Shown here: positions 1-55,111 of the stretch, piece by piece | How positions within the stretch are numbered: the stretch's first letter is position 1 | Layout: each line of letters opens with the position of its first letter | Position numbers and translations under genes: made by a program | Virus record (IMG/VR): IMGVR_UViG_3300033153_005557 | Location: 1 to 55,111 of that record | Source: a virus | Taxonomy: Duplodnaviria > Caudoviricetes | Direction: 5' to 3' (one strand) | Length of the DNA stretch: 55,111 nt | The notes under the pieces: model-generated | Seen by the model: the letters and a program-made list of their open reading frames with translations, nothing else | The model's database searches: none | Told to the model about the DNA's origin: nothing

Positions 1-114
1 AACTCCAACGCCTTTTGTATGTTTGCTACGGTTAGTTTCAATGATGTATCCCATTCGATATGGTCGAGCACCTGGTCTACTATCCACTGCTCTATACAAC
101 ACAACTCAAACCAT
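1..114. repeat. Direct terminal repeat, copy 1 (circular assembly overlap)
   Basis: Bases 1-114 are identical to 54998-55111. Confidence 0.97.
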
Positions 115-224
115 ATCTTATCGTCCAGAATCTTTCCGATGGACTTATATTCATAGCTTTCTGGCTTGCCCTTCTTGAATCCCACCGGTATTGGTAACTT
201 TAAATCATACAGATTTATCTTCAT
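1..224 (-). CDS. 5' part of hypothetical protein spanning the circular junction (continues to stop at 54916)
   Basis: ATG at 224 (MKINLYDLKLPIPVGFKKG...) runs in frame into the ORF-track protein CCIEQWIVDQVLDHIEW... at 54916..55101. Confidence 0.75.
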   Translation of the reverse strand, partial: MKINLYDLKLPIPVGFKKGKPESYEYKSIGKILDDKIWFELCCIEQWIVDQVLDHIEWDTSLKLTVANIQKALE

Positions 225-372
225 TGGCACTCTCTTTTTCAAAAGCGTCTAATTGTTTATTATACTTTTTGATGAAATAACGTAACTTCGCCAAGGTACA
301 TGTCTTAGTGCAATTAGCACATAAGTTTTCTACACCTTCTAAATCTTCTATAAACTGTTTAATTTGATGCAC
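205..372 (-). CDS. Small hypothetical protein (55 aa, CxxC)
   Basis: GTG start 6 nt after AGGAG. It fills the gap and overlaps the next gene start. Confidence 0.5.
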   Translation of the reverse strand: MHQIKQFIEDLEGVENLCANCTKTCTLAKLRYFIKKYNKQLDAFEKESANEDKSV

Positions 373-385
373 ATATTACTCCTTT

Positions 386-694
386 TTAGCCTATAAAAAC
401 AATTAAACATTGTATCATATGCAGCCCTTGATCAACCCAGAGATGCCACGACAGGAATTCTTTTGTGGATTTACATTTCCACTCATCTATCGTGTAATGA
501 AGCCCAATTAAAAATATCCATTTCCATAATGGTGTCGGTATACCAAGGTATTCAAGGGCAAAACAAATACAACCAGCCCATATTATTGAATGCCATAACA
601 TACACCACCAAATTTTTCCCTTATTCATGGCAAGAAACTCACCCTGTAGAGCTATGTCTCCTATAACATGAGCAAATATTAACCACAAAAACAT
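386..694 (-). CDS. DUF3307-like membrane protein
   Basis: AHxxGDxxLQ, H-rich hydrophobic helices, HYTID and VDQGLH motifs. Confidence 0.75.
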   Translation of the reverse strand: MFLWLIFAHVIGDIALQGEFLAMNKGKIWWCMLWHSIIWAGCICFALEYLGIPTPLWKWIFLIGLHYTIDEWKCKSTKEFLSWHLWVDQGLHMIQCLIVFIG

Positions 695-945
695 TTTGTT
701 TCTCCTTTCCGTTCCAGAATAACCGGAATATTAAGATAATTACCAAACGGCTTGTCACGCTTATAACCGCGTATGCGTTGTCTCCGTAGATACCGAAACG
801 CACGATTGTATATCTCTGCACCACCCAACGTAGGTGTTGATAGCTCTACGGTGGCAAAGAAACAGTCATCACACATACGGCTGTCCAAGTGTGAACAGCT
901 ATTACAATGAACTTCGATTTGGTCCCTCAAATCTATACTTGGCAT
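679..945 (-). CDS. Cys-rich hypothetical protein
   Basis: Two CxxC pairs and a GGGAG RBS. Confidence 0.6.
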   Translation of the reverse strand: MPSIDLRDQIEVHCNSCSHLDSRMCDDCFFATVELSTPTLGGAEIYNRAFRYLRRQRIRGYKRDKPFGNYLNIPVILERKGETKCFCG

Positions 946-997
946 AATAAGTCTCCCTATAAAACATTTCTTGATGTTACCCCCATGGCAGCTACTA

Positions 998-1804
998 TTA
1001 CCGCTGTTGTTTTGCTTTTAATGTTACTTCTATACGGCGGAGGTTTTCAATAAACTCCTGAAAATTCTCAAGGGTAAACGACGCTAACCGACAACTAAAT
1101 GCAAGCTCTACTAAATGTATAGAGTCTTCATAGCCTTTTATAGTACATCCCCCACTTGCTTTCATCTCAAACTCTTCCAGCGGTTCACTGAGTGCGGCGA
1201 TATCTCCTATAACACCCTTAAGATCGCCAATAACGGTGAATCCTGGATTTATCTTATCCCTAATTGCTACGATAGAAGCAAACTTGTTTTCTTGTAATGA
1301 ATACCACCATAATTCACCATTTTTATTCAGAACAACATAAAATTGTTCAAGATTATTCCATTTTACCAAACTTCCATGTTTCAAAGGTGACTTTGTTATT
1401 ACTTTATATTTACACATCTTTGCTTTTTCTTCCGCGATCTTACCCCCGATATACTTACATATATCGGCCTCGGCTTGTTGGAAAGCGGCAAAATTGGCGT
1501 TAGAGTGGTCATCTTGAAAATTGTTAAAAGTTCGCTGTACTGGTTCCCATGCACCTTCAGCACATTTTGGACCCGAACACCCTTTTGGAGCTAAAATACA
1601 TATATCTCCTGAATACATGTATTTAACACAACAAGCACAAAGAGTACCATAAATATGAAATTTATCATCTTTTATCGCTGTTACCAACTCTAACGCCGTT
1701 TCTACGTCACGGCCTTGTTTGTGATGCTCTAACGAGCACTGTAACGCGGGCAATAAACCTGCGGCTGCCGCCTGTTTAATTTCTTCTATTGTTAACCAAT
1801 TCAT
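998..1804 (-). CDS. Hypothetical protein with Cys-rich N-terminal domain (paralog of 4097..4786)
   Basis: Shares WLT..., SLxHHxQGRD, CACCVKY and CxYIxGKIAE with the 4097 ORF. Confidence 0.8.
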   Translation of the reverse strand: MNWLTIEEIKQAAAAGLLPALQCSLEHHKQGRDVETALELVTAIKDDKFHIYGTLCACCVKYMYSGDICILAPKGCSGPKCAEGAWEPVQRTFNNFQDDHSNANFAAFQQAEADICKYIGGKIAEEKAKMCKYKVITKSPLKHGSLVKWNNLEQFYVVLNKNGELWWYSLQENKFASIVAIRDKINPGFTVIGDLKGVIGDIAALSEPLEEFEMKASGGCTIKGYEDSIHLVELAFSCRLASFTLENFQEFIENLRRIEVTLKAKQQR

Positions 1805-1946
1805 TTGCTTGTCTCCGTATGTACATTAATGTTCTATCTTCCCCGTACAAGCCACACGCGGTCCGTACGGACGTTAAATTGTTATTTAGATTGTTTGGTG
1901 CCATAAATGATTATGACAGTTCTACGGTCGCCTATGGCTCCCTGTT

Positions 1947-1980
1947 AAAACAACGGCCACCGGGCTACCCCGATGACCGT
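1947..1980 (-). terminator. Putative intrinsic terminator
   Basis: Minus strand ACGGTCATCGGG-GTAG-CCCGGTGGCCGT followed by TGTTTT. Confidence 0.6.
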
Positions 1981-2088
1981 GTTTAGTTACGTTTAAGCTG
2001 GCTGTAAGACAAAATATGGCACGCAGAAACCAATTTATATGCCAGACACCACAGCGGTGCCCGGCTGAACTACGATAAATCTTTAATA

Positions 2089-2523
2089 CTATTCTTCGAT
2101 GAAGTCAAGCGCTTTACCGATTTCTTCCCATATCCACTCGTCACCATCTTCAGTTACCAGATAAGCCATACCCGCTTCTGGTGCATCGCTAAACCTATCA
2201 CGACATTCTTCATCGTTAAGTATTTGACGACTGTGGGGTAGGTTTTCACTGTTACGGAAATATGGCTGGTCTAAAGCACCGCTACCAAACCATGTTTCAC
2301 AGCCTTCTGTGTACTTCTTTAAGCCATGCATTGCATCCCAGACATAGATACTGTCATTATCGTCATCAGAATCTTGTGTTACGATATAACCAGCTTCTAT
2401 GGGGTTTTCGACAGTTTCATGGTTAATAGCAACAAAGGGTGTAGAAGTTTCTTCGGTTGCTGTCTTATTCCTCGTATTGAACGCAAAAGGGACGTACAAC
2501 AACCTCCACCTCCGACATATCAA
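2089..2523 (-). CDS. Acidic hypothetical protein (distant paralog of 52978..53322); start uncertain, possibly reached by frameshift
   Basis: Long ORF with no ATG/GTG before the conserved part. It overlaps the 3' end of the upstream gene in the +1 frame. Confidence 0.65.
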   Translation of the reverse strand: MICRRWRLLYVPFAFNTRNKTATEETSTPFVAINHETVENPIEAGYIVTQDSDDDNDSIYVWDAMHGLKKYTEGCETWFGSGALDQPYFRNSENLPHSRQILNDEECRDRFSDAPEAGMAYLVTEDGDEWIWEEIGKALDFIEE

Positions 2524-2701
2524 CAGTAGCGGGAATCTTGGCTAACTTCTGAGCCTGAACCCCGGCGTTCTTCTCATCATACGCCGCGATGATGCCAGAA
2601 CCGAGAATCTTCTTCTCGATTTTTTCAATCTGGCCGCTTTTTGCGTCCTTAACGTTGATGTTTTCTGTTACTGCATACTGAAAAATACTTTGTGTTTTCA
2701 C
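2465..2701 (-). CDS. Small phage protein with VEVVVRPF motif
   Basis: GTG start at 2701 with AGGAG RBS. Confidence 0.7.
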   Translation of the reverse strand: MKTQSIFQYAVTENINVKDAKSGQIEKIEKKILGSGIIAAYDEKNAGVQAQKLAKIPATVDMSEVEVVVRPFCVQYEE

Positions 2702-2907
2702 GGTAAATCTCCTGATAAACGTTACACTACACCGATGTACCACATAGCACACCGTCTTATACTACACCTACGCCCTCGGCTGTGTCTTACGGGTTAAAGC
2801 TAGCTTGACCCATAATACAACGAATACGCAGGTCATAAACATCCATGACACGGAAACACCATCCTGGCTAAAACATAACTGAGCTACGATAATGTTCCAA
2901 ATACTCA

Positions 2908-3156
2908 TTATAGAGCCTCCTTCATCGCTTTCATCCGCTGTCGCATACGTTCTTGCCAGCCGACAGTCTCTTCCATTTGCTCCATACGCTGTGGTAGAGC
3001 TCTCTGGTTAACCTTGTAGAGCTTTGGCTCCAACGACGCGATATTCTGCGTCTCATGGTTAACAATGTCTTTAGAGATGCCCATACGAGCATTCTCCCAA
3101 CAACCCGCCAGTAGCAATACACATACTACCAGCACCACCAATGATAAAATCTTCAT
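2908..3156 (-). CDS. Putative lipoprotein
   Basis: Hydrophobic N-terminus with lipobox LLAGC. Confidence 0.7.
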   Translation of the reverse strand: MKILSLVVLVVCVLLLAGCWENARMGISKDIVNHETQNIASLEPKLYKVNQRALPQRMEQMEETVGWQERMRQRMKAMKEAL

Positions 3157-3211
3157 TTCTCTTCCTTCCTACTAACATTCATTAGGGTGATACACCACAT
3201 AGTGTATCTCC

Positions 3212-3598
3212 TTATTTACCTATTGTGATAGACACGCTTGATTCCTGAGCGTGCTTAGACTTCGCTTCTTCTCCAAGAGCTTTGTTGAGTTCAAAAGCTT
3301 TATTAAGCTTTTCATGAGTTTTAACATCTTCTGAAACAACAAACTCCATTTTATACCCATTCGGATAATGTTTCTGGAAACCTTCATGTCTGTCGCTTCT
3401 TGTTCCTTTAAGTATACCAAGGTCTCCTGGCATAAAATGTTCACCTGAACAACAATGACTACCAAGGCCAGAGCCATCTTCAGCGAGTAATATGGCATAT
3501 AACATTCCAGCATTGCCTCCGTTATTAAAACCCATTATAACAGGTAGTTCTTCTTCCGGTATGTCTTTTGGATTAAATACTTCTACTTCTTTTCCCAT
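3212..3598 (-). CDS. Hypothetical phage protein
   Basis: ATG (MGKEV) with GGAG RBS. Contains GFNNGG...AEDG.GLGSHCCS...HYPNGY motifs. Confidence 0.75.
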   Translation of the reverse strand: MGKEVEVFNPKDIPEEELPVIMGFNNGGNAGMLYAILLAEDGSGLGSHCCSGEHFMPGDLGILKGTRSDRHEGFQKHYPNGYKMEFVVSEDVKTHEKLNKAFELNKALGEEAKSKHAQESSVSITIGK

Positions 3599-3658
3599 AA
3601 CGGTCTCCAGTACTACATTTAATATTACTGTGCCATACACCACAATGGTGTCCGGCTT

Positions 3659-4039
3659 TTACATTAACTTGTCAAGATACTCCAACAGGAACAGTCTTGG
3701 GGCGATCAGTATTTGAAGCCAACCATTGTATCCAAATATTGCTATTGAACTAAAACTAATTGTTACAAGCCAAGTGAGTACATTAACTGCCGGCCAATTG
3801 CAATCAGGCTTTTGCTTATCATAAGCGATAAGAGCCTCTTTGTAATATCGCAATACCAACCAAATAGTAGTCGGCACTGCTAACGTAAAGAGAAAACAGA
3901 TAAAACTTGTTACCCCTTTGTACCATAGTATTTCCTTAACTAACACCGGTGCTTCTGTCTGTAATGTCTCCAGTACAGCACCTAGTCCACCCTTTACCGT
4001 CTCCGGGTCGGGCAGATACTCTAACAATTTTTCATTCAT
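3659..4039 (-). CDS. Two-TM membrane protein
   Basis: Two hydrophobic segments, an IAPRLFLLEY terminal motif and a GGAG RBS. Confidence 0.7.
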   Translation of the reverse strand: MNEKLLEYLPDPETVKGGLGAVLETLQTEAPVLVKEILWYKGVTSFICFLFTLAVPTTIWLVLRYYKEALIAYDKQKPDCNWPAVNVLTWLVTISFSSIAIFGYNGWLQILIAPRLFLLEYLDKLM

Positions 4040-4096
4040 GATAAATCTCCGATAATATATTATCATTACGCCCCATATCACACGATATGATGGCTA

Positions 4097-4786
4097 TTAC
4101 TTCTTTTTACTACCCGCCATCGGACCAACTAGCTGTTTCTTCGCGTTGTCCCAATAACGGATAATAGGGTTTGGTATTCCAGCTATTTCAGTCATTTCGC
4201 TGTCAGTAATACGATGGTTGTCATGAACTTCGACCAAATTACCAAAACTAACACCGGATTCTAACACAATAAGATGAACATATTTATATGGTTGTGTTTC
4301 ACTTAATAATAGCTTGCGACCACTTCCTACTCTATGCTCGCCTATAACAAACCGATCACCGATAGAATACGTCTCTTCTACCATCTTTGCCGCTAGCTCC
4401 GCCGCTTCCACTTCCGCGATCTTACCCGCGATATACACGCATAGATCGTCTTCTGCGGTACGGAATGCCTTTAAATTGGTGTTTGAGAAGTCGGCAAGTA
4501 AGGCAGTAAAAGACAAATCAACCGCATTCCAATTATCCTCACAACAATTAGAACCACACCCACATCCGCTAAATGGGCACTGTTTTCTATCAGGATACGT
4601 ATATTTGACACAGCACGCACAATTTGGTGAGCATCGTGGGTCAAGCACATCAGTTCTTATTACTGCCATTAATTCTGATTTATCCGCATCTCTGCCCTGT
4701 TCGTGATGAAGCAACGAGTTTTTCATCGCGTCCAGCATAGTTCCCTTTGCTGCCTGTTCCACTTGTTTTAATGTTAACCAGTCCAT
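4097..4786 (-). CDS. Hypothetical protein with Cys-rich N-terminal domain (paralog of 998..1804)
   Basis: Shared N-terminal ~125 aa with the 998 ORF and an unrelated C-terminal half. Confidence 0.8.
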   Translation of the reverse strand: MDWLTLKQVEQAAKGTMLDAMKNSLLHHEQGRDADKSELMAVIRTDVLDPRCSPNCACCVKYTYPDRKQCPFSGCGCGSNCCEDNWNAVDLSFTALLADFSNTNLKAFRTAEDDLCVYIAGKIAEVEAAELAAKMVEETYSIGDRFVIGEHRVGSGRKLLLSETQPYKYVHLIVLESGVSFGNLVEVHDNHRITDSEMTEIAGIPNPIIRYWDNAKKQLVGPMAGSKKK

Positions 4787-4809
4787 TTTTGTCTCCAATT
4801 AAATATTAG

Positions 4810-5127
4810 TTAATTATTGGGGTTGTTTTTTTCTGACCAATGTTCTTTATTTTCTTTAAGTACAGACAATCTCGCTTTTTTGATTTCTGCCCAGGTAACT
4901 TTGGTTATTGTTCCATCTGGAAGTCTAACCAAATACCTATTAATTTCGATAAACCCGATTGTTTTTACAATAATACCCGTGATATTTTCTGTTGATATCT
5001 TATCTCCAAGTTTAGGTTTATCCTCTATGGCATCGTTACAACTACCAATTGTACCTATTGCGATGCAAAAAAATATTACAACAAGAACAAATATCTCTAT
5101 AGTGCCTTTTCTTTTTGTGTTAAACAT
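4810..5127 (-). CDS. Membrane-anchored hypothetical protein
   Basis: AAGGAG RBS, N-terminal hydrophobic helix and small beta domain. Confidence 0.65.
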   Translation of the reverse strand: MFNTKRKGTIEIFVLVVIFFCIAIGTIGSCNDAIEDKPKLGDKISTENITGIIVKTIGFIEINRYLVRLPDGTITKVTWAEIKKARLSVLKENKEHWSEKNNPNN

Positions 5128-5162
5128 AACTATCTCCTTAAAATACACTGTTAATATAAAAT

Positions 5163-5248
5163 GGACGGCCAGCACCCATAGGTACACCGACCGCCCGTTT
5201 GAAAACAAACGAGCGATTATTGCCACTGACAGGACAACAACCACTCGC
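5163..5248 (-). terminator. Two tandem G-U-rich hairpins, each followed by a T-rich tract
   Basis: 16-bp stem GCGAGTGGTTGTTGTC/GGCAATAATCGCTCGT and stem GGGCGGTCGGTGT/GTGCTGGCCGTCC. Full pairing is possible only on the minus-strand RNA. Confidence 0.6.
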
Positions 5249-5273
5249 ACACCAAGAATCTACTGTAATACAG

Positions 5274-5588
5274 CTATGTCACGATCTCAACCGCGGAATC
5301 GGCCTCTACGGACTCTAGGGCTGTTCTCATAGTTGCTTGTGCAGCCGTGAGTACTGCTATTGCTGCACCAACCTCACGAAGCCCGAACAGAGGTACGTTG
5401 ATATTCGTGTATTTCGTATCATCACGTTTACGATAGCCCTTCTGTAGCGTTGCACTGATACGTCCGTCATTGTTCCAGACCGTAGTCTGGATGTTGCCAC
5501 AATCACTGTGGCGACATTTTTTCAGTATTGTCCCACCCGCTGTAGGAACATTTACTGTCTTGTCGGCAACTTTCTTTGCGTCTGCCAT
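5274..5588 (-). CDS. Putative PC4/Whirly-like ssDNA-binding protein
   Basis: GNIQTTVWNN...SATLQKGYR pattern resembles a small family I recall from Planctomycetes. GGGAG RBS. Confidence 0.5.
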   Translation of the reverse strand: MADAKKVADKTVNVPTAGGTILKKCRHSDCGNIQTTVWNNDGRISATLQKGYRKRDDTKYTNINVPLFGLREVGAAIAVLTAAQATMRTALESVEADSAVEIVT

Positions 5589-5656
5589 TGTATGTCTCCC
5601 ATAAATGGAGTTAATATAAATACCGCTTCTACAACACAGCAGAAGAACGGTAAAAG

Positions 5657-5677
5657 AACATACTAAGAAAAGGTCGA
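5657..5677 (-). promoter_or_regulatory. Early promoter-like repeat, degenerate copy
   Basis: Minus strand TCGACCTTTTCTTAGTATGTT, matching the two exact copies. Confidence 0.55.
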
Positions 5678-5800
5678 AACGGAGGAGTAGAAGATAAGGT
5701 GGCAAAGCTACAGAAGCTTGTTTAAGCCGTTAAACCATTTACCCCACCCAATCAGCTATCTTGGTGCGTTCGGGCGTTACGCGGAGCGTGAGGGGGCTTG

Positions 5801-6004
5801 TTAGACCTCTACATCTTCAAAGCATACTGAATTATAATATACATCACCGATATAATACCGAGTATGCCATGAGTGAACTTCTGGAGTAACAGTATACACC
5901 TGGCCTTCTACCAGACCATCTCGTGTGTCTGTATATCTGTGGCCTCCGTATTTTAGCTGTGTGTCACTGTTATGTGACACTAGACGAACTTTTATTTGTT
6001 TCAT
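5801..6004 (-). CDS. Small hypothetical protein
   Basis: GGGAG RBS and ATGA coupling with the upstream micro-ORF. Confidence 0.7.
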   Translation of the reverse strand: MKQIKVRLVSHNSDTQLKYGGHRYTDTRDGLVEGQVYTVTPEVHSWHTRYYIGDVYYNSVCFEDVEV

Positions 6005-6279
6005 GATATCTCCCGGTTAACGTCAACCATACCTAATTCCCACTCTTTAACCGTACAAGCGTCTTGTGCCCGACGATACTCTCGTTTTTGCGTGGTTGTT
6101 TCCAATAACTCCGCGAACTGACGTGCACGCACACATTGTTCGTTCAGCTGTACCAATGTCTGTATCATTGTATTACTCCTTAAATTCTTTAAGTAACGCG
6201 TTAATAACGTTAAGTTCCGGTTTACCGGTAAACATTACACTGTCAACCCAAGTATTAAATTGGCATTTACGACGCTTTT

Positions 6280-6459
6280 TCATGATATCTCCCTTGTTAC
6301 GTTATTTATTGTAACATATCCATTTTCCAGTCCATAATAAAAGCTTGATAAATCATCTTGCATACCGTTATCTACCGCTTTCCGTATTGCTGCGTCTTTT
6401 GTTTCTGCTTCAATGACCCATACCGAGCCATCATCTGTGATGAATGCGTACTTGCTCAT
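6280..6459 (-). CDS. Small hypothetical protein (59 aa, MSKYAFITDDGSVWVIEAETKDAAIRKA...)
   Basis: GGGAG RBS. First gene after a promoter-like repeat. Confidence 0.65.
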   Translation of the reverse strand: MSKYAFITDDGSVWVIEAETKDAAIRKAVDNGMQDDLSSFYYGLENGYVTINNVTREIS

Positions 6460-6488
6460 GCTTATACTCCCTAAAACAGTATTAATAT

Positions 6489-6513
6489 TAACATCGTAAG
6501 AACAGGTCGAGGT
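6489..6513 (-). promoter_or_regulatory. Early promoter-like repeat (25 bp, exact match to 7580..7604)
   Basis: Minus strand ACCTCGACCTGTTCTTACGATGTTA, containing a TAnnAT hexamer upstream of an RBS. Confidence 0.65.
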
Positions 6514-6601
6514 AGTGCGATTGTGAAGGTGGCGTAGAGACGGCGTAACGGGCGGTAAAAGAGGTATACCACCATAATCGTTATATTATACACGATTGTC
6601 G

Positions 6602-6742
6602 TTATGAGAACGCGTATCGAACAAAACAAACCACTGGAACCCAAATGGGAATGGATAAGAATGCGAATACAATAGCTATAACAACAGCACCTATCATACA
6701 CAATAACCACCACCCAAGTATCGTAAACAACGTTTTAAACAT
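6602..6742 (-). CDS. Small hydrophobic membrane peptide
   Basis: GGAG RBS. MFKTLFTILGWWLLCMIGAVVIAIVFAFLSIPIWVPVV. Confidence 0.55.
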   Translation of the reverse strand: MFKTLFTILGWWLLCMIGAVVIAIVFAFLSIPIWVPVVCFVRYAFS

Positions 6743-6991
6743 AATAATCTCCAATCTGAACGGACAGCAATACCATTCCGCTCTATAACAGTAAGAACAT
6801 ACAGTACACCTAACAAGATATACTGATAAACAACTACATAACATCTCCAGTAGTTGTACGTTTGTACAAGTTAGCTCTAGATGAAAGGTAGTATATAGGC
6901 CTTTCTACGAGTTCCACTCAAGCCATTAAGGGCTCTCTAGGCTCTATACAGAGGGTTTTTAGGGGATTTCTCCCCTGTGACCCCTACGTCG

Positions 6992-7138
6992 CTATGCTCC
7001 CGATACTGCGTGTTCAGCGGCCTTCCGCTCGGCTTCTTTGTGGTGTTTACCCTCATAATGAGCGTTTCCACGGACCCTGAAACCGCACACACAACACCGT
7101 CTCTTACTCGTTCTTGGCAGTCTTCGTGATGCTTTCAT
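6992..7138 (-). CDS. 48-aa basic zinc-finger-like protein (CxxC...HxxGKHH)
   Basis: AGGAG RBS. MKASRRLPRTSKRRCCVCGFRVRGNAHYEGKHHKE... is below the ORF-track size cutoff. Confidence 0.65.
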   Translation of the reverse strand: MKASRRLPRTSKRRCCVCGFRVRGNAHYEGKHHKEAERKAAEHAVSGA

Positions 7139-7285
7139 AGTACTCTCCTAAAATAATTGACATAAGTCCAGTGTTTTCAGACGCCCATATCTCCAAAAAC
7201 CCCTCTGAGTGTCTGGAAATACGGGCGAATACAATTAAATGCGGTAAAATAAATATCAACGTAAATAAAGGACTTACGTGCGTTT

Positions 7286-7546
7286 TTACCGTGCTGTTTC
7301 AGCGTCAACAGGAGGCTCAGTCACCATATCACTGGGTATTTCAGCGTCCAGCTTGATCAATGCCAGCATTCTGTTGTCCTCGGCGATGCGTTGCTTCATA
7401 AGCTTGCGTTCCTTATGGCGTCCAGCAATGCCACTGACAGCCCCACCAAGCCACGAACAGCCACCACTGGCTGCATTCACTACCTTACGTGCGTTGAAGT
7501 CCAGCAACGCCGCTGTGATACACTGTGTGTCTATTGTAATCTTCAT
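7286..7546 (-). CDS. Hypothetical protein, likely first early gene
   Basis: AAGGAG RBS, directly downstream of a promoter-like repeat. Confidence 0.6.
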   Translation of the reverse strand: MKITIDTQCITAALLDFNARKVVNAASGGCSWLGGAVSGIAGRHKERKLMKQRIAEDNRMLALIKLDAEIPSDMVTEPPVDAETAR

Positions 7547-7579
7547 ACTATGCTCCTTAAAAGAGGTTAAAAAACAAAA

Positions 7580-7604
7580 TAACATCGTAAGAACAGGTCG
7601 AGGT
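7580..7604 (-). promoter_or_regulatory. Early promoter-like repeat (25 bp)
   Basis: Exact match to 6489..6513. Confidence 0.65.
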
Positions 7605-7836
7605 GGGGGAGTAAAGGCGGAGCCCCCCCCTTAAGGGCTTTAGCGTAACCTAAATCCATAAAGACCGGGGGTATCATGCCTGTATAAGAGTAATCCTCTC
7701 CTGCGGGCATAAGGTATAGGCCGTCTATATATATAAAAATCTGTATTTTTGAACTTCTCTAGAACAAGACACGTCTTATCGGTAAGGGATGTGTGTTGTT
7801 TACTGTGTATATGGGAGAACGGGTATGGCGGTCTGT

Positions 7837-7868
7837 AAGAAAAGCCCCGCAACATATTACTACGGGGC
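7837..7868 (-). terminator. Intrinsic terminator ending the late operon
   Basis: GCCCCGTAGTA-ATA-TGTTGCGGGGC followed by TTTTCTT. Confidence 0.75.
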
Positions 7869-7926
7869 CCGGAGCCGGTGAAAAGAGCCTTTATTGGTTG
7901 GTTTTTGTTCTTCTATGACCGGCTGT

Positions 7927-8115
7927 TTATTCTGTTGCTTTAGAAATCTCTATTTTCAACATTGGTCCGTTCATTTCGAGCCACGTCATTGTAGCCGCCT
8001 CGGCCTGTGACAGGTTTAGATCGTTAAATACCAGCTTACACCCCGACTTACAGGGGATAAAAGCCATTTGTGAGTTATTGAATTCTATTGTGATTTCTTC
8101 TTCTATTTCTGGCAT
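7927..8115 (-). CDS. Small hypothetical protein
   Basis: GAGGA RBS. Last gene of the late operon. Confidence 0.6.
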   Translation of the reverse strand: MPEIEEEITIEFNNSQMAFIPCKSGCKLVFNDLNLSQAEAATMTWLEMNGPMLKIEISKATE

Positions 8116-8136
8116 AATATTCCTCTTTCCTGTAGG

Positions 8137-11100
8137 TTATTTTCCTTTGTCTGAGCCCATCTTATCATACGTTCTGCTTACGTCTAAGCCGAGACCAGCC
8201 TTCATGGAGCCGGTAACGACGTTTGCTTCGCCTTCGAGTACGTCAAAGACGTTTCTTGCTTGTATTGGCAGTGTTTGTAATACTTGGTAGACCATGTATG
8301 ATGGCCACTCTGCGGGACCTAACGGTCCTCTTCGGTTGCTCTCCCACGTATACAGGCCCTTTTGGCCGATCTGGGTTATCGGGGTGGGTCGTTTTTGGTC
8401 GAACCGTGTGCCCGCTACCAGGTCTACAACCGGTTTTGCCACGGCGGATGACTTATGGTACATCATTTTTACCGGGCTGGAGATCATTTTTGCCGGGTCA
8501 AGGAAGTGACCGAGCGTGTTCAGATAGTGATCTGTCTGCTGTGAGCCGCCTAGAATGTGGATTGCGGGTGATATATCGGCTTTCAGTGCGTTAAATTTAC
8601 CCCTTTTTACCGCCTTCTTGTACCGTTCCATCAGATCATCGTCGTCAAGACCGGCCATTGCGAAGTTTATCAACGTAGCCAGTATCAATGACCGCCCGAT
8701 GATACGGAGCCAGAACATCTTATATATCTCCTGTTCCATATCAGACCCGGAAAAAGCGGTACCAACGCCAGAGAAGCCCACCCCCGGCTTCTTATACAGT
8801 TTTAATACGGATATGACGTTCGATGCCGTCCAGTCAGGACCCAAGAGTAACAGACGCATCGTGTCTTGTGCCGTCTTGCTGGCTCCCAGCCGATCTGTGT
8901 TTAGGCCGCCAAAGTCGGCATTCGCCATTCCGGCTACTGCACGATAGATATTGGCCTCTGTCTCCGAAAAATACGATTCCTCGTTGATCTCGGCCTTACC
9001 AAAGGCGGAGTTGTACGTGATATGGTGCGGAGCTAGCGCCGGTGGTGTTGCATTCTTCGATGCTTGCTTCTCTTCGAGAATCTTCTCGCCATGCTTAATT
9101 AACAGTGCCTGTGCCTCGTTAAAAGCCGTTGCGGTCTTTAGTGACGACCCAAACACACCGAACATCTCGCCTTGGAGGCGTTGTGTAAGGTCTGACATAC
9201 GTGATATCAGCAGATTTGCTTGTTTTGTTGGGACGTTTCGTAGCTCACCAGCAGTGAATTTCTCCAATCCCGTCTTGAATTGTAGATTCTTGATACCAAC
9301 GTCCTGTACCTGGAACGCGGTCATGCCGTAATGCACGAGAGCGTGGAATTGTCTGGAGTTCCCCAGAATCGCGTCCAGTCCAAGTTGCCGACGTGAGCCG
9401 TAATCCAGCCGTGTCTTCAACTTACCCAGAAAATCGCCTCTTCCGGTGAAATCGTCCAGCTTCCACTCCGTGCCAGGAGCCGCACGACCGCCGATCATAG
9501 CGGACCATAACAATCCTCGTCTGTGAAACATGCCCCAGGCGATCTTGATGAGCTTCAGTTTCGCGTTAAACGCCATCAGAGACAGCCCAAACTGCGTTCT
9601 ACGGAATGTAGATGTCTTTGTGATGCGATTTACGAAATCCGCGATCTCTGTCGGAGCGTAGACATCACGGAATTGTGGGCGGATATCACCGCCTTTGGCC
9701 TTCTGTACTGATACTGCGTCCTCGAAGGTGGCTAGATTAGCCGCTAGGACCTTCCCGTTGGGACCGACCACCTGTAGGGTCATAAGTTTGCTTCCGGCGG
9801 CCTCAAGAAGCTTAAACCCCCCGTCAGGCCCCAATTTAAAGAAGCCTGACGATATATTGCTGTCTATCATATGCTGGTTTGCCAGAACATTTGCGACGTC
9901 CTGGTTGCCTGCTATGTAGTTTGCGAAGAAATCCGGGAACTTTAGTATTCTGCCATCCGCTAAATGTGGAGCTAAGGTCTCGAATTTACGACCCAATAAC
10001 CTCCCTGTAACCACCTTGAATACGTTCTCGGGCGTCTCACCCTCTTCTGCCGCCTTTCCCTCGGTAAATACGCGTGGAGAGTAGAACTGTTCTTGCTGGC
10101 CTGCGAATCGTGAGCCAGAGGCAATCAGATTCCAGTTCTCGTCCGCCATATTGGAATACTCGTTCTCGATGAAGTGACGTATCTTCCCGCCAAACTCGCC
10201 CTCGCCAAGCACAATTTCGCTTGATAACGGCATAACAGACAAATACCGCTTATATTCTGCCAGCTTGAAGTTTTCTTCGTTCGTTAGTGAAGATTTCGCC
10301 TCCAGTGCCTTTATGGTGTTTCTGACCGCTATCCCCTGTCTCGACAGTGTCTCGACTGCATTCTCCGTATTCATAGCGTCAACAGCGAAATGCATCGCCA
10401 ACGAGTATTGTGCAGCGGTATTACGGATGCCCATGTCGCGTTTGGCAATATTCTTCAATATCGTCCGAAGTTTAAACTCCGGTTGGATGCCGAATATCTC
10501 CATAAACGCCGTATGCAGCTTCAGACCGTCCGTTTGTACTTTCATGTTCCGTACATCACGCAAGGCGAATGACTGCTCCTGGAACTCTACAAGCCGCATT
10601 GCCAGTGCGGTACGGATGGATGCGTCCTTCAGGGCTTGGTTTCGCACATTCTTGTTGTAATGGTCGATTGATTTCTGTAGCCGTGATGCTTCTGCTACCA
10701 GTGCTTCTCCTTCCGGGTCGGCTGTTAAATATTCATCTAACAAAGCCGCACGTTCAGCGGATACAATACTCTGTGGGTCTGTGATATCACGGATAATATT
10801 CTGTACCGTCGCTAATGCATCGGCTTTTGCACCTAATGTCTTTGATGACAATGCCTCGTCTACCATAGCCGCAAGTGCGGCTTTTACGTCCTGTGGGCTG
10901 GAATCAGCGACGTTCTCCGCGGCAGCACCTTCTATGCCAGCCAGGTCAATCCGGCTCATGAGATTATAGCTCTCCATCACCTTATTCAGTATAAACCCGA
11001 TCTCTCGGGCGATATCCTCGCCCTTGCTTTGCAGCAATGGCCCTACAAGCCCACTGACGTTCTTTTCACCCTTAAAGTTGATCGCTCGTGCTACAGTTGC

Positions 11101-14100
11101 CATCGGGGATGCTGCTACACCACGATCTCCGCCTACCCTGTCGGACTTGCCAGCCATACCGCGAATCTCTGGTGCGGTCAGATTGGCGGTAAGAATCTCT
11201 GATAGATACCGTAACGTCTCTCTGGCGGCGTTCTGGGCCGTTAAATCCGTAGAGATGGTTACGGGAGCAGAACCGGGTTTTGTAATCAGGTCAGACGTCA
11301 CAGGTAGGTTCTCGCCCTCAATGAGCGGAATACCCAACCGTTGTGCGTTTTCTGCTTCAAGTTGGCCTGCGGTCTCTGATGTACCTAATTCTGACAGCAA
11401 CACGGAAGAACCGTCATCCGGCAGTCCTTTGGAGATGAAAAACTGCACGATGTCATCTGCTGTTATGCGTGCGTCAACGGCCACATCGAATGAGGTGTCG
11501 GCTACTGTCACTGGAACCGTGCTGTCTGATTGTGTAAATAACGCGAATAACGATGCTGCTGCGACGCGTTTGCGTAATTTCGGAGATACACTCTTATACA
11601 GTGTGCCGTCGATAAGTTGTGTATTGATTTCTTCCAGATTCTTGATCGCGGAAGCTAGATCGGTGTCTGCCTTCAAATGATGTGCTTCTGCCGTTATCGC
11701 CCACATTGGTCCAAACAGCTTTGTCAGGTCGTTAAGGCGGCGTATATCGCTGGATGATTGGAGATCAAATTCTAGATTACCAACCCGCAATACGGTTGTT
11801 TCACCGTCAATACCGTGTGTTGACCGGTTTTGGTCTGAAGGTAGGTCCAATGCACGGAATATATCGACGTATGCCGCCTCAGACAACGGGAGGTATACAT
11901 CCTCGAATCTCTGTTCGCTTAATTGTCCGATGCGTCGTATTGATTTTATTGTAGGACCGACCACTCTGGCACCAATCGGCTGTACTGAACCCGTCGTAGA
12001 TGCCGCTTTTGCTTGGAATTCTTCTCTTGATAACGCTTCTTCGGTGTTAATATCGTCATTTTCAGAACCGATCTCGCGCGCAGCATCTACTTTTGCCTTA
12101 TCACGCATTACTCCCGCGTCAGTATTCATCTGCCGGACACCACCGAGGACCTCGTCAAACCGACCTGACGGTATCAACTCCTTGGCTAATGCCTCAAAGT
12201 CCGCTCTTGTCGCAATAACACGCGGGTCTCCGGCCTTGATATCCAATAATCTTAATGCACCCTTAGACGCGTTAGTCAGTAATTGCTGCAAGCGTGCTTC
12301 CTTGGCTTCGCTCCATGTTGCCGTGACATCACGCTTTGCCCAATTAGATGCAAAGTCATTTAGAATACGCCTTGCCCGCTTTGACCGGCTGGTTTCCTTA
12401 ATTACCGGGTCACGGGATATCTGTCTTGCGACTGCACGTAGTCCTGTTTTACCGCCTACAAGCCCGCCAATGGCGTTTATCGCACCAACGTGCTTACTAA
12501 CCTCGGCAAACTCTGGAATCGGTTTATTGTTTAGTTTGGCAACCACAACGCCAGTGAGAAATCTCTGTAATGCAATCTGCTCGGAATCAGCCATATCGAA
12601 CTTACCGGCGTACAAAGCTATATATTCAGTGATTCTATGCCGTAGCTCTTGTACTTTTGTGTCATGCTGCTCTTTCGCGTCTACCGTCTCAATACGCAGG
12701 CGTATATTATCAGATGCCTTAACGGACGGAAACAACGGCTGGCTGACCGGGCCTTGTGGCCCCTCACCCTTTATTGAAGGTTGTGCGTCCTGTGTGGCCG
12801 CTGTGGGCGTCTTAATCGTTTTACCTATCCTAGACAGGAATCCACGCTTCTTGGCAGCAGCGGAAGCCCTAGGGCCTCTAACCAACCTCTCTGCCGCAGC
12901 GAATACGTTACGAAACGTCGCACGTACCGGCTGTTGCCTCTGTTCCTGCTGGAATTCTTCGAATGCTTCTGCGGGAGCCTCTTGCACATCAGAGTCTGCT
13001 ACATTGAACATATCCAATACCGCATCCCGAGATTCTCCCTCCATCTGTTGTATAACGGCATGGACAACTTCATGACCCAATGTAGAGCCCTGATAAGTGT
13101 TTATGGCAATAATGTTCTGATTCAGTCCCTTTTCTTCGAGTTGTAACCATAATTCTTCACTAACACCTACGCTTTTAGCACCTGACGGACTCTGATGGAA
13201 CTGGGCGGCTACGGCCTCTCCCGCTGACCCTGTCAGAGTATCCGACTTAACAACAGCGATCTTCTGACCGTTTATCGTCATTGTCAGTGCCTGGCCGGGT
13301 ACGAACTCTTCTATGTTAACGCTGCCGCCATGATCTATCATAATGGCCTGTAGCGGGTTATTTCGGAGATTAGCGACCGCATTCTCTATTGCAGTCGCGT
13401 TTATGTTTGCTCTCTCTTTCAGTGTTAAGTCTCTACCACCATTGACCTTACGTAGCTTCTCTTCCTCAGTGATAGATTCCATAACAACATGACGTGCGAC
13501 GAAATCCAGTGATTCATTACTGAATTCCGGTATATCTGCTCGGAGTTGACGTTTTACTTGATTAATGAAATCTGCGGTCTTTAAGCGGGTATTAAGCCCA
13601 CGAACCGCCATTGCACCACCGATAAGCCCTTCAAGAAAGAATCCGGCAACAAAGGCGTCACCCATCTGTCCGAGTACTTCATCCATGTTTACCGTACCAT
13701 CTATATTGCGGGGAAGTATCCCCTCTAACCCCTCTACTTGCAGTGTGCCTTCTGTCAGAGCCATCTGCATACCTTCTTGCAACCACTCCTCAACACCACC
13801 AACAAACGCCTCTGTAGCTCCGGCCCTGAATAACTGTGTTAGTGCCTGCATACGGGAAGTGTCGCTAAACACCTCTTTCAGTATTTTGCTCATCCCAAGA
13901 GTGTTTACCTTGCCGGTGCTACCCGCTCGTGCGATATCGTCAAGTCTGGTGGAACCACGCCCGATTGCGGTACGAAGAAGCTTTAAACGCTCCGCTCTGC
14001 TCGCAGAACCAACCAGTCCTCGCAATCCAGGTACCGCTCTTGCTGTTTTAACCAGTGCCGTACCGGTGAATATTTCTACCGCACCCAGGGCTGCACCGCC

Positions 14101-14952
14101 GAGAATGGACATATCACGTGCAAGTGACTGTTCCACACCTGCCCGTCTAAGGTCATAGAACATATCAGTGCCCATATGAGAGCCGATGACACCCGCACTA
14201 AGAGCGGGGCCAACGACCGGTACCATAGCCGCTAAAAGAGCGGCACTCATTGTAGGAGCGTTAGCCGCAACCAGGTTAATAAACCCGTCTATTGGTCCGT
14301 CTGGTTCGTGGTACCCAATAAGCTGTGCTGCTTCTTGATAGGCCATGCCGGTAGCCTCACCTTGGAGACCCAGCCTTGCGGGACCAGCAAGCAGTTCTAT
14401 GCCCTGTGCTGCGGAGTTAAAGATCGACCGTAGGTGTCCATACTCTATCTTATTCTGTATATCCTTGCTCTGGGCGTTAAGTCCCTTGATAATGTCTTCT
14501 ATAATCTGGCCCTCTTGCTGGCGGTTCTGTTTTGCTGATACAACCGCGGCACCCTCTGTAAACGCCTTTTTGGCCTTCAAGGAGTATTTTGGGTCCTTCC
14601 ATACCTTCTCTAGCGAGGCATCGTACGTCTTTATGTTCTTTGGAAGCAGTTTACCAGGAATCGCCTGCACACTACCGTGTTGTTCGGCAAGGAACGGTTC
14701 TGCGATATCCAGGCCCTTCTGTATCTGTGTGTCATAGAACTCATCTTCCGTGACTGGTTGTGCGAACTTAGCCCGTCTTACCTGTTCTGCGTTGCTTACC
14801 GTCCGGTTATTGAAGTCTATCTGTGAGAAGCGGTTCTTCTCCTGTGCCGTCAACTCGGCTACAGTCAGATCGGAGTCAACGCTTTCAAGCCCGCGTTCTA
14901 TCGTAGCGGTGTCTTTACTGGTGGTCGCACCGAGAGGTCTATTCTTCGCCAT
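8137..14952 (-). CDS. Large internal virion/ejection protein (2271 aa) with zincin-like HExxH motif
   Basis: Position at the end of a podovirus-type module, Ala/Gly-rich TM-like segments, and HEVVH...EAPAEAF. Confidence 0.75.
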   Translation of the reverse strand: MAKNRPLGATTSKDTATIERGLESVDSDLTVAELTAQEKNRFSQIDFNNRTVSNAEQVRRAKFAQPVTEDEFYDTQIQKGLDIAEPFLAEQHGSVQAIPGKLLPKNIKTYDASLEKVWKDPKYSLKAKKAFTEGAAVVSAKQNRQQEGQIIEDIIKGLNAQSKDIQNKIEYGHLRSIFNSAAQGIELLAGPARLGLQGEATGMAYQEAAQLIGYHEPDGPIDGFINLVAANAPTMSAALLAAMVPVVGPALSAGVIGSHMGTDMFYDLRRAGVEQSLARDMSILGGAALGAVEIFTGTALVKTARAVPGLRGLVGSASRAERLKLLRTAIGRGSTRLDDIARAGSTGKVNTLGMSKILKEVFSDTSRMQALTQLFRAGATEAFVGGVEEWLQEGMQMALTEGTLQVEGLEGILPRNIDGTVNMDEVLGQMGDAFVAGFFLEGLIGGAMAVRGLNTRLKTADFINQVKRQLRADIPEFSNESLDFVARHVVMESITEEEKLRKVNGGRDLTLKERANINATAIENAVANLRNNPLQAIMIDHGGSVNIEEFVPGQALTMTINGQKIAVVKSDTLTGSAGEAVAAQFHQSPSGAKSVGVSEELWLQLEEKGLNQNIIAINTYQGSTLGHEVVHAVIQQMEGESRDAVLDMFNVADSDVQEAPAEAFEEFQQEQRQQPVRATFRNVFAAAERLVRGPRASAAAKKRGFLSRIGKTIKTPTAATQDAQPSIKGEGPQGPVSQPLFPSVKASDNIRLRIETVDAKEQHDTKVQELRHRITEYIALYAGKFDMADSEQIALQRFLTGVVVAKLNNKPIPEFAEVSKHVGAINAIGGLVGGKTGLRAVARQISRDPVIKETSRSKRARRILNDFASNWAKRDVTATWSEAKEARLQQLLTNASKGALRLLDIKAGDPRVIATRADFEALAKELIPSGRFDEVLGGVRQMNTDAGVMRDKAKVDAAREIGSENDDINTEEALSREEFQAKAASTTGSVQPIGARVVGPTIKSIRRIGQLSEQRFEDVYLPLSEAAYVDIFRALDLPSDQNRSTHGIDGETTVLRVGNLEFDLQSSSDIRRLNDLTKLFGPMWAITAEAHHLKADTDLASAIKNLEEINTQLIDGTLYKSVSPKLRKRVAAASLFALFTQSDSTVPVTVADTSFDVAVDARITADDIVQFFISKGLPDDGSSVLLSELGTSETAGQLEAENAQRLGIPLIEGENLPVTSDLITKPGSAPVTISTDLTAQNAARETLRYLSEILTANLTAPEIRGMAGKSDRVGGDRGVAASPMATVARAINFKGEKNVSGLVGPLLQSKGEDIAREIGFILNKVMESYNLMSRIDLAGIEGAAAENVADSSPQDVKAALAAMVDEALSSKTLGAKADALATVQNIIRDITDPQSIVSAERAALLDEYLTADPEGEALVAEASRLQKSIDHYNKNVRNQALKDASIRTALAMRLVEFQEQSFALRDVRNMKVQTDGLKLHTAFMEIFGIQPEFKLRTILKNIAKRDMGIRNTAAQYSLAMHFAVDAMNTENAVETLSRQGIAVRNTIKALEAKSSLTNEENFKLAEYKRYLSVMPLSSEIVLGEGEFGGKIRHFIENEYSNMADENWNLIASGSRFAGQQEQFYSPRVFTEGKAAEEGETPENVFKVVTGRLLGRKFETLAPHLADGRILKFPDFFANYIAGNQDVANVLANQHMIDSNISSGFFKLGPDGGFKLLEAAGSKLMTLQVVGPNGKVLAANLATFEDAVSVQKAKGGDIRPQFRDVYAPTEIADFVNRITKTSTFRRTQFGLSLMAFNAKLKLIKIAWGMFHRRGLLWSAMIGGRAAPGTEWKLDDFTGRGDFLGKLKTRLDYGSRRQLGLDAILGNSRQFHALVHYGMTAFQVQDVGIKNLQFKTGLEKFTAGELRNVPTKQANLLISRMSDLTQRLQGEMFGVFGSSLKTATAFNEAQALLIKHGEKILEEKQASKNATPPALAPHHITYNSAFGKAEINEESYFSETEANIYRAVAGMANADFGGLNTDRLGASKTAQDTMRLLLLGPDWTASNVISVLKLYKKPGVGFSGVGTAFSGSDMEQEIYKMFWLRIIGRSLILATLINFAMAGLDDDDLMERYKKAVKRGKFNALKADISPAIHILGGSQQTDHYLNTLGHFLDPAKMISSPVKMMYHKSSAVAKPVVDLVAGTRFDQKRPTPITQIGQKGLYTWESNRRGPLGPAEWPSYMVYQVLQTLPIQARNVFDVLEGEANVVTGSMKAGLGLDVSRTYDKMGSDKGK

Positions 14953-16639
14953 TGTCTTCCTCTTTTACTTTGCGAGCTCCGATTGACCGGAGGAAGCCAT
15001 CAATACCAAGGCCTATTCCAACACGGATACCTTTTTTCTTACCCTGTTCGATGATGTCCTCGCTCTTCTGACCTGCTTTGATTGTTCCACGAACAGCCTT
15101 TCCACTGACTTTTACACCGGCATCCAGTATAGCTTTCGCAATCGCTCTGTCAACCGTATCACCCGTCACCAGAGTAACCTCATTGGAAACCAGGTCCTGC
15201 ATCTTCCAGAAAGCGAGTTCGTCTATATCTGCTGCGGTATCAGGAGCAAGGTCATCACCCAACAAAGCTCGTTTCTGGTCATCCGTCATCTCTTGTAATG
15301 CTTCTGTTGCCAGTTTCGTGACCTGTCCAGTACGGTGTAATGTTGCAATAACCTCCTTCTTGATCTCCGGCACGGCCTTCTGTAGTTCTGCTCGTGTTAC
15401 GTCAGGACGTGCGATGTCTCGTCCAAGTCGCTTAAGTTTATCTTTCGTTCCACCAAATGCTTCGATTATTGGGTCTGCAACAACACCAGCGGCTACCACT
15501 GCTCCGCCACCAAGCACATCTCTCGCTGCAATAGCTGTTGGAATCGGAGCAATCGCACCCAATGCTCCGGCAAGTGCGGGAGATTTGTCTATTAGTTTGG
15601 TTATTGCATTGCCGAGTTTGGGCCTTAGTTTGGTTCTTACCGCCCTTGTGGCTATCTCAACCGGGTCTCCTGGGCCGAGTTTATCCACTTGTGCGTCCAG
15701 TTTTGCCTTCTCGCCCTCACTAACGTCTAATCCGGCTATGGCGTCATGGAACTTGTCCACAATGATATCCTGTGCTATTGGATGAAGAGCGGCGTCATTC
15801 TGGACGAAATTGTCGTCAATCTGTTTTCCTATCTGGGATTCTATGTTTCGTGCGATCTTGGTGAATGCTGCTTCTGCTACATCGGAATCTTCCGGAATAG
15901 CATTGATATTGAGTTTATTGGCGAATTCTTCAAAACTTTTCACTTCACCAAGACCAGGAATATCTATTTCGAGGTCTCGTATTGCATCCCGCGTCTTATT
16001 TTCTACGGTTATTATGCCCTTATCACCCTCTCCGGCTTCTACTGGGGCCTTTTCCGCAATAGGGCTGTTAAAATCTGGTTGCGTACCAAACTCTGCCGTT
16101 GTCTTTGTCTTAAACAAACCACGTTCTGTCCGGATTACCTGTACACCGTCTTTGGTCTCAACCGTAGGCCGCTGTCTTGGACCGATACCTCTTATCGGTG
16201 ATGGCGGGTCTTGCGTTGTATCTGGTTCTCCTGCTACCGCACCCGGCTTAGCAGTTCCAATACGAGAAATCGGTACTGTTGTCGCGGATGGTGTGCGTAT
16301 TTGCCTTACCGGAGCTCCATCCCCACCAAAAGTAGTACGTAGACTTTCTTCGCTTGTAGCGATACCTCTTTTCAGAGCACCGATAGAGCCAATAACGGCT
16401 GGATTTCGGAATGTCTGGTTCTCCAGTTGTGCAATCTTAACCCTACTAGCTGTGTTTTGTGTCCGTGCTTGTTCCGTGACCTGGAACTGCTGTACTCGGT
16501 TTTGCAGTTTCTGCTGGTCCATTGCGATCTTGAACCTGAATAGGTCTGCCTGCCGGGCAAGATGTCGCTCATATGATCGTGTCAGCCCCGTTACCAGTGC
16601 AGCACCACTCTGAACACCAAAGAATCCGTCTTGTGCCAT
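14939..16639 (-). CDS. Putative ejection (internal virion) protein
   Basis: Synteny, Q-rich N-terminal coiled coil and Ala/Gly hydrophobic stretch. Confidence 0.6.
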   Translation of the reverse strand: MAQDGFFGVQSGAALVTGLTRSYERHLARQADLFRFKIAMDQQKLQNRVQQFQVTEQARTQNTASRVKIAQLENQTFRNPAVIGSIGALKRGIATSEESLRTTFGGDGAPVRQIRTPSATTVPISRIGTAKPGAVAGEPDTTQDPPSPIRGIGPRQRPTVETKDGVQVIRTERGLFKTKTTAEFGTQPDFNSPIAEKAPVEAGEGDKGIITVENKTRDAIRDLEIDIPGLGEVKSFEEFANKLNINAIPEDSDVAEAAFTKIARNIESQIGKQIDDNFVQNDAALHPIAQDIIVDKFHDAIAGLDVSEGEKAKLDAQVDKLGPGDPVEIATRAVRTKLRPKLGNAITKLIDKSPALAGALGAIAPIPTAIAARDVLGGGAVVAAGVVADPIIEAFGGTKDKLKRLGRDIARPDVTRAELQKAVPEIKKEVIATLHRTGQVTKLATEALQEMTDDQKRALLGDDLAPDTAADIDELAFWKMQDLVSNEVTLVTGDTVDRAIAKAILDAGVKVSGKAVRGTIKAGQKSEDIIEQGKKKGIRVGIGLGIDGFLRSIGARKVKEEDNGEE

Positions 16640-16653
16640 GTCTATACCTTTCG

Positions 16654-17556
16654 CTATGAAGCAATTCTATTATATGCGTCCTGCTGTGCCTGTCCAGCCT
16701 GTATTCTGCCAGCACCGCTGATTATACCACCAATCGCTGCACCCTTCTGGGCCGATAGCAGGTTATTGGTCAGGAAACTTGATAGTCTTGAGCTATAACT
16801 GAACGACGCTACCTGATTCTCGACGTTTGTTATATTACCAAGCTGTTTAGCTGCATTTATTAAATCTTCTTTCCGGAATGCGTTCAGTACCGATGTCGGA
16901 GCAAACAGCCCTTCCATGCGTTCTGAGAGCTCACCTAGCTCTGCCTTTACCGTTCTACCACCTATAGCTGCCCCGCCACGTTGATCGGGCCTTACGTTGC
17001 CAGCAGTCGCCTGTTCGGCTTGTATGTTTCCCGTTGTCGCTCGTGTACGTAGCCCTTCTGCCACCTTAAGTCTATTAATGCTTCCAGCGGCCTTACGGTC
17101 TACGTCACCCGCCTTTGCTTTCGACACATCTCCTTGTATCGCCTTTACCCATTGAGACTTAAGTTGCTTTGCCCGCTCTGAAAGAGCCGGTTTGTCTTGT
17201 GGTTGGGCACCGGTAGTACTTCCACCAGCAGCCAGTGACAGACCTGCGGCACCAAGGAATAGTGGACTTGTGAACGATAGACCCGGTATAATTGGTTTTG
17301 TCAGTAGTTTACCGCCTGCGGCAAGCTGACCACCTAAACTCGTGCCTACGTTAGCCGCTGCTGATGGCGGACCAACAAAACCGGCTCCGCTTCCCGTCCC
17401 TGCGGTTGTTCCACCAAAACCACCACCAAAGCCGAACCCGGCTGCTGCACCGATACCGGCACCGGTAAGCGTTGATTTTGTATTACCACCGGTTAGCTGA
17501 CCTACGCCAGCCCCGATTCCGGCTCCTACTGCCATTGCTAATAATGGTAAAGGCAT
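16654..17556 (-). CDS. Putative ejection/pilot protein
   Basis: Gly/Ala-rich hydrophobic N-terminus (MPLPLLAMAVGAGIGAGVG) and synteny. Confidence 0.65.
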   Translation of the reverse strand: MPLPLLAMAVGAGIGAGVGQLTGGNTKSTLTGAGIGAAAGFGFGGGFGGTTAGTGSGAGFVGPPSAAANVGTSLGGQLAAGGKLLTKPIIPGLSFTSPLFLGAAGLSLAAGGSTTGAQPQDKPALSERAKQLKSQWVKAIQGDVSKAKAGDVDRKAAGSINRLKVAEGLRTRATTGNIQAEQATAGNVRPDQRGGAAIGGRTVKAELGELSERMEGLFAPTSVLNAFRKEDLINAAKQLGNITNVENQVASFSYSSRLSSFLTNNLLSAQKGAAIGGIISGAGRIQAGQAQQDAYNRIAS

Positions 17557-17568
17557 TATATATCCCTT

Positions 17569-18168
17569 CTAAGATGCCATCTTTTGTGCGAATAAGAAAT
17601 CACCAACGCCGCTGCCAATCCCGCCCGCGACATTCGTCGCAAACGTTCCGAACTGGCTACGGTTTGCTTGGTTAGCTGTTAAGGCCTGGTTATACGCCTG
17701 AGCGGAGTTTACACCAAGTCGTTGTTCGTTTGCTATTGTAGTTGCCGCGATATCACGACTTAACGTTTCATCTCCTATGGCCTCGTCCTGGAAGCCACGA
17801 CGCTGTGTGTCCTGTGCGGAGGTATAAGCACGGTTCAGAGACGTATTAAGAAAGCTACGTACTCTGGTATCCCTCGGGTCCAGCGTGCGGTTTAACTGCG
17901 AATTCAGTTCTCCACGTGCCTGTCCGAAGCTACGTTTGAGTCCCGCTGATGCGGTCAACTTGCGCTGCTCCAGTGCACCCGGAGGCCCAAATCCGGTACC
18001 CGCCAACCCAGACTCGATAAAAGGGAATAGCTCAGACTTAGCCTCACGGCCGATACCCGTCTCCGTTATCGTAGAAGTTGGTTGTGGCGGACTCTTACCA
18101 CCACTCTTGAATCGTACGAATGGGTCAATACCGAATACTTCTTCTAACGTATTTTTTCCGATTATCAT
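17569..18168 (-). CDS. Putative ejection protein
   Basis: KSGGKSPPQPTST motif typical of processed ejection proteins, Gly-rich C-terminus, and synteny. Confidence 0.55.
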   Translation of the reverse strand: MIIGKNTLEEVFGIDPFVRFKSGGKSPPQPTSTITETGIGREAKSELFPFIESGLAGTGFGPPGALEQRKLTASAGLKRSFGQARGELNSQLNRTLDPRDTRVRSFLNTSLNRAYTSAQDTQRRGFQDEAIGDETLSRDIAATTIANEQRLGVNSAQAYNQALTANQANRSQFGTFATNVAGGIGSGVGDFLFAQKMAS

Positions 18169-18593
18169 TATAATTCCTTTTCCATGCGTACTTCTTTTGA
18201 TACTACCATTCCCCATAGCTTCGAGAACGCGTCAGGACGCCTCACAGTGTCCACTTTGAATCTTTTGGCACCAAACCCTCTCATCCACTCTTCGGCAAGC
18301 CCAACGGCCTCCAGAGCCCTTTTATGGTTACATCCCTTAGAAGAGCAAGAGAACGGTAAGAACGCAGATGTCGGGTCCAGTAACCCAGGAGCTTCTGCCT
18401 GCGTAAACCCAACAATCTTGCCGTTACGGCGTACTATGAATATAGCTATATTGGCTCGCCAGTTATAGTCCAGATACGCCAAATAGTTCTTTGCAGAACA
18501 TGTACGACCCGGAATCTTCTTAAAAAGATTCAACACAGCAGCAATATCCGCTGGTGTTGGTTCTAGTAACCGCTCTACGATGTATTCTGCCAT
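18168..18593 (-). CDS. GNAT-fold protein (T7 gp13-like position)
   Basis: FIVRRNGKIVGF...AEEWMRGFGAKRF pattern. It precedes the ejection genes. Confidence 0.65.
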   Translation of the reverse strand: MAEYIVERLLEPTPADIAAVLNLFKKIPGRTCSAKNYLAYLDYNWRANIAIFIVRRNGKIVGFTQAEAPGLLDPTSAFLPFSCSSKGCNHKRALEAVGLAEEWMRGFGAKRFKVDTVRRPDAFSKLWGMVVSKEVRMEKEL

Positions 18594-18604
18594 TGTATAC
18601 CTAC

Positions 18605-18868
18605 CTATGTTATCATTGCACTTACCATTGCGTCAGTCTCTGCGATCTTTGCCTTAATGTCTACCAACTCTGTCTGGAAGTTACTAACATTGTCCAGTAT
18701 TGTCTTAATCCAGACAAGGCTAACCGTGTCGCCGTTTGCTACATCAGCGGCAGCGGCTACATCAGCCAGTGCGTTAAACTCTGTGTACGTCAGACTGACG
18801 AATACTTTGTTCCCTGAATCCGCTAATTTAATCATAAGTATATCCTTTAATATCCTATCGCTGTCCAA
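18605..18868 (-). CDS. Hypothetical virion-associated protein
   Basis: ORF in the late operon with a C-terminal coiled coil. Confidence 0.55.
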   Translation of the reverse strand: MDSDRILKDILMIKLADSGNKVFVSLTYTEFNALADVAAAADVANGDTVSLVWIKTILDNVSNFQTELVDIKAKIAETDAMVSAMIT

Positions 18869-19362
18869 TAATTAGATTGTCCGCCATTTGACGTAATAGT
18901 AAACCCAGCTACAGTTACTGACGATACCTGGGCCATCACATTAGTAGTGGTGGTTATTTTTGTAGCGGTGATAGAAATTACACCATTAGGAAATGCAGTA
19001 CCAAACGAAACGGCTCCATTACTAGCTTCACCGCTTTTTATTATTAATCCGCCACCGAAGGTATGAGACTCACCGCCAGTATATGTTGGGTCAGCAGCAG
19101 CTGCAACCGCTGTGGCAATAGCATCATCGGCATATTTCTTTGTAGATGCCTGTAGGTCGGTTGTCGGAGCGGGAACCACTGGAGAACTGCTAAAAGTCTT
19201 TACACCTGCAATAGTCTGGTTCCCTTCGGTCGCAACACATTTAGATTCCAACTCGGCGTTATTGGCGTTTACCGCGTCAATACGCGTTATTTCGTTCGCG
19301 GCGTACAGCTTCTGTTTGGCAACTACGTCGGTCTTCGATAAATCTGTTAGCTCAATAGCCAT
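18847..19362 (-). CDS. Short tail fibre protein (gp53-like C-terminal domain)
   Basis: GNQTIAGVKTFSS, ASTKKYAD, GGLIIKSG...FGTAFPNG...YWTAIGY. Confidence 0.7.
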   Translation of the reverse strand: MAIELTDLSKTDVVAKQKLYAANEITRIDAVNANNAELESKCVATEGNQTIAGVKTFSSSPVVPAPTTDLQASTKKYADDAIATAVAAAADPTYTGGESHTFGGGLIIKSGEASNGAVSFGTAFPNGVISITATKITTTTNVMAQVSSVTVAGFTITSNGGQSNYWTAIGY

Positions 19363-19371
19363 AATATCCCT

Positions 19372-19461
19372 CTATTTCTTTTTCTTTTTCTGTACCTGTA
19401 CCTTTGGTTTCGGTTGTACCTGTACTTTTGGTTTTGGCTGTACTTGCTTTTTCTGTGTCAT
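19372..19461 (-). CDS. 29-aa basic repeat micro-protein MTQKKQVQPKPKVQVQPKPKVQVQKKKKK
   Basis: GAAAGGG RBS. It fills the intergenic gap, and the repeats differ only at synonymous positions. Confidence 0.65.
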   Translation of the reverse strand: MTQKKQVQPKPKVQVQPKPKVQVQKKKKK

Positions 19462-19471
19462 GATTCCCTTT

Positions 19472-19780
19472 CTACGGCACCGTTACCGGGTGCGGAGTTC
19501 TCATTAAACCGTCTACCTGTTTCTCCATCTTGCTGACGGTGGTTTGTATTGTGTCCAGTTTTGTGCTTACAACTCCCTCCAGGAAGGCCTGCTTGGTCTT
19601 CATGTCCGTCTGGTTCGTCTTTATGACCTTAATATCGTCCTGTAACGGTGTGATGTCCTCTTTGATGCTCCGGACGTCTCCCTGCATATTACCGATAAGG
19701 GTTCCGCATGTCAATAAGGTCACAATACAAGCTATAACCGAGCACGCTATCACTATTCCGTTCTTTCTTGCCTCTGCCAT
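19472..19780 (-). CDS. TM plus coiled-coil protein (holin/spanin-like candidate)
   Basis: Single N-terminal TM helix followed by heptad repeats. Confidence 0.45.
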   Translation of the reverse strand: MAEARKNGIVIACSVIACIVTLLTCGTLIGNMQGDVRSIKEDITPLQDDIKVIKTNQTDMKTKQAFLEGVVSTKLDTIQTTVSKMEKQVDGLMRTPHPVTVP

Positions 19781-19793
19781 GTTGTCCCTTTCG

Positions 19794-22700
19794 TTAAGCT
19801 ATAAGCGGTAGTGCCTTCCAATAAAGCACTATATACAGTATCTTTAGATTACGCGAGTCATTTGATGTCAGTGTTACCCCAATAGCATTGGATTTTATCA
19901 CTCTTCTGATCTTCTTATGCAGCGTAGCCAGTGCCTTTCCCTCGAATCCGGCGTATCCAGCCTCGTCTGCGTCTCCTGCTGCTGCTTCTGTGCCTACACC
20001 GACCGCATAGACACTCTCATCGAATACAAAGGCGAATGTAGTTATCTCTTCTGCGGTAACTCCAGCGGTAAAGGTTTTCAGTACCGAGAATTCGTTATTC
20101 TCCGCTGATAACGTAGCGTCGATGTCTACTATTGACCCCTCTGCTTCTATGCTCAGTGAGGATATGAAGGTTTTACGGAAGTCACCGGAGATACGAGTGT
20201 TAAGCCGTTCTATGGAAGCCGTGATGTTAGCCATACCGCCATAAAAAGTATCTTCTTTGTTATTAAGTGCCGCTGCATCAGACTCTGAAACATAAAAGTC
20301 ATAAATGATTATATTATCTAAAATCTGGTCACTGATATTATAATGGCCTGTTGCACTTGTTCCAATGCCAACTGGAGAGCTACTTGACGCCATGCCGGGA
20401 TAATCCCCACTATCTGATACCAATAATGTTTCATCTACACCATTAGCAAATACATGTAAACCTCTAGCAACTTCGTTACCGGCATATGCCGCTGCGACAT
20501 GATTCCATGTATTAACTAATAACGGAGTAGTATTTCTTGCTTCTATAGTATGACTGCTATCGTCCCATTCCCTACACTTAAAATATACACGTCCTCCTGA
20601 GTCAACTTCTAAAAACCATTCGCCTTGGTCTGCATTCTCATCTAATTTTGCAACAAGAAAATCAGTTCCAGCCCAGGCGGTGTCTTGATACAGAAATATA
20701 GAAACAGTAAATGGCAAGTCGCCGGCACTATTAAAAAAGCTAAACAATGGACTATCTGCCACCTCTGCGTAACGTATACTTGCCATATCTAAAGCATCAC
20801 CATCTGTACCTGTTACAGAAAACCCGGCTGTATTTGTATTTACGCTTGTGACTCCATTATTAAGCCCAACCTCATCCGTTAATACGGTATCTGCTGCATC
20901 ATCATCCATCTTCCAGTGTGCAAGTGGGGCTAGTATATATTCATAATCATGGTAATCCTTTCCATCGTATTCCGATCTACCCGTTACAGTTGTTACGGTA
21001 GCATTATAATCATGTTCATACGCATAATGTTTTGTTAATATACCGTTTGCTACTTCTCCCATAGAAAATAGTGTTCTGTCTCCACGAGCCCAAAACAAAT
21101 GAGTAGCCGAGTGCTGTGTCCATGCATCTATATCAACATCATAAACGTATGTTCTTGGTAGATTATCTTCCGTATCTGTGTATGTTACGTAGTACCGTCT
21201 CTCAAAGAATACCGAACTTACGCTGAAGTCGTCGTCTCTGCGTAGCACGGAAGAAGCGATTCTGTGTCCGATATCTTTTGGGAAATCTCCTTTAGAGCCG
21301 TATTGCTGTACAAAGTCGGCAAAATAGACCGTATCATAATCCATCCAGGCAAGGCCGGAGCCAACATCTTGTAATGTTCTTCCGTCCGTACATCCGATAT
21401 TGCTTATCCGTATTGCGGCAGAATCCATATCCGTCTTCTGGTATGTTGATGTCTTGGTGAAGATATATATCTGTCGGTTGAAATCTATCGCCGCTTTGCC
21501 GGTATCGTCCAGGTAATCGAAGTTCAGTGGGTTCCATACATCCGGACTCTCTTTATTGCTCCACACGAGCTTGTGAGGCATCGTAGTGTCGAACCCCAAC
21601 AAGTATGCCCCAACCGTCCGAACGTTCTGTAGAATCAATTCTGAGCCACTCAGCGAGGGATTAGAACCCGCAGGTAAGTCTTCCACTCCCTCATGGTCCC
21701 ACGGAGTCGTATCAACGAAGGTTGTTATCGCAGTAGTGGATGTTACCTCGGTCTCACCAACGAGTCGATACGGCCCTTCTGGGGTAGAATCCGGAGCTCT
21801 GTATATTATGACCTTGGACACAGTCGATGGAACAGTGACTGTCGTGAACGCTATTGATATTTTGGCTTTCTTCGTGGCGTCCAGTGTGACCGCCACACCA
21901 GTATCCGTGTTTCCGTCCGTTACCACCGTTGTAGATGATTCTCCGTACCTTGTTGTTATATTCGCGTCATCATAGAAGAAGGCAAACTTGTAGTATGCAA
22001 CTCCTGCTGCGACCCTTTCCAGACCTTCTGCACTGTCACTTAGCGTACCAGTGGCGGTAAAAGAGTCTGCTGCGGTTGGGGGAGTAAGCCCAACATCTGA
22101 CATAACACCAATGATGTCTGGTCCGAGCGTCGCACTACTAGGGCTCCAGCGTTCCGGGTTCCCAGAGGCTGTATTCGGGAATATCATCAGATCGAATGCC
22201 TGGTTGATCTTGTATGGTGCTACCGAGACGCTTGTTGTCCCAGAGGCGGCTGCTCCCCATATCCGTGTCCATTGTTCGTTTGTCGTGTTATAGACCACAA
22301 CCATGTATTGATCTGCTACTGTACCGTATAAATCTTCGAAAACTCCCGAGATCACGTGAACTTCGTCGTTATACGACCATCCATTGCTTAAGGTCTCTCG
22401 GAAGACCTGGTAGTTTTCTAGCTCTTTTGGGACAAAGTACACCGTTGCAACAGAATCTGCGTCTGCTTCATCCGCAACCCACGTGTCCGTGAATTCAAAG
22501 ATATTCGCGTCTTGTTTGTCGATTAGATATGCTCCATTGTAGTTTGTTGTACCGGATATTGTTACCCTATCGTCCGTAGAGAGTCCATGCCCAGTGACCG
22601 TGGCATCTACCTCTCCACCTCCACCATCCGCGAATAGCGTGATAAGCTGATGATACCCTACTTTGCACTGCGTATCTATCACTGAAGACCCAAATACGTA

Positions 22701-22898
22701 CGGTCTGTATGGAGGCCGTGAGTATATTGTACCCTGCCGATTAAAGTAGTAGTTCAGCATGGAAGTAAACTGGTTTGGCGGTAAAGTCACTATTGGGTCT
22801 GTAATGTTCAGACCGCCAGAGAAATCTGTCACTGCCAGTTGCTCGAAGTCATCCGGCGAGTATGTCGCTTCTTGTATTTCTTTTATCGGATATACCAT
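19794..22898 (-). CDS. Tail tubular/nozzle (stabilization) protein with inserted LamG-like domain
   Basis: DFSGGLN N-terminal motif, ISNIGC beta-propeller motifs, and AHWKMDD...TWNHVAA...LDNIIIY LamG pattern. Confidence 0.75.
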   Translation of the reverse strand: MVYPIKEIQEATYSPDDFEQLAVTDFSGGLNITDPIVTLPPNQFTSMLNYYFNRQGTIYSRPPYRPYVFGSSVIDTQCKVGYHQLITLFADGGGGEVDATVTGHGLSTDDRVTISGTTNYNGAYLIDKQDANIFEFTDTWVADEADADSVATVYFVPKELENYQVFRETLSNGWSYNDEVHVISGVFEDLYGTVADQYMVVVYNTTNEQWTRIWGAAASGTTSVSVAPYKINQAFDLMIFPNTASGNPERWSPSSATLGPDIIGVMSDVGLTPPTAADSFTATGTLSDSAEGLERVAAGVAYYKFAFFYDDANITTRYGESSTTVVTDGNTDTGVAVTLDATKKAKISIAFTTVTVPSTVSKVIIYRAPDSTPEGPYRLVGETEVTSTTAITTFVDTTPWDHEGVEDLPAGSNPSLSGSELILQNVRTVGAYLLGFDTTMPHKLVWSNKESPDVWNPLNFDYLDDTGKAAIDFNRQIYIFTKTSTYQKTDMDSAAIRISNIGCTDGRTLQDVGSGLAWMDYDTVYFADFVQQYGSKGDFPKDIGHRIASSVLRRDDDFSVSSVFFERRYYVTYTDTEDNLPRTYVYDVDIDAWTQHSATHLFWARGDRTLFSMGEVANGILTKHYAYEHDYNATVTTVTGRSEYDGKDYHDYEYILAPLAHWKMDDDAADTVLTDEVGLNNGVTSVNTNTAGFSVTGTDGDALDMASIRYAEVADSPLFSFFNSAGDLPFTVSIFLYQDTAWAGTDFLVAKLDENADQGEWFLEVDSGGRVYFKCREWDDSSHTIEARNTTPLLVNTWNHVAAAYAGNEVARGLHVFANGVDETLLVSDSGDYPGMASSSSPVGIGTSATGHYNISDQILDNIIIYDFYVSESDAAALNNKEDTFYGGMANITASIERLNTRISGDFRKTFISSLSIEAEGSIVDIDATLSAENNEFSVLKTFTAGVTAEEITTFAFVFDESVYAVGVGTEAAAGDADEAGYAGFEGKALATLHKKIRRVIKSNAIGVTLTSNDSRNLKILYIVLYWKALPLIA

Positions 22899-23530
22899 TA
22901 TTGCTCCATTTGTGCTCGGTATAATTGTGCTGCCTGCACTCGCATTGCCTCATATTCTGCAAATGCTCCGTTTGCTAACCCGGCATCTCTGTCCAGGATA
23001 CGGCAACAGTACACGATATAATGCACTAACGCTTGTGCCCATTCATCCGGTATCAGGATATTGTCTGTCGCAATGACATCATTCGGGGAGAACACACAGT
23101 ATACGTTGACGTCTGATAGTGCCAGTGTTGCACTCTCATGAGTGTCAAATACGATTTCTTCACCAAACAGTGTATATCGTGTTGGTATCAGCGTTGTTAC
23201 CGCCAAAGTGTTCTTCATCTCACTTATTGGTGCCTTTGGTAAGAACGGAGACACCGTAGAGTCTGGCACTTCCACCTTTACAACGAATAGTATACCCAGT
23301 GCGTCTGCAATGGCTGCTGCCAATGTAGCGTATGTGATCGTCTTCGTTGTCACGGATGACAGGTCTACTATCGTTTGGCAACAGAACGTCTCTGCTGCAA
23401 ACCGCCTTTGTCCTTCGTTAAGGAATGACAACATCGGTTGGCTGGTAGAAGTATCTCTATATGCATCATCTTCTATATCTACAAGGAACCGTTGTGCCAT
23501 ATCCATTATGTTATTCGCGGTAAAAGCCAT
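22898..23530 (-). CDS. Head-tail adaptor protein
   Basis: FLNEGQRRF...IPDEWAQALVHY pattern and synteny. Confidence 0.7.
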   Translation of the reverse strand: MAFTANNIMDMAQRFLVDIEDDAYRDTSTSQPMLSFLNEGQRRFAAETFCCQTIVDLSSVTTKTITYATLAAAIADALGILFVVKVEVPDSTVSPFLPKAPISEMKNTLAVTTLIPTRYTLFGEEIVFDTHESATLALSDVNVYCVFSPNDVIATDNILIPDEWAQALVHYIVYCCRILDRDAGLANGAFAEYEAMRVQAAQLYRAQMEQ

Positions 23531-24219
23531 TATGGTATCCTTCCTTCAATACTGCGTGTGTTAGATACAAGATATGTACGCCCGATGTGTTTTGGGCTAT
23601 TATCGTTGTATCCGTCTTTGATCTTGGCGATTATGTCTTCATAGGCGTTCCTGAACCCGGATTGCAGTTGTGGCATCCCGAGACCAAGGACGGCCAACTC
23701 CTTTGTCTTGTTCTTGATCGCACTCATAAGGTTTGATGGAAACTCTGTTAGTTCATCTTCCGGGTACTGTAATACGTTTAGTGTTACCGTATAGACTGCG
23801 TCTGGAGTCGGATACAGCAACAGTCGCATTACGTTCAGCGTACCAGAGTTAAGGAACGAGTATGTGTCCGGTAGTCCCGTCTCTGACAAGTCTGGGTCTA
23901 CAGCGTATACCTGTGTCTCGTCGATGACGGAGAGAATGTGGTCTTCTGCGGTTATCCGCACCGTACCAGCAAGAACCTTGTATACATATGTATCCAGGTC
24001 AATATAGTTCGTTCCGGACGTTGTATCGACCTCTATGGTCTGTTCTTGGAACTTGAACGTCTCAACACCATATTCCAACAGAACATACTGCATTGCGTCT
24101 ACGATAGAGCTATAGATGATATCTGTCTCTATCGCGGTAAGATTGGGTCGTCCGGTGACATTCTTGTATAGAATTTCCAACTCTGTCTTGATATCGTTTG
24201 TAGTATTATAAAGTCTCAT
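23530..24219 (-). CDS. Head-tail adaptor/tail tubular protein A-like
   Basis: TGLP...LYPTPDAVY motif and synteny. Confidence 0.7.
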   Translation of the reverse strand: MRLYNTTNDIKTELEILYKNVTGRPNLTAIETDIIYSSIVDAMQYVLLEYGVETFKFQEQTIEVDTTSGTNYIDLDTYVYKVLAGTVRITAEDHILSVIDETQVYAVDPDLSETGLPDTYSFLNSGTLNVMRLLLYPTPDAVYTVTLNVLQYPEDELTEFPSNLMSAIKNKTKELAVLGLGMPQLQSGFRNAYEDIIAKIKDGYNDNSPKHIGRTYLVSNTRSIEGRIP

Positions 24220-24596
24220 TATCCGGTTCTCCGGGCTCTCGGGGTCATAAATGTTTTCTTGCCGCTGGCTACTGCTTGCATCGTGTGTCGTACCTCATGC
24301 ATAGCCGCTTCTTCTTTGTCTGTCACCAACTTGTCGTTGTGCTTATCAATCTCTGCAAGAATCTCCTTCGCACGTCTGTTCTCAAAAGCCTGTCTAGCTC
24401 GCAGGAGCTTGATAGCGTGCCAAACGTTCTCACAGGTAGTTATCTTATAGGGAGCACTGTTCTCGGGCTTGTACCACGCCTCAAACGCGTGAGTCTTGAT
24501 GTTACGGCCGAAGACAATGTGTTTGTCGCCAAATTCTCTCTGTAAACGTTCCTGGTCATCATCCATTATTACTATGTATCGTATACCGGATTGCAT
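24219..24596 (-). CDS. Hypothetical late protein
   Basis: GAGAGGA RBS and position in the operon. Confidence 0.65.
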   Translation of the reverse strand: MQSGIRYIVIMDDDQERLQREFGDKHIVFGRNIKTHAFEAWYKPENSAPYKITTCENVWHAIKLLRARQAFENRRAKEILAEIDKHNDKLVTDKEEAAMHEVRHTMQAVASGKKTFMTPRARRTG

Positions 24597-24649
24597 TGCT
24601 TTCCTCTCAAAGTATGGGCAGAGGCCAGATTGCCCCTGCCCGTTTTTAA

Positions 24650-26731
24650 TTAAACTGCATCAGCGAAAACTGGAGCCGTATCAGAGTAGATAATCCCGGT
24701 TATATACCAATTAGTTCCATCGCATGTAATCTTTATGTAAGATCCTGCCTCAAGGTTATTGAGAGTAATCTTCGCATTTGACGAACCATTACTATAGACC
24801 TCAGTGATAGAATTATCATCACTATCAATAAACTGAACTCCACCAATATAGTAATTCGCATTAGCCTCTGCGTCTATGATGTGGTCATGTGTTTCTACAG
24901 ACCCACCAGTGTACCAAAACTCATAATTCAATCCATCCACTTCAGCGGGTAAATCAATAGTTGTGTTTTGCGCTAAGTTGTTAATAGGATGAATCTTTCC
25001 TGATGTAGCTGCCGTCAATGTAACACTGGCTTGGTCAGTTATAACTGCATCAGCAGTGACCGTCGCTCCAGCAGTTAAAGTAGAGTCAGCATCCATTGTT
25101 ATGTCGGCAGCAGTAAGAACAAAAGCATTTGCGGTAGTATCCCATAACGCTATGGAGCTTGCTGTATCGCCGAAGAAACTTACATCAACGCCATCCCCGT
25201 CTACACCGAAAATCCATTCGTCCCCGGATTGGTCCCACCACACAACATGAGACGCAGTTTCACCGAAAAACAAAACATCAAGCCCAGCCCCATCAGCACC
25301 ATGGTTAACCGTACCAGCAGTAGCTCGCAAGAAGTTAAGTGCCTTTGACGTACCGAGAGTGACATTCAATCCAGTTCCGTCAGATACTATTGTGCCCTCT
25401 GCGGCACTATCACCAAAACCAAGAGACATATCATCACTGAACGTCATTAAGTCGCCGTCATAGTCAATAGAGATGGTTCCTGCTGTCTCGAAATAATATG
25501 CCAAATCAAAACCAGTAGCAGTGCCACCTATAGCAAGTGGTGTATCTGCGGCAAGGGCAAATATCTCAAAGTTAGTACCGTCAAATGACATCGTAACGTC
25601 ATCAGCGTCACCGAAGTTGACTAAATCTGCATCCAGTATAGTCAAATCAAATCCATTAAATTGAACATCCTCAGCAGATGTGTCAAAGGTTACCGCATCA
25701 GTATTCGTGTCACCGTATACAATTATATCAATGTTATTGGTATAACCATACTTGATAACACTATCAGAGGTTGCACCTTCAACAATGAGGTCTGTGGCGT
25801 CCCATGTCATAGTTATATCGTCACCGTCACCGAAGTTAAGAATATCGGTGTCTAGTAATGTCAGGTCAAACCCATTAAAGCGTACGTCTTCTGCGGAAGT
25901 GTCAAATATAACATTATCGGTGTTTGTATCACCATAAATGTTGATATCGAAGTTGGTTGTTGCACCAATCTTCCATGTGTCATCCGCCGCAGCAGCTTCC
26001 ATAAGCAGGTCCGTGCCATCATAAGATAGAGTTATATCCGCAGCGGCGTCATGGGCTCCACCAAGGCCAAGGACAGCGTTGTCTTGGAAAATAAACTGAT
26101 CTCTACTTGTGTCCCATGCAACATCATATGTGTCATCAAAAAGAACATCTGACGTAGTGACGATCAATTCTCCAGTAGTAGTAAAACCTACACCAACAAC
26201 AGCACCAGCTTTTGATACAGTAAAGTTATCACCTGTTCCTGCGAAATCTTTTCCAGTACCGGTGTTCTCTATCTCGATGGCGTTCTCTGTTGAATTTGAA
26301 CCAGTTGTTACTTCCAGACCACCAAGGGCAGCAGAACTGCCTGGAACGGCACTTAACTGTAGCATAAACTGAGTGTCTGCGTCTGTACTCGAAATAGTAA
26401 CAGAGCCGTCTGTGGCCCCTATTGTTCTTCCAGTACCTGCGCCACCAAAGTTATATGCACCGTCAAGCGTTGTGCCGCTGCCGGAATATGACGCCCAGGT
26501 GGACCCAGTATAGGTATACAGGGTGTTTCCTGTAGTATCCCACCAGGTATCACCTTCCCGCTTTGTCCATACACCAGACGGAACAGCGTCTCGCTGTGTG
26601 GATGTACCGGAGAAGTGCAGCGTAAAATTACCGCCGAGCGATTTCTTCCAGCACTGCGCAGGCGTCAACTTACCGTAACATGGCAGTGTCGCAAGCAGCA
26701 GTATTGTCATAAATACAATAAACTTCTTCAT
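24650..26731 (-). CDS. Acidic beta-repeat protein with N-terminal signal peptide (head fibre/decoration-like)
   Basis: MKKFIVFMTILLLATLPCYG N-terminus, GDTWWDTT..LYTYTG.TW motif and a 73-aa internal repeat. Directly follows the capsid gene. Confidence 0.6.
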   Translation of the reverse strand: MKKFIVFMTILLLATLPCYGKLTPAQCWKKSLGGNFTLHFSGTSTQRDAVPSGVWTKREGDTWWDTTGNTLYTYTGSTWASYSGSGTTLDGAYNFGGAGTGRTIGATDGSVTISSTDADTQFMLQLSAVPGSSAALGGLEVTTGSNSTENAIEIENTGTGKDFAGTGDNFTVSKAGAVVGVGFTTTGELIVTTSDVLFDDTYDVAWDTSRDQFIFQDNAVLGLGGAHDAAADITLSYDGTDLLMEAAAADDTWKIGATTNFDINIYGDTNTDNVIFDTSAEDVRFNGFDLTLLDTDILNFGDGDDITMTWDATDLIVEGATSDSVIKYGYTNNIDIIVYGDTNTDAVTFDTSAEDVQFNGFDLTILDADLVNFGDADDVTMSFDGTNFEIFALAADTPLAIGGTATGFDLAYYFETAGTISIDYDGDLMTFSDDMSLGFGDSAAEGTIVSDGTGLNVTLGTSKALNFLRATAGTVNHGADGAGLDVLFFGETASHVVWWDQSGDEWIFGVDGDGVDVSFFGDTASSIALWDTTANAFVLTAADITMDADSTLTAGATVTADAVITDQASVTLTAATSGKIHPINNLAQNTTIDLPAEVDGLNYEFWYTGGSVETHDHIIDAEANANYYIGGVQFIDSDDNSITEVYSNGSSNAKITLNNLEAGSYIKITCDGTNWYITGIIYSDTAPVFADAV

Positions 26732-26803
26732 AATTTGTTTCCTTTCAATAAGCTGGCCGGGGTCGGAAGAAAGTAGCAAAGCCGAACCCCGACACAGCGA
26801 TTA

Positions 26804-28150
26804 TTATGAATAGCTAAGTCCAGTAGCCTTAAGCTGGCCGTTTGGATTTTCGCATACGAAGTTCATGTAGCTTACGGCTGTGCCGAATACTGCATCCGAA
26901 GTCTCGAAGTTACGTAGAATCTTACCACCGTCTTCAATCCACTCGAACCCGTTTGTTGCACGAGCGAACTTAAAGTCGCCTGTATTCAACATAAACAACG
27001 TTCCAGGAGTCAGAGACGTAAGACTCTGTAACAGAAGGCTGTACTGGTCAATGACAACGCCGATGCTCTTGAAACCGAACATGGAGTCCATTACCGTCAT
27101 ATCAAATCGCCTGTCTTCTTTACGGTTACTGAAGTACTTAAGCCGACTCTTCGGGTCTGTTACCAGAACATTCGGAGTGGACTGTTTGATATTAACCAGA
27201 TCAAGAATCCAGTCAATCAGCAACTCTTCGTCCAGTTCTGCACTCGCAGCCGCTTTTACCGTACTCTTAAGAGCGTGTGGGTAAGTGCTTCTTGTGAGGT
27301 TCCAGATAGTCGAATACGTGTCGCCATCATCAACAAGGTTGTACAGACCATTTGGTTCAAGAATAGAGTCGGCGGTTACTGTACCAGGAGCTTCAATATC
27401 TCCATATGCGTCTTCCAGTGTTAAGAAGATTTCGTCACCAGTTGCAACCGTGATACTTGCGGCTGGTGTCAATGTTGCTGTGCCAGCCTCATAATCGACC
27501 GCACTGATAACAGAACCACCACTGGATGTCACAATTGTACCACTCTCGTCGGTACACAGGTCAACTCTCAAACCTTCACAGAGCCACTGTGCTGCTGTAT
27601 AACCACCACTCTTAGTTTGTAGGGTTATTGTTGCAGCGGTAGAAGCTCCAGAGTTCCATGTCGAAGGAGCAAGGAAGCTGGCAATTGTACCATTACCGGA
27701 CCCACCTATAATACGTTCCATCTGCATCCTGCCAAGACGAAGTGTATCATCCATTGCAGAAGGAACTGCGTCTACGTATGCGCCTTCTCCAGCACGAATT
27801 GTACGTACTGCCGGACCTGTGAGCGAGAAGAATGCATTCAGGAATTTAATCCTCTCGTATCCCTGGAAGCCTGTTTGCTTCTTAGCGGTAACAAAGCTAC
27901 CACCTTCAGGAATACCACCAAAGCCGCCCGCTCCTTGGTGCTTGAATGCTTTAATTATTTTATTACCGACAAAGTCGATAACTCCGCCAAACTCCCCAAA
28001 CATCTCCATAAGTGGAGTTGCGTGGAAGATTGTGTTGTTCAGTGCAGGAATATACACCTGCTTCAGTAAACCGTCTACTGAGGCACTGTACTGAAAGTCC
28101 TGTCTGAACTGTGGTGCCGTTGAAGCGGCATTTACATCACTTGTAGCCAT
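26804..28150 (-). CDS. Major capsid protein
   Basis: 448 aa after portal and scaffold, with LLKQVY, GSGNG and EPNGLYNLV motifs. Followed by a hairpin. Confidence 0.85.
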   Translation of the reverse strand: MATSDVNAASTAPQFRQDFQYSASVDGLLKQVYIPALNNTIFHATPLMEMFGEFGGVIDFVGNKIIKAFKHQGAGGFGGIPEGGSFVTAKKQTGFQGYERIKFLNAFFSLTGPAVRTIRAGEGAYVDAVPSAMDDTLRLGRMQMERIIGGSGNGTIASFLAPSTWNSGASTAATITLQTKSGGYTAAQWLCEGLRVDLCTDESGTIVTSSGGSVISAVDYEAGTATLTPAASITVATGDEIFLTLEDAYGDIEAPGTVTADSILEPNGLYNLVDDGDTYSTIWNLTRSTYPHALKSTVKAAASAELDEELLIDWILDLVNIKQSTPNVLVTDPKSRLKYFSNRKEDRRFDMTVMDSMFGFKSIGVVIDQYSLLLQSLTSLTPGTLFMLNTGDFKFARATNGFEWIEDGGKILRNFETSDAVFGTAVSYMNFVCENPNGQLKATGLSYS

Positions 28151-28164
28151 GATTTACCTTTCGG

Positions 28165-29211
28165 TTATACCACACCCTTATTGTGAGCCATAAACTGCCT
28201 TGCTGCATCGGTATGGTTAGTTCTGTTCACACCGGCATATTGGTTCTGCGGAGCAACTGCGTCTCCACCAGGACCTGCCGGATTGGGTATGAAAGTATTA
28301 TTAGGAGAAGCACCTGGGGACAATCCCGCACGTACTTCATTCTGACCCTTTGTTTGATAAAATTGAGCCAGTTTACCAAGTTCGACTTCAGCCTTTGTCT
28401 GGAAATAAGCGTATTGCTGTGGAGTTAACGTAGACGGGTCAAGACCCATCTTTGTTGCTTCCTGATCTGCAATAACACCTGTTACGGCAAGATTAACCGT
28501 ATCAAAGGTTCCCTGAAGTCCTGTATCCATCTGAGCATACTCAGGTGCTTTCCGTGCTCCAACTAGTACCGCGTTCACATTTTCGCTTGCCTGACGAGCC
28601 ATAAGATCGCTTTCACGAGCTTGTGTACTGTCGGCTAACTGTCGCGTAACGTTCGCTATCTTTGCATCGTTGAGACCCTGTATCGCTCCCATATAAGCAG
28701 TATTCGTATCGAGTGATATCTCACCCGTCGCTGCTTCGCCATCATACTTCGCTTTTGCCGTGTCAAAGTTTGCTTGTGCTACCACAACCGGATTCTCTAC
28801 TCCCGGCTGTGCTGCTACGCCAGGCATTGTTGGAGCCGAAGCTGTAGGGCCCATCACATGACGCCTTATCATCTCTTCTGTTATGACTCCGGACTCCAAT
28901 TGCTCTGCCATGTCGCTGAGTGGGTCTAACCCAACAGCAGCCATTAGCTTTGCGTTACGTGCATTCACCTGCTTCAGACGCTCGTTTACAGCCCCGATAT
29001 CCTCTGAGGCTTGTTCGGTGCCCTCTACTGGTTTTGTCGCATCCACGGGAGCCCTAGACAGGTCTACGGGCCCCTTGTTGAACTCATCGACTGTTTGCTG
29101 TGTACCCGAGACCGGAAAACCTTGACTCGTGTCAACCGATGGTGCTGCGATGTCATTTACTACGCCGCTAGTATCCACTGCGGGACCTGCGTTGTTAGCA
29201 TTTTCTACCAT
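28165..29211 (-). CDS. Capsid scaffolding protein
   Basis: Low-complexity acidic/helical protein between portal and capsid. Confidence 0.7.
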   Translation of the reverse strand: MVENANNAGPAVDTSGVVNDIAAPSVDTSQGFPVSGTQQTVDEFNKGPVDLSRAPVDATKPVEGTEQASEDIGAVNERLKQVNARNAKLMAAVGLDPLSDMAEQLESGVITEEMIRRHVMGPTASAPTMPGVAAQPGVENPVVVAQANFDTAKAKYDGEAATGEISLDTNTAYMGAIQGLNDAKIANVTRQLADSTQARESDLMARQASENVNAVLVGARKAPEYAQMDTGLQGTFDTVNLAVTGVIADQEATKMGLDPSTLTPQQYAYFQTKAEVELGKLAQFYQTKGQNEVRAGLSPGASPNNTFIPNPAGPGGDAVAPQNQYAGVNRTNHTDAARQFMAHNKGVV

Positions 29212-29212
29212 T

Positions 29213-31408
29213 TTACTTCCCTTTCGTTTCTGGTTTCTTTGCTTCAAAATTCATTTTCTTAAGAACTAATTGTCGCTCCGTTGTTCCTTTTATCATCATC
29301 TGTGCTTCCAGTTCCTTAACAAATGCTGCTTGCTGGGCCTGCTGGACTAGCTGTTGGTGCTCTATTATATGCATATTGAACCGATTTAGCAACTCTAAAT
29401 GTAAAGGATTGCCAGAAGACCGGAATTTCCAGAAGTTATCTATCATGTAATTGTTGTGCACCATAATATGTATCATATGGTCATCGAAGGCGTTTATATG
29501 CGGTATAAAGAGATATCCCTCGATTAGCTTTGCCGTCTCTTCGGACGATAATCCTTCCGGAATATTTATATCTTTTAAATTCTCTGTGGCGGAAACAAAC
29601 TCCTTCATGGCGAAGTTTTTCTGTTTTGAGTGCTTTTGGAGTAACATATCGTTGTTCCCGAGATGCATCTGTTCCATCACCCATGTCCGGAGTTCTGGGT
29701 CGTTCGGGTCACCAAGCAGACCAGATTGCCATATCTGGAACGTCTGTGCCTTTTCCTTCTCCTTATCCAGCGGCAGCGAAGAGCCCCTGCGTACGATAAC
29801 GTTGAATTTGCCCTGTAGCTGTTTCTTGTCCAGTTCAAAGATTGTCCATTCGTAGTCCGTACCAACGACATTCAGCATCTTACCGTTCGGATAGTTTGTC
29901 AGTGCAAGTGATAATGCCTGATAGGCAACACGTTCGTCTGCTTCTTCGAAGGCCGCAACAATCGGACCAAGATGCTTTATGTCCGCAGTCTCTAGTTGTG
30001 CCAGTGCCTTTCCACTCTCGATTCCCTTGGGTGCAACACCCTGTGATGGTTCGTGGAATGCGAATATGCCGTCAATAGCACGCTTTGTGTCTGCTATGTA
30101 CGCAAACACCTGGCTGTTCATCGGTATTCCAGGCTCTCGTGTGGGCTTACCAACCGGACCGTCATACTCGATTATGTTACCAGCATGGTTGTCCAGCGTC
30201 TTGTACCGCAGTTTTGCTTGCCTAGGAGCCATTATGATCGCGTTGCCCATGACATCTATGTTTTCCTTGGCCTGGCTTCTTAGTTCATTGTACTCTCTTT
30301 GCAATGGCCGCGCTTGTGATATACGGCTTATAGCACCGTTCATGGCGTCTATGATTGACAATGGAGCTACCGGAACAAACGGAAGCTCTCCATGTGGATA
30401 CTGTTCTATTGGGTACGGGCTATGGGCCACCACTTGCGTACCAAGCATTACGGCAAAGACACCTGTTGGCATTGTCTTTGTCGGCTTCTCCCAGTATTCA
30501 TAATAATCAATATTCTTATCTGATTCTAACAACACCTGATGTGACTCTGGTTGTTTCGGTGTTACTGTCTGGTTGGTATTACCACCACTGAAATATGTGT
30601 TACCGAAGCGACTCCATATCCTTGCCTCAAACGAGTCCTCGCCATTCTGGCGTCCGGTAGAGAATTGTGTCTTGAGTTTGCTATAGACCTCTGTACCAAA
30701 TCTATCTACAACCCAGTTAGCGTTTACACGCTTTCCTTGTATCATCCAGTTATGTTTTGTTGGGTCTGTTTGCCTGAAGTCGTATATTAAATGGTTTGCA
30801 GGTACAGAATCTACCTGAACCTCGCCTTCCATTATTGCTTCACCTACCGGAATTTCCGCTATATGTGACGGATTCGCAGAGCCATCCTCGTTTACCGGTG
30901 CAGGATTCACCCCCAATACAGAGAAGTTTGGGTCCCAGTATACCTTTCTCCAGCCAATCCCGGCTATGTCATACCACAGTACCGCGTCAGCACGCTTGAA
31001 GCCCCCACCAATGCGTCTTCCCAGATACTTGAGTATCTTGGTACCGGCAATAGCTGTGGCCTTGTCGTCCGCGTCAGAGCCTGCTGGGACAACATCGAAG
31101 ACGGGAGCCGTACCGGTGGCTACTGCTATGTCCTTCTGAACAGCAGGGAGAATGACGTTCGCAACACTCTCTACGACACGCTCCTTGTTGAGCGGAAGAA
31201 TTGCGTCACCAACAAGCCGGATGTTCTGTTCCCCGACCAGATAGGAGATATTTGCCATTATTTCCGTGCGTATTCGCCTCCGGTGTGGATTAAATGTCTC
31301 CATCCGCTTTACCATTATTTTGCCGATATTCTGACTCTGTTCGTCGGTTAGTACGAACTGAGCAGTATTCTGCATCGTGCCGTCTGTGTTTTTCCTGTCT
31401 TCACTCAA
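29213..31408 (-). CDS. Portal protein
   Basis: GIGWRKVYWD, YPHGELPFV, PLQREYN and SGKAL motifs. TTG start with AAAGGAG RBS. Confidence 0.88.
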   Translation of the reverse strand: MSEDRKNTDGTMQNTAQFVLTDEQSQNIGKIMVKRMETFNPHRRRIRTEIMANISYLVGEQNIRLVGDAILPLNKERVVESVANVILPAVQKDIAVATGTAPVFDVVPAGSDADDKATAIAGTKILKYLGRRIGGGFKRADAVLWYDIAGIGWRKVYWDPNFSVLGVNPAPVNEDGSANPSHIAEIPVGEAIMEGEVQVDSVPANHLIYDFRQTDPTKHNWMIQGKRVNANWVVDRFGTEVYSKLKTQFSTGRQNGEDSFEARIWSRFGNTYFSGGNTNQTVTPKQPESHQVLLESDKNIDYYEYWEKPTKTMPTGVFAVMLGTQVVAHSPYPIEQYPHGELPFVPVAPLSIIDAMNGAISRISQARPLQREYNELRSQAKENIDVMGNAIIMAPRQAKLRYKTLDNHAGNIIEYDGPVGKPTREPGIPMNSQVFAYIADTKRAIDGIFAFHEPSQGVAPKGIESGKALAQLETADIKHLGPIVAAFEEADERVAYQALSLALTNYPNGKMLNVVGTDYEWTIFELDKKQLQGKFNVIVRRGSSLPLDKEKEKAQTFQIWQSGLLGDPNDPELRTWVMEQMHLGNNDMLLQKHSKQKNFAMKEFVSATENLKDINIPEGLSSEETAKLIEGYLFIPHINAFDDHMIHIMVHNNYMIDNFWKFRSSGNPLHLELLNRFNMHIIEHQQLVQQAQQAAFVKELEAQMMIKGTTERQLVLKKMNFEAKKPETKGK

Positions 31409-31649
31409 GGTTAATTCTCCTTTCAATCCCGTTCTCAACCGATACGAGATATCTGTTTTTACATTCCATGCAAGAAACTATCGCCTGCGACGCTAAAACG
31501 GTCATTCCTTTGTGTTTTATCACCACAAAGTCGCCATGCTCTGCAACCGCAGACACCTTGCACAACTTTCTATAACACTCTGGGCAACGATACACCCTAG
31601 AAGCTGTTATCTTACAGGATGATATCTTTGTCTGCGTCGTTGTTGTCAT
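31401..31649 (-). CDS. Zn-ribbon protein (Mu Com-like)
   Basis: RCPECYRKL...SCMECK. Confidence 0.55.
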   Translation of the reverse strand: MTTTTQTKISSCKITASRVYRCPECYRKLCKVSAVAEHGDFVVIKHKGMTVLASQAIVSCMECKNRYLVSVENGIERRINLE

Positions 31650-31872
31650 TTTCGTCCTCTTGTGCGTCTGGGTCGCCGTATCCAGCGATTATTAGTTCTA
31701 TTTTAGCCATATCCGGTATTAAATGCTGATGCTTATACTTCAACATCATCCAGCAGTTATGGAAAAAGTTATCTCTCCGCAACATCTCGTCGTTGGTTGG
31801 CGGTGCCTGCCTTAATGCTGTTTCAATAGCAGTATCCACGTTTACCTCTGTGTCTTTTCTGAAATTAAACAT
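31612..31872 (-). CDS. Hypothetical protein
   Basis: AGGAG RBS. Confidence 0.6.
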   Translation of the reverse strand: MFNFRKDTEVNVDTAIETALRQAPPTNDEMLRRDNFFHNCWMMLKYKHQHLIPDMAKIELIIAGYGDPDAQEDENDNNDADKDIIL

Positions 31873-31880
31873 TGTTTCTC

Positions 31881-32594
31881 CTATAAAATTACGCCTTGCT
31901 TGTTACTTCTGGCTGTTGCTAGTTGCTGCCTGAACTGTCTCCAGGCCTTTGTCGCTTCCGGAGCGATCTTCTTTTTCTGTATCTTTGCCGCTTCTGGCCG
32001 TATAAAAGGGTATAAACGAGCACCATGATAGGCCAACATAAGAGCCATAACAGTATCATCGTTAAATCCATCTGCCCCACCCGCTTTCTTCTTGCTCGAC
32101 TGGTACACGAAATTCAGGAACTCTGAGATCGTTACGGTGTCGTTAATCCGTATCTCGTTGTTCGCCAGTGCTAATTGTGTCTCGTTTATCAGCATCCACT
32201 TTGTCGCTTCTGTTGTACGGAAACCGTACTTACATGATATGTCAATGTCCTCGTCAAGATGAGACTCTGCCTGGTAATTACGTGGGTAATGGTAGTAAGA
32301 CAGCAATGCGTCTTGTACGGAGTTACCTGGATAGTTGACCTCGCATACCATTAATGCCTCGTTGTACCACCTGCCAAGGCGATCTACGAACTTGCTGACT
32401 TCGTTCACCGGCCACTTAGCACGGAAAACAGCGACCTGCTCATACGGAATCGTGTTAGAGATCACTTGGGCACACGAATAGTCATCAGCGAGACCGGTAG
32501 AAGCATCAATTCCAAGCGTGTATACCATGCCCATTTCTGGAGCACGGAATAGTTTCAGGGGTCCCATTTCTTGTTCCAAGAAACTATACAACAT
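31881..32594 (-). CDS. terL: Terminase large subunit, nuclease (RNase H-like) domain encoded as a separate gene
   Basis: GIDASTG..DDYS, CEVNYPG, YGFRTT, DDTVMALMLA. Confidence 0.88.
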   Translation of the reverse strand: MLYSFLEQEMGPLKLFRAPEMGMVYTLGIDASTGLADDYSCAQVISNTIPYEQVAVFRAKWPVNEVSKFVDRLGRWYNEALMVCEVNYPGNSVQDALLSYYHYPRNYQAESHLDEDIDISCKYGFRTTEATKWMLINETQLALANNEIRINDTVTISEFLNFVYQSSKKKAGGADGFNDDTVMALMLAYHGARLYPFIRPEAAKIQKKKIAPEATKAWRQFRQQLATARSNKQGVIL

Positions 32595-32946
32595 GTGTCC
32601 CTTCTACGCCTCTTTGCTCGCGTTCAGTAGTTCTGTGGTTTAAGTGTCCCAATGCTTCCTCTAGTTTTGCTAATGCCAGTGCATTGTCTTTACATCGGTA
32701 TTCACTACACTGAAAGCACTTGAGACGGTCAATAACAATAACAAGAAGGTCTTCATTCATTACACCATTAACTCCATGCTCTTTGATTGGGCCATTTTGG
32801 AAACAAATTCTTGTGTCCATTTTTGCAATGTCTCCGGCACGGTCAATAGAATGCACCTCATAAATATGGTTTGCATGGCCGTGTCCCGCCTTATCCATTG
32901 CACTTACCTTTGTGTATTTTTTTGTTCCAATATTTAGTTCTCTCAT
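32584..32946 (-). CDS. tad1: Tad1-family anti-Thoeris/anti-CBASS nucleotide sponge
   Basis: Pattern MRE..G.G.A.H.Y...FQ.G..KE..NGV...DLL.IV.DRLK.FQ...Y....NA.AL...EEAL..LN.R...R..R.V.GT matches the Tad1 sequence as I recall it, along the full length. Confidence 0.82.
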   Translation of the reverse strand: MRELNIGTKKYTKVSAMDKAGHGHANHIYEVHSIDRAGDIAKMDTRICFQNGPIKEHGVNGVMNEDLLVIVIDRLKCFQCSEYRCKDNALALAKLEEALGHLNHRTTEREQRGVEGTHVV

Positions 32947-32962
32947 TTTGCTTTCCTTTCTT

Positions 32963-34876
32963 CTATGCGACCGCTAGTATACCTTCTGTGTACGTTCCAG
33001 CCGCTTCTTCCATTGCAGCCAGTATCTTACGGTTAAACACCGGTCTGCCACCAAACTGTATATACGAGCCTTCTACACGCACCAGACGCTCGTCTTCCGG
33101 TAAGGTCTTACACAGCTTATCAATTTCATTCATCGGTATATACGGGTTTTCCCGCATACCAGCCATTGTATAAAACACTTCTTCTCTGTCCAGTATGTCT
33201 TTCAGCCACTTTGTTCCTTCTACCGGAGTGGCGGTCATCAGCCACGGTGCCTGTTTATCCAACATTCTTAGCTCCAGTTCACGGAAGACGCCTTCCTTTA
33301 GCGGCTCTTCGTCAACCCATGCAAAGTCAATCGCGTCTCCCTGGAACTTGGCACGACCGGATTCTACCGATTTGTACCATACTTCCCATTCTCTACCGTC
33401 TGCCTTCAGTGTCCAGTATTGATGCTTTCCGTTCCATTTACCGTTCTCCATATACCTCTTTGGCATATGTCCCTCGAAGTAGGGCTTCTCTACGCCTTCG
33501 AGAACCTTGCTGTCAGGCCCCACAATCCACGCACGGCCATTCTTAGGGCTCTTATACGTCGGGTGCTGCCCAGTCACTATTAAAGCGGTAATAAAACCAC
33601 CAAGATGGCTGTTGCAGGTTGCTACGAAGTCACCAACAAGGAAACAATGGTCTGGATGGTCGATTTCGATGCAGTAGCACTGGTGCTTTCCGGTAGGTTC
33701 TATCGAACGAACAATGCGACTCGTATAATCACAGTTCCTTTTTGTTCTTTCTGGCATCTTATATTTCAACTCTACTGGAATATCGTATGCTCGCCATGTG
33801 ACATTATGGTATGTACCCTTTTTTGGGCCATCTTTAGCATTTGTACACGTTTTCTCTACTACTTGTATAGTTGCTTTTCCTCCAAGGCTACGCACTAGTT
33901 TTTGAAAACCATCCGCTAGCATCGGAGATTTCACACAGAAGCCAAATTTGAATCCGTCAGTGTCGATTAAGCCTGCCAGTAACTGCTTTCTGTCTTCTAT
34001 TGAGGCGGAAAGGTATATCTCTGGGATAAATTTTGTCCCGGACTTAGTGCCCATTAGTCCTAACTTATCGAGTTTATCCGCCAACCCTTCGGCTTTAATC
34101 AATCCGTGAGATATGGACTTTGTTCGTCTTGATATCAAAGCTAATCCATCCAGGTTCTCTTTTAAGCGGTTGATTATTGTTTCGTCTTTTGAGGTTACCG
34201 CTAATGAGTTTTTATTAACAATCGACCCGTCACCAAGCAGCACTCCCAGTACATATGGATGTACCGGCAAAGTGATTGATGGTAGATATTCTACCGACAC
34301 AGGACTCAACATTCGTGTCCGTAGCGATATAGCATTGCCTAGTCGTGGCCTAAGCTCATCAATAGTCCTCTTAACAACCTTAATCGGTTCCTTGCGGCCT
34401 CTTGGTCGTGAGATATATTTCCCGCTACGTAGTTTCACCGGAAATGGGTGTGTACCGGCCGTTTCAACCGATGCACCGTCGCTAAATGTTATTTTATAAC
34501 AATCAAGCATCCCATTGTCCCATTTATTTGTTACTATTACGGGCTTTGCTTCTCCACTTTTAATATCATAACTCAGCACATAGTCGCCGATTGCGATGTC
34601 TCGCATTGTTTTATACGAACCGTCGGCCATTGGAACTACCTGGGTCTCAGTTAATTCCTTACCAATTCTGTTCGCTCCGCATGCTACGCAGCCCTTATAC
34701 TTCGGCATGTTCCATATTATCTCGTACTGCCAACTCGGTGACCCGTCCGACCGATTCCGGTATGGGACCATCTTGTAATAGGGCTCTTTCGCGCGTTGCA
34801 AAGTCTCCTTTATTATCTTCTGATTCCCCTGCAACCACCTCAAGGCCTCTTTCCCCTTGGACGTATGACTCGACAT
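32963..34876 (-). CDS. terL: Terminase large subunit, ATPase domain, intein-containing
   Basis: Walker A GANRIGK/S interrupted by the intein, Walker B FAWVDEE, TATP and ENPYI motifs. Likely start is ATG 34876 with a GAGGA RBS (ORF track starts at 34981). Confidence 0.88.
   Translation of the reverse strand: MSSHTSKGKEALRWLQGNQKIIKETLQRAKEPYYKMVPYRNRSDGSPSWQYEIIWNMPKYKGCVACGANRIGKELTETQVVPMADGSYKTMRDIAIGDYVLSYDIKSGEAKPVIVTNKWDNGMLDCYKITFSDGASVETAGTHPFPVKLRSGKYISRPRGRKEPIKVVKRTIDELRPRLGNAISLRTRMLSPVSVEYLPSITLPVHPYVLGVLLGDGSIVNKNSLAVTSKDETIINRLKENLDGLALISRRTKSISHGLIKAEGLADKLDKLGLMGTKSGTKFIPEIYLSASIEDRKQLLAGLIDTDGFKFGFCVKSPMLADGFQKLVRSLGGKATIQVVEKTCTNAKDGPKKGTYHNVTWRAYDIPVELKYKMPERTKRNCDYTSRIVRSIEPTGKHQCYCIEIDHPDHCFLVGDFVATCNSHLGGFITALIVTGQHPTYKSPKNGRAWIVGPDSKVLEGVEKPYFEGHMPKRYMENGKWNGKHQYWTLKADGREWEVWYKSVESGRAKFQGDAIDFAWVDEEPLKEGVFRELELRMLDKQAPWLMTATPVEGTKWLKDILDREEVFYTMAGMRENPYIPMNEIDKLCKTLPEDERLVRVEGSYIQFGGRPVFNRKILAAMEEAAGTYTEGILAVA
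33611..34657 (-). mobile_element. Intein (349 aa) with LAGLIDADG homing endonuclease
   Basis: ELTETQVVPMADG...DIAIGDYV, CYKITFSDG...THPF, LGVLLGDGS and LAGLIDTDG motifs, ending CYCIEID...ATCN/S. Removal restores GANRIGKS. Confidence 0.9.
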
Positions 34877-35324
34877 GGCGGCGTCCTCTCTGAGCCTTGT
34901 CAATTTGTTCAAAGAGCTCTGCATCCGATGATATGGAAACTGTAAGCGTAGTATCTTTTTTTGTTGCGGCGTAAACTCCATAGATTTTATGTACCTCTTG
35001 TATTGCCTTTAATTGCGTTGGCCGGTCCGGCACGCTGGTTATCGACGTACTTCCGTCTGCATTCTCTGTAACAATCGGCTTTGTTGCGTCTAATGCCTTG
35101 ATAAGCTTGCTTGTAGTACCCGTTAGGCCCTTCAGTTTGCTATTGTCAAGGTGTGCTATCGCCATCATACGGAAATCATCGGAGCTCTTGTACGTGTGTA
35201 TCGTCTTCCTTGACACACCAAGCTCTTTGGCACACTCACCGATGCTCTTGTGATCAATGATATGCGATTTAAGCAACTTTATCTTATTTTTTGTTGATCG
35301 TTCCTTTTTTTCGCTGTCCTTCAT
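34695..35324 (-). CDS. terS: Terminase small subunit (HTH)
   Basis: HTH ECAKELGVSRKTI, ALDATK...PD..TQLKA. Immediately upstream of TerL. Confidence 0.7.
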   Translation of the reverse strand: MKDSEKKERSTKNKIKLLKSHIIDHKSIGECAKELGVSRKTIHTYKSSDDFRMMAIAHLDNSKLKGLTGTTSKLIKALDATKPIVTENADGSTSITSVPDRPTQLKAIQEVHKIYGVYAATKKDTTLTVSISSDAELFEQIDKAQRGRRHVESYVQGERGLEVVAGESEDNKGDFATRERALLQDGPIPESVGRVTELAVRDNMEHAEV

Positions 35325-35778
35325 TAGTAACCTTTTTTGTTATATACAACTTTTCGGTTTTTGTGCCGTCCAGATCGTCTGTCACGGAAGAAACGATATG
35401 TTTCTGGGCAAGATGCAGCTTCATCCCGTGTTCGGTAAAAGTCTTTCCGCATTTCTCACATGGAAAACGCTCACCACCGGGTTTTATACCCGGCTTCTTA
35501 TGTCGTCCACGCTTCTTTCCCGCGACCTGTGGCTTTCTTGGGTGTTCACCGAACTTGATGTCCGTCTTGCCTTCTACCGTGATCTGCCTTCCAAGGGTTA
35601 TCCGGACAATACACTCGTTACAGATACCCGTGTCCTTCTTTTCCGGAGCGGTATGCCTGACAAGAAGACCGTCTGCTCGTCTACCACAGACAGAACAGTT
35701 CTGTTTCTTACTGCATCGCTCGTATATTCTTGCCTTGTATAGTACTCTTTCGGTCTTGATTCTTACTAATACTGACAT
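35284..35778 (-). CDS. Basic protein with C4 and C2H2 zinc fingers
   Basis: CSVC...CNEC, KKRGRHKKP, FPCEKCGKTF...LHLAQKH. Confidence 0.7.
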   Translation of the reverse strand: MSVLVRIKTERVLYKARIYERCSKKQNCSVCGRRADGLLVRHTAPEKKDTGICNECIVRITLGRQITVEGKTDIKFGEHPRKPQVAGKKRGRHKKPGIKPGGERFPCEKCGKTFTEHGMKLHLAQKHIVSSVTDDLDGTKTEKLYITKKVTNEGQRKKGTINKK

Positions 35779-35794
35779 AGTTTATTCCTTTCTA

Positions 35795-36295
35795 TTACCA
35801 CGGACGGGCGTATACCTTGACTCGGCCTGTTGCCCCGGCCTGTGTTATTGTTACTACCTGGATAACAATGTACTTAAACCCTCTTGTATCGAATGAAGCC
35901 GTACCACAGTAGCCCGCTGCATCATTATTGGCTATCGTGTATGCACCAGCAGAATCGACAACAAAGCTTTCTGCACAAAAATAACCATCGTCATCTACTT
36001 GTGCTCCGCCAGCTATTGTACTTAGCGTGTCTACAAGCACAGCAGGGCCGTTTTCTGCATACCCCCATACAGCTATTTTGACGTTTACCTCTGCATCAAG
36101 TAACATACTAACTCGGAGTTCAAGCCCGTTGGTATGATCGTTAAGCTGTAATACATCTTGTGTGGCGGCAACAGATGCTGCTTTTCTGAACGCTTCCGTT
36201 CTCTGCGTGGCGGCAACTAATATAGTTTCTACGTTCGCCTTAAGGACGTTCCTTATTAGCTTCCACGGTGCCTGTTTTGTGTTAAGGTAACTCAT
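35795..36295 (-). CDS. Putative virion beta-sandwich protein
   Basis: Beta-rich composition and location in the late operon. Confidence 0.5.
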   Translation of the reverse strand: MSYLNTKQAPWKLIRNVLKANVETILVAATQRTEAFRKAASVAATQDVLQLNDHTNGLELRVSMLLDAEVNVKIAVWGYAENGPAVLVDTLSTIAGGAQVDDDGYFCAESFVVDSAGAYTIANNDAAGYCGTASFDTRGFKYIVIQVVTITQAGATGRVKVYARPW

Positions 36296-36296
36296 A

Positions 36297-37001
36297 TTAT
36301 TCCTTTCCTTCTAGTTCACTTAATTTTGCTTTAATCATTAAAATTTCATTCGTGAAGTATGCAATCTCACTCGGAGCGATACCTGGAGGCCCTTCTTTAC
36401 CTCTGGCTCCTGGGTACCCTCGCTCACCGAGTAATCCATTCTTTCCATCTGTACCGTTCCTGCCATCTGCTCCAGCAGGACCGAGAAGGTCTCTAGCTTC
36501 GCCCTGAGAGCCGTCGGGGTTCTCGAAGGTTATTTTGGTGCCATCCCATATATGGACCGGTACAGAGCCAGCCAGGCCATCTACACCATCTACGCCATTG
36601 ATTCCATCCTTGCCGTCTTTTCCGTCTTTACCTCGATGTCCGTCAAGGCCGTTTGCACCGTCGATGCCGTCTGCTCCATCGAGCCCGTTTATATAATCTT
36701 TCCCAGGGACCGGTGTGTAACCATCTTTACCGTCAACGCCGTCAATGCCGTCTCTATAATCTTCTCCCTTTTTGGGAGTGTATCCGTCTTTTCCGTCCTT
36801 ACCATCCGTTCCGTTGGCACCAGAGGGGCCCTGTGAGCCTGTGTCGCCCTTATCGCCCTTTGCCATCATTTCGATTGGCTCTTTAGAGTTACCGAAATAC
36901 ATCCTTCCTTTACGAAACACCATTTTTGACATTAATTCTTTTGCAAGCATCTGTTCTTTTGTGGCTTTTTGGTCGCCAGTGAATCTGTCTCGTGAGCCCA
37001 T
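36297..37001 (-). CDS. Collagen-like (Gly-X-Y) protein
   Basis: GKDGKDG/GADGIDG repeats with YTPxKGxDY linkers. Confidence 0.85.
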   Translation of the reverse strand: MGSRDRFTGDQKATKEQMLAKELMSKMVFRKGRMYFGNSKEPIEMMAKGDKGDTGSQGPSGANGTDGKDGKDGYTPKKGEDYRDGIDGVDGKDGYTPVPGKDYINGLDGADGIDGANGLDGHRGKDGKDGKDGINGVDGVDGLAGSVPVHIWDGTKITFENPDGSQGEARDLLGPAGADGRNGTDGKNGLLGERGYPGARGKEGPPGIAPSEIAYFTNEILMIKAKLSELEGKE

Positions 37002-37013
37002 AATATTCCTTTC

Positions 37014-37601
37014 TTAATCTGCTATATACCTATGCCTATGTGACTGCCAGCGATTCTCGACGGAAAAGGTACCCACAACAGCGGTTATCGTCTCTCCGCC
37101 GATGGTTGCACCACTTATGACCACGCTGTAATCTGTTTGTTTGTCATAGTTTGCCTCTGTTATTACGACCGAGACGCTGTGTATGTTCACTTCTGAGCCG
37201 ATATCTCTGTCCAACGTTGCTTGGGCGGTGCCGAGCGGCGATGTTTCATTGTTCTTGAACACCCGCAACGCACCTGCCGCAGTATACGACTTGCTGGTAG
37301 AGAATGTAAAGTACAAAGTCTCGTTCATCTTATAGTCGCCGACGTATCCGGCAGACTCTACTATGCCCGCACCGTACCCAACCGCAGAAACCGTTTCACC
37401 AAAACCGACCACCTCGGACCCTTCTTTGACGACAACAACGTCATCTAAGCCAACAGCAGCGTCTATAACGGTAAAATAACCAGGGGCAGTTCCGCTCTCT
37501 GGCAAGGACGCACCGGCAGCGGTGATCTCTGTACCGTCTTCCTGGTACGCTCCGTATGTCAGCGTAGAACCTATTTGCCATCCAAACTTAAGGCGAGACA
37601 T
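37014..37601 (-). CDS. Putative virion structural protein
   Basis: Ig-like beta pattern and location in the late operon. Confidence 0.55.
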   Translation of the reverse strand: MSRLKFGWQIGSTLTYGAYQEDGTEITAAGASLPESGTAPGYFTVIDAAVGLDDVVVVKEGSEVVGFGETVSAVGYGAGIVESAGYVGDYKMNETLYFTFSTSKSYTAAGALRVFKNNETSPLGTAQATLDRDIGSEVNIHSVSVVITEANYDKQTDYSVVISGATIGGETITAVVGTFSVENRWQSHRHRYIAD

Positions 37602-37891
37602 TATTTATCCTTCTTTTTCTCTGTTAATGTATCCATATAGTCGGAAAAAGCTTTTCGTGCGAAAGTGAATATTTTACTTTCCGGGTTTTCGACAAGCTGC
37701 CGCATCTCTTTAATATGAGATGCTGCCATCTCAACCTCTTCGCCCTTGTTTATCGCCCTTGCGATCTCCACAAGGTCAAGACTCCGAGCCTTTCCGTATA
37801 ACAGGTCGGCTATTGTCTTGTAAAACTTGGCGTCCTTGATTACGTTACCATCAATGTCTTTTAATTCTACTTTGCTTAAATCTACTTTCAT
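37601..37891 (-). CDS. Small protein, possible tail fibre chaperone
   Basis: MKVDL...LKDIDG motif. Located downstream of fibre-like genes. Confidence 0.45.
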   Translation of the reverse strand: MKVDLSKVELKDIDGNVIKDAKFYKTIADLLYGKARSLDLVEIARAINKGEEVEMAASHIKEMRQLVENPESKIFTFARKAFSDYMDTLTEKKKDK

Positions 37892-37903
37892 TCTCTTTTT
37901 CCT

Positions 37904-38143
37904 TTACTCTACTATTAAGTCTTCATCAGTTATTGCTACCACAGCCTTACTTTGGGCTATGTCTATTTTCCTTTTCTCTCGCTTATGGATACCTCGCTTA
38001 ATATCCTTTACGGCCTGTAATTTCGCCCATGCCCCTTCAGCCATTATAGGCTCTTTGTTTTCGTCGATGTCTACGGGCAGACAGGAGGCGATGTGCCTTG
38101 CTATTAGTGCGTCTGAAAATGTAAGTGTTATTTGTGTTGCCAT
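37904..38143 (-). CDS. Hypothetical protein
   Basis: AGGAG RBS. Confidence 0.6.
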   Translation of the reverse strand: MATQITLTFSDALIARHIASCLPVDIDENKEPIMAEGAWAKLQAVKDIKRGIHKREKRKIDIAQSKAVVAITDEDLIVE

Positions 38144-38152
38144 TTTGTTCTC

Positions 38153-38932
38153 CTAGTCGTCTACTATTATTAACTCAAACCCCGCAGATACCGATTGGCC
38201 CGTTATTGCTGCATCTACTATTGCCGCCCGCATCTCAATATCGGACTTGGCCTCTATTTTTTCCGGTATGTCGTGGTGATGATACAAGTAGCTGGTGCCG
38301 TCTTCTATTAGGTCTGCCTTAAACTTAATCTTAAACACACCCCCGATTGGCTTTACTCGTAATTTTACATCTACCGGTGTTGCCTTTTTTGCGCCTTCCA
38401 GAGAAAACCAAAAATTAGTCATATAAGCAGTCTTGCCGTTTGGTACGGTATATATCGACATTAGCGTCTGATTATTGCCCGGCTGTATTATTGCTCTTAC
38501 GTCGGCTAACGTATCCGGCACGCCATTGGTTTCCCCATCGGTATCCTCATAGACGTAAATTGTACCGGCGTTGTCAGTGGCATTTTTGTTTTTAATCCTA
38601 AACACTCTCCGAAGCGGTGTGTCTAATGCCGTGAGTGTTTGTCCTGCTGCTGTGATGGTCTGGACTGTTAAATCCCAATTAACATCAAGCCCCTGAATTT
38701 CATAATCCTGCGTATCTCCATTGTCGCTTGACGATATGGCATCTATGTCCGCACCAGATGAATAGTTGTACTGCATTTCATTCAACCCGCCATCGTCGGC
38801 ACCATCCCATATCGTTACGGCTAAATCACTTGTATCAAAGTCGGGTGCTTCACCAAACTTGTGGACATAGGTTGTACCGGGTATATTTCCCTTCGCAATT
38901 TCAAGGCCGTAGCTTCTATTTAAGTGACTCAT
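38153..38932 (-). CDS. Putative virion structural protein
   Basis: LEIAKGNIPG..VHKFG..PD...IWDG motif, which I recall from phage structural proteins. Confidence 0.6.
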   Translation of the reverse strand: MSHLNRSYGLEIAKGNIPGTTYVHKFGEAPDFDTSDLAVTIWDGADDGGLNEMQYNYSSGADIDAISSSDNGDTQDYEIQGLDVNWDLTVQTITAAGQTLTALDTPLRRVFRIKNKNATDNAGTIYVYEDTDGETNGVPDTLADVRAIIQPGNNQTLMSIYTVPNGKTAYMTNFWFSLEGAKKATPVDVKLRVKPIGGVFKIKFKADLIEDGTSYLYHHHDIPEKIEAKSDIEMRAAIVDAAITGQSVSAGFELIIVDD

Positions 38933-38941
38933 ATCGTTCTC

Positions 38942-40624
38942 CTAAAATATCCAGTATTTAGTACCGTCAGAGTATATGCCTATTGCTTCATATTGAACTA
39001 AATCAAACGTATTATTGTTGTCGATAACCGTCCCACCGTCCACGTTGGCGTCAACGGTTACGGTGGCCGCGTTTATATTTTTTATCCAGTAGATTTTCTC
39101 GGCTACAGGAGACGGCAGGTCTACCGTAAACGCTACCGTAGCGTGATTGCATAACAAAGCAACGTCCGTCGCGGTTAAATCTGTGTTTGCTGTGACCGTC
39201 CTACCTTTTAGTTCTAAACCTTGGAGATTTGCTGTTGCCGACCCCGCCTGTGATATACCGCCTGTTGCAGAGAACTGTGTCTCATTCGTGTCGTCACCAA
39301 TAACAGCAGAAGCAAAAGAGCCTTTCCCGTCTTTATCTATGTTAGCAAGCAAATTATCATTCTCGTCGGTAATATCCAACATATTTGCTGTTTGGCTTGC
39401 AATCCCTTTAAGTTTTAATGGCCCTACGCCTGTTGCTTCTGTTTGGATTAACACCCTATAATTAGCAGAAGGAACAATGGCATTTGCAAAACTTGTGTGC
39501 CCTGCAATATCTATCCGGAAAAAATCCATACTAGCAAGTGGATTCCCTGCTAAAATTTCTGCAAGCTCTCTACCTTGGATACTAAATGTTTTATTAGCTC
39601 CACTATCTATTGGGAACATAAAAGCATTAGCATTAATACCTGTAGAAAGTCCAAGTGCATTGGGATTTGCTCCTGATGTCTTAGAAATAATGATACTAGC
39701 TTTTCCTCCTATTGATACTAATACATTATTTCCAAAAGTCCCTCCCCCGCCAACAGTCAAGTCACCGGCACCGGAAGCGTCAAACGTCAATCCGGCATGA
39801 GTTTTGGCCGCAAGGTCGCCATCTGTGGTGTCAAACATCGCTATAGAGCTTGTCGCATTTGTACCGGCCACAACCACTACCGTATCTGCCCTTGCTACCT
39901 GTAGCGTGCCGGAGTCAACGTACCCCCACTTCGTGTCTGTACCTGTCTGGTAGACAAGGTAATCAGTTGTGCCGACTGCTTGAGGAAGGTCGTATTCTCC
40001 ATTGATAGTAGTTGTGTCAACATTACTAGCACCAAGCTGTGTGTCATCACTTACAATCAAATCAGCATTTATGGTTACCGTATCATCGGTGCCTAGCAAT
40101 AGCTGGTCTACATTCCCCCCCACATAGATACTGATAGGGTGATTGTCGCCAGTACCGGCACTACTAGAGGCGATGATGTATTTATCTACTGCGTTATAAT
40201 AAATTCGCAACGCTTCAAAGTTATCGAACGAACCAGGCACCCCCTGTGCAAAAAGTTCATACGCTACCTCATTCCCGCCATCTCCTGTTTTTGGAAAGAG
40301 ACCGAGGGCTGATAGTGTATCTTCGGTTTGAGCAATCAGGGTAGCTTGACCGCCGCCACGAGTCGAAAGAATATAATCTTGATTACCGTCAATGGTTAGG
40401 CTAACGGCCTGTATAGCGTGCGAGAACGTCACCAGTCCGTCGCCTGCCGTCATGGTGGTGGACTGACCTGATACGTCAAAGGTCCAGACGTTAGAGGCGT
40501 TGGTGCCGTCACTCCATGTCGTAGCGTCGATGAGGGTGGAGTCCCAGCTAAACGTACGAGAAGACTCCGTTATGGGAGCCGCCGCCGAATATTTAACTAT
40601 TGGATGTATTCCGTTACCTGACAT
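38942..40624 (-). CDS. Tail fibre/spike-like protein, first gene of the late operon
   Basis: Thr/Gly-rich beta repeats. Terminal TVDLP...YWIKN...SDGTKYWI domain. Confidence 0.65.
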   Translation of the reverse strand: MSGNGIHPIVKYSAAAPITESSRTFSWDSTLIDATTWSDGTNASNVWTFDVSGQSTTMTAGDGLVTFSHAIQAVSLTIDGNQDYILSTRGGGQATLIAQTEDTLSALGLFPKTGDGGNEVAYELFAQGVPGSFDNFEALRIYYNAVDKYIIASSSAGTGDNHPISIYVGGNVDQLLLGTDDTVTINADLIVSDDTQLGASNVDTTTINGEYDLPQAVGTTDYLVYQTGTDTKWGYVDSGTLQVARADTVVVVAGTNATSSIAMFDTTDGDLAAKTHAGLTFDASGAGDLTVGGGGTFGNNVLVSIGGKASIIISKTSGANPNALGLSTGINANAFMFPIDSGANKTFSIQGRELAEILAGNPLASMDFFRIDIAGHTSFANAIVPSANYRVLIQTEATGVGPLKLKGIASQTANMLDITDENDNLLANIDKDGKGSFASAVIGDDTNETQFSATGGISQAGSATANLQGLELKGRTVTANTDLTATDVALLCNHATVAFTVDLPSPVAEKIYWIKNINAATVTVDANVDGGTVIDNNNTFDLVQYEAIGIYSDGTKYWIF

Positions 40625-40631
40625 CTTGTAT

Positions 40632-40659
40632 ATTATACCCTTTTTCTGCTGTTTGTCAA
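40632..40659 (-). promoter_or_regulatory. Consensus sigma70 promoter, probably giving a leaderless mRNA
   Basis: TTGACA-16 nt-TATAAT, with the ATG 7 nt downstream and no Shine-Dalgarno. Confidence 0.75.
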
Positions 40660-40723
40660 ATTATTTTACAGCTAGTGGTTATGTATTGTCCGTTAAAAAT
40701 AATAAATTCATCATAACCACCAT

Positions 40724-40760
40724 AAAAAAAGGCGATAGCCGCCCGAAGGTAACTACCGCC
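40724..40760 (-). terminator. Intrinsic terminator ending the replication operon
   Basis: GGCGGTAGTTACC-TTCG-GGCGGCTATCGCC followed by T7. Confidence 0.85.
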
Positions 40761-40775
40761 AATTACAATGGAGAC

Positions 40776-41447
40776 CTACAATGAACTACTCTCGTTATGT
40801 AACAATTTTTTTTGTACTCGTGTGAAATTCTGTACGATCATATTACCCAATGATGGGTGTAGATCATCTGGGTTTAGTTTATTCCAGTGTATATCCGGAT
40901 ATTCTGTATGACTGAATGTTAGTATTTCCGGAAAAGCAACCAACAACACAATAAATACCGCTTCCGTGCACCAGACGTAGTTTTTCCGCCCCGGTATGAT
41001 TCTTCGTTTGGATATAAATGACAGCACAACACGGCTTGTGTCGTATTTAAAGGGGTTAGGACCGCGGTAGCAGAAACCTGATAACTGTAAATCATTTTTC
41101 CATAGGCTAGAACTAAATATATCATCATAAGTCCAATTTATCATCCCCATCATATCTGCCATCTTGCACGCCTTAGTGAACATATTGCTCTCTTGTTCCA
41201 CAGTTACCCACAACTTAACAGAACACCACCTCTCGGGATGAGAGTATCCGATCATCTTGAACCGAGCACACTTACAGCCATCTTTCAGTGTGGCGGAGAA
41301 AGATATACCTCCGTACCTCTCAGAGAACTGTATCTCTGTGTGTGTTAACTCGCTGCGTAGATTGATTAAGCGGTCCGTCTTTGACTTCTTTTTACCGTAC
41401 AAAGCGGCCATTATTGGGTTATATGAGTGTATTGTTATATACGACAT
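40776..41447 (-). CDS. Permuted papain-like (NlpC/P60 superfamily) protein
   Basis: His before Cys: THTEI...KYD...WCTE. Confidence 0.6.
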   Translation of the reverse strand: MSYITIHSYNPIMAALYGKKKSKTDRLINLRSELTHTEIQFSERYGGISFSATLKDGCKCARFKMIGYSHPERWCSVKLWVTVEQESNMFTKACKMADMMGMINWTYDDIFSSSLWKNDLQLSGFCYRGPNPFKYDTSRVVLSFISKRRIIPGRKNYVWCTEAVFIVLLVAFPEILTFSHTEYPDIHWNKLNPDDLHPSLGNMIVQNFTRVQKKLLHNESSSL

Positions 41448-42223
41448 TCTATAGCTTCCTTTAAATGTTCATTGTTTTCCGCCCACTCTCGGGCATCTTT
41501 GCACTCTACTAACGGCATTATTACGGTTGCTTCGCCCTGGAGCGTCCTGCTTAGCTTGTAAGCTTCTTTTAACCCAAGGCTGTCTTTGTCCCGATCTGCG
41601 ATAATAACGGCTCTACACGTCCCCAGCAGCTTACACAGTATAAACTGACACGTAGACGCTGACGCCCTGCCCACTACGTTATAACCCAAGTCCAGCATTG
41701 CCGCGGTGTCCGACTCTCCCTCGCATATTATGACGGCGGAAGAAGTAACAAACGTTGACGGCAAGTATACACCAAGCCGAGAATGGCGCACACACCACTT
41801 CTTTTCTTGCAGATTTCGTCGCTTTATACCGATCATTTGCCGTTTTGCGTCGTACATAGGAAAGTCCCATGCCCTATCAGACTTGCCAACCCCAAGGCAG
41901 CGTAAGGAGTATACACTAACCTTGAGGTGTCTGGCAAGCGGTAGTAATGCCTGCGAGCTAAAATTTAGCCCTTTGTACACAGACCGAATATGAGCAAAGT
42001 TGGGCTTATACAGTTTGCTCTTTACTACCTTGATTGGCGACGTCATCGCGGATGTTACATCATGGATAAAGCCGCACTTATACGTCTTTATGGCTCCGTG
42101 TTCCACTTTTGTACATAGAACACGCTCACCGTTGTCACTGACCATACAATACTTGATACGGCCGCATACCGGACACGGCATACGTACGGTACAGCGATTG
42201 TAGTTATATCTACCTAATTTCAT
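41435..42223 (-). CDS. DNA primase (Zn finger plus TOPRIM)
   Basis: CPVCG...C, ICEGESD, IIADRD, KDAREW. Confidence 0.85.
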   Translation of the reverse strand: MKLGRYNYNRCTVRMPCPVCGRIKYCMVSDNGERVLCTKVEHGAIKTYKCGFIHDVTSAMTSPIKVVKSKLYKPNFAHIRSVYKGLNFSSQALLPLARHLKVSVYSLRCLGVGKSDRAWDFPMYDAKRQMIGIKRRNLQEKKWCVRHSRLGVYLPSTFVTSSAVIICEGESDTAAMLDLGYNVVGRASASTCQFILCKLLGTCRAVIIADRDKDSLGLKEAYKLSRTLQGEATVIMPLVECKDAREWAENNEHLKEAIECRI

Positions 42224-42672
42224 GCATATTCCTGTATAGCCATATGCGTTGAAGCATCAGCACTCCAATTCTTTGACGCATTTACGTCAACAACCAGCTT
42301 ATCGTCAACATAAAGGTGTTTATTGCACGCATCCAGCACAAATTTAATAAGATTGTCGATGTCCGGAATCTGTGTATGGAAGTCCGGAGCATTGTCTTTC
42401 ATGAACTTACTATTTTTCCCCGTTCCGTAGTGTCCTTTTGGTCGTGCAAAGTTAAAAGACAAGAAGACTCTGCAAGCAGTGTCAAATGGTTCGAACTTTT
42501 CCGGTAACCTCTGTTTGACCAAAGAAAGGAAAACTGCTTTGTCCTTTGCGGACGGGTCGTACGTCATTGCTTTTCCGCCTCGCATGAATTGCCGATGTCT
42601 TTTTAGCGGCAACGGTTTCCCCGGTATCACCAGTTGTATCTGTTTCATCTCTGTCTCCAATAAAATTTTCAC
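42220..42672 (-). CDS. rusA: RusA Holliday junction resolvase
   Basis: IPGKP, RPK, PDIDNLIKFVLDA, DDKLV. Confidence 0.9.
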   Translation of the reverse strand: MKILLETEMKQIQLVIPGKPLPLKRHRQFMRGGKAMTYDPSAKDKAVFLSLVKQRLPEKFEPFDTACRVFLSFNFARPKGHYGTGKNSKFMKDNAPDFHTQIPDIDNLIKFVLDACNKHLYVDDKLVVDVNASKNWSADASTHMAIQEYA

Positions 42673-42779
42673 AGTCGCCGTTTTTGGGATAACGTGATAT
42701 TGCTTTTCCGGTTAATCCACAATATCTGCCATGTCCGTATACCTCAACAAGCTTGCATTTCATACATAATATCATTGAT

Positions 42780-42983
42780 TCAGGCATCTACAATCTCCAC
42801 TTCTTCCCATGCGGCGAGATGAACAATCTTTCCTGCACTATCGTGGCAGAACGAGTACATTCCGTCAATATGATGGAATTTTATTACCTCACCGGCTGAT
42901 ATAATTGGTGCTGCGGGTGGTATAACCGCTTCTTCGCTTATCACCCTGACATTAGTTTCTTGTGGGACTTCGTATAGTTTCAT
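42780..42983 (-). CDS. Small hypothetical protein
   Basis: MKLYEV...FHHIDGMYSFC with ATGA coupling. Confidence 0.7.
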   Translation of the reverse strand: MKLYEVPQETNVRVISEEAVIPPAAPIISAGEVIKFHHIDGMYSFCHDSAGKIVHLAAWEEVEIVDA

Positions 42984-43846
42984 TGTCTCTCCCTTTTAAC
43001 AATCGGACCGTGTTCGGTCATGGTTAAGTTCTTATGTTCAAACGTATACGCCAGCCGTACGCCCTGTCCACGTCCGTTACGGGCCTTAAGAACGTGTATG
43101 GTGCGGTTATGTTCATAGTCTACCGCACCTATTGACGTCTGTACACGGCTTTCTTTCGGTTCATGCCATTCAAGCCAGAGAACACTTTGTGCAAACCGGC
43201 TGTATGAGGCGGAACCAGCCAGAGACGCCATATCCGGTCTGTCACCGATCACCTTTGTTGGGTGTGTCACAAGCAGCATGGAGCATTTATACTTGACCGC
43301 AGCCCGTTTGATTCGTTGCAAAAATACATTTTCTTCAACCCAGGGCTTTCCGTTAACACAAGGAACAGCGGTTATCGGATCAACACAAATGACTCGATAT
43401 CCCTCCTTGGCTCTTGCCTCACACCATCTTGCAACATCACCCAACTCTGGCAATACTTCTGATGTCCACATACTCTTCGCAAATTCGTCGATAAACTCCG
43501 TGTTGTCTTCGATTATGCGGCTTGCCTGCTCGTAGTTCTCGTTGACCCAGGTGATATCAGAGATGCCCGACAAGTCTGATTTCTGAGCAAGTACCCGAAG
43601 TGTATGAAACTCTTTATCCTCTTCTAGCTCGTATACGCACGCTTTTATACCTTCACTGTGCCAGTGTAATAGACATTGCAGTATCATAAAACTCTTTGAA
43701 GCTCCCGGTGTGCCGCACAATAGTGTGGTCGTACCGGGTAGCAATGCCTTGCTGGCATTGGTCAGCACCGTCCACGGGAACGGTATTTCACAATAATCTC
43801 CCGTAGATATGTCTTTTATACGAGCGGAAAGAGATTTTGATATCAT
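42980..43846 (-). CDS. DnaB-like (SF4) replicative helicase domain
   Basis: GTPGASKS, YELEE, ICVDP, LVTHPTK, LAGSA, KARNG. Confidence 0.85.
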   Translation of the reverse strand: MISKSLSARIKDISTGDYCEIPFPWTVLTNASKALLPGTTTLLCGTPGASKSFMILQCLLHWHSEGIKACVYELEEDKEFHTLRVLAQKSDLSGISDITWVNENYEQASRIIEDNTEFIDEFAKSMWTSEVLPELGDVARWCEARAKEGYRVICVDPITAVPCVNGKPWVEENVFLQRIKRAAVKYKCSMLLVTHPTKVIGDRPDMASLAGSASYSRFAQSVLWLEWHEPKESRVQTSIGAVDYEHNRTIHVLKARNGRGQGVRLAYTFEHKNLTMTEHGPIVKRERQ

Positions 43847-44511
43847 TTATTGTCCTTCCTGATAGCGGCGAGGGCGTTGGTGGCTATAATATCACAGTCA
43901 CAGAAATCTCCCACACCTCTTTTAGCAAGCCTCTCCAACGCCTTCACCGCCGTCTTGAGCTTTTCGGCCATTACAGATTTGTTAATCTCGCCTTGCAGGT
44001 CTGGATGTGACAGGCCATTTTCTCGGTGGTATAGGACTAGGTTGAGTTTCTTGTTTTCCTCCACCGCCGCGTCGAGCTTGGCTTCAGTAGCCGTCAGTTG
44101 CCCGTGGACTTCATGCCACAACTCGTTTTTAAACTCCCATTGCTCTTTGTATCCCTGTGAAACCAAAGACAGTTCTTCATTAGTCGCCACCGCCGTCTTG
44201 AGTTGGGATTGGAGGGAACGGATGTCTTCCAGCATTTTATAAGCTGTTTTGATATGCGACTTCGCACTGAGTTCATGTGCCTTTATTAAATTGCAATACT
44301 CAAATTCGTATTTTTCTTGAGTACCTTCCATGTTTAGCTCCTTTTCCGCAAGTCTCTTTTTCTGAGACAATTCTATTTCTTCTTTAGTTCTGGCTATTTG
44401 CTCAAGCCAAGAATGCCCACAATGGCGACAGAAAGTGCATGACGCCTCTATCCACCTTAAACATCTATCGCATTGTATCGCTCTCATCGTCCACCTCCAC
44501 AAAACGGACAT
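43843..44511 (-). CDS. Coiled-coil protein with Zn ribbon
   Basis: CxxC pairs and a repeated KLKTAV coiled coil. Start uncertain. Confidence 0.55.
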   Translation of the reverse strand: MSVLWRWTMRAIQCDRCLRWIEASCTFCRHCGHSWLEQIARTKEEIELSQKKRLAEKELNMEGTQEKYEFEYCNLIKAHELSAKSHIKTAYKMLEDIRSLQSQLKTAVATNEELSLVSQGYKEQWEFKNELWHEVHGQLTATEAKLDAAVEENKKLNLVLYHRENGLSHPDLQGEINKSVMAEKLKTAVKALERLAKRGVGDFCDCDIIATNALAAIRKDNK

Positions 44512-44536
44512 TTTTTACTCTCGGTATTAGGCATTG

Positions 44537-44755
44537 TTATTTCCTTTTTGCTTCAATAGTAGCAAAAAATTCTTCGGGTGTCATAATTTTACCCATATAT
44601 TTCACTTCAACCATGTCCACGCCGATTACGGGTTTTGTAAAGACCGGGCGAGAAGCAATGGTGTTTTTTAGGGTTTCTATCCTACTAAGCATATCAGAGA
44701 CAATTTGATCAAACTCGTTGGCGTTTTTGGTTAGCCGTTCCCTAAACCGTTTCAT
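44537..44755 (-). CDS. Hypothetical protein
   Basis: GGGGGAG RBS before MKRFRE. Confidence 0.55.
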   Translation of the reverse strand: MKRFRERLTKNANEFDQIVSDMLSRIETLKNTIASRPVFTKPVIGVDMVEVKYMGKIMTPEEFFATIEAKRK

Positions 44756-45173
44756 CACTCCCCCCTTCCCCTGCACACAAACACGCAGCTTTGATATAGT
44801 GGATGGGTTCGCCTGAAATAACAAAATGATACATTGTATATCTCAGCTTTGATGTGAAACTCCACTTAACATACTTTCTTTCAGGGACCATTGACATATA
44901 AACTTCTATCAAGGCGTCACGGAACTTATCGCTACCATACTTCTCCACGCACCAATCTCGCCACTTCATAGCTTCGGGCCATGTGAGGGGGACGGGGTCG
45001 GGTTCAATACAGCCAGCCTTTACTGCCATCGTCTGTTCTGTAATGACGTTACATTTTATACAAAAAAGTTCCCCCGAATAATCGTGTTCCCATAGTTCCG
45101 GTGGGATGAGTATTCTCGCCGCAATCCTCGGCAGGCTTTCTTCTGTGGCTTGGATTATTTGGTCTGGTTTCAT
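44742..45173 (-). CDS. Hypothetical protein
   Basis: ATGA coupling with the 3D-domain gene. Contains CxxC. Confidence 0.6.
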   Translation of the reverse strand: MKPDQIIQATEESLPRIAARILIPPELWEHDYSGELFCIKCNVITEQTMAVKAGCIEPDPVPLTWPEAMKWRDWCVEKYGSDKFRDALIEVYMSMVPERKYVKWSFTSKLRYTMYHFVISGEPIHYIKAACLCAGEGGSDETV

Positions 45174-45544
45174 TGTGTTGGCCTTTCTACTTTTACCATT
45201 ATCGTTCTGCGCCCCCATTCCAACGCCTCTTGGTGAGTGGGAAATAGGAGGTCCAGCTTGTTCCCTTTAATCGCGCCGCCACGGTCTTGACAAACGTATA
45301 CGACGCCGTCTACGGTGAACTTTGTACCAAAGGGATATTTTAGGTCGGCTGCACAGATTAAGCCTTCTGCGGGCACACCAGAGGCCGTTATACCGTCACT
45401 CCATTCACCACAGCAACACGGACCGCTGCAATACGCTGTAATTTCCATTTCTATAACGTTGCTCTGTAATGCTATAAGTGCTATTGGGGCCAATATCAAC
45501 ATACCTAGCCAAAATACCAATCCACTCAAAGGTGTATCATTCAT
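45170..45544 (-). CDS. Membrane-anchored 3D (Asp-Asp-Asp) domain protein, lytic transglycosylase-like
   Basis: ITAYC...GITASG...AAD..YPFGT...QDRGGAIKGNKLDL...EALEWG. Confidence 0.85.
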   Translation of the reverse strand: MNDTPLSGLVFWLGMLILAPIALIALQSNVIEMEITAYCSGPCCCGEWSDGITASGVPAEGLICAADLKYPFGTKFTVDGVVYVCQDRGGAIKGNKLDLLFPTHQEALEWGRRTIMVKVERPTQ

Positions 45545-45658
45545 CTCTTTTTCCTTAAATTCTTTGATATTAACCAACAAAACAGCACATACAGTGCTAT
45601 TAACGCCCAACAGACAATCTTGTCTGTATCCATACGCCTTCCTGTTACTCAGGGTGTT

Positions 45659-46084
45659 CTATAATAATTCTTTTGCACGTGCCTGGCTGATCGTTTTAGA
45701 CGCCGCCTCCGGTTCCACCGCCTCTTCTATCTCATTCTCCCACTCTGCTCCGTTTAGCCATACGGACGGATGCGGGATGTATTTCTTTAACCCGTCCGCG
45801 GTCGGAGACAACCGACCACCGAATTTAGATTGCAGCTTTACGGCGGTAAGAATGGTCTCAAACAGCCCATTCCCGAATTCTCCCTCCTTATGTAGACGTA
45901 GCCATACCTTCATGGCTCCCTTACGGCCGACATGACGCGTGTAGAGCTTATAAAACACATTAAAGGTAGATTCTACGTCGTCGGGGAGTTTCTTGGTTCT
46001 ACGGGCCTCCAGACGCCTCCAACGATGTATCTCTTTTTTCATTTCGTCGATGGTCATGTCTTCTGGTTTTATCGGTTTAGGCAT
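45659..46084 (-). CDS. Phage replication initiator/replisome organizer C-terminal-like protein
   Basis: F..FYKLY.R.VGRK.A.K.W...YIPHPSVWLN..EWENE. Confidence 0.7.
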   Translation of the reverse strand: MPKPIKPEDMTIDEMKKEIHRWRRLEARRTKKLPDDVESTFNVFYKLYTRHVGRKGAMKVWLRLHKEGEFGNGLFETILTAVKLQSKFGGRLSPTADGLKKYIPHPSVWLNGAEWENEIEEAVEPEAASKTISQARAKELL

Positions 46085-46386
46085 TATGCTATCCGCTTTC
46101 CGTTAACTTTATCATCTGATATATCAAAATATTTACCATAAAACTTTTGTAATCTTTTTACGGTTATAGGCATATAGCTACGATCAAGCTTCGTTTTGCT
46201 CCCGTTAGAGTAATCATCCTGTGACCCAGCAGTTTGAACAAAAGCAGCCCGATGTGAATAAAATACAGCACCACATTTATTACACCGATAAACTATAGCC
46301 ATATTATACGGCATATCTTTTGGGTTATACCACGACATTGAATCAATAGAGCTATAAATCTTACATTTGCACTTAAATGGCCACAT
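46084..46386 (-). CDS. Hypothetical protein (CxxC), AT-rich
   Basis: TAATG coupling on both sides. Confidence 0.6.
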   Translation of the reverse strand: MWPFKCKCKIYSSIDSMSWYNPKDMPYNMAIVYRCNKCGAVFYSHRAAFVQTAGSQDDYSNGSKTKLDRSYMPITVKRLQKFYGKYFDISDDKVNGKRIA

Positions 46387-46715
46387 TATATAGTCCTTAT
46401 ATTCTTTTCAGTAATTTTTATACAATGATGCAGTAAACCGGCTCTGTCTAAGTCATACACGCTGTGTGGGTTCGTAAGCCCGAGAAATTTCATTATATCT
46501 GTCATAACCATACCGTATGCCCGTATATACTTAGTATCGTTCTTGCAATACCGTTGGCGTTGAAACTCTTCCGGGTTGTCCAGAAATATTTGTAACCGAC
46601 CCCGCTTATGCAGATCGGAGTACGACTGACGTGTACCACCCCATTTCTCTGCCATCTCTGCCGCGGTCATGCCGTACAGCCTTCTGTACTTTGACGTATG
46701 CTTTTTTATGCCCAT
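46386..46715 (-). CDS. Tandem HTH DNA-binding protein
   Basis: Two repeats of KY.R.YGM...M...G......DL...G.L. GAAAGGA RBS. Confidence 0.65.
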   Translation of the reverse strand: MGIKKHTSKYRRLYGMTAAEMAEKWGGTRQSYSDLHKRGRLQIFLDNPEEFQRQRYCKNDTKYIRAYGMVMTDIMKFLGLTNPHSVYDLDRAGLLHHCIKITEKNIRTI

Positions 46716-46765
46716 ACTGTTTGTCCTTTCTTGATAGACCGAGTTTAACTGGGTTAACCCCAGCT

Positions 46766-46939
46766 ACGATATCGAGGCGAAGCCTTTGTATATTGTAACC
46801 AGTAGCAGTTCACAACCAACTCTACCCTCCAGCATTGTTTACCCAGCAAGCAGGACAATTGGTGAGGTTTCACATTACCACCAAAGTCTCGTATGTCCAT
46901 TCGTCAGGAATAGCGTAGTCGTTAGGCTTTTTTCGATAT
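46766..46939 (-). ncRNA. Candidate ~175-nt structured RNA
   Basis: Closing helices ATATCGA/TCGATAT and AGCCT/AGGCT, nested GGACA/TGTCC and TTGGTG/CACCAA. Confidence 0.35.
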
Positions 46940-46952
46940 TAACTTTTTATTT

Positions 46953-47064
46953 TGGTGGAGGCACCCTTGTATCTGGTATCAATTAATAGGGTCTTTTAGT
47001 CTCACGGTAGGCAGGCAAGATAATTAATCGTGTCCACCACGGTAGGGTCTAACCAGAAACCTCC
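46953..47064 (-). ncRNA. Candidate tRNA-like structured RNA ending in ACCA
   Basis: 5' GGAGGT pairs with 3' GCCTCC followed by ACCA, and inner TCTGGT pairs with ACCAGA. No canonical T-loop or anticodon arm. Confidence 0.35.
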
Positions 47065-47075
47065 ATATTAACTTT

Positions 47076-47351
47076 TTAACCTTTTTTAGTGGCTGCATCT
47101 TCTATAGCAGTCATTACTTGGCGGATACCAATTTCTGTATAGCCACTATATCTATCATAGTAGTCTCGTTCATGTAACAACGGACTTATCAAGTCTTTTA
47201 ACTCTGCCACGGAAAACACTACTTTGTCCATTTCGGTACTGCGAACTGCTTGTAATTTTTCAATTTCAGTATTCGATTCTGCTCTAATTTTGCTTATTAG
47301 AGCATCAATACGAGTTACGATTGTTTTAGGTGCTACCTTCGGTTTTACCAT
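47076..47351 (-). CDS. Hypothetical protein
   Basis: GAAAGGA RBS. Confidence 0.65.
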   Translation of the reverse strand: MVKPKVAPKTIVTRIDALISKIRAESNTEIEKLQAVRSTEMDKVVFSVAELKDLISPLLHERDYYDRYSGYTEIGIRQVMTAIEDAATKKG

Positions 47352-47564
47352 ATATTCCTTTCTTTCTCCCTAAAGCCAAGGGCACGCGTGAACGTACCCC
47401 TGGCTCTTTAGAGGAGGTGATATGTTCGGTATTGCACCGAACGTGTGATAGGAAAATGCATCTGTAAAAAAAGCCCGATGTGGCATGTGCGAGACCCCAA
47501 TCGAGCTAATTTTTAACTGGGCATCTTGTCCCAGTAATATTTTATTGTGATTCGCACATATCAT

Positions 47565-47610
47565 ATTACATAATATACACTACATTTTTCGTGATGCAAA
47601 CTATTTTTTC
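47565..47610 (-). promoter_or_regulatory. Putative sigma70 promoter
   Basis: TTGCAT-16-TATATT (or 18 nt to TATTAT) with an A-rich upstream element. Confidence 0.45.
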
Positions 47611-47899
47611 AAATTTAACAATTTTTCTCGTATTCGTGCCGATTTAGCCGCGTTGTATTTCTCACCTACCTGCGTGTAACAGTCGGAAACCTCGTCTCCG
47701 AGCTGTTTTGCCATACGACGCAGCTTATCTATCGCATTATCATATTGTCCCATTGTATCTCCGATAAAATTAATGGTGTCGGGCTATTCACCACGACCCG
47801 ACACCAAAAGAAAGAATTTGAATGCCGCCGTTTTTATCTTACCACCACGCACGGCTGGGTGGCTTTAAGGAGCCTCTATCATGAACTAATAGAGAACTT

Positions 47900-48202
47900 T
47901 CAATTATTCGGGTCGGCAACGATAATCCGGCTTGGTACTACCTGTGCTTCTATTGGGTGATATATATTAAGCCTTTCGAAGACCTTGCTTATCAATTGGC
48001 GATTATATACGGTGTTATACGCGATCTGTACGTCTAAACCGTCTCCATACGCCTTTATCCAACTGGCGTGTGTTGGTACTAGCTGTTGTTCGATGGGCTT
48101 GATGGTACTCGTTTTGCCCATTTCTCTACCGAGAAGGAACAATGTACCGCACAACAACACTATTCCTACTATTAAGAGTATATTTTGTCCTTGTTGCTTC
48201 AT
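47900..48202 (-). CDS. Membrane-anchored hypothetical protein
   Basis: ATGA coupling and N-terminal TM helix. Confidence 0.6.
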   Translation of the reverse strand: MKQQGQNILLIVGIVLLCGTLFLLGREMGKTSTIKPIEQQLVPTHASWIKAYGDGLDVQIAYNTVYNRQLISKVFERLNIYHPIEAQVVPSRIIVADPNN

Positions 48203-48555
48203 CTGTTGCCTTTCTCTAGGTTTTGTTTGGTTTCTTCCGATATGCTGTCGGTGACATCCTTGCCGGTTTCGTCGAAGTATCGTACTTCTTTGCGGATTAC
48301 CTTCGCTTTTTCTATTATTTCTAGACAGAAAAACGGATACCACCAAAAAATACACTTATTGCCTGAATCCAATTGTATCCCAGATTGGTCCTGAATAGCC
48401 TTTACGATACAAGTTTCCCCAACAATACTTTTACCTCCAGGTTCACAATTCCATCCCATTTCATACGATTTAGGGTACCGAAGAACTTTTACTTTGTCTC
48501 CAACACCAATGCCATATTTATCCTGCATTACTATATACGCTTTTTTAATGTCCAT
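48199..48555 (-). CDS. KOW/SH3-like protein (paralog of 53652..53990)
   Basis: GIGVGDKVKVLR..SYEMG...PFFCLEIIE...EVRYF..GKD.T.SISEET. Confidence 0.75.
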   Translation of the reverse strand: MDIKKAYIVMQDKYGIGVGDKVKVLRYPKSYEMGWNCEPGGKSIVGETCIVKAIQDQSGIQLDSGNKCIFWWYPFFCLEIIEKAKVIRKEVRYFDETGKDVTDSISEETKQNLEKGNR

Positions 48556-48698
48556 TCGCTACCTTTCTTAAACTACCTCTTTTTTTTGTTTGAATATTTT
48601 GTATTTCACTACTTCAGTGTAGATTTTTATGCAATTGTGGACCAATAGACAATTAACAACCACTAGCCCAATATTTGCTAACAACATAACATTTTCAC

Positions 48699-49178
48699 TC
48701 ATAGACACGGTTTCCTTTTACAGTCATACATTGTATTAAACTTATTGAAGAAAATCAACTCACAAGCGTTAAGAAACTCCATATACGCCTCCGGGGTCAA
48801 CGCCTCGGTTGATATAACGTGATATCCGTCTACCGTACCCAATATTGTCCGCTTCAGGTCTTCTTTGACCTCTGCGAGTGTATAATACGGCTTTGACTCA
48901 CCAGACGCGGCTTCATTTAACGCCTTCTGGAACGCGGGAACAATGACGCCATGAAAGAAATTACGCATTGGCTCTCTGTCCCAGTCGATAATTTCGATGA
49001 AATTAACGGCAACATGCTTGATTCCGTCTTCTTTCATCTCTTTTATCAACTCGGTAAAATCAACTCCGGGAAAGATATCCGCCTTCTGTGCGGCATCCGG
49101 CGAGAACTCTGTGAAGAATTCCCACCGCCGTGCACGTATTTTACCGCCACTGTCGTTATCTGTGGTTTTACTAGTCAT
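48699..49178 (-). CDS. NinB/Orf-like recombination protein
   Basis: FFHGVIV...EVKEDLK...STEALT..AYMEFL. Confidence 0.55.
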   Translation of the reverse strand: MTSKTTDNDSGGKIRARRWEFFTEFSPDAAQKADIFPGVDFTELIKEMKEDGIKHVAVNFIEIIDWDREPMRNFFHGVIVPAFQKALNEAASGESKPYYTLAEVKEDLKRTILGTVDGYHVISTEALTPEAYMEFLNACELIFFNKFNTMYDCKRKPCL

Positions 49179-49560
49179 CGTCTTCCTCTGGCTTTAGCAC
49201 CAAAGTCTCCACATACGTCTCTCGCAGGTCTTTTAATGCTTCCGGCATCTTTATGTTACCTTCAATATAAAGGTCACTGACGGCAGCGACAAGCGTTGCT
49301 ACGGCCTTCTGGTCGATTGGTGTAAACTCACGTGCTGCTGAAGCTCTTCTCCGAAGCCATTTTATACCAAGCTCAAGCGTAATGCTCATGAGATTGGCGA
49401 GAACAACCTTGTTGCCACACAACGTGCTTACGATTACCAGGGCCTGGTCCTTTGTGATCGAGCCATCCTCGATGATTTCTTTATTTGCTTCTGCCCAGCC
49501 CCATATTTGTACTCTGTTTGCCAATGATAATCTATTCTGTCCGTGTTTCGTCTTCTCCAT
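49171..49560 (-). CDS. Hypothetical protein coupled to the E1 gene
   Basis: Overlaps the 3' end of the E1 gene. Confidence 0.65.
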   Translation of the reverse strand: MEKTKHGQNRLSLANRVQIWGWAEANKEIIEDGSITKDQALVIVSTLCGNKVVLANLMSITLELGIKWLRRRASAAREFTPIDQKAVATLVAAVSDLYIEGNIKMPEALKDLRETYVETLVLKPEEDDD

Positions 49561-50263
49561 CTGCTTGTGCCCTTTCGTCTATTTCTATTGGTATAATATC
49601 TGTAACGACCATCTCGTTTGCCAGCAGATTTAACTGTATATCTGCGTCAACCGGATAGTCCCGTAAAAACTTGGTGAACTGGCTTACCATTATCCCCGCA
49701 GCCACATTAGCACAGTATATCGTGCTACGTGCGGTACAAGAGCCTTGATAAGCCTCTTCTGGTGTAAACAACGTTGTTGGGTAATATTTTCTACTATCAT
49801 AGTCCGATGCTGTAATGACTCGCAGCGTCTCTGCTGACATACGTCCGTCAACAAAGAACTCCGTTTTTGCTTGTACCGCGTCCCATATCTCTTTCCGAGT
49901 AGATATTGAGTCTACGCAACAAAAGACACATGAATGTATCTGTTCGTTTGAGGTAAACCTAGACTCATACGTAGCAACCATTATAGATTTGTTTATCGTT
50001 TGGCACCGGTATTTTACTGAATCCACCTTGTAACGGCCAATATCGTCTTCTTCGAATCCCTGTGTCACACAATTAACCTCTTCTATTTTGTCATGATCGA
50101 AGAGTTGTATCTCCGGAACACCGATAGAAGCCAACATTAATGCTACCTGGCGGCCAATCGCACCAACACCGATTACGGTCACCTTTGAAGCAAGAATACG
50201 GTCACGAGGTACAACATCGTTTTGTCGAGAATATCGGTCTTCAGTTGTATCTTCAATATCCAT
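49532..50263 (-). CDS. ThiF/E1-like Ubl-activating adenylyltransferase
   Basis: RYSRQ, VIGVGAIG, D.D.IE..N..TQ, G..KV, CVDS..TR, DGRM, and a candidate catalytic Cys in SCTAR. Confidence 0.92.
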   Translation of the reverse strand: MDIEDTTEDRYSRQNDVVPRDRILASKVTVIGVGAIGRQVALMLASIGVPEIQLFDHDKIEEVNCVTQGFEEDDIGRYKVDSVKYRCQTINKSIMVATYESRFTSNEQIHSCVFCCVDSISTRKEIWDAVQAKTEFFVDGRMSAETLRVITASDYDSRKYYPTTLFTPEEAYQGSCTARSTIYCANVAAGIMVSQFTKFLRDYPVDADIQLNLLANEMVVTDIIPIEIDERAQADGEDETRTE

Positions 50264-50957
50264 ATTTTCTTACCCTTTCTTCATATGTCAGCTTGTTATA
50301 ATCATCCCAGTATGCATCTTCTTCTGAGATAATCACCTCACTGCCGTCAAGAACGTTACCGCTTATGGCCTTCTGTTTACGACGTTCTTCATCTTTTATT
50401 GCCTGCTGCTGATGCCACGAAAGGTTTGTACGAACATATACAAGAGCTACTTCCGTTTTCTCATCGTATTCCTCTTTCCAGGCGGCAAAGTCGGTTGCAT
50501 TAAACGGAACCGAGTAATCTACGACAACGGGTAACTTAATTGTTCCACCCGGTCCAGCACTGAATCTTAACCGGCAATATACTTCTTCATCTGAAGAGAC
50601 AATACACATAATGGACCAGTCACAAGAACTAAATACCCGTTCAAACGTTTCTTCGTCTATAAAGCTTGGTAATGCCGACATACCCGGATGCGTATGAACC
50701 CAGATACGAGCAAATTGTGACGGATGCAAACCCGCTTCTACCATATCTTCAAAATAATCCGCGACACCCTCGTCATCAAAATCCACCGAAGCCGTACTTA
50801 CTTCCTGTTTTACAAGTTTTATGTCTTCTATCAACAACAAGTCATCCTTGTTGCTGATACCAAACGCACCTACCTCATTTTTTGTCAAATCTCGCAAGTA
50901 AACAAGCTTTGCCCATGCCGTAGGTGTAAACTTTAACTCTATGATCTTTTTTAACAT
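50253..50957 (-). CDS. JAB/MPN+ metallo-isopeptidase
   Basis: EVGAFG...HTHP-x6-S-x2-D (HTHPGMSALPSFID). Confidence 0.9.
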   Translation of the reverse strand: MLKKIIELKFTPTAWAKLVYLRDLTKNEVGAFGISNKDDLLLIEDIKLVKQEVSTASVDFDDEGVADYFEDMVEAGLHPSQFARIWVHTHPGMSALPSFIDEETFERVFSSCDWSIMCIVSSDEEVYCRLRFSAGPGGTIKLPVVVDYSVPFNATDFAAWKEEYDEKTEVALVYVRTNLSWHQQQAIKDEERRKQKAISGNVLDGSEVIISEEDAYWDDYNKLTYEERVRKYGY

Positions 50958-52111
50958 TAACTACTCCTTTCATCTACAACCCTACCGGTTGTAACAGGTG
51001 TCGAAGCAAACCCTACGGACACCGGTGTGGCATTTTCTCGTTGCGATTGACACCTACCACAGCTACAACCGGCTTCTGCTCCACCAACGGCGGGATACTT
51101 TATTGCTTTTTCGTCTCTTGTTTTACAACTCTTACATACACCGTCTTCGATGTGTTTTGGGCAAAAATAATATGAACAACGGTTACACTTAAGCTTCGGT
51201 GAACACTCCACACAGACTACGTTAGAGCAAACATAACAAGTTCTAATACAAGCTGTACAAAAAGATTTTCCACAGACAAAACACTTGTCGTCGCATTTAG
51301 GACAGACATTACTGCCACACTTTGAGCATTCTTTTACATTATAATCACCATCATTAAAGAAATACTCACACCGTGGACACCTAGTATGCGTCCATTCTTC
51401 TATCTGTACATACGGGTCTTGTTCGTTGTATGTACGTAACCACTGGCAAAGAACGGTAAATAAATCATATATTCTACCGTCTTTTGCCGCATTGTTTATC
51501 AGTGTTGCCGCCTCACCAAGGCATATATCTTCTGGAGACACATGTGGATGTGTATAATGACTTCCACTTTGTGGGTTAACAGGTTCTTTCGCCTGTACCC
51601 ATACAACGTCAGACGCACAATAGTTCCTTCCAAACCGAGAAGTATCAACGCTCATCTCGAATGGGCCGAGATTTACGCCACATAATACAATCGGTTCTGT
51701 GGTGAAACATACACGACTGCTATCAGCACGAAAAGTACCAGGAAACTCTTTATCCAAGGCACAAAAGTCCTCGAATATTTCCGAGGCACTTATTTTTACC
51801 TCAAGAGTGCAATTGGAATACTGCTCTAAAGCACCCAAAGCTCTATATATTGTTTGCTGGTAAGTAGTTATTTCCTGGCGAGAATTTCGTCTATCATTTT
51901 CACCAAGAGAAACATACGCAGCCAAATGCTTCGCAAACGCATCTAACGCGAAAACCGTATCTGCAAAATATCTATTGAAATGCTCTTTATGAACTATTGC
52001 CTGTGCACCGGCCGAAGCGAATATTTTATTTGTCATACACGCAAAAATGTAATATTTATCAAAGACCGGACTATCTAATGCAATCTGGTCTATTCTGAGT
52101 AATGTTGCCAC
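50957..52111 (-). CDS. Prokaryotic E2-like conjugating enzyme fused to a multi-CxxC zinc-binding array
   Basis: HPHV-x4-ICLG...LRTYN..DPY followed by about 10 CxxC/CxxH pairs. GTG start with AGGAG RBS. Confidence 0.78.
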   Translation of the reverse strand: MATLLRIDQIALDSPVFDKYYIFACMTNKIFASAGAQAIVHKEHFNRYFADTVFALDAFAKHLAAYVSLGENDRRNSRQEITTYQQTIYRALGALEQYSNCTLEVKISASEIFEDFCALDKEFPGTFRADSSRVCFTTEPIVLCGVNLGPFEMSVDTSRFGRNYCASDVVWVQAKEPVNPQSGSHYTHPHVSPEDICLGEAATLINNAAKDGRIYDLFTVLCQWLRTYNEQDPYVQIEEWTHTRCPRCEYFFNDGDYNVKECSKCGSNVCPKCDDKCFVCGKSFCTACIRTCYVCSNVVCVECSPKLKCNRCSYYFCPKHIEDGVCKSCKTRDEKAIKYPAVGGAEAGCSCGRCQSQRENATPVSVGFASTPVTTGRVVDERSS

Positions 52112-52146
52112 CGTAAATCTCCTTCATTGTTTAACATAAACAATAG

Positions 52147-52179
52147 ATGTGAGGCATGGCATACAGCCATACCCCACAT
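52147..52179 (-). terminator. 14-bp hairpin between the Ubl and E2 genes
   Basis: ATGTGGGGTATGGC-TGTAT-GCCATGCCTCACAT with a weak U tract. Confidence 0.5.
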
Positions 52180-52191
52180 AACACGTTGCTG

Positions 52192-52422
52192 TTAACGACT
52201 TGCACCATCAATTTTTGTTGGTGTGATAGCGATACGGTCGTTTGCGACTAGTACCTGGTCACGAGACGTCTGCTGGCGGTTAACCCGAATCATGAAATTT
52301 TCCGGTTCTCTGCCAGGCATTTTTTCCTTGAAAAACGCGTCTACCGTTATTCCGCTTGCGATATTCAGTGTGTCGCAATATCCGCCACCATCGTTGTTAA
52401 TGTACGTGATCTGAATACTCAT
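52192..52422 (-). CDS. Ubiquitin-like beta-grasp protein (ThiS/MoaD-like) with C-terminal G-ASR
   Basis: 76 aa with ITV..F, IRVN, L..NDRIAI beta-grasp pattern. Adjacent to E2, JAB and E1. Confidence 0.85.
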   Translation of the reverse strand: MSIQITYINNDGGGYCDTLNIASGITVDAFFKEKMPGREPENFMIRVNRQQTSRDQVLVANDRIAITPTKIDGASR

Positions 52423-52510
52423 GCTACTTTCCCTTCAAGAAAGGTTGTGTGACATTCCATGCCACAAAATACCCCGTATAAGCCACGCGACTTCTTGGGG
52501 CGTTAGTTTT

Positions 52511-52960
52511 TTACTCGGTTGCGAAGCAACGTTTTGTCCAATCTTGTAAAAACGTCTCTACCGCCAACTGATCTTCTGCTGATGTTCCCTTGTGTATCTG
52601 GCCGCCCTGGATGGCCGCTGCGACGAGAAGTGTCATTATCTTGCCTCGGGCCTCTTTATCAAAGTTACGGCCTTCAGCGGCTTGCTGCGCTCCTGACGGA
52701 GCTTGCTGACTTCCACCACCGCCACCTTCAAACTGCGGATTAACCTTTTTGAACTTCATGCCGTGTTCCGCGTTCATAATGGCCTCAACAATGATCTCTT
52801 GACCGACAACCAGTGGATAGCTGGCAGATTTAGAATTAATCCCGCCAGTAAGCATACCCTGTTCGTCTTCAATGGTCATCTTGAACGCGTACAGCCTACC
52901 ATGTGCTGTTACAAAGTCTCCATCTGGTTGTATATCTCTGATGATTCCTGTTCTTTGCAT
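52511..52960 (-). CDS. Putative single-stranded DNA-binding (OB-fold) protein
   Basis: Beta-rich N-terminal domain, Gly/Gln linker, and proximity to the exonuclease. Confidence 0.55.
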   Translation of the reverse strand: MQRTGIIRDIQPDGDFVTAHGRLYAFKMTIEDEQGMLTGGINSKSASYPLVVGQEIIVEAIMNAEHGMKFKKVNPQFEGGGGGSQQAPSGAQQAAEGRNFDKEARGKIMTLLVAAAIQGGQIHKGTSAEDQLAVETFLQDWTKRCFATE

Positions 52961-52977
52961 CTGTACCCTTTCCTGTA

Positions 52978-53322
52978 TTATTCGTCCAGTAATTCTAGTT
53001 TATGATCAACTCTATGCCATCGCCAGTCCTTGCCGTTGGCGTGAGGGAAGACTAGCCATGCTTCTTCTTTCTCACAGTGGTCGAAATAAACCTCATCAGA
53101 TTTATCATCTTCCAGTATGTAGCCTTGATCGTTAAATGGCATAGCATCATTGGGACAATCGGCGTCTTTGGGTTGTTCAGCAAACTCTATGCATCCGACC
53201 TTTTTACATATCCCAAGACTTGCGGGCGATACATGGGCTGCGCCACCACTACTGTCTTTTGCGATATAAACCGCACCCGGCGTGTAGTCTATCATTGATT
53301 TCACTAGCTTCTTCTTTGCCAT
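52978..53322 (-). CDS. Hypothetical protein (distant paralog of 2089..2523)
   Basis: YI..DS...V....G..K..GC and A.LV....W.W......L...E. Confidence 0.65.
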   Translation of the reverse strand: MAKKKLVKSMIDYTPGAVYIAKDSSGGAAHVSPASLGICKKVGCIEFAEQPKDADCPNDAMPFNDQGYILEDDKSDEVYFDHCEKEEAWLVFPHANGKDWRWHRVDHKLELLDE

Positions 53323-53343
53323 CTTTTTCCCTTCTGAATCTAT

Positions 53344-53637
53344 CTATGATATTTCTGTTACAGCTACTACTTCATCTTCTCCACGAAGACGAATAGCTCT
53401 TACGCCCTGGCAATTACGTCCGGTTTCACGGATATGACCTACCTTAACCCGAACACTATAACCACGCTTTGTTACAATTAGCATATCTCTGCTTTCACAG
53501 GGATTAATCGCGGCCACTACGTCTCCGTTTCTGTCTGACGTTCTGACAGCCATGACACCTACACGGCTAAGACGCATGGTAGGGAAATTGTACGCAGGTG
53601 TACGTACTATATACCCGTTTTTAGTTACAAAAATCAT
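53344..53637 (-). CDS. Stand-alone DNA gyrase A C-terminal beta-pinwheel repeat protein (2 blades)
   Basis: VTKNGYIVR...GVMAVR...DVVAA and VTKRGYSVR..IRETGRNCQGVRAIRL..DEVVAV. Own AGGAG RBS. Confidence 0.85.
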   Translation of the reverse strand: MIFVTKNGYIVRTPAYNFPTMRLSRVGVMAVRTSDRNGDVVAAINPCESRDMLIVTKRGYSVRVKVGHIRETGRNCQGVRAIRLRGEDEVVAVTEIS

Positions 53638-53651
53638 GTTTTTCTCCTATT

Positions 53652-53990
53652 CTATTTATGTAAGTTTCGTCTGGTTTCTTCGCTGATGCTACCCGTGATG
53701 TCTTTACCATCGCAGAAATACCTTACTTCAATGGTTTTGACTGACTCAATGATTTCAAGCACAAAGAATGGGAAATAGTCATAACATCCACTGGTGTCTA
53801 GTCTAATATCACCATCACGGTGCACTCTGGTAACAGTAAATACCTTTCCTACTGCATTATCTTTACTTATGTCATGGATAGCATGACACCCCATTTCGTA
53901 AGAACTAAACCTTCTCAGTACTTTTACTCTGTCACCAACTTTAATACCGCTTCTTTTTGACATTACATTATAAGCATTTTCGGTTGCCAT
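53652..53990 (-). CDS. KOW/SH3-like protein (paralog of 48199..48555)
   Basis: GIKVGDRVKVLR..SYEMG...PFFVLEIIE. AGGAG RBS. Confidence 0.75.
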   Translation of the reverse strand: MATENAYNVMSKRSGIKVGDRVKVLRRFSSYEMGCHAIHDISKDNAVGKVFTVTRVHRDGDIRLDTSGCYDYFPFFVLEIIESVKTIEVRYFCDGKDITGSISEETRRNLHK

Positions 53991-53998
53991 AATTTCTC

Positions 53999-54850
53999 CT
54001 ATACTGGGCGATACCCAGCTTGCTGTGCGTACGGGCATACGGATACAACTTGGCAATAATACTTGCACTTAATATCTTCCGCACGACGGTTAATGGCGGC
54101 TTTCGACTGTGCCGCCGGTTTCATTTGATTAAAATACGTTAACGCGTCCGCATAATTGTCTGTAACTCGCAGAGCTCGCTTACGGTCGCGACGTTCCACG
54201 GCAAACTTAACAGACCCAAAGTTCCGTTCTTCCATTGTACACGGTCTCTCTGGCTGTGCTGTGTGATCTATGATACGGTTAGCAATAAAGGCGAATACTT
54301 CATTTCGTAGCTTTACAGCTACCTCACGCGTTTGCATCATACACTGTGGCTTTGTGTGGTCACGAGCGGCACCAATAGTGGTAAAATCCTTAAGAAACAT
54401 CCGTACAAATAGCTTAAAATGGTCTTCCGGCACCATTGCACCAAGTAAAATCCGATAGATATTCAACTGCCATTGGTAATCTGTTTTTACCGGGTAGTTC
54501 ATATGGCTTATCATGCCGGTCTTGTTATCCTTGATATGCGTCATATTGGGGTCAATAAGTAAAGTTTCGTCTATTGTACCGAATATATTGCACTCCGGAA
54601 CACCGTTATCTTCCGCGATACAGATATTAACTCTTTGCTCATACGCAACAGTGCTTGTTGTCTCGCCCTCACACAGCTTGTGGAAGGCAGTACCAAACAT
54701 CATCGGTAAATAGAAGCTACAGTCAATAATTAGCTCGTCGCTGTCTCTGTGCCTCGCAAACAATGTTTTCGGCAACGGTGCACCGATTAGCTCCGTTACA
54801 CGGAAGTTTATATCACCGGTGTCTTGGTCGTCTTCATACGGATTATGCAT
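53999..54850 (-). CDS. Cas4/RecB-like PD-(D/E)xK exonuclease
   Basis: GTAFH, E.R, GTID...DNKT, QLNIY, and C-terminal C..YC.V...C. Confidence 0.8.
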   Translation of the reverse strand: MHNPYEDDQDTGDINFRVTELIGAPLPKTLFARHRDSDELIIDCSFYLPMMFGTAFHKLCEGETTSTVAYEQRVNICIAEDNGVPECNIFGTIDETLLIDPNMTHIKDNKTGMISHMNYPVKTDYQWQLNIYRILLGAMVPEDHFKLFVRMFLKDFTTIGAARDHTKPQCMMQTREVAVKLRNEVFAFIANRIIDHTAQPERPCTMEERNFGSVKFAVERRDRKRALRVTDNYADALTYFNQMKPAAQSKAAINRRAEDIKCKYYCQVVSVCPYAQQAGYRPV

Positions 54851-54915
54851 GATGTCTTGTAAAATCTTATTATATACTACTTTTGGGATATTAAATTTAT
54901 TAGTTAATAAAATAT

Positions 54916-55111
54916 CTATTTTCCTTTCTTACCCGTCTCACGGTCTTCGTCCGTGGCATACATACAGCCCGTTGGTTTGATATCCAGTACGGAGAACAAC
55001 TCCAACGCCTTTTGTATGTTTGCTACGGTTAGTTTCAATGATGTATCCCATTCGATATGGTCGAGCACCTGGTCTACTATCCACTGCTCTATACAACACA
55101 ACTCAAACCAT
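54916..55111 (-). CDS. 3' part of the junction-spanning hypothetical protein
   Basis: In frame with ATG at 224 across the terminal repeat. Confidence 0.7.
   Translation of the reverse strand, partial: WFELCCIEQWIVDQVLDHIEWDTSLKLTVANIQKALELFSVLDIKPTGCMYATDEDRETGKKGK
54998..55111. repeat. Direct terminal repeat, copy 2
   Basis: Identical to 1-114. It falls inside an ORF, so it is more likely an assembly overlap than a biological terminal repeat. Confidence 0.97.

Follow-up and report, generated by a model that had tools for sequence, protein, structure and literature searches.

Gene order at the terL locus

The window, by which we mean the whole stretch of DNA analysed here, is a complete phage genome of 55,111 bp with a 114-bp direct terminal repeat. 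Its large terminase (TerL) is encoded in two pieces, with a putative signal-sponge gene between them and an intein within the first. The ORFs for the ATPase chain, the 120-aa protein and the nuclease chain are all on the minus strand, and each is in a different frame. The region contains the following features:

34695-35324, minus strand: TerS-like ORF, 209 aa, with an N-terminal HTH (ORF list; weak MerR-type HTH match)
32963-34981, minus strand: gene for the TerL ATPase chain, whose 672-aa precursor contains the intein (PHROG terminase large subunit families; alignment)
34658-34981, minus strand: N-extein, residues 1-108, with GANRIGK, where Walker A begins, at its end (alignment)
33611-34657, minus strand: 349-aa intein at residues 109-457 that carries a LAGLIDADG homing-endonuclease domain (alignment with intein-less relatives)
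32966-33610, minus strand: C-extein, residues 458-672, from the Walker A Ser (alignment)
32947-32962, minus strand: 16-nt spacer from the ATPase stop to the Tad1 ATG, with the Shine-Dalgarno-like AAGGAAAG
32584-32946, minus strand: gene for a 120-aa Tad1-family sponge, carried as cargo at the TerL junction (phmmer against PDB; phrog_2428)
32584-32594, minus strand: 11-nt overlap of the Tad1 end and the nuclease ORF start, ATGTTGTATAG
31881-32594, minus strand: TerL nuclease-chain gene, 237 aa, RNase H-like (profile match to gp17 nucleases)
29213-31438, minus strand: portal protein gene (P22_portal, E = 1.5e-13)

The position of the TerS-like ORF directly upstream of TerL is shared with relatives. 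Its 3' part extends 287 nt into the beginning of the ATPase ORF, which is in another frame, and three relatives (L001, L019 and L020) keep its tail motif, R-x-R-x-L-L-x-D. Two small conserved ORFs separate the nuclease ORF from the portal gene downstream, and this order too is shared with relatives. Promoter-like and terminator-like sites in the region were no commoner than in shuffled sequences.

The ATPase ORF ends in ...TYTEGILAVA with a TAG stop at 32963-32965. The core of the Shine-Dalgarno-like site in the following spacer, AAGAAAGG, is also present in the leader of Tad2-like cargo genes of two relatives (L001 and L003). The 120-aa gene also contains a GAAGGGA motif, 5 nt upstream of the nuclease ATG. 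Translation of the nuclease is probably coupled to that of Tad1, to judge from the geometry of the overlap between the Tad1 stop and the nuclease start. A first-pass annotation of this DNA had described the GILAVA-TAG stop, the 120-aa gene and its 11-nt overlap with the nuclease ORF, all of which the ORF list bore out; its proposals of a separate ribosome-binding site for the 120-aa gene and of translational coupling fit the spacer and the overlap, respectively. It had placed the ATPase start at 34876. The start is most likely at 34981, because an alignment matches residues 1-35 (MEFTPQQKKILRLQFPYHRMQ...) to the N-terminal ends of relatives.

A two-gene TerL in the window and its relatives

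To place this arrangement, we used a set of 46 loci, including the window, that show both TerL halves and represent 32 lineages at 97% nuclease identity. TerL was encoded by two ORFs in all 32 lineages with a visible junction and fused in none, in agreement with the earlier proposal of two polypeptides divided near the interdomain hinge, and the same architecture recurs in independent contigs. In 29 lineages the halves abut or overlap, with gaps of -34 to +24 nt and no gene between them. These cargo-free gaps occur in all three relative frames, and the in-frame junctions of L043 and L021 contain a second in-frame stop. Some cargo-free split lineages are only 37-44% identical to the window; its nearest sister, L048, carries no cargo and has a 1-nt TAATG overlap. 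Because 29 of the 32 lineages are split with an empty junction, these alignments place the split before the sponge insertion, and the sponge occupies what appears to be a pre-existing gap. To judge from these loci, the two-gene arrangement is common to the whole uncultured clade of this phage. Both halves are under purifying selection, with dN/dS of 0.063-0.137 in all ten unsaturated comparisons (five pairs, two halves each); three further comparisons were saturated. The first-pass annotation had suggested alignment with the closest unsplit homologues. Single-chain enzymes occur among more distant relatives: ORFs of 913 aa and 587-590 aa at 27-32% identity, and a 496-aa fused representative, P0008, which groups beside one split clade.

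The catalytic residues of both chains are conserved. In alignments with relatives, the ATPase motifs NRIGK-S, the W.DEEP Walker B region and TATP are invariant, as are nuclease residues D30, E85 and D179/D180. Walker B (DFAWVDEEP), the C-motif (TATP) and the C-terminal tail all lie in the C-extein. The window nuclease matched Terminase_6C with E = 0.0013 and 19.2 bits, below the cut-off of 22.6, and the window ATPase half, masked by the intein, also fell below the Pfam cut-off; Terminase_6N was matched by the relative L005 (34 bits, cut-off 22), and the window ATPase chain aligned with the intein-less ATPase ORFs of relatives (309-324 aa). A nuclease profile built from 22 relatives matched the nuclease domains of RB49 and T4 gp17 (3c6a, E = 8e-15; 3ezk, 1e-11), and an ATPase profile searched by sequence against solved structures gave no match. 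Profiles and alignments together assign the window enzyme to the T4-type TerL (Terminase_6N/Terminase_6C). The closest solved relative of its nuclease half is T4/RB49 gp17 (3ezk, 3cpe and 3c6a), with which the enzyme shares the Walker A, Walker B and C-motif logic and the D/E/D nuclease triad. In T4 gp17, the region matched by the nuclease profile starts at about residue 372, and the hinge is reported to span residues 354-364 (PMC3074133). Unlike gp17, a single chain with a flexible hinge, the window ATPase chain ends about 8 residues past the hinge equivalent, where a new gene begins.

Because the window ATPase chain carries the intein, we modelled the complex with the halves of L001, a 66-71% identical relative, using our own alignments of 18 and 22 rows. 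The model scored 0.84, compared with 0.00 for the best of three controls, although this score may recall solved single-chain gp17-type terminases. Of 80 solved complexes, 58 passed the mark applied, as did 2 of 110 mismatched pairs. The runs had at least 71% of contacts in common, and the pLDDT of the partner was no lower than 76. In the modelled interface, ATPase residues 292-322 meet nuclease residues 1-15 and 135-174. TerL would be divided a little past the interdomain hinge, with the hinge itself and some 30 residues of C-terminal tail staying on the ATPase chain. This tail is predicted to clamp onto the nuclease chain, which suggests that the motor is assembled non-covalently.

A two-gene TerL is already known from the cluster AY Arthrobacter phages, most of which are reported to have one (PMC11920828); the anti-Thoeris cargo is the new element here. 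In BillyTP (PP978841), genes 2 and 3 overlap by 17 nt and encode an ATPase domain of 359 aa and a nuclease domain of 198 aa. The cluster AY phages are viable isolates, and they resemble the window in having the ATPase and nuclease in consecutive overlapping genes and in being cut just before the first catalytic-Asp strand. An hhalign comparison of the window with cluster AY TerL gave probabilities of 4.5% for the nuclease and 0.7% for the ATPase. Since no relationship was detectable beyond the fold, we regard the cluster AY split as an independent event that is analogous rather than homologous. Neither a cargo gene nor an intein was seen in the BillyTP record.

An intein in the Walker A loop

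The intein is inserted between the K and S of Walker A (GANRIGK/S) and is absent at that exact point from intein-less relatives. It had been missed by the first-pass annotation. Its domain matches were weak (LAGLIDADG_3, Hom_end and HINT), and tblastn returned intein-bearing phage helicases and terminases. Its GC3 is 0.40 versus 0.52-0.69 in the exteins. Because the intein interrupts Walker A, the ATPase catalytic motif is complete only after protein splicing; we infer that the intein must splice out before the ATPase works, and an ATPase chain in which it could not do so would be dead. The earlier statement that the catalytic motifs are intact in the two halves is therefore true of the nuclease as encoded, but of the ATPase only once the intein has been removed.

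The intein looks like a class 3 intein. Its first residue is Glu109, and it ends in TCN with Asn457 as the last residue and Ser458 at +1; it thus combines the class 3 features of a first position other than Cys, Ser or Thr, a terminal Asn and Ser at +1. Class 3 inteins contain a WCT triplet of Trp at B:12, Cys at F:4 and Thr at G:5 (PMC2807308). With blocks placed by eye, the window intein has Cys437 at F:4, Thr455 at G:5 and Phe at B:12 (H-P-F). The pattern at Cys437, C-I-x-x-D-x-x-x-H-x-F, matches Cys320, Ile321, Asp324, His328 and Phe330 of MP-Be. The lack of an N-terminal nucleophile, the block F pattern, Thr at G:5, the terminal Asn and Ser at +1 are all shared with class 3 inteins (PMC2807308), and insertion between the Walker A Lys and Ser/Thr, the 'classic' P-loop site, is shared with the class 3 P-loop inteins of MP-Be DnaB and mycobacteriophage TerL (PMC5050341). 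The window intein differs from the latter in having Phe rather than Trp at B:12 and Cys in place of His as the penultimate residue. Inteins of relatives start with I, P, P or C; that of L006, unlike class 3 P-loop inteins, starts with Cys1 and ends in GN.

Tad1-family cargo and the terL junction

The homology searches identify the 120-aa protein as a Tad1 homologue, in line with the earlier suggestion of a signal-sponge anti-defence gene. In a phmmer search of the PDB, residues 6-118 matched CmTad1 (8kbb) with E = 1.3e-26, and 8kbg, 7uav and 8kbe matched at about 5e-15. The protein also matched phrog_2428 (E = 1.5e-40), and its precomputed family label is PF24729 (Acb2/Tad1 hairpin family); a local Pfam scan of the gene gave no match even at E = 10. 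Homology to CmTad1 (8KBB), CbTad1 (8KBE-H) and SBSphiJ7 Tad1 (7UAV) is full-length, and the gcADPR/cGAMP pocket is conserved at four of four positions: F78, N88, R105 and R109 correspond to F82, N92, R109 and R113 of CbTad1, residues whose mutation is reported to abolish gcADPR binding (PMC10680739). Unlike in the solved Tad1 proteins, the cyclic-trinucleotide site is not conserved (CbTad1 R90 is K86 and T97 is A93) and four of five CmTad1 hexamer-interface positions are changed (Q98E, M102G, W103H and K106H, with E99 kept), so the ligand range of the window protein may differ. Neither the trinucleotide site nor the hexamer interface is required for Thoeris inhibition. On the strength of the conserved ligand-binding residues, the protein most likely sequesters TIR-made gcADPR and possibly certain cyclic dinucleotides.

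Cargo was found at the junction in only three of the 32 lineages. The other two alleles, in relatives 66-67% identical to the window, are Tad2-like genes of 89 aa (L001/L002) and 74 aa (L003/L004), which match PF11195 with E = 1.4e-23 and 2.1e-10 (83.6 and 41.4 bits, cut-off 25); the L001 gene also matches the solved Tad2 structures 9eib and 8v3e at about 1e-25. These two genes are 24% identical to each other, versus 92% and 86% for their flanking TerL halves. The nearest sisters of all three cargo lineages have an empty junction (L048 for the window; L043 and L046 for L001 and L003). Tad1 and Tad2 were absent genome-wide from two complete cargo-free relatives, and two records that are 41% and 55% complete likewise yielded neither. 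In the record containing L002, which is 92% complete, the sole Tad2 is at the TerL junction and there is no Tad1; the window has no Tad2. With cargo in three lineages only, and a Tad2-like pair so divergent between such similar flanks, the terL junction is probably a fast-turnover slot for signal-sponge genes, a reading that rests on three alleles. Because Tad2 is the other known gcADPR sponge, the cargo genes may share a selective target. The first-pass annotation had proposed a survey of relatives for other cargo at this site. Its idea that the arrangement enforces sponge retention is contradicted over evolutionary time by the empty junctions of sister lineages and the differing cargo of close relatives.

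We considered whether the sponge could itself have made the two-subunit enzyme by inserting into a one-piece terL, as the first-pass annotation had implied. The gene does lie exactly between the halves in the window genome and its composition looks foreign (GC3 of 0.33 versus about 0.5 in flanking genes), but the cargo-free splits of 29 lineages, some of them distant, and the TAATG junction of the nearest sister make this origin very improbable. Equally improbable is that the halves are rejoined, whether by RNA splicing of a Tad1-carrying intron, by frameshifting or readthrough, or by protein trans-splicing. In other phages, terL genes found in pieces are often interrupted by introns and spliced, as reported for Jug phages (PMC12880540) and Staphylococcus phage Twort (PMC13729910), and an intein is present in this very gene. 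However, a permissive Rfam search (E up to 1) of 31000-36000 found no intron, as the first-pass annotation had supposed, and only one chance-level IRES match on the other strand; the 368-nt insert is nearly all taken up by the 363-nt ORF of a well-conserved stand-alone family; and the intein lies inside the ATPase chain rather than being a split intein at the junction. Cargo-free relatives stop the ATPase and restart at ATG or GTG in every relative frame, with no spacer and, in some, two in-frame stops, which leaves neither a conserved recoding signal nor space for an intron.

That the split reflects decay in a defective phage, or misassembly, is the least credible of these explanations. The window is a single metagenome-derived record, but the genome is complete with terminal repeats, the split recurs in 32 lineages and many independent contigs, and both halves have dN/dS of about 0.1 with invariant catalytic residues. 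A different role for the Tad1-fold protein deserves somewhat more weight but is still unlikely. It could act mainly as a CBASS cyclic-dinucleotide sponge, or as an accessory in virion structure or packaging: the label 'structural protein' is attached to many homologues from Bacillus phages, the window protein departs from other Tad1 proteins at its hexamer and trinucleotide-site residues, and Tad1 proteins are reported to vary in nucleotide spectrum, some binding cGAMPs in the gcADPR pocket (PMC10680739). Against this, the gcADPR-binding residues are fully conserved and the other two alleles in the slot resemble a known gcADPR sponge.

We therefore think it likely that two coupled terL genes give a non-covalent motor, that their junction is a cassette slot with sponge cargo, and that the intein was acquired separately. 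In this explanation, two consecutive genes with coupled translation would supply a T4-type TerL as separate chains. The junction would tolerate insertions and, in one sub-clade, serve as a slot that holds a Tad1-family gene here and two very different Tad2-like genes in close relatives and is otherwise mostly empty. Since the Tad1 gene lies inside the terL operon with its own ribosome-binding site, we assume that it is co-transcribed with the late packaging genes; its product may blunt Thoeris-type, and perhaps CBASS-type, signalling, as its ligand-binding residues suggest. The class-3-like intein, with its homing endonuclease, would have invaded the Walker A loop independently. One essential gene would thus carry three layers: a split, a selfish intein and a beneficial cargo.

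A stronger version, which we hold to be doubtful, is that the slot is dedicated to sponges, timed to packaging, and that the terL split was partly favoured for it. The position of the slot would then matter for function: sponge and motor would come from the same message at the same time because a host TIR (Thoeris-type) sensor is tripped by packaging proteins or by late proteins of the virion. The split would supply a translationally coupled site that tolerates insertions and is expressed late and strongly, and cassettes would be exchanged by recombination. Related arrangements are known elsewhere. In Jug phages and Twort, an essential packaging gene is likewise reported to be in pieces with accessory genes between them, but the window has no intron and its pieces remain separate as proteins. 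N4-like Migulavirinae are reported to have a defined locus at which related phages exchange signalling inhibitors (bioRxiv 10.64898/2026.06.04.730250); that hotspot is a multi-gene island, whereas the slot described here holds a single gene inside the terL operon.

As a marker of tailed phages, TerL is taken to be universal and to consist of one chain; it is also the target of several bacterial sensors. A split TerL can be missed or truncated by gene callers and in TerL-based phylogenies. The two-chain clade offers a natural test of ATPase-nuclease communication without a covalent hinge, and suggests that signal sponges can be wired into a late packaging operon. The first-pass annotation had raised a possible effect of the split on immune recognition. 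Because the ATPase domain alone is reported to activate EcAvs2 and Upx (PMC13601566), the split would not hide TerL from these sensors; an effect is conceivable for sensors of the Avs3 type, to which the folded nuclease is bound as well. The junction is a small, sharply bounded locus at which metagenomes could be searched for new small anti-defence genes. Among other Tad1-bearing viral loci (the best 80 of 360 matches), none had Tad1 between terL halves, and three had a TerL nuclease-like ORF about 0.8 kb upstream.

A two-gene terminase with a Tad1 homologue at its junction

With 55,111 bases and direct terminal repeats of exactly 114 bp, the window represents a complete viral record, and its long ORFs all lie on the minus strand. 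ORF listing confirmed the gene order first described for the packaging locus, in which an ORF for the ATPase chain of the large terminase (TerL) stops, a 120-aa gene follows, and this gene has 11 nt (ATGTTGTATAG) in common with a 237-aa nuclease ORF. The three ORFs occupy three different frames. The 16-nt spacer behind the ATPase stop contains AAGGAAAG, and the nuclease ATG is preceded at 5 nt by a GAAGGGA motif. The ATPase start had been placed at 34876; we found 34981 to be more likely, because residues 1–35 of the resulting 672-aa ORF align with the N termini of its relatives. An intein within this ORF had also been overlooked.

Features of the packaging locus (window coordinates)
34695–35324, minus strand: TerS-like ORF, on one flank of the three-ORF terminase block
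32963–34981, minus strand: TerL ATPase ORF, 672 aa, ending TYTEGILAVA-TAG (ORF listing)
33611–34657, minus strand: intein in the ATPase ORF (alignment with intein-less relatives)
32584–32946, minus strand: Tad1-homologue ORF, 120 aa (ORF listing)
31881–32594, minus strand: TerL nuclease ORF, 237 aa (ORF listing)
29213–31438, minus strand: portal gene (P22_portal, E = 1.5e-13)

Profile comparisons identify the 237-aa protein as a TerL nuclease domain. Its own Pfam match was weak and fell short of the cut-off (Terminase_6C, E = 0.0013), and a profile built from 22 relatives matched the nuclease domains of RB49 and T4 gp17 (3c6a, 8e-15; 3ezk, 1e-11). At the acidic-triad positions, D30, E85 and D179/D180 are invariant among the relatives. 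The 672-aa protein, which matches PHROG terminase families, is likewise assigned as the TerL ATPase chain; a relative at locus L005 scores above the Terminase_6N cut-off, and searching solved structures by sequence with an ATPase-half profile gave no match. Position 14 of the nuclease profile aligned to T4 gp17 residue 385, so the nuclease ORF begins at approximately gp17 residue 372. Given that the gp17 hinge is reported to span residues 354–364 (PMC3074133), the ATPase chain therefore extends slightly past the hinge.

The two chains would associate through the ATPase tail. We ran complex prediction on the intein-free pair from the related locus L001, using purpose-built alignments of 18 and 22 rows. 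This pair, rather than the window's own chains, scored 0.84 against 0.00 for the best of three controls, although the result may reflect likeness to solved single-chain relatives and not binding. Among 80 solved complexes 58 attained the mark that it passed, compared with 2 among 110 mismatched pairs. The runs showed at least 71% contact agreement with a partner pLDDT of at least 76, and the predicted contacts join ATPase residues 292–322 to nuclease residues 1–15 and 135–174.

The 120-aa protein is a homologue of Tad1, a Thoeris anti-defence sponge. A phmmer search of PDB chains matched 8kbb (E = 1.3e-26), which is apo CmTad1 (PMC10680739), as well as CbTad1 and 7uav (both approximately 5e-15), and phrog_2428 matched at 1.5e-40. 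A precomputed PF24729 label is carried by 120 of the 120 homologues listed and by an identical protein in the database, whereas our own Pfam scan of the gene returned no family even at E = 10. Mutation of CbTad1 F82, N92, R109 or R113 is reported to abolish binding of both the Thoeris signal gcADPR and 2',3'-cGAMP (PMC10680739, section 7); the HMMER alignment shows all four conserved, as F78, N88, R105 and R109. Two trinucleotide-site residues are changed (R90 to K86 and T97 to A93), as are four of the five hexamer-interface residues that had been probed by mutation. We infer that the protein binds gcADPR and blunts Thoeris. Its GC3 of 0.33, compared with 0.50–0.69 for the nuclease gene, the portal gene and the TerL exteins (the ATPase parts flanking the intein), fits a recent import.

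Conservation and age of the split

Nuclease-half relatives were gathered from viral and metagenome contigs. With the C-extein and nuclease half as tblastn queries, both halves were located at 46 loci including the window; these clustered at 97% nuclease identity into 32 lineages. This count leaves out loci with the junction off the contig or only 24–35% identical (L008–L014, L028–L038, L042, L051, L055, L056, L058–L061, L065, L066, L069, L071, L076 and L078–L082). We also scanned genome contigs with the nuclease alignment; none of the 51 pattern matches was a relative, and the scan gave no prophage copy and no host clue.

All 32 lineages have an ATPase stop and a new nuclease start, and none is fused. 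The distance from stop to start ranges from −34 to +24 nt in 29 lineages, covering all three relative frames, and two in-frame cases (L043 and L021) carry a second in-frame stop. These arrangements leave no room for an intron and no conserved recoding signal. An Rfam search of window positions 31000–36000 at E values up to 1 gave nothing but one chance-level IRES match, on the opposite strand, and an intron at the junction was rejected. Values of dN/dS were 0.063–0.137 in 10 of 10 unsaturated comparisons (three more were saturated), and purifying selection acts on both TerL halves. TerL is thus encoded by two genes, and the split is conserved across the clade.

One-chain TerLs occur among distant relatives, as 913-aa ORFs with 32% identity (L028–L033) and 587–590-aa ORFs with 27–30%. 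A search of 1.84 billion protein representatives yielded eight matches below 1e-30. Seven are 120–251 aa long; the eighth, P0008, is a 496-aa, fused and N-terminally truncated TerL whose sequence is continuous across the cut, and in the nuclease-half tree it sits next to clade B, one of the two split clades. Either P0008 retains the ancestral one-chain state or its halves have re-fused. Several clade B members are one stop-codon change away from fusion, because their halves are separated by TAA, one codon and ATG. Separately, of the 150 best-matching representatives for the nuclease half, roughly a quarter have fewer than 300 aa and align from near their N terminus; this may mean that many T4-type terminases have a separate nuclease chain, or that many of their gene calls are cut short.

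A two-gene TerL has already been published for isolated phages, the cluster AY Arthrobacter phages (PMC11920828), and in the record of one of them, BillyTP (PP978841), the halves are genes 2 and 3, which overlap by 17 nt. We detected no relationship between the cluster AY halves and this clade, and therefore the split arose independently. In other phages, group I introns are known to split terL (PMC12880540; PMC13729910). We found no close cultured relative of the window phage. The 'phages' collection held no close relative, its best nuclease matches being one-chain TerLs at most 33% identical, and its matches to the ATPase query were mostly other intein-bearing proteins. The locus brings together features of known kinds, namely a TerL encoded by two genes, an anti-defence hotspot and an intein in a P-loop.

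The junction as a slot for sponge genes

Surveying relatives for other cargo, as the first-pass annotation had proposed, revealed two Tad2-like genes at the same junction. Cargo is present in only 3 of the 32 lineages.

Cargo genes at the TerL junction
Window: Tad1
L001/L002 (related loci): 89-aa Tad2-like gene (PF11195, 83.6 bits, cut-off 25); nuclease 66% identical to the window's
L003/L004 (related loci): 74-aa Tad2-like gene (PF11195, 41.4 bits, cut-off 25); nuclease 67% identical to the window's

The 89-aa gene also matches solved Tad2 proteins at approximately 1e-25. Identity between the two Tad2-like genes is 24%, against 92% and 86% for the TerL halves flanking them. Both cargo genes share the leader …TTAAGAAAGGCATAGGATT-ATG and a TAATG overlap with the nuclease start, and the AAGAAAGG core of this leader is also found in the leader of the window's Tad1. 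The junction is empty in the tree sisters of all three lineages: L048 (the window's), L043 (L001's) and L046 (L003's). The 9-nt spacers of L043 (3492–3500, GGATTATAA) and L046 (430–438, GGATTAGCA) both start with GGATTA, close to how the Tad2 leaders of L001 and L003 end (GGATT-ATG); from this resemblance, they may be scars of cargo loss. Genome-wide searches of two complete cargo-free relatives found neither Tad1 nor Tad2, as did searches of two incomplete records (41% and 55%). The L002 record (92% complete) has its sole Tad2 at the TerL junction and no Tad1, and a search of the window found no Tad2. Cargo identity thus differs among the lineages, and cargo turns over.

The original observation is confirmed, and its interpretation is partly supported: TerL is made as two chains, and a sponge gene occupies the junction. 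The accompanying ideas, the implied one that the insertion caused the split and the stated one that the arrangement enforces retention of the sponge, are not supported: 29 of 32 lineages are split without cargo, the sisters' junctions are empty and the cargo differs among relatives. The split is a character of the clade rather than a consequence of insertion, and it came first; retention of the cargo is not stable.

Among the best 80 of 360 matches to other Tad1-bearing viral loci, none had Tad1 between terminase halves; the terminase HMMs used were specific to this clade and may miss unrelated terminases next to Tad1. Three of these 80 (L129, L132 and L134, on unrelated contigs) had a TerL nuclease-like ORF approximately 0.8 kb upstream of Tad1, one of them about 580 aa long and probably a one-chain TerL. 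Tad1 may be commoner near packaging genes than this clade alone suggests. In main texts of the literature, we found no paper with Tad1, Tad2 or another sponge gene between terL halves. What makes the junction notable is its small, sharply bounded slot, in which only signal sponges have been found so far. In a separate comparison, 13 identical bases (GTAGAAGGGACAC) occur in the last Tad1 codons (V-E-G-T; window 32587–32610) and in the ATPase tail of L019 (V-E-G-T-L; 3975–4004). They are possibly microhomology used for insertion, or may be chance, because the same four residues are encoded in both genes.

We propose that the three genes would be co-transcribed, with the nuclease translationally coupled to Tad1. 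Promoter-like sites (5, with 6.6 expected) and terminator-like sites (7, all on the plus strand) between 31500 and 35600 were uninformative. A preprint reports that sensitivity to type II Thoeris is determined by late virion proteins, namely the side tail fibres, and that related N4-like phages exchange anti-signalling genes at a hotspot (bioRxiv 10.64898/2026.06.04.730250), which makes late co-expression of a sponge plausible by analogy. It had also been suggested that the split might alter immune recognition. EcAvs2 and Upx are reportedly activated by the ATPase domain alone, and SeAvs3 also binds the folded nuclease (PMC13601566); by analogy, the split could at most matter for Avs3-type sensing.

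The P-loop intein and neighbouring genes

Comparison with intein-less relatives showed that the intein is a 349-aa insertion exactly between the Lys and Ser of Walker A (GANRIGK|S). It carries LAGLIDADG and homing-endonuclease signatures and has a low GC3 (0.40). Six of the 27 lineages with a visible site contain an intein (the window, L006, L019, L020, L021 and L044). The first residue is Glu in the window and Ile, Pro, Pro and Cys in relatives. Block F reads C-I-x-x-D-x-x-x-H-x-F, its position 4 Cys is kept in five of five aligned inteins, and T-C-N precedes Ser+1. Class 3 inteins are reported to lack an N-terminal nucleophile, to have Cys at F:4 and Thr at G:5, and to insert in the P-loops of phage helicases and terminases (PMC2807308; PMC5050341). 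With blocks assigned by eye, the window intein appears to share their type of N terminus, F:4, G:5 and P-loop site, but has Phe where class 3 has Trp at block B position 12. It presumably splices. The L006 intein has Cys1 together with the block F Cys and ends in GN, not TCN, and could represent a transition between intein classes.

Pfam searches assigned no match at E = 0.001 to a 2271-aa ORF (8137–14952, minus strand) and several other large ORFs, and among ten other large ORFs scanned, the sole match was a lectin-like domain. The TerS-like and ATPase ORFs overlap by 287 nt in different frames (34695–34981, minus strand), an unusually long dual-coding stretch in which both frames look conserved (TerS tail R-x-R-x-L-L-x-D and TerL N terminus LQFPYHRMQ in L001, L019 and L020). 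Between the nuclease and portal genes, two small ORFs (31401–31872, minus strand) encode 86 aa and 82 aa, the latter with a CxxC...CxxC zinc-ribbon pattern, and their position is conserved in relatives. The gene for a 234-aa protein that has long collagen-like G-x-y repeats (36297–37001, minus strand) precedes the packaging genes and is kept in the relative L001 (538–1170).
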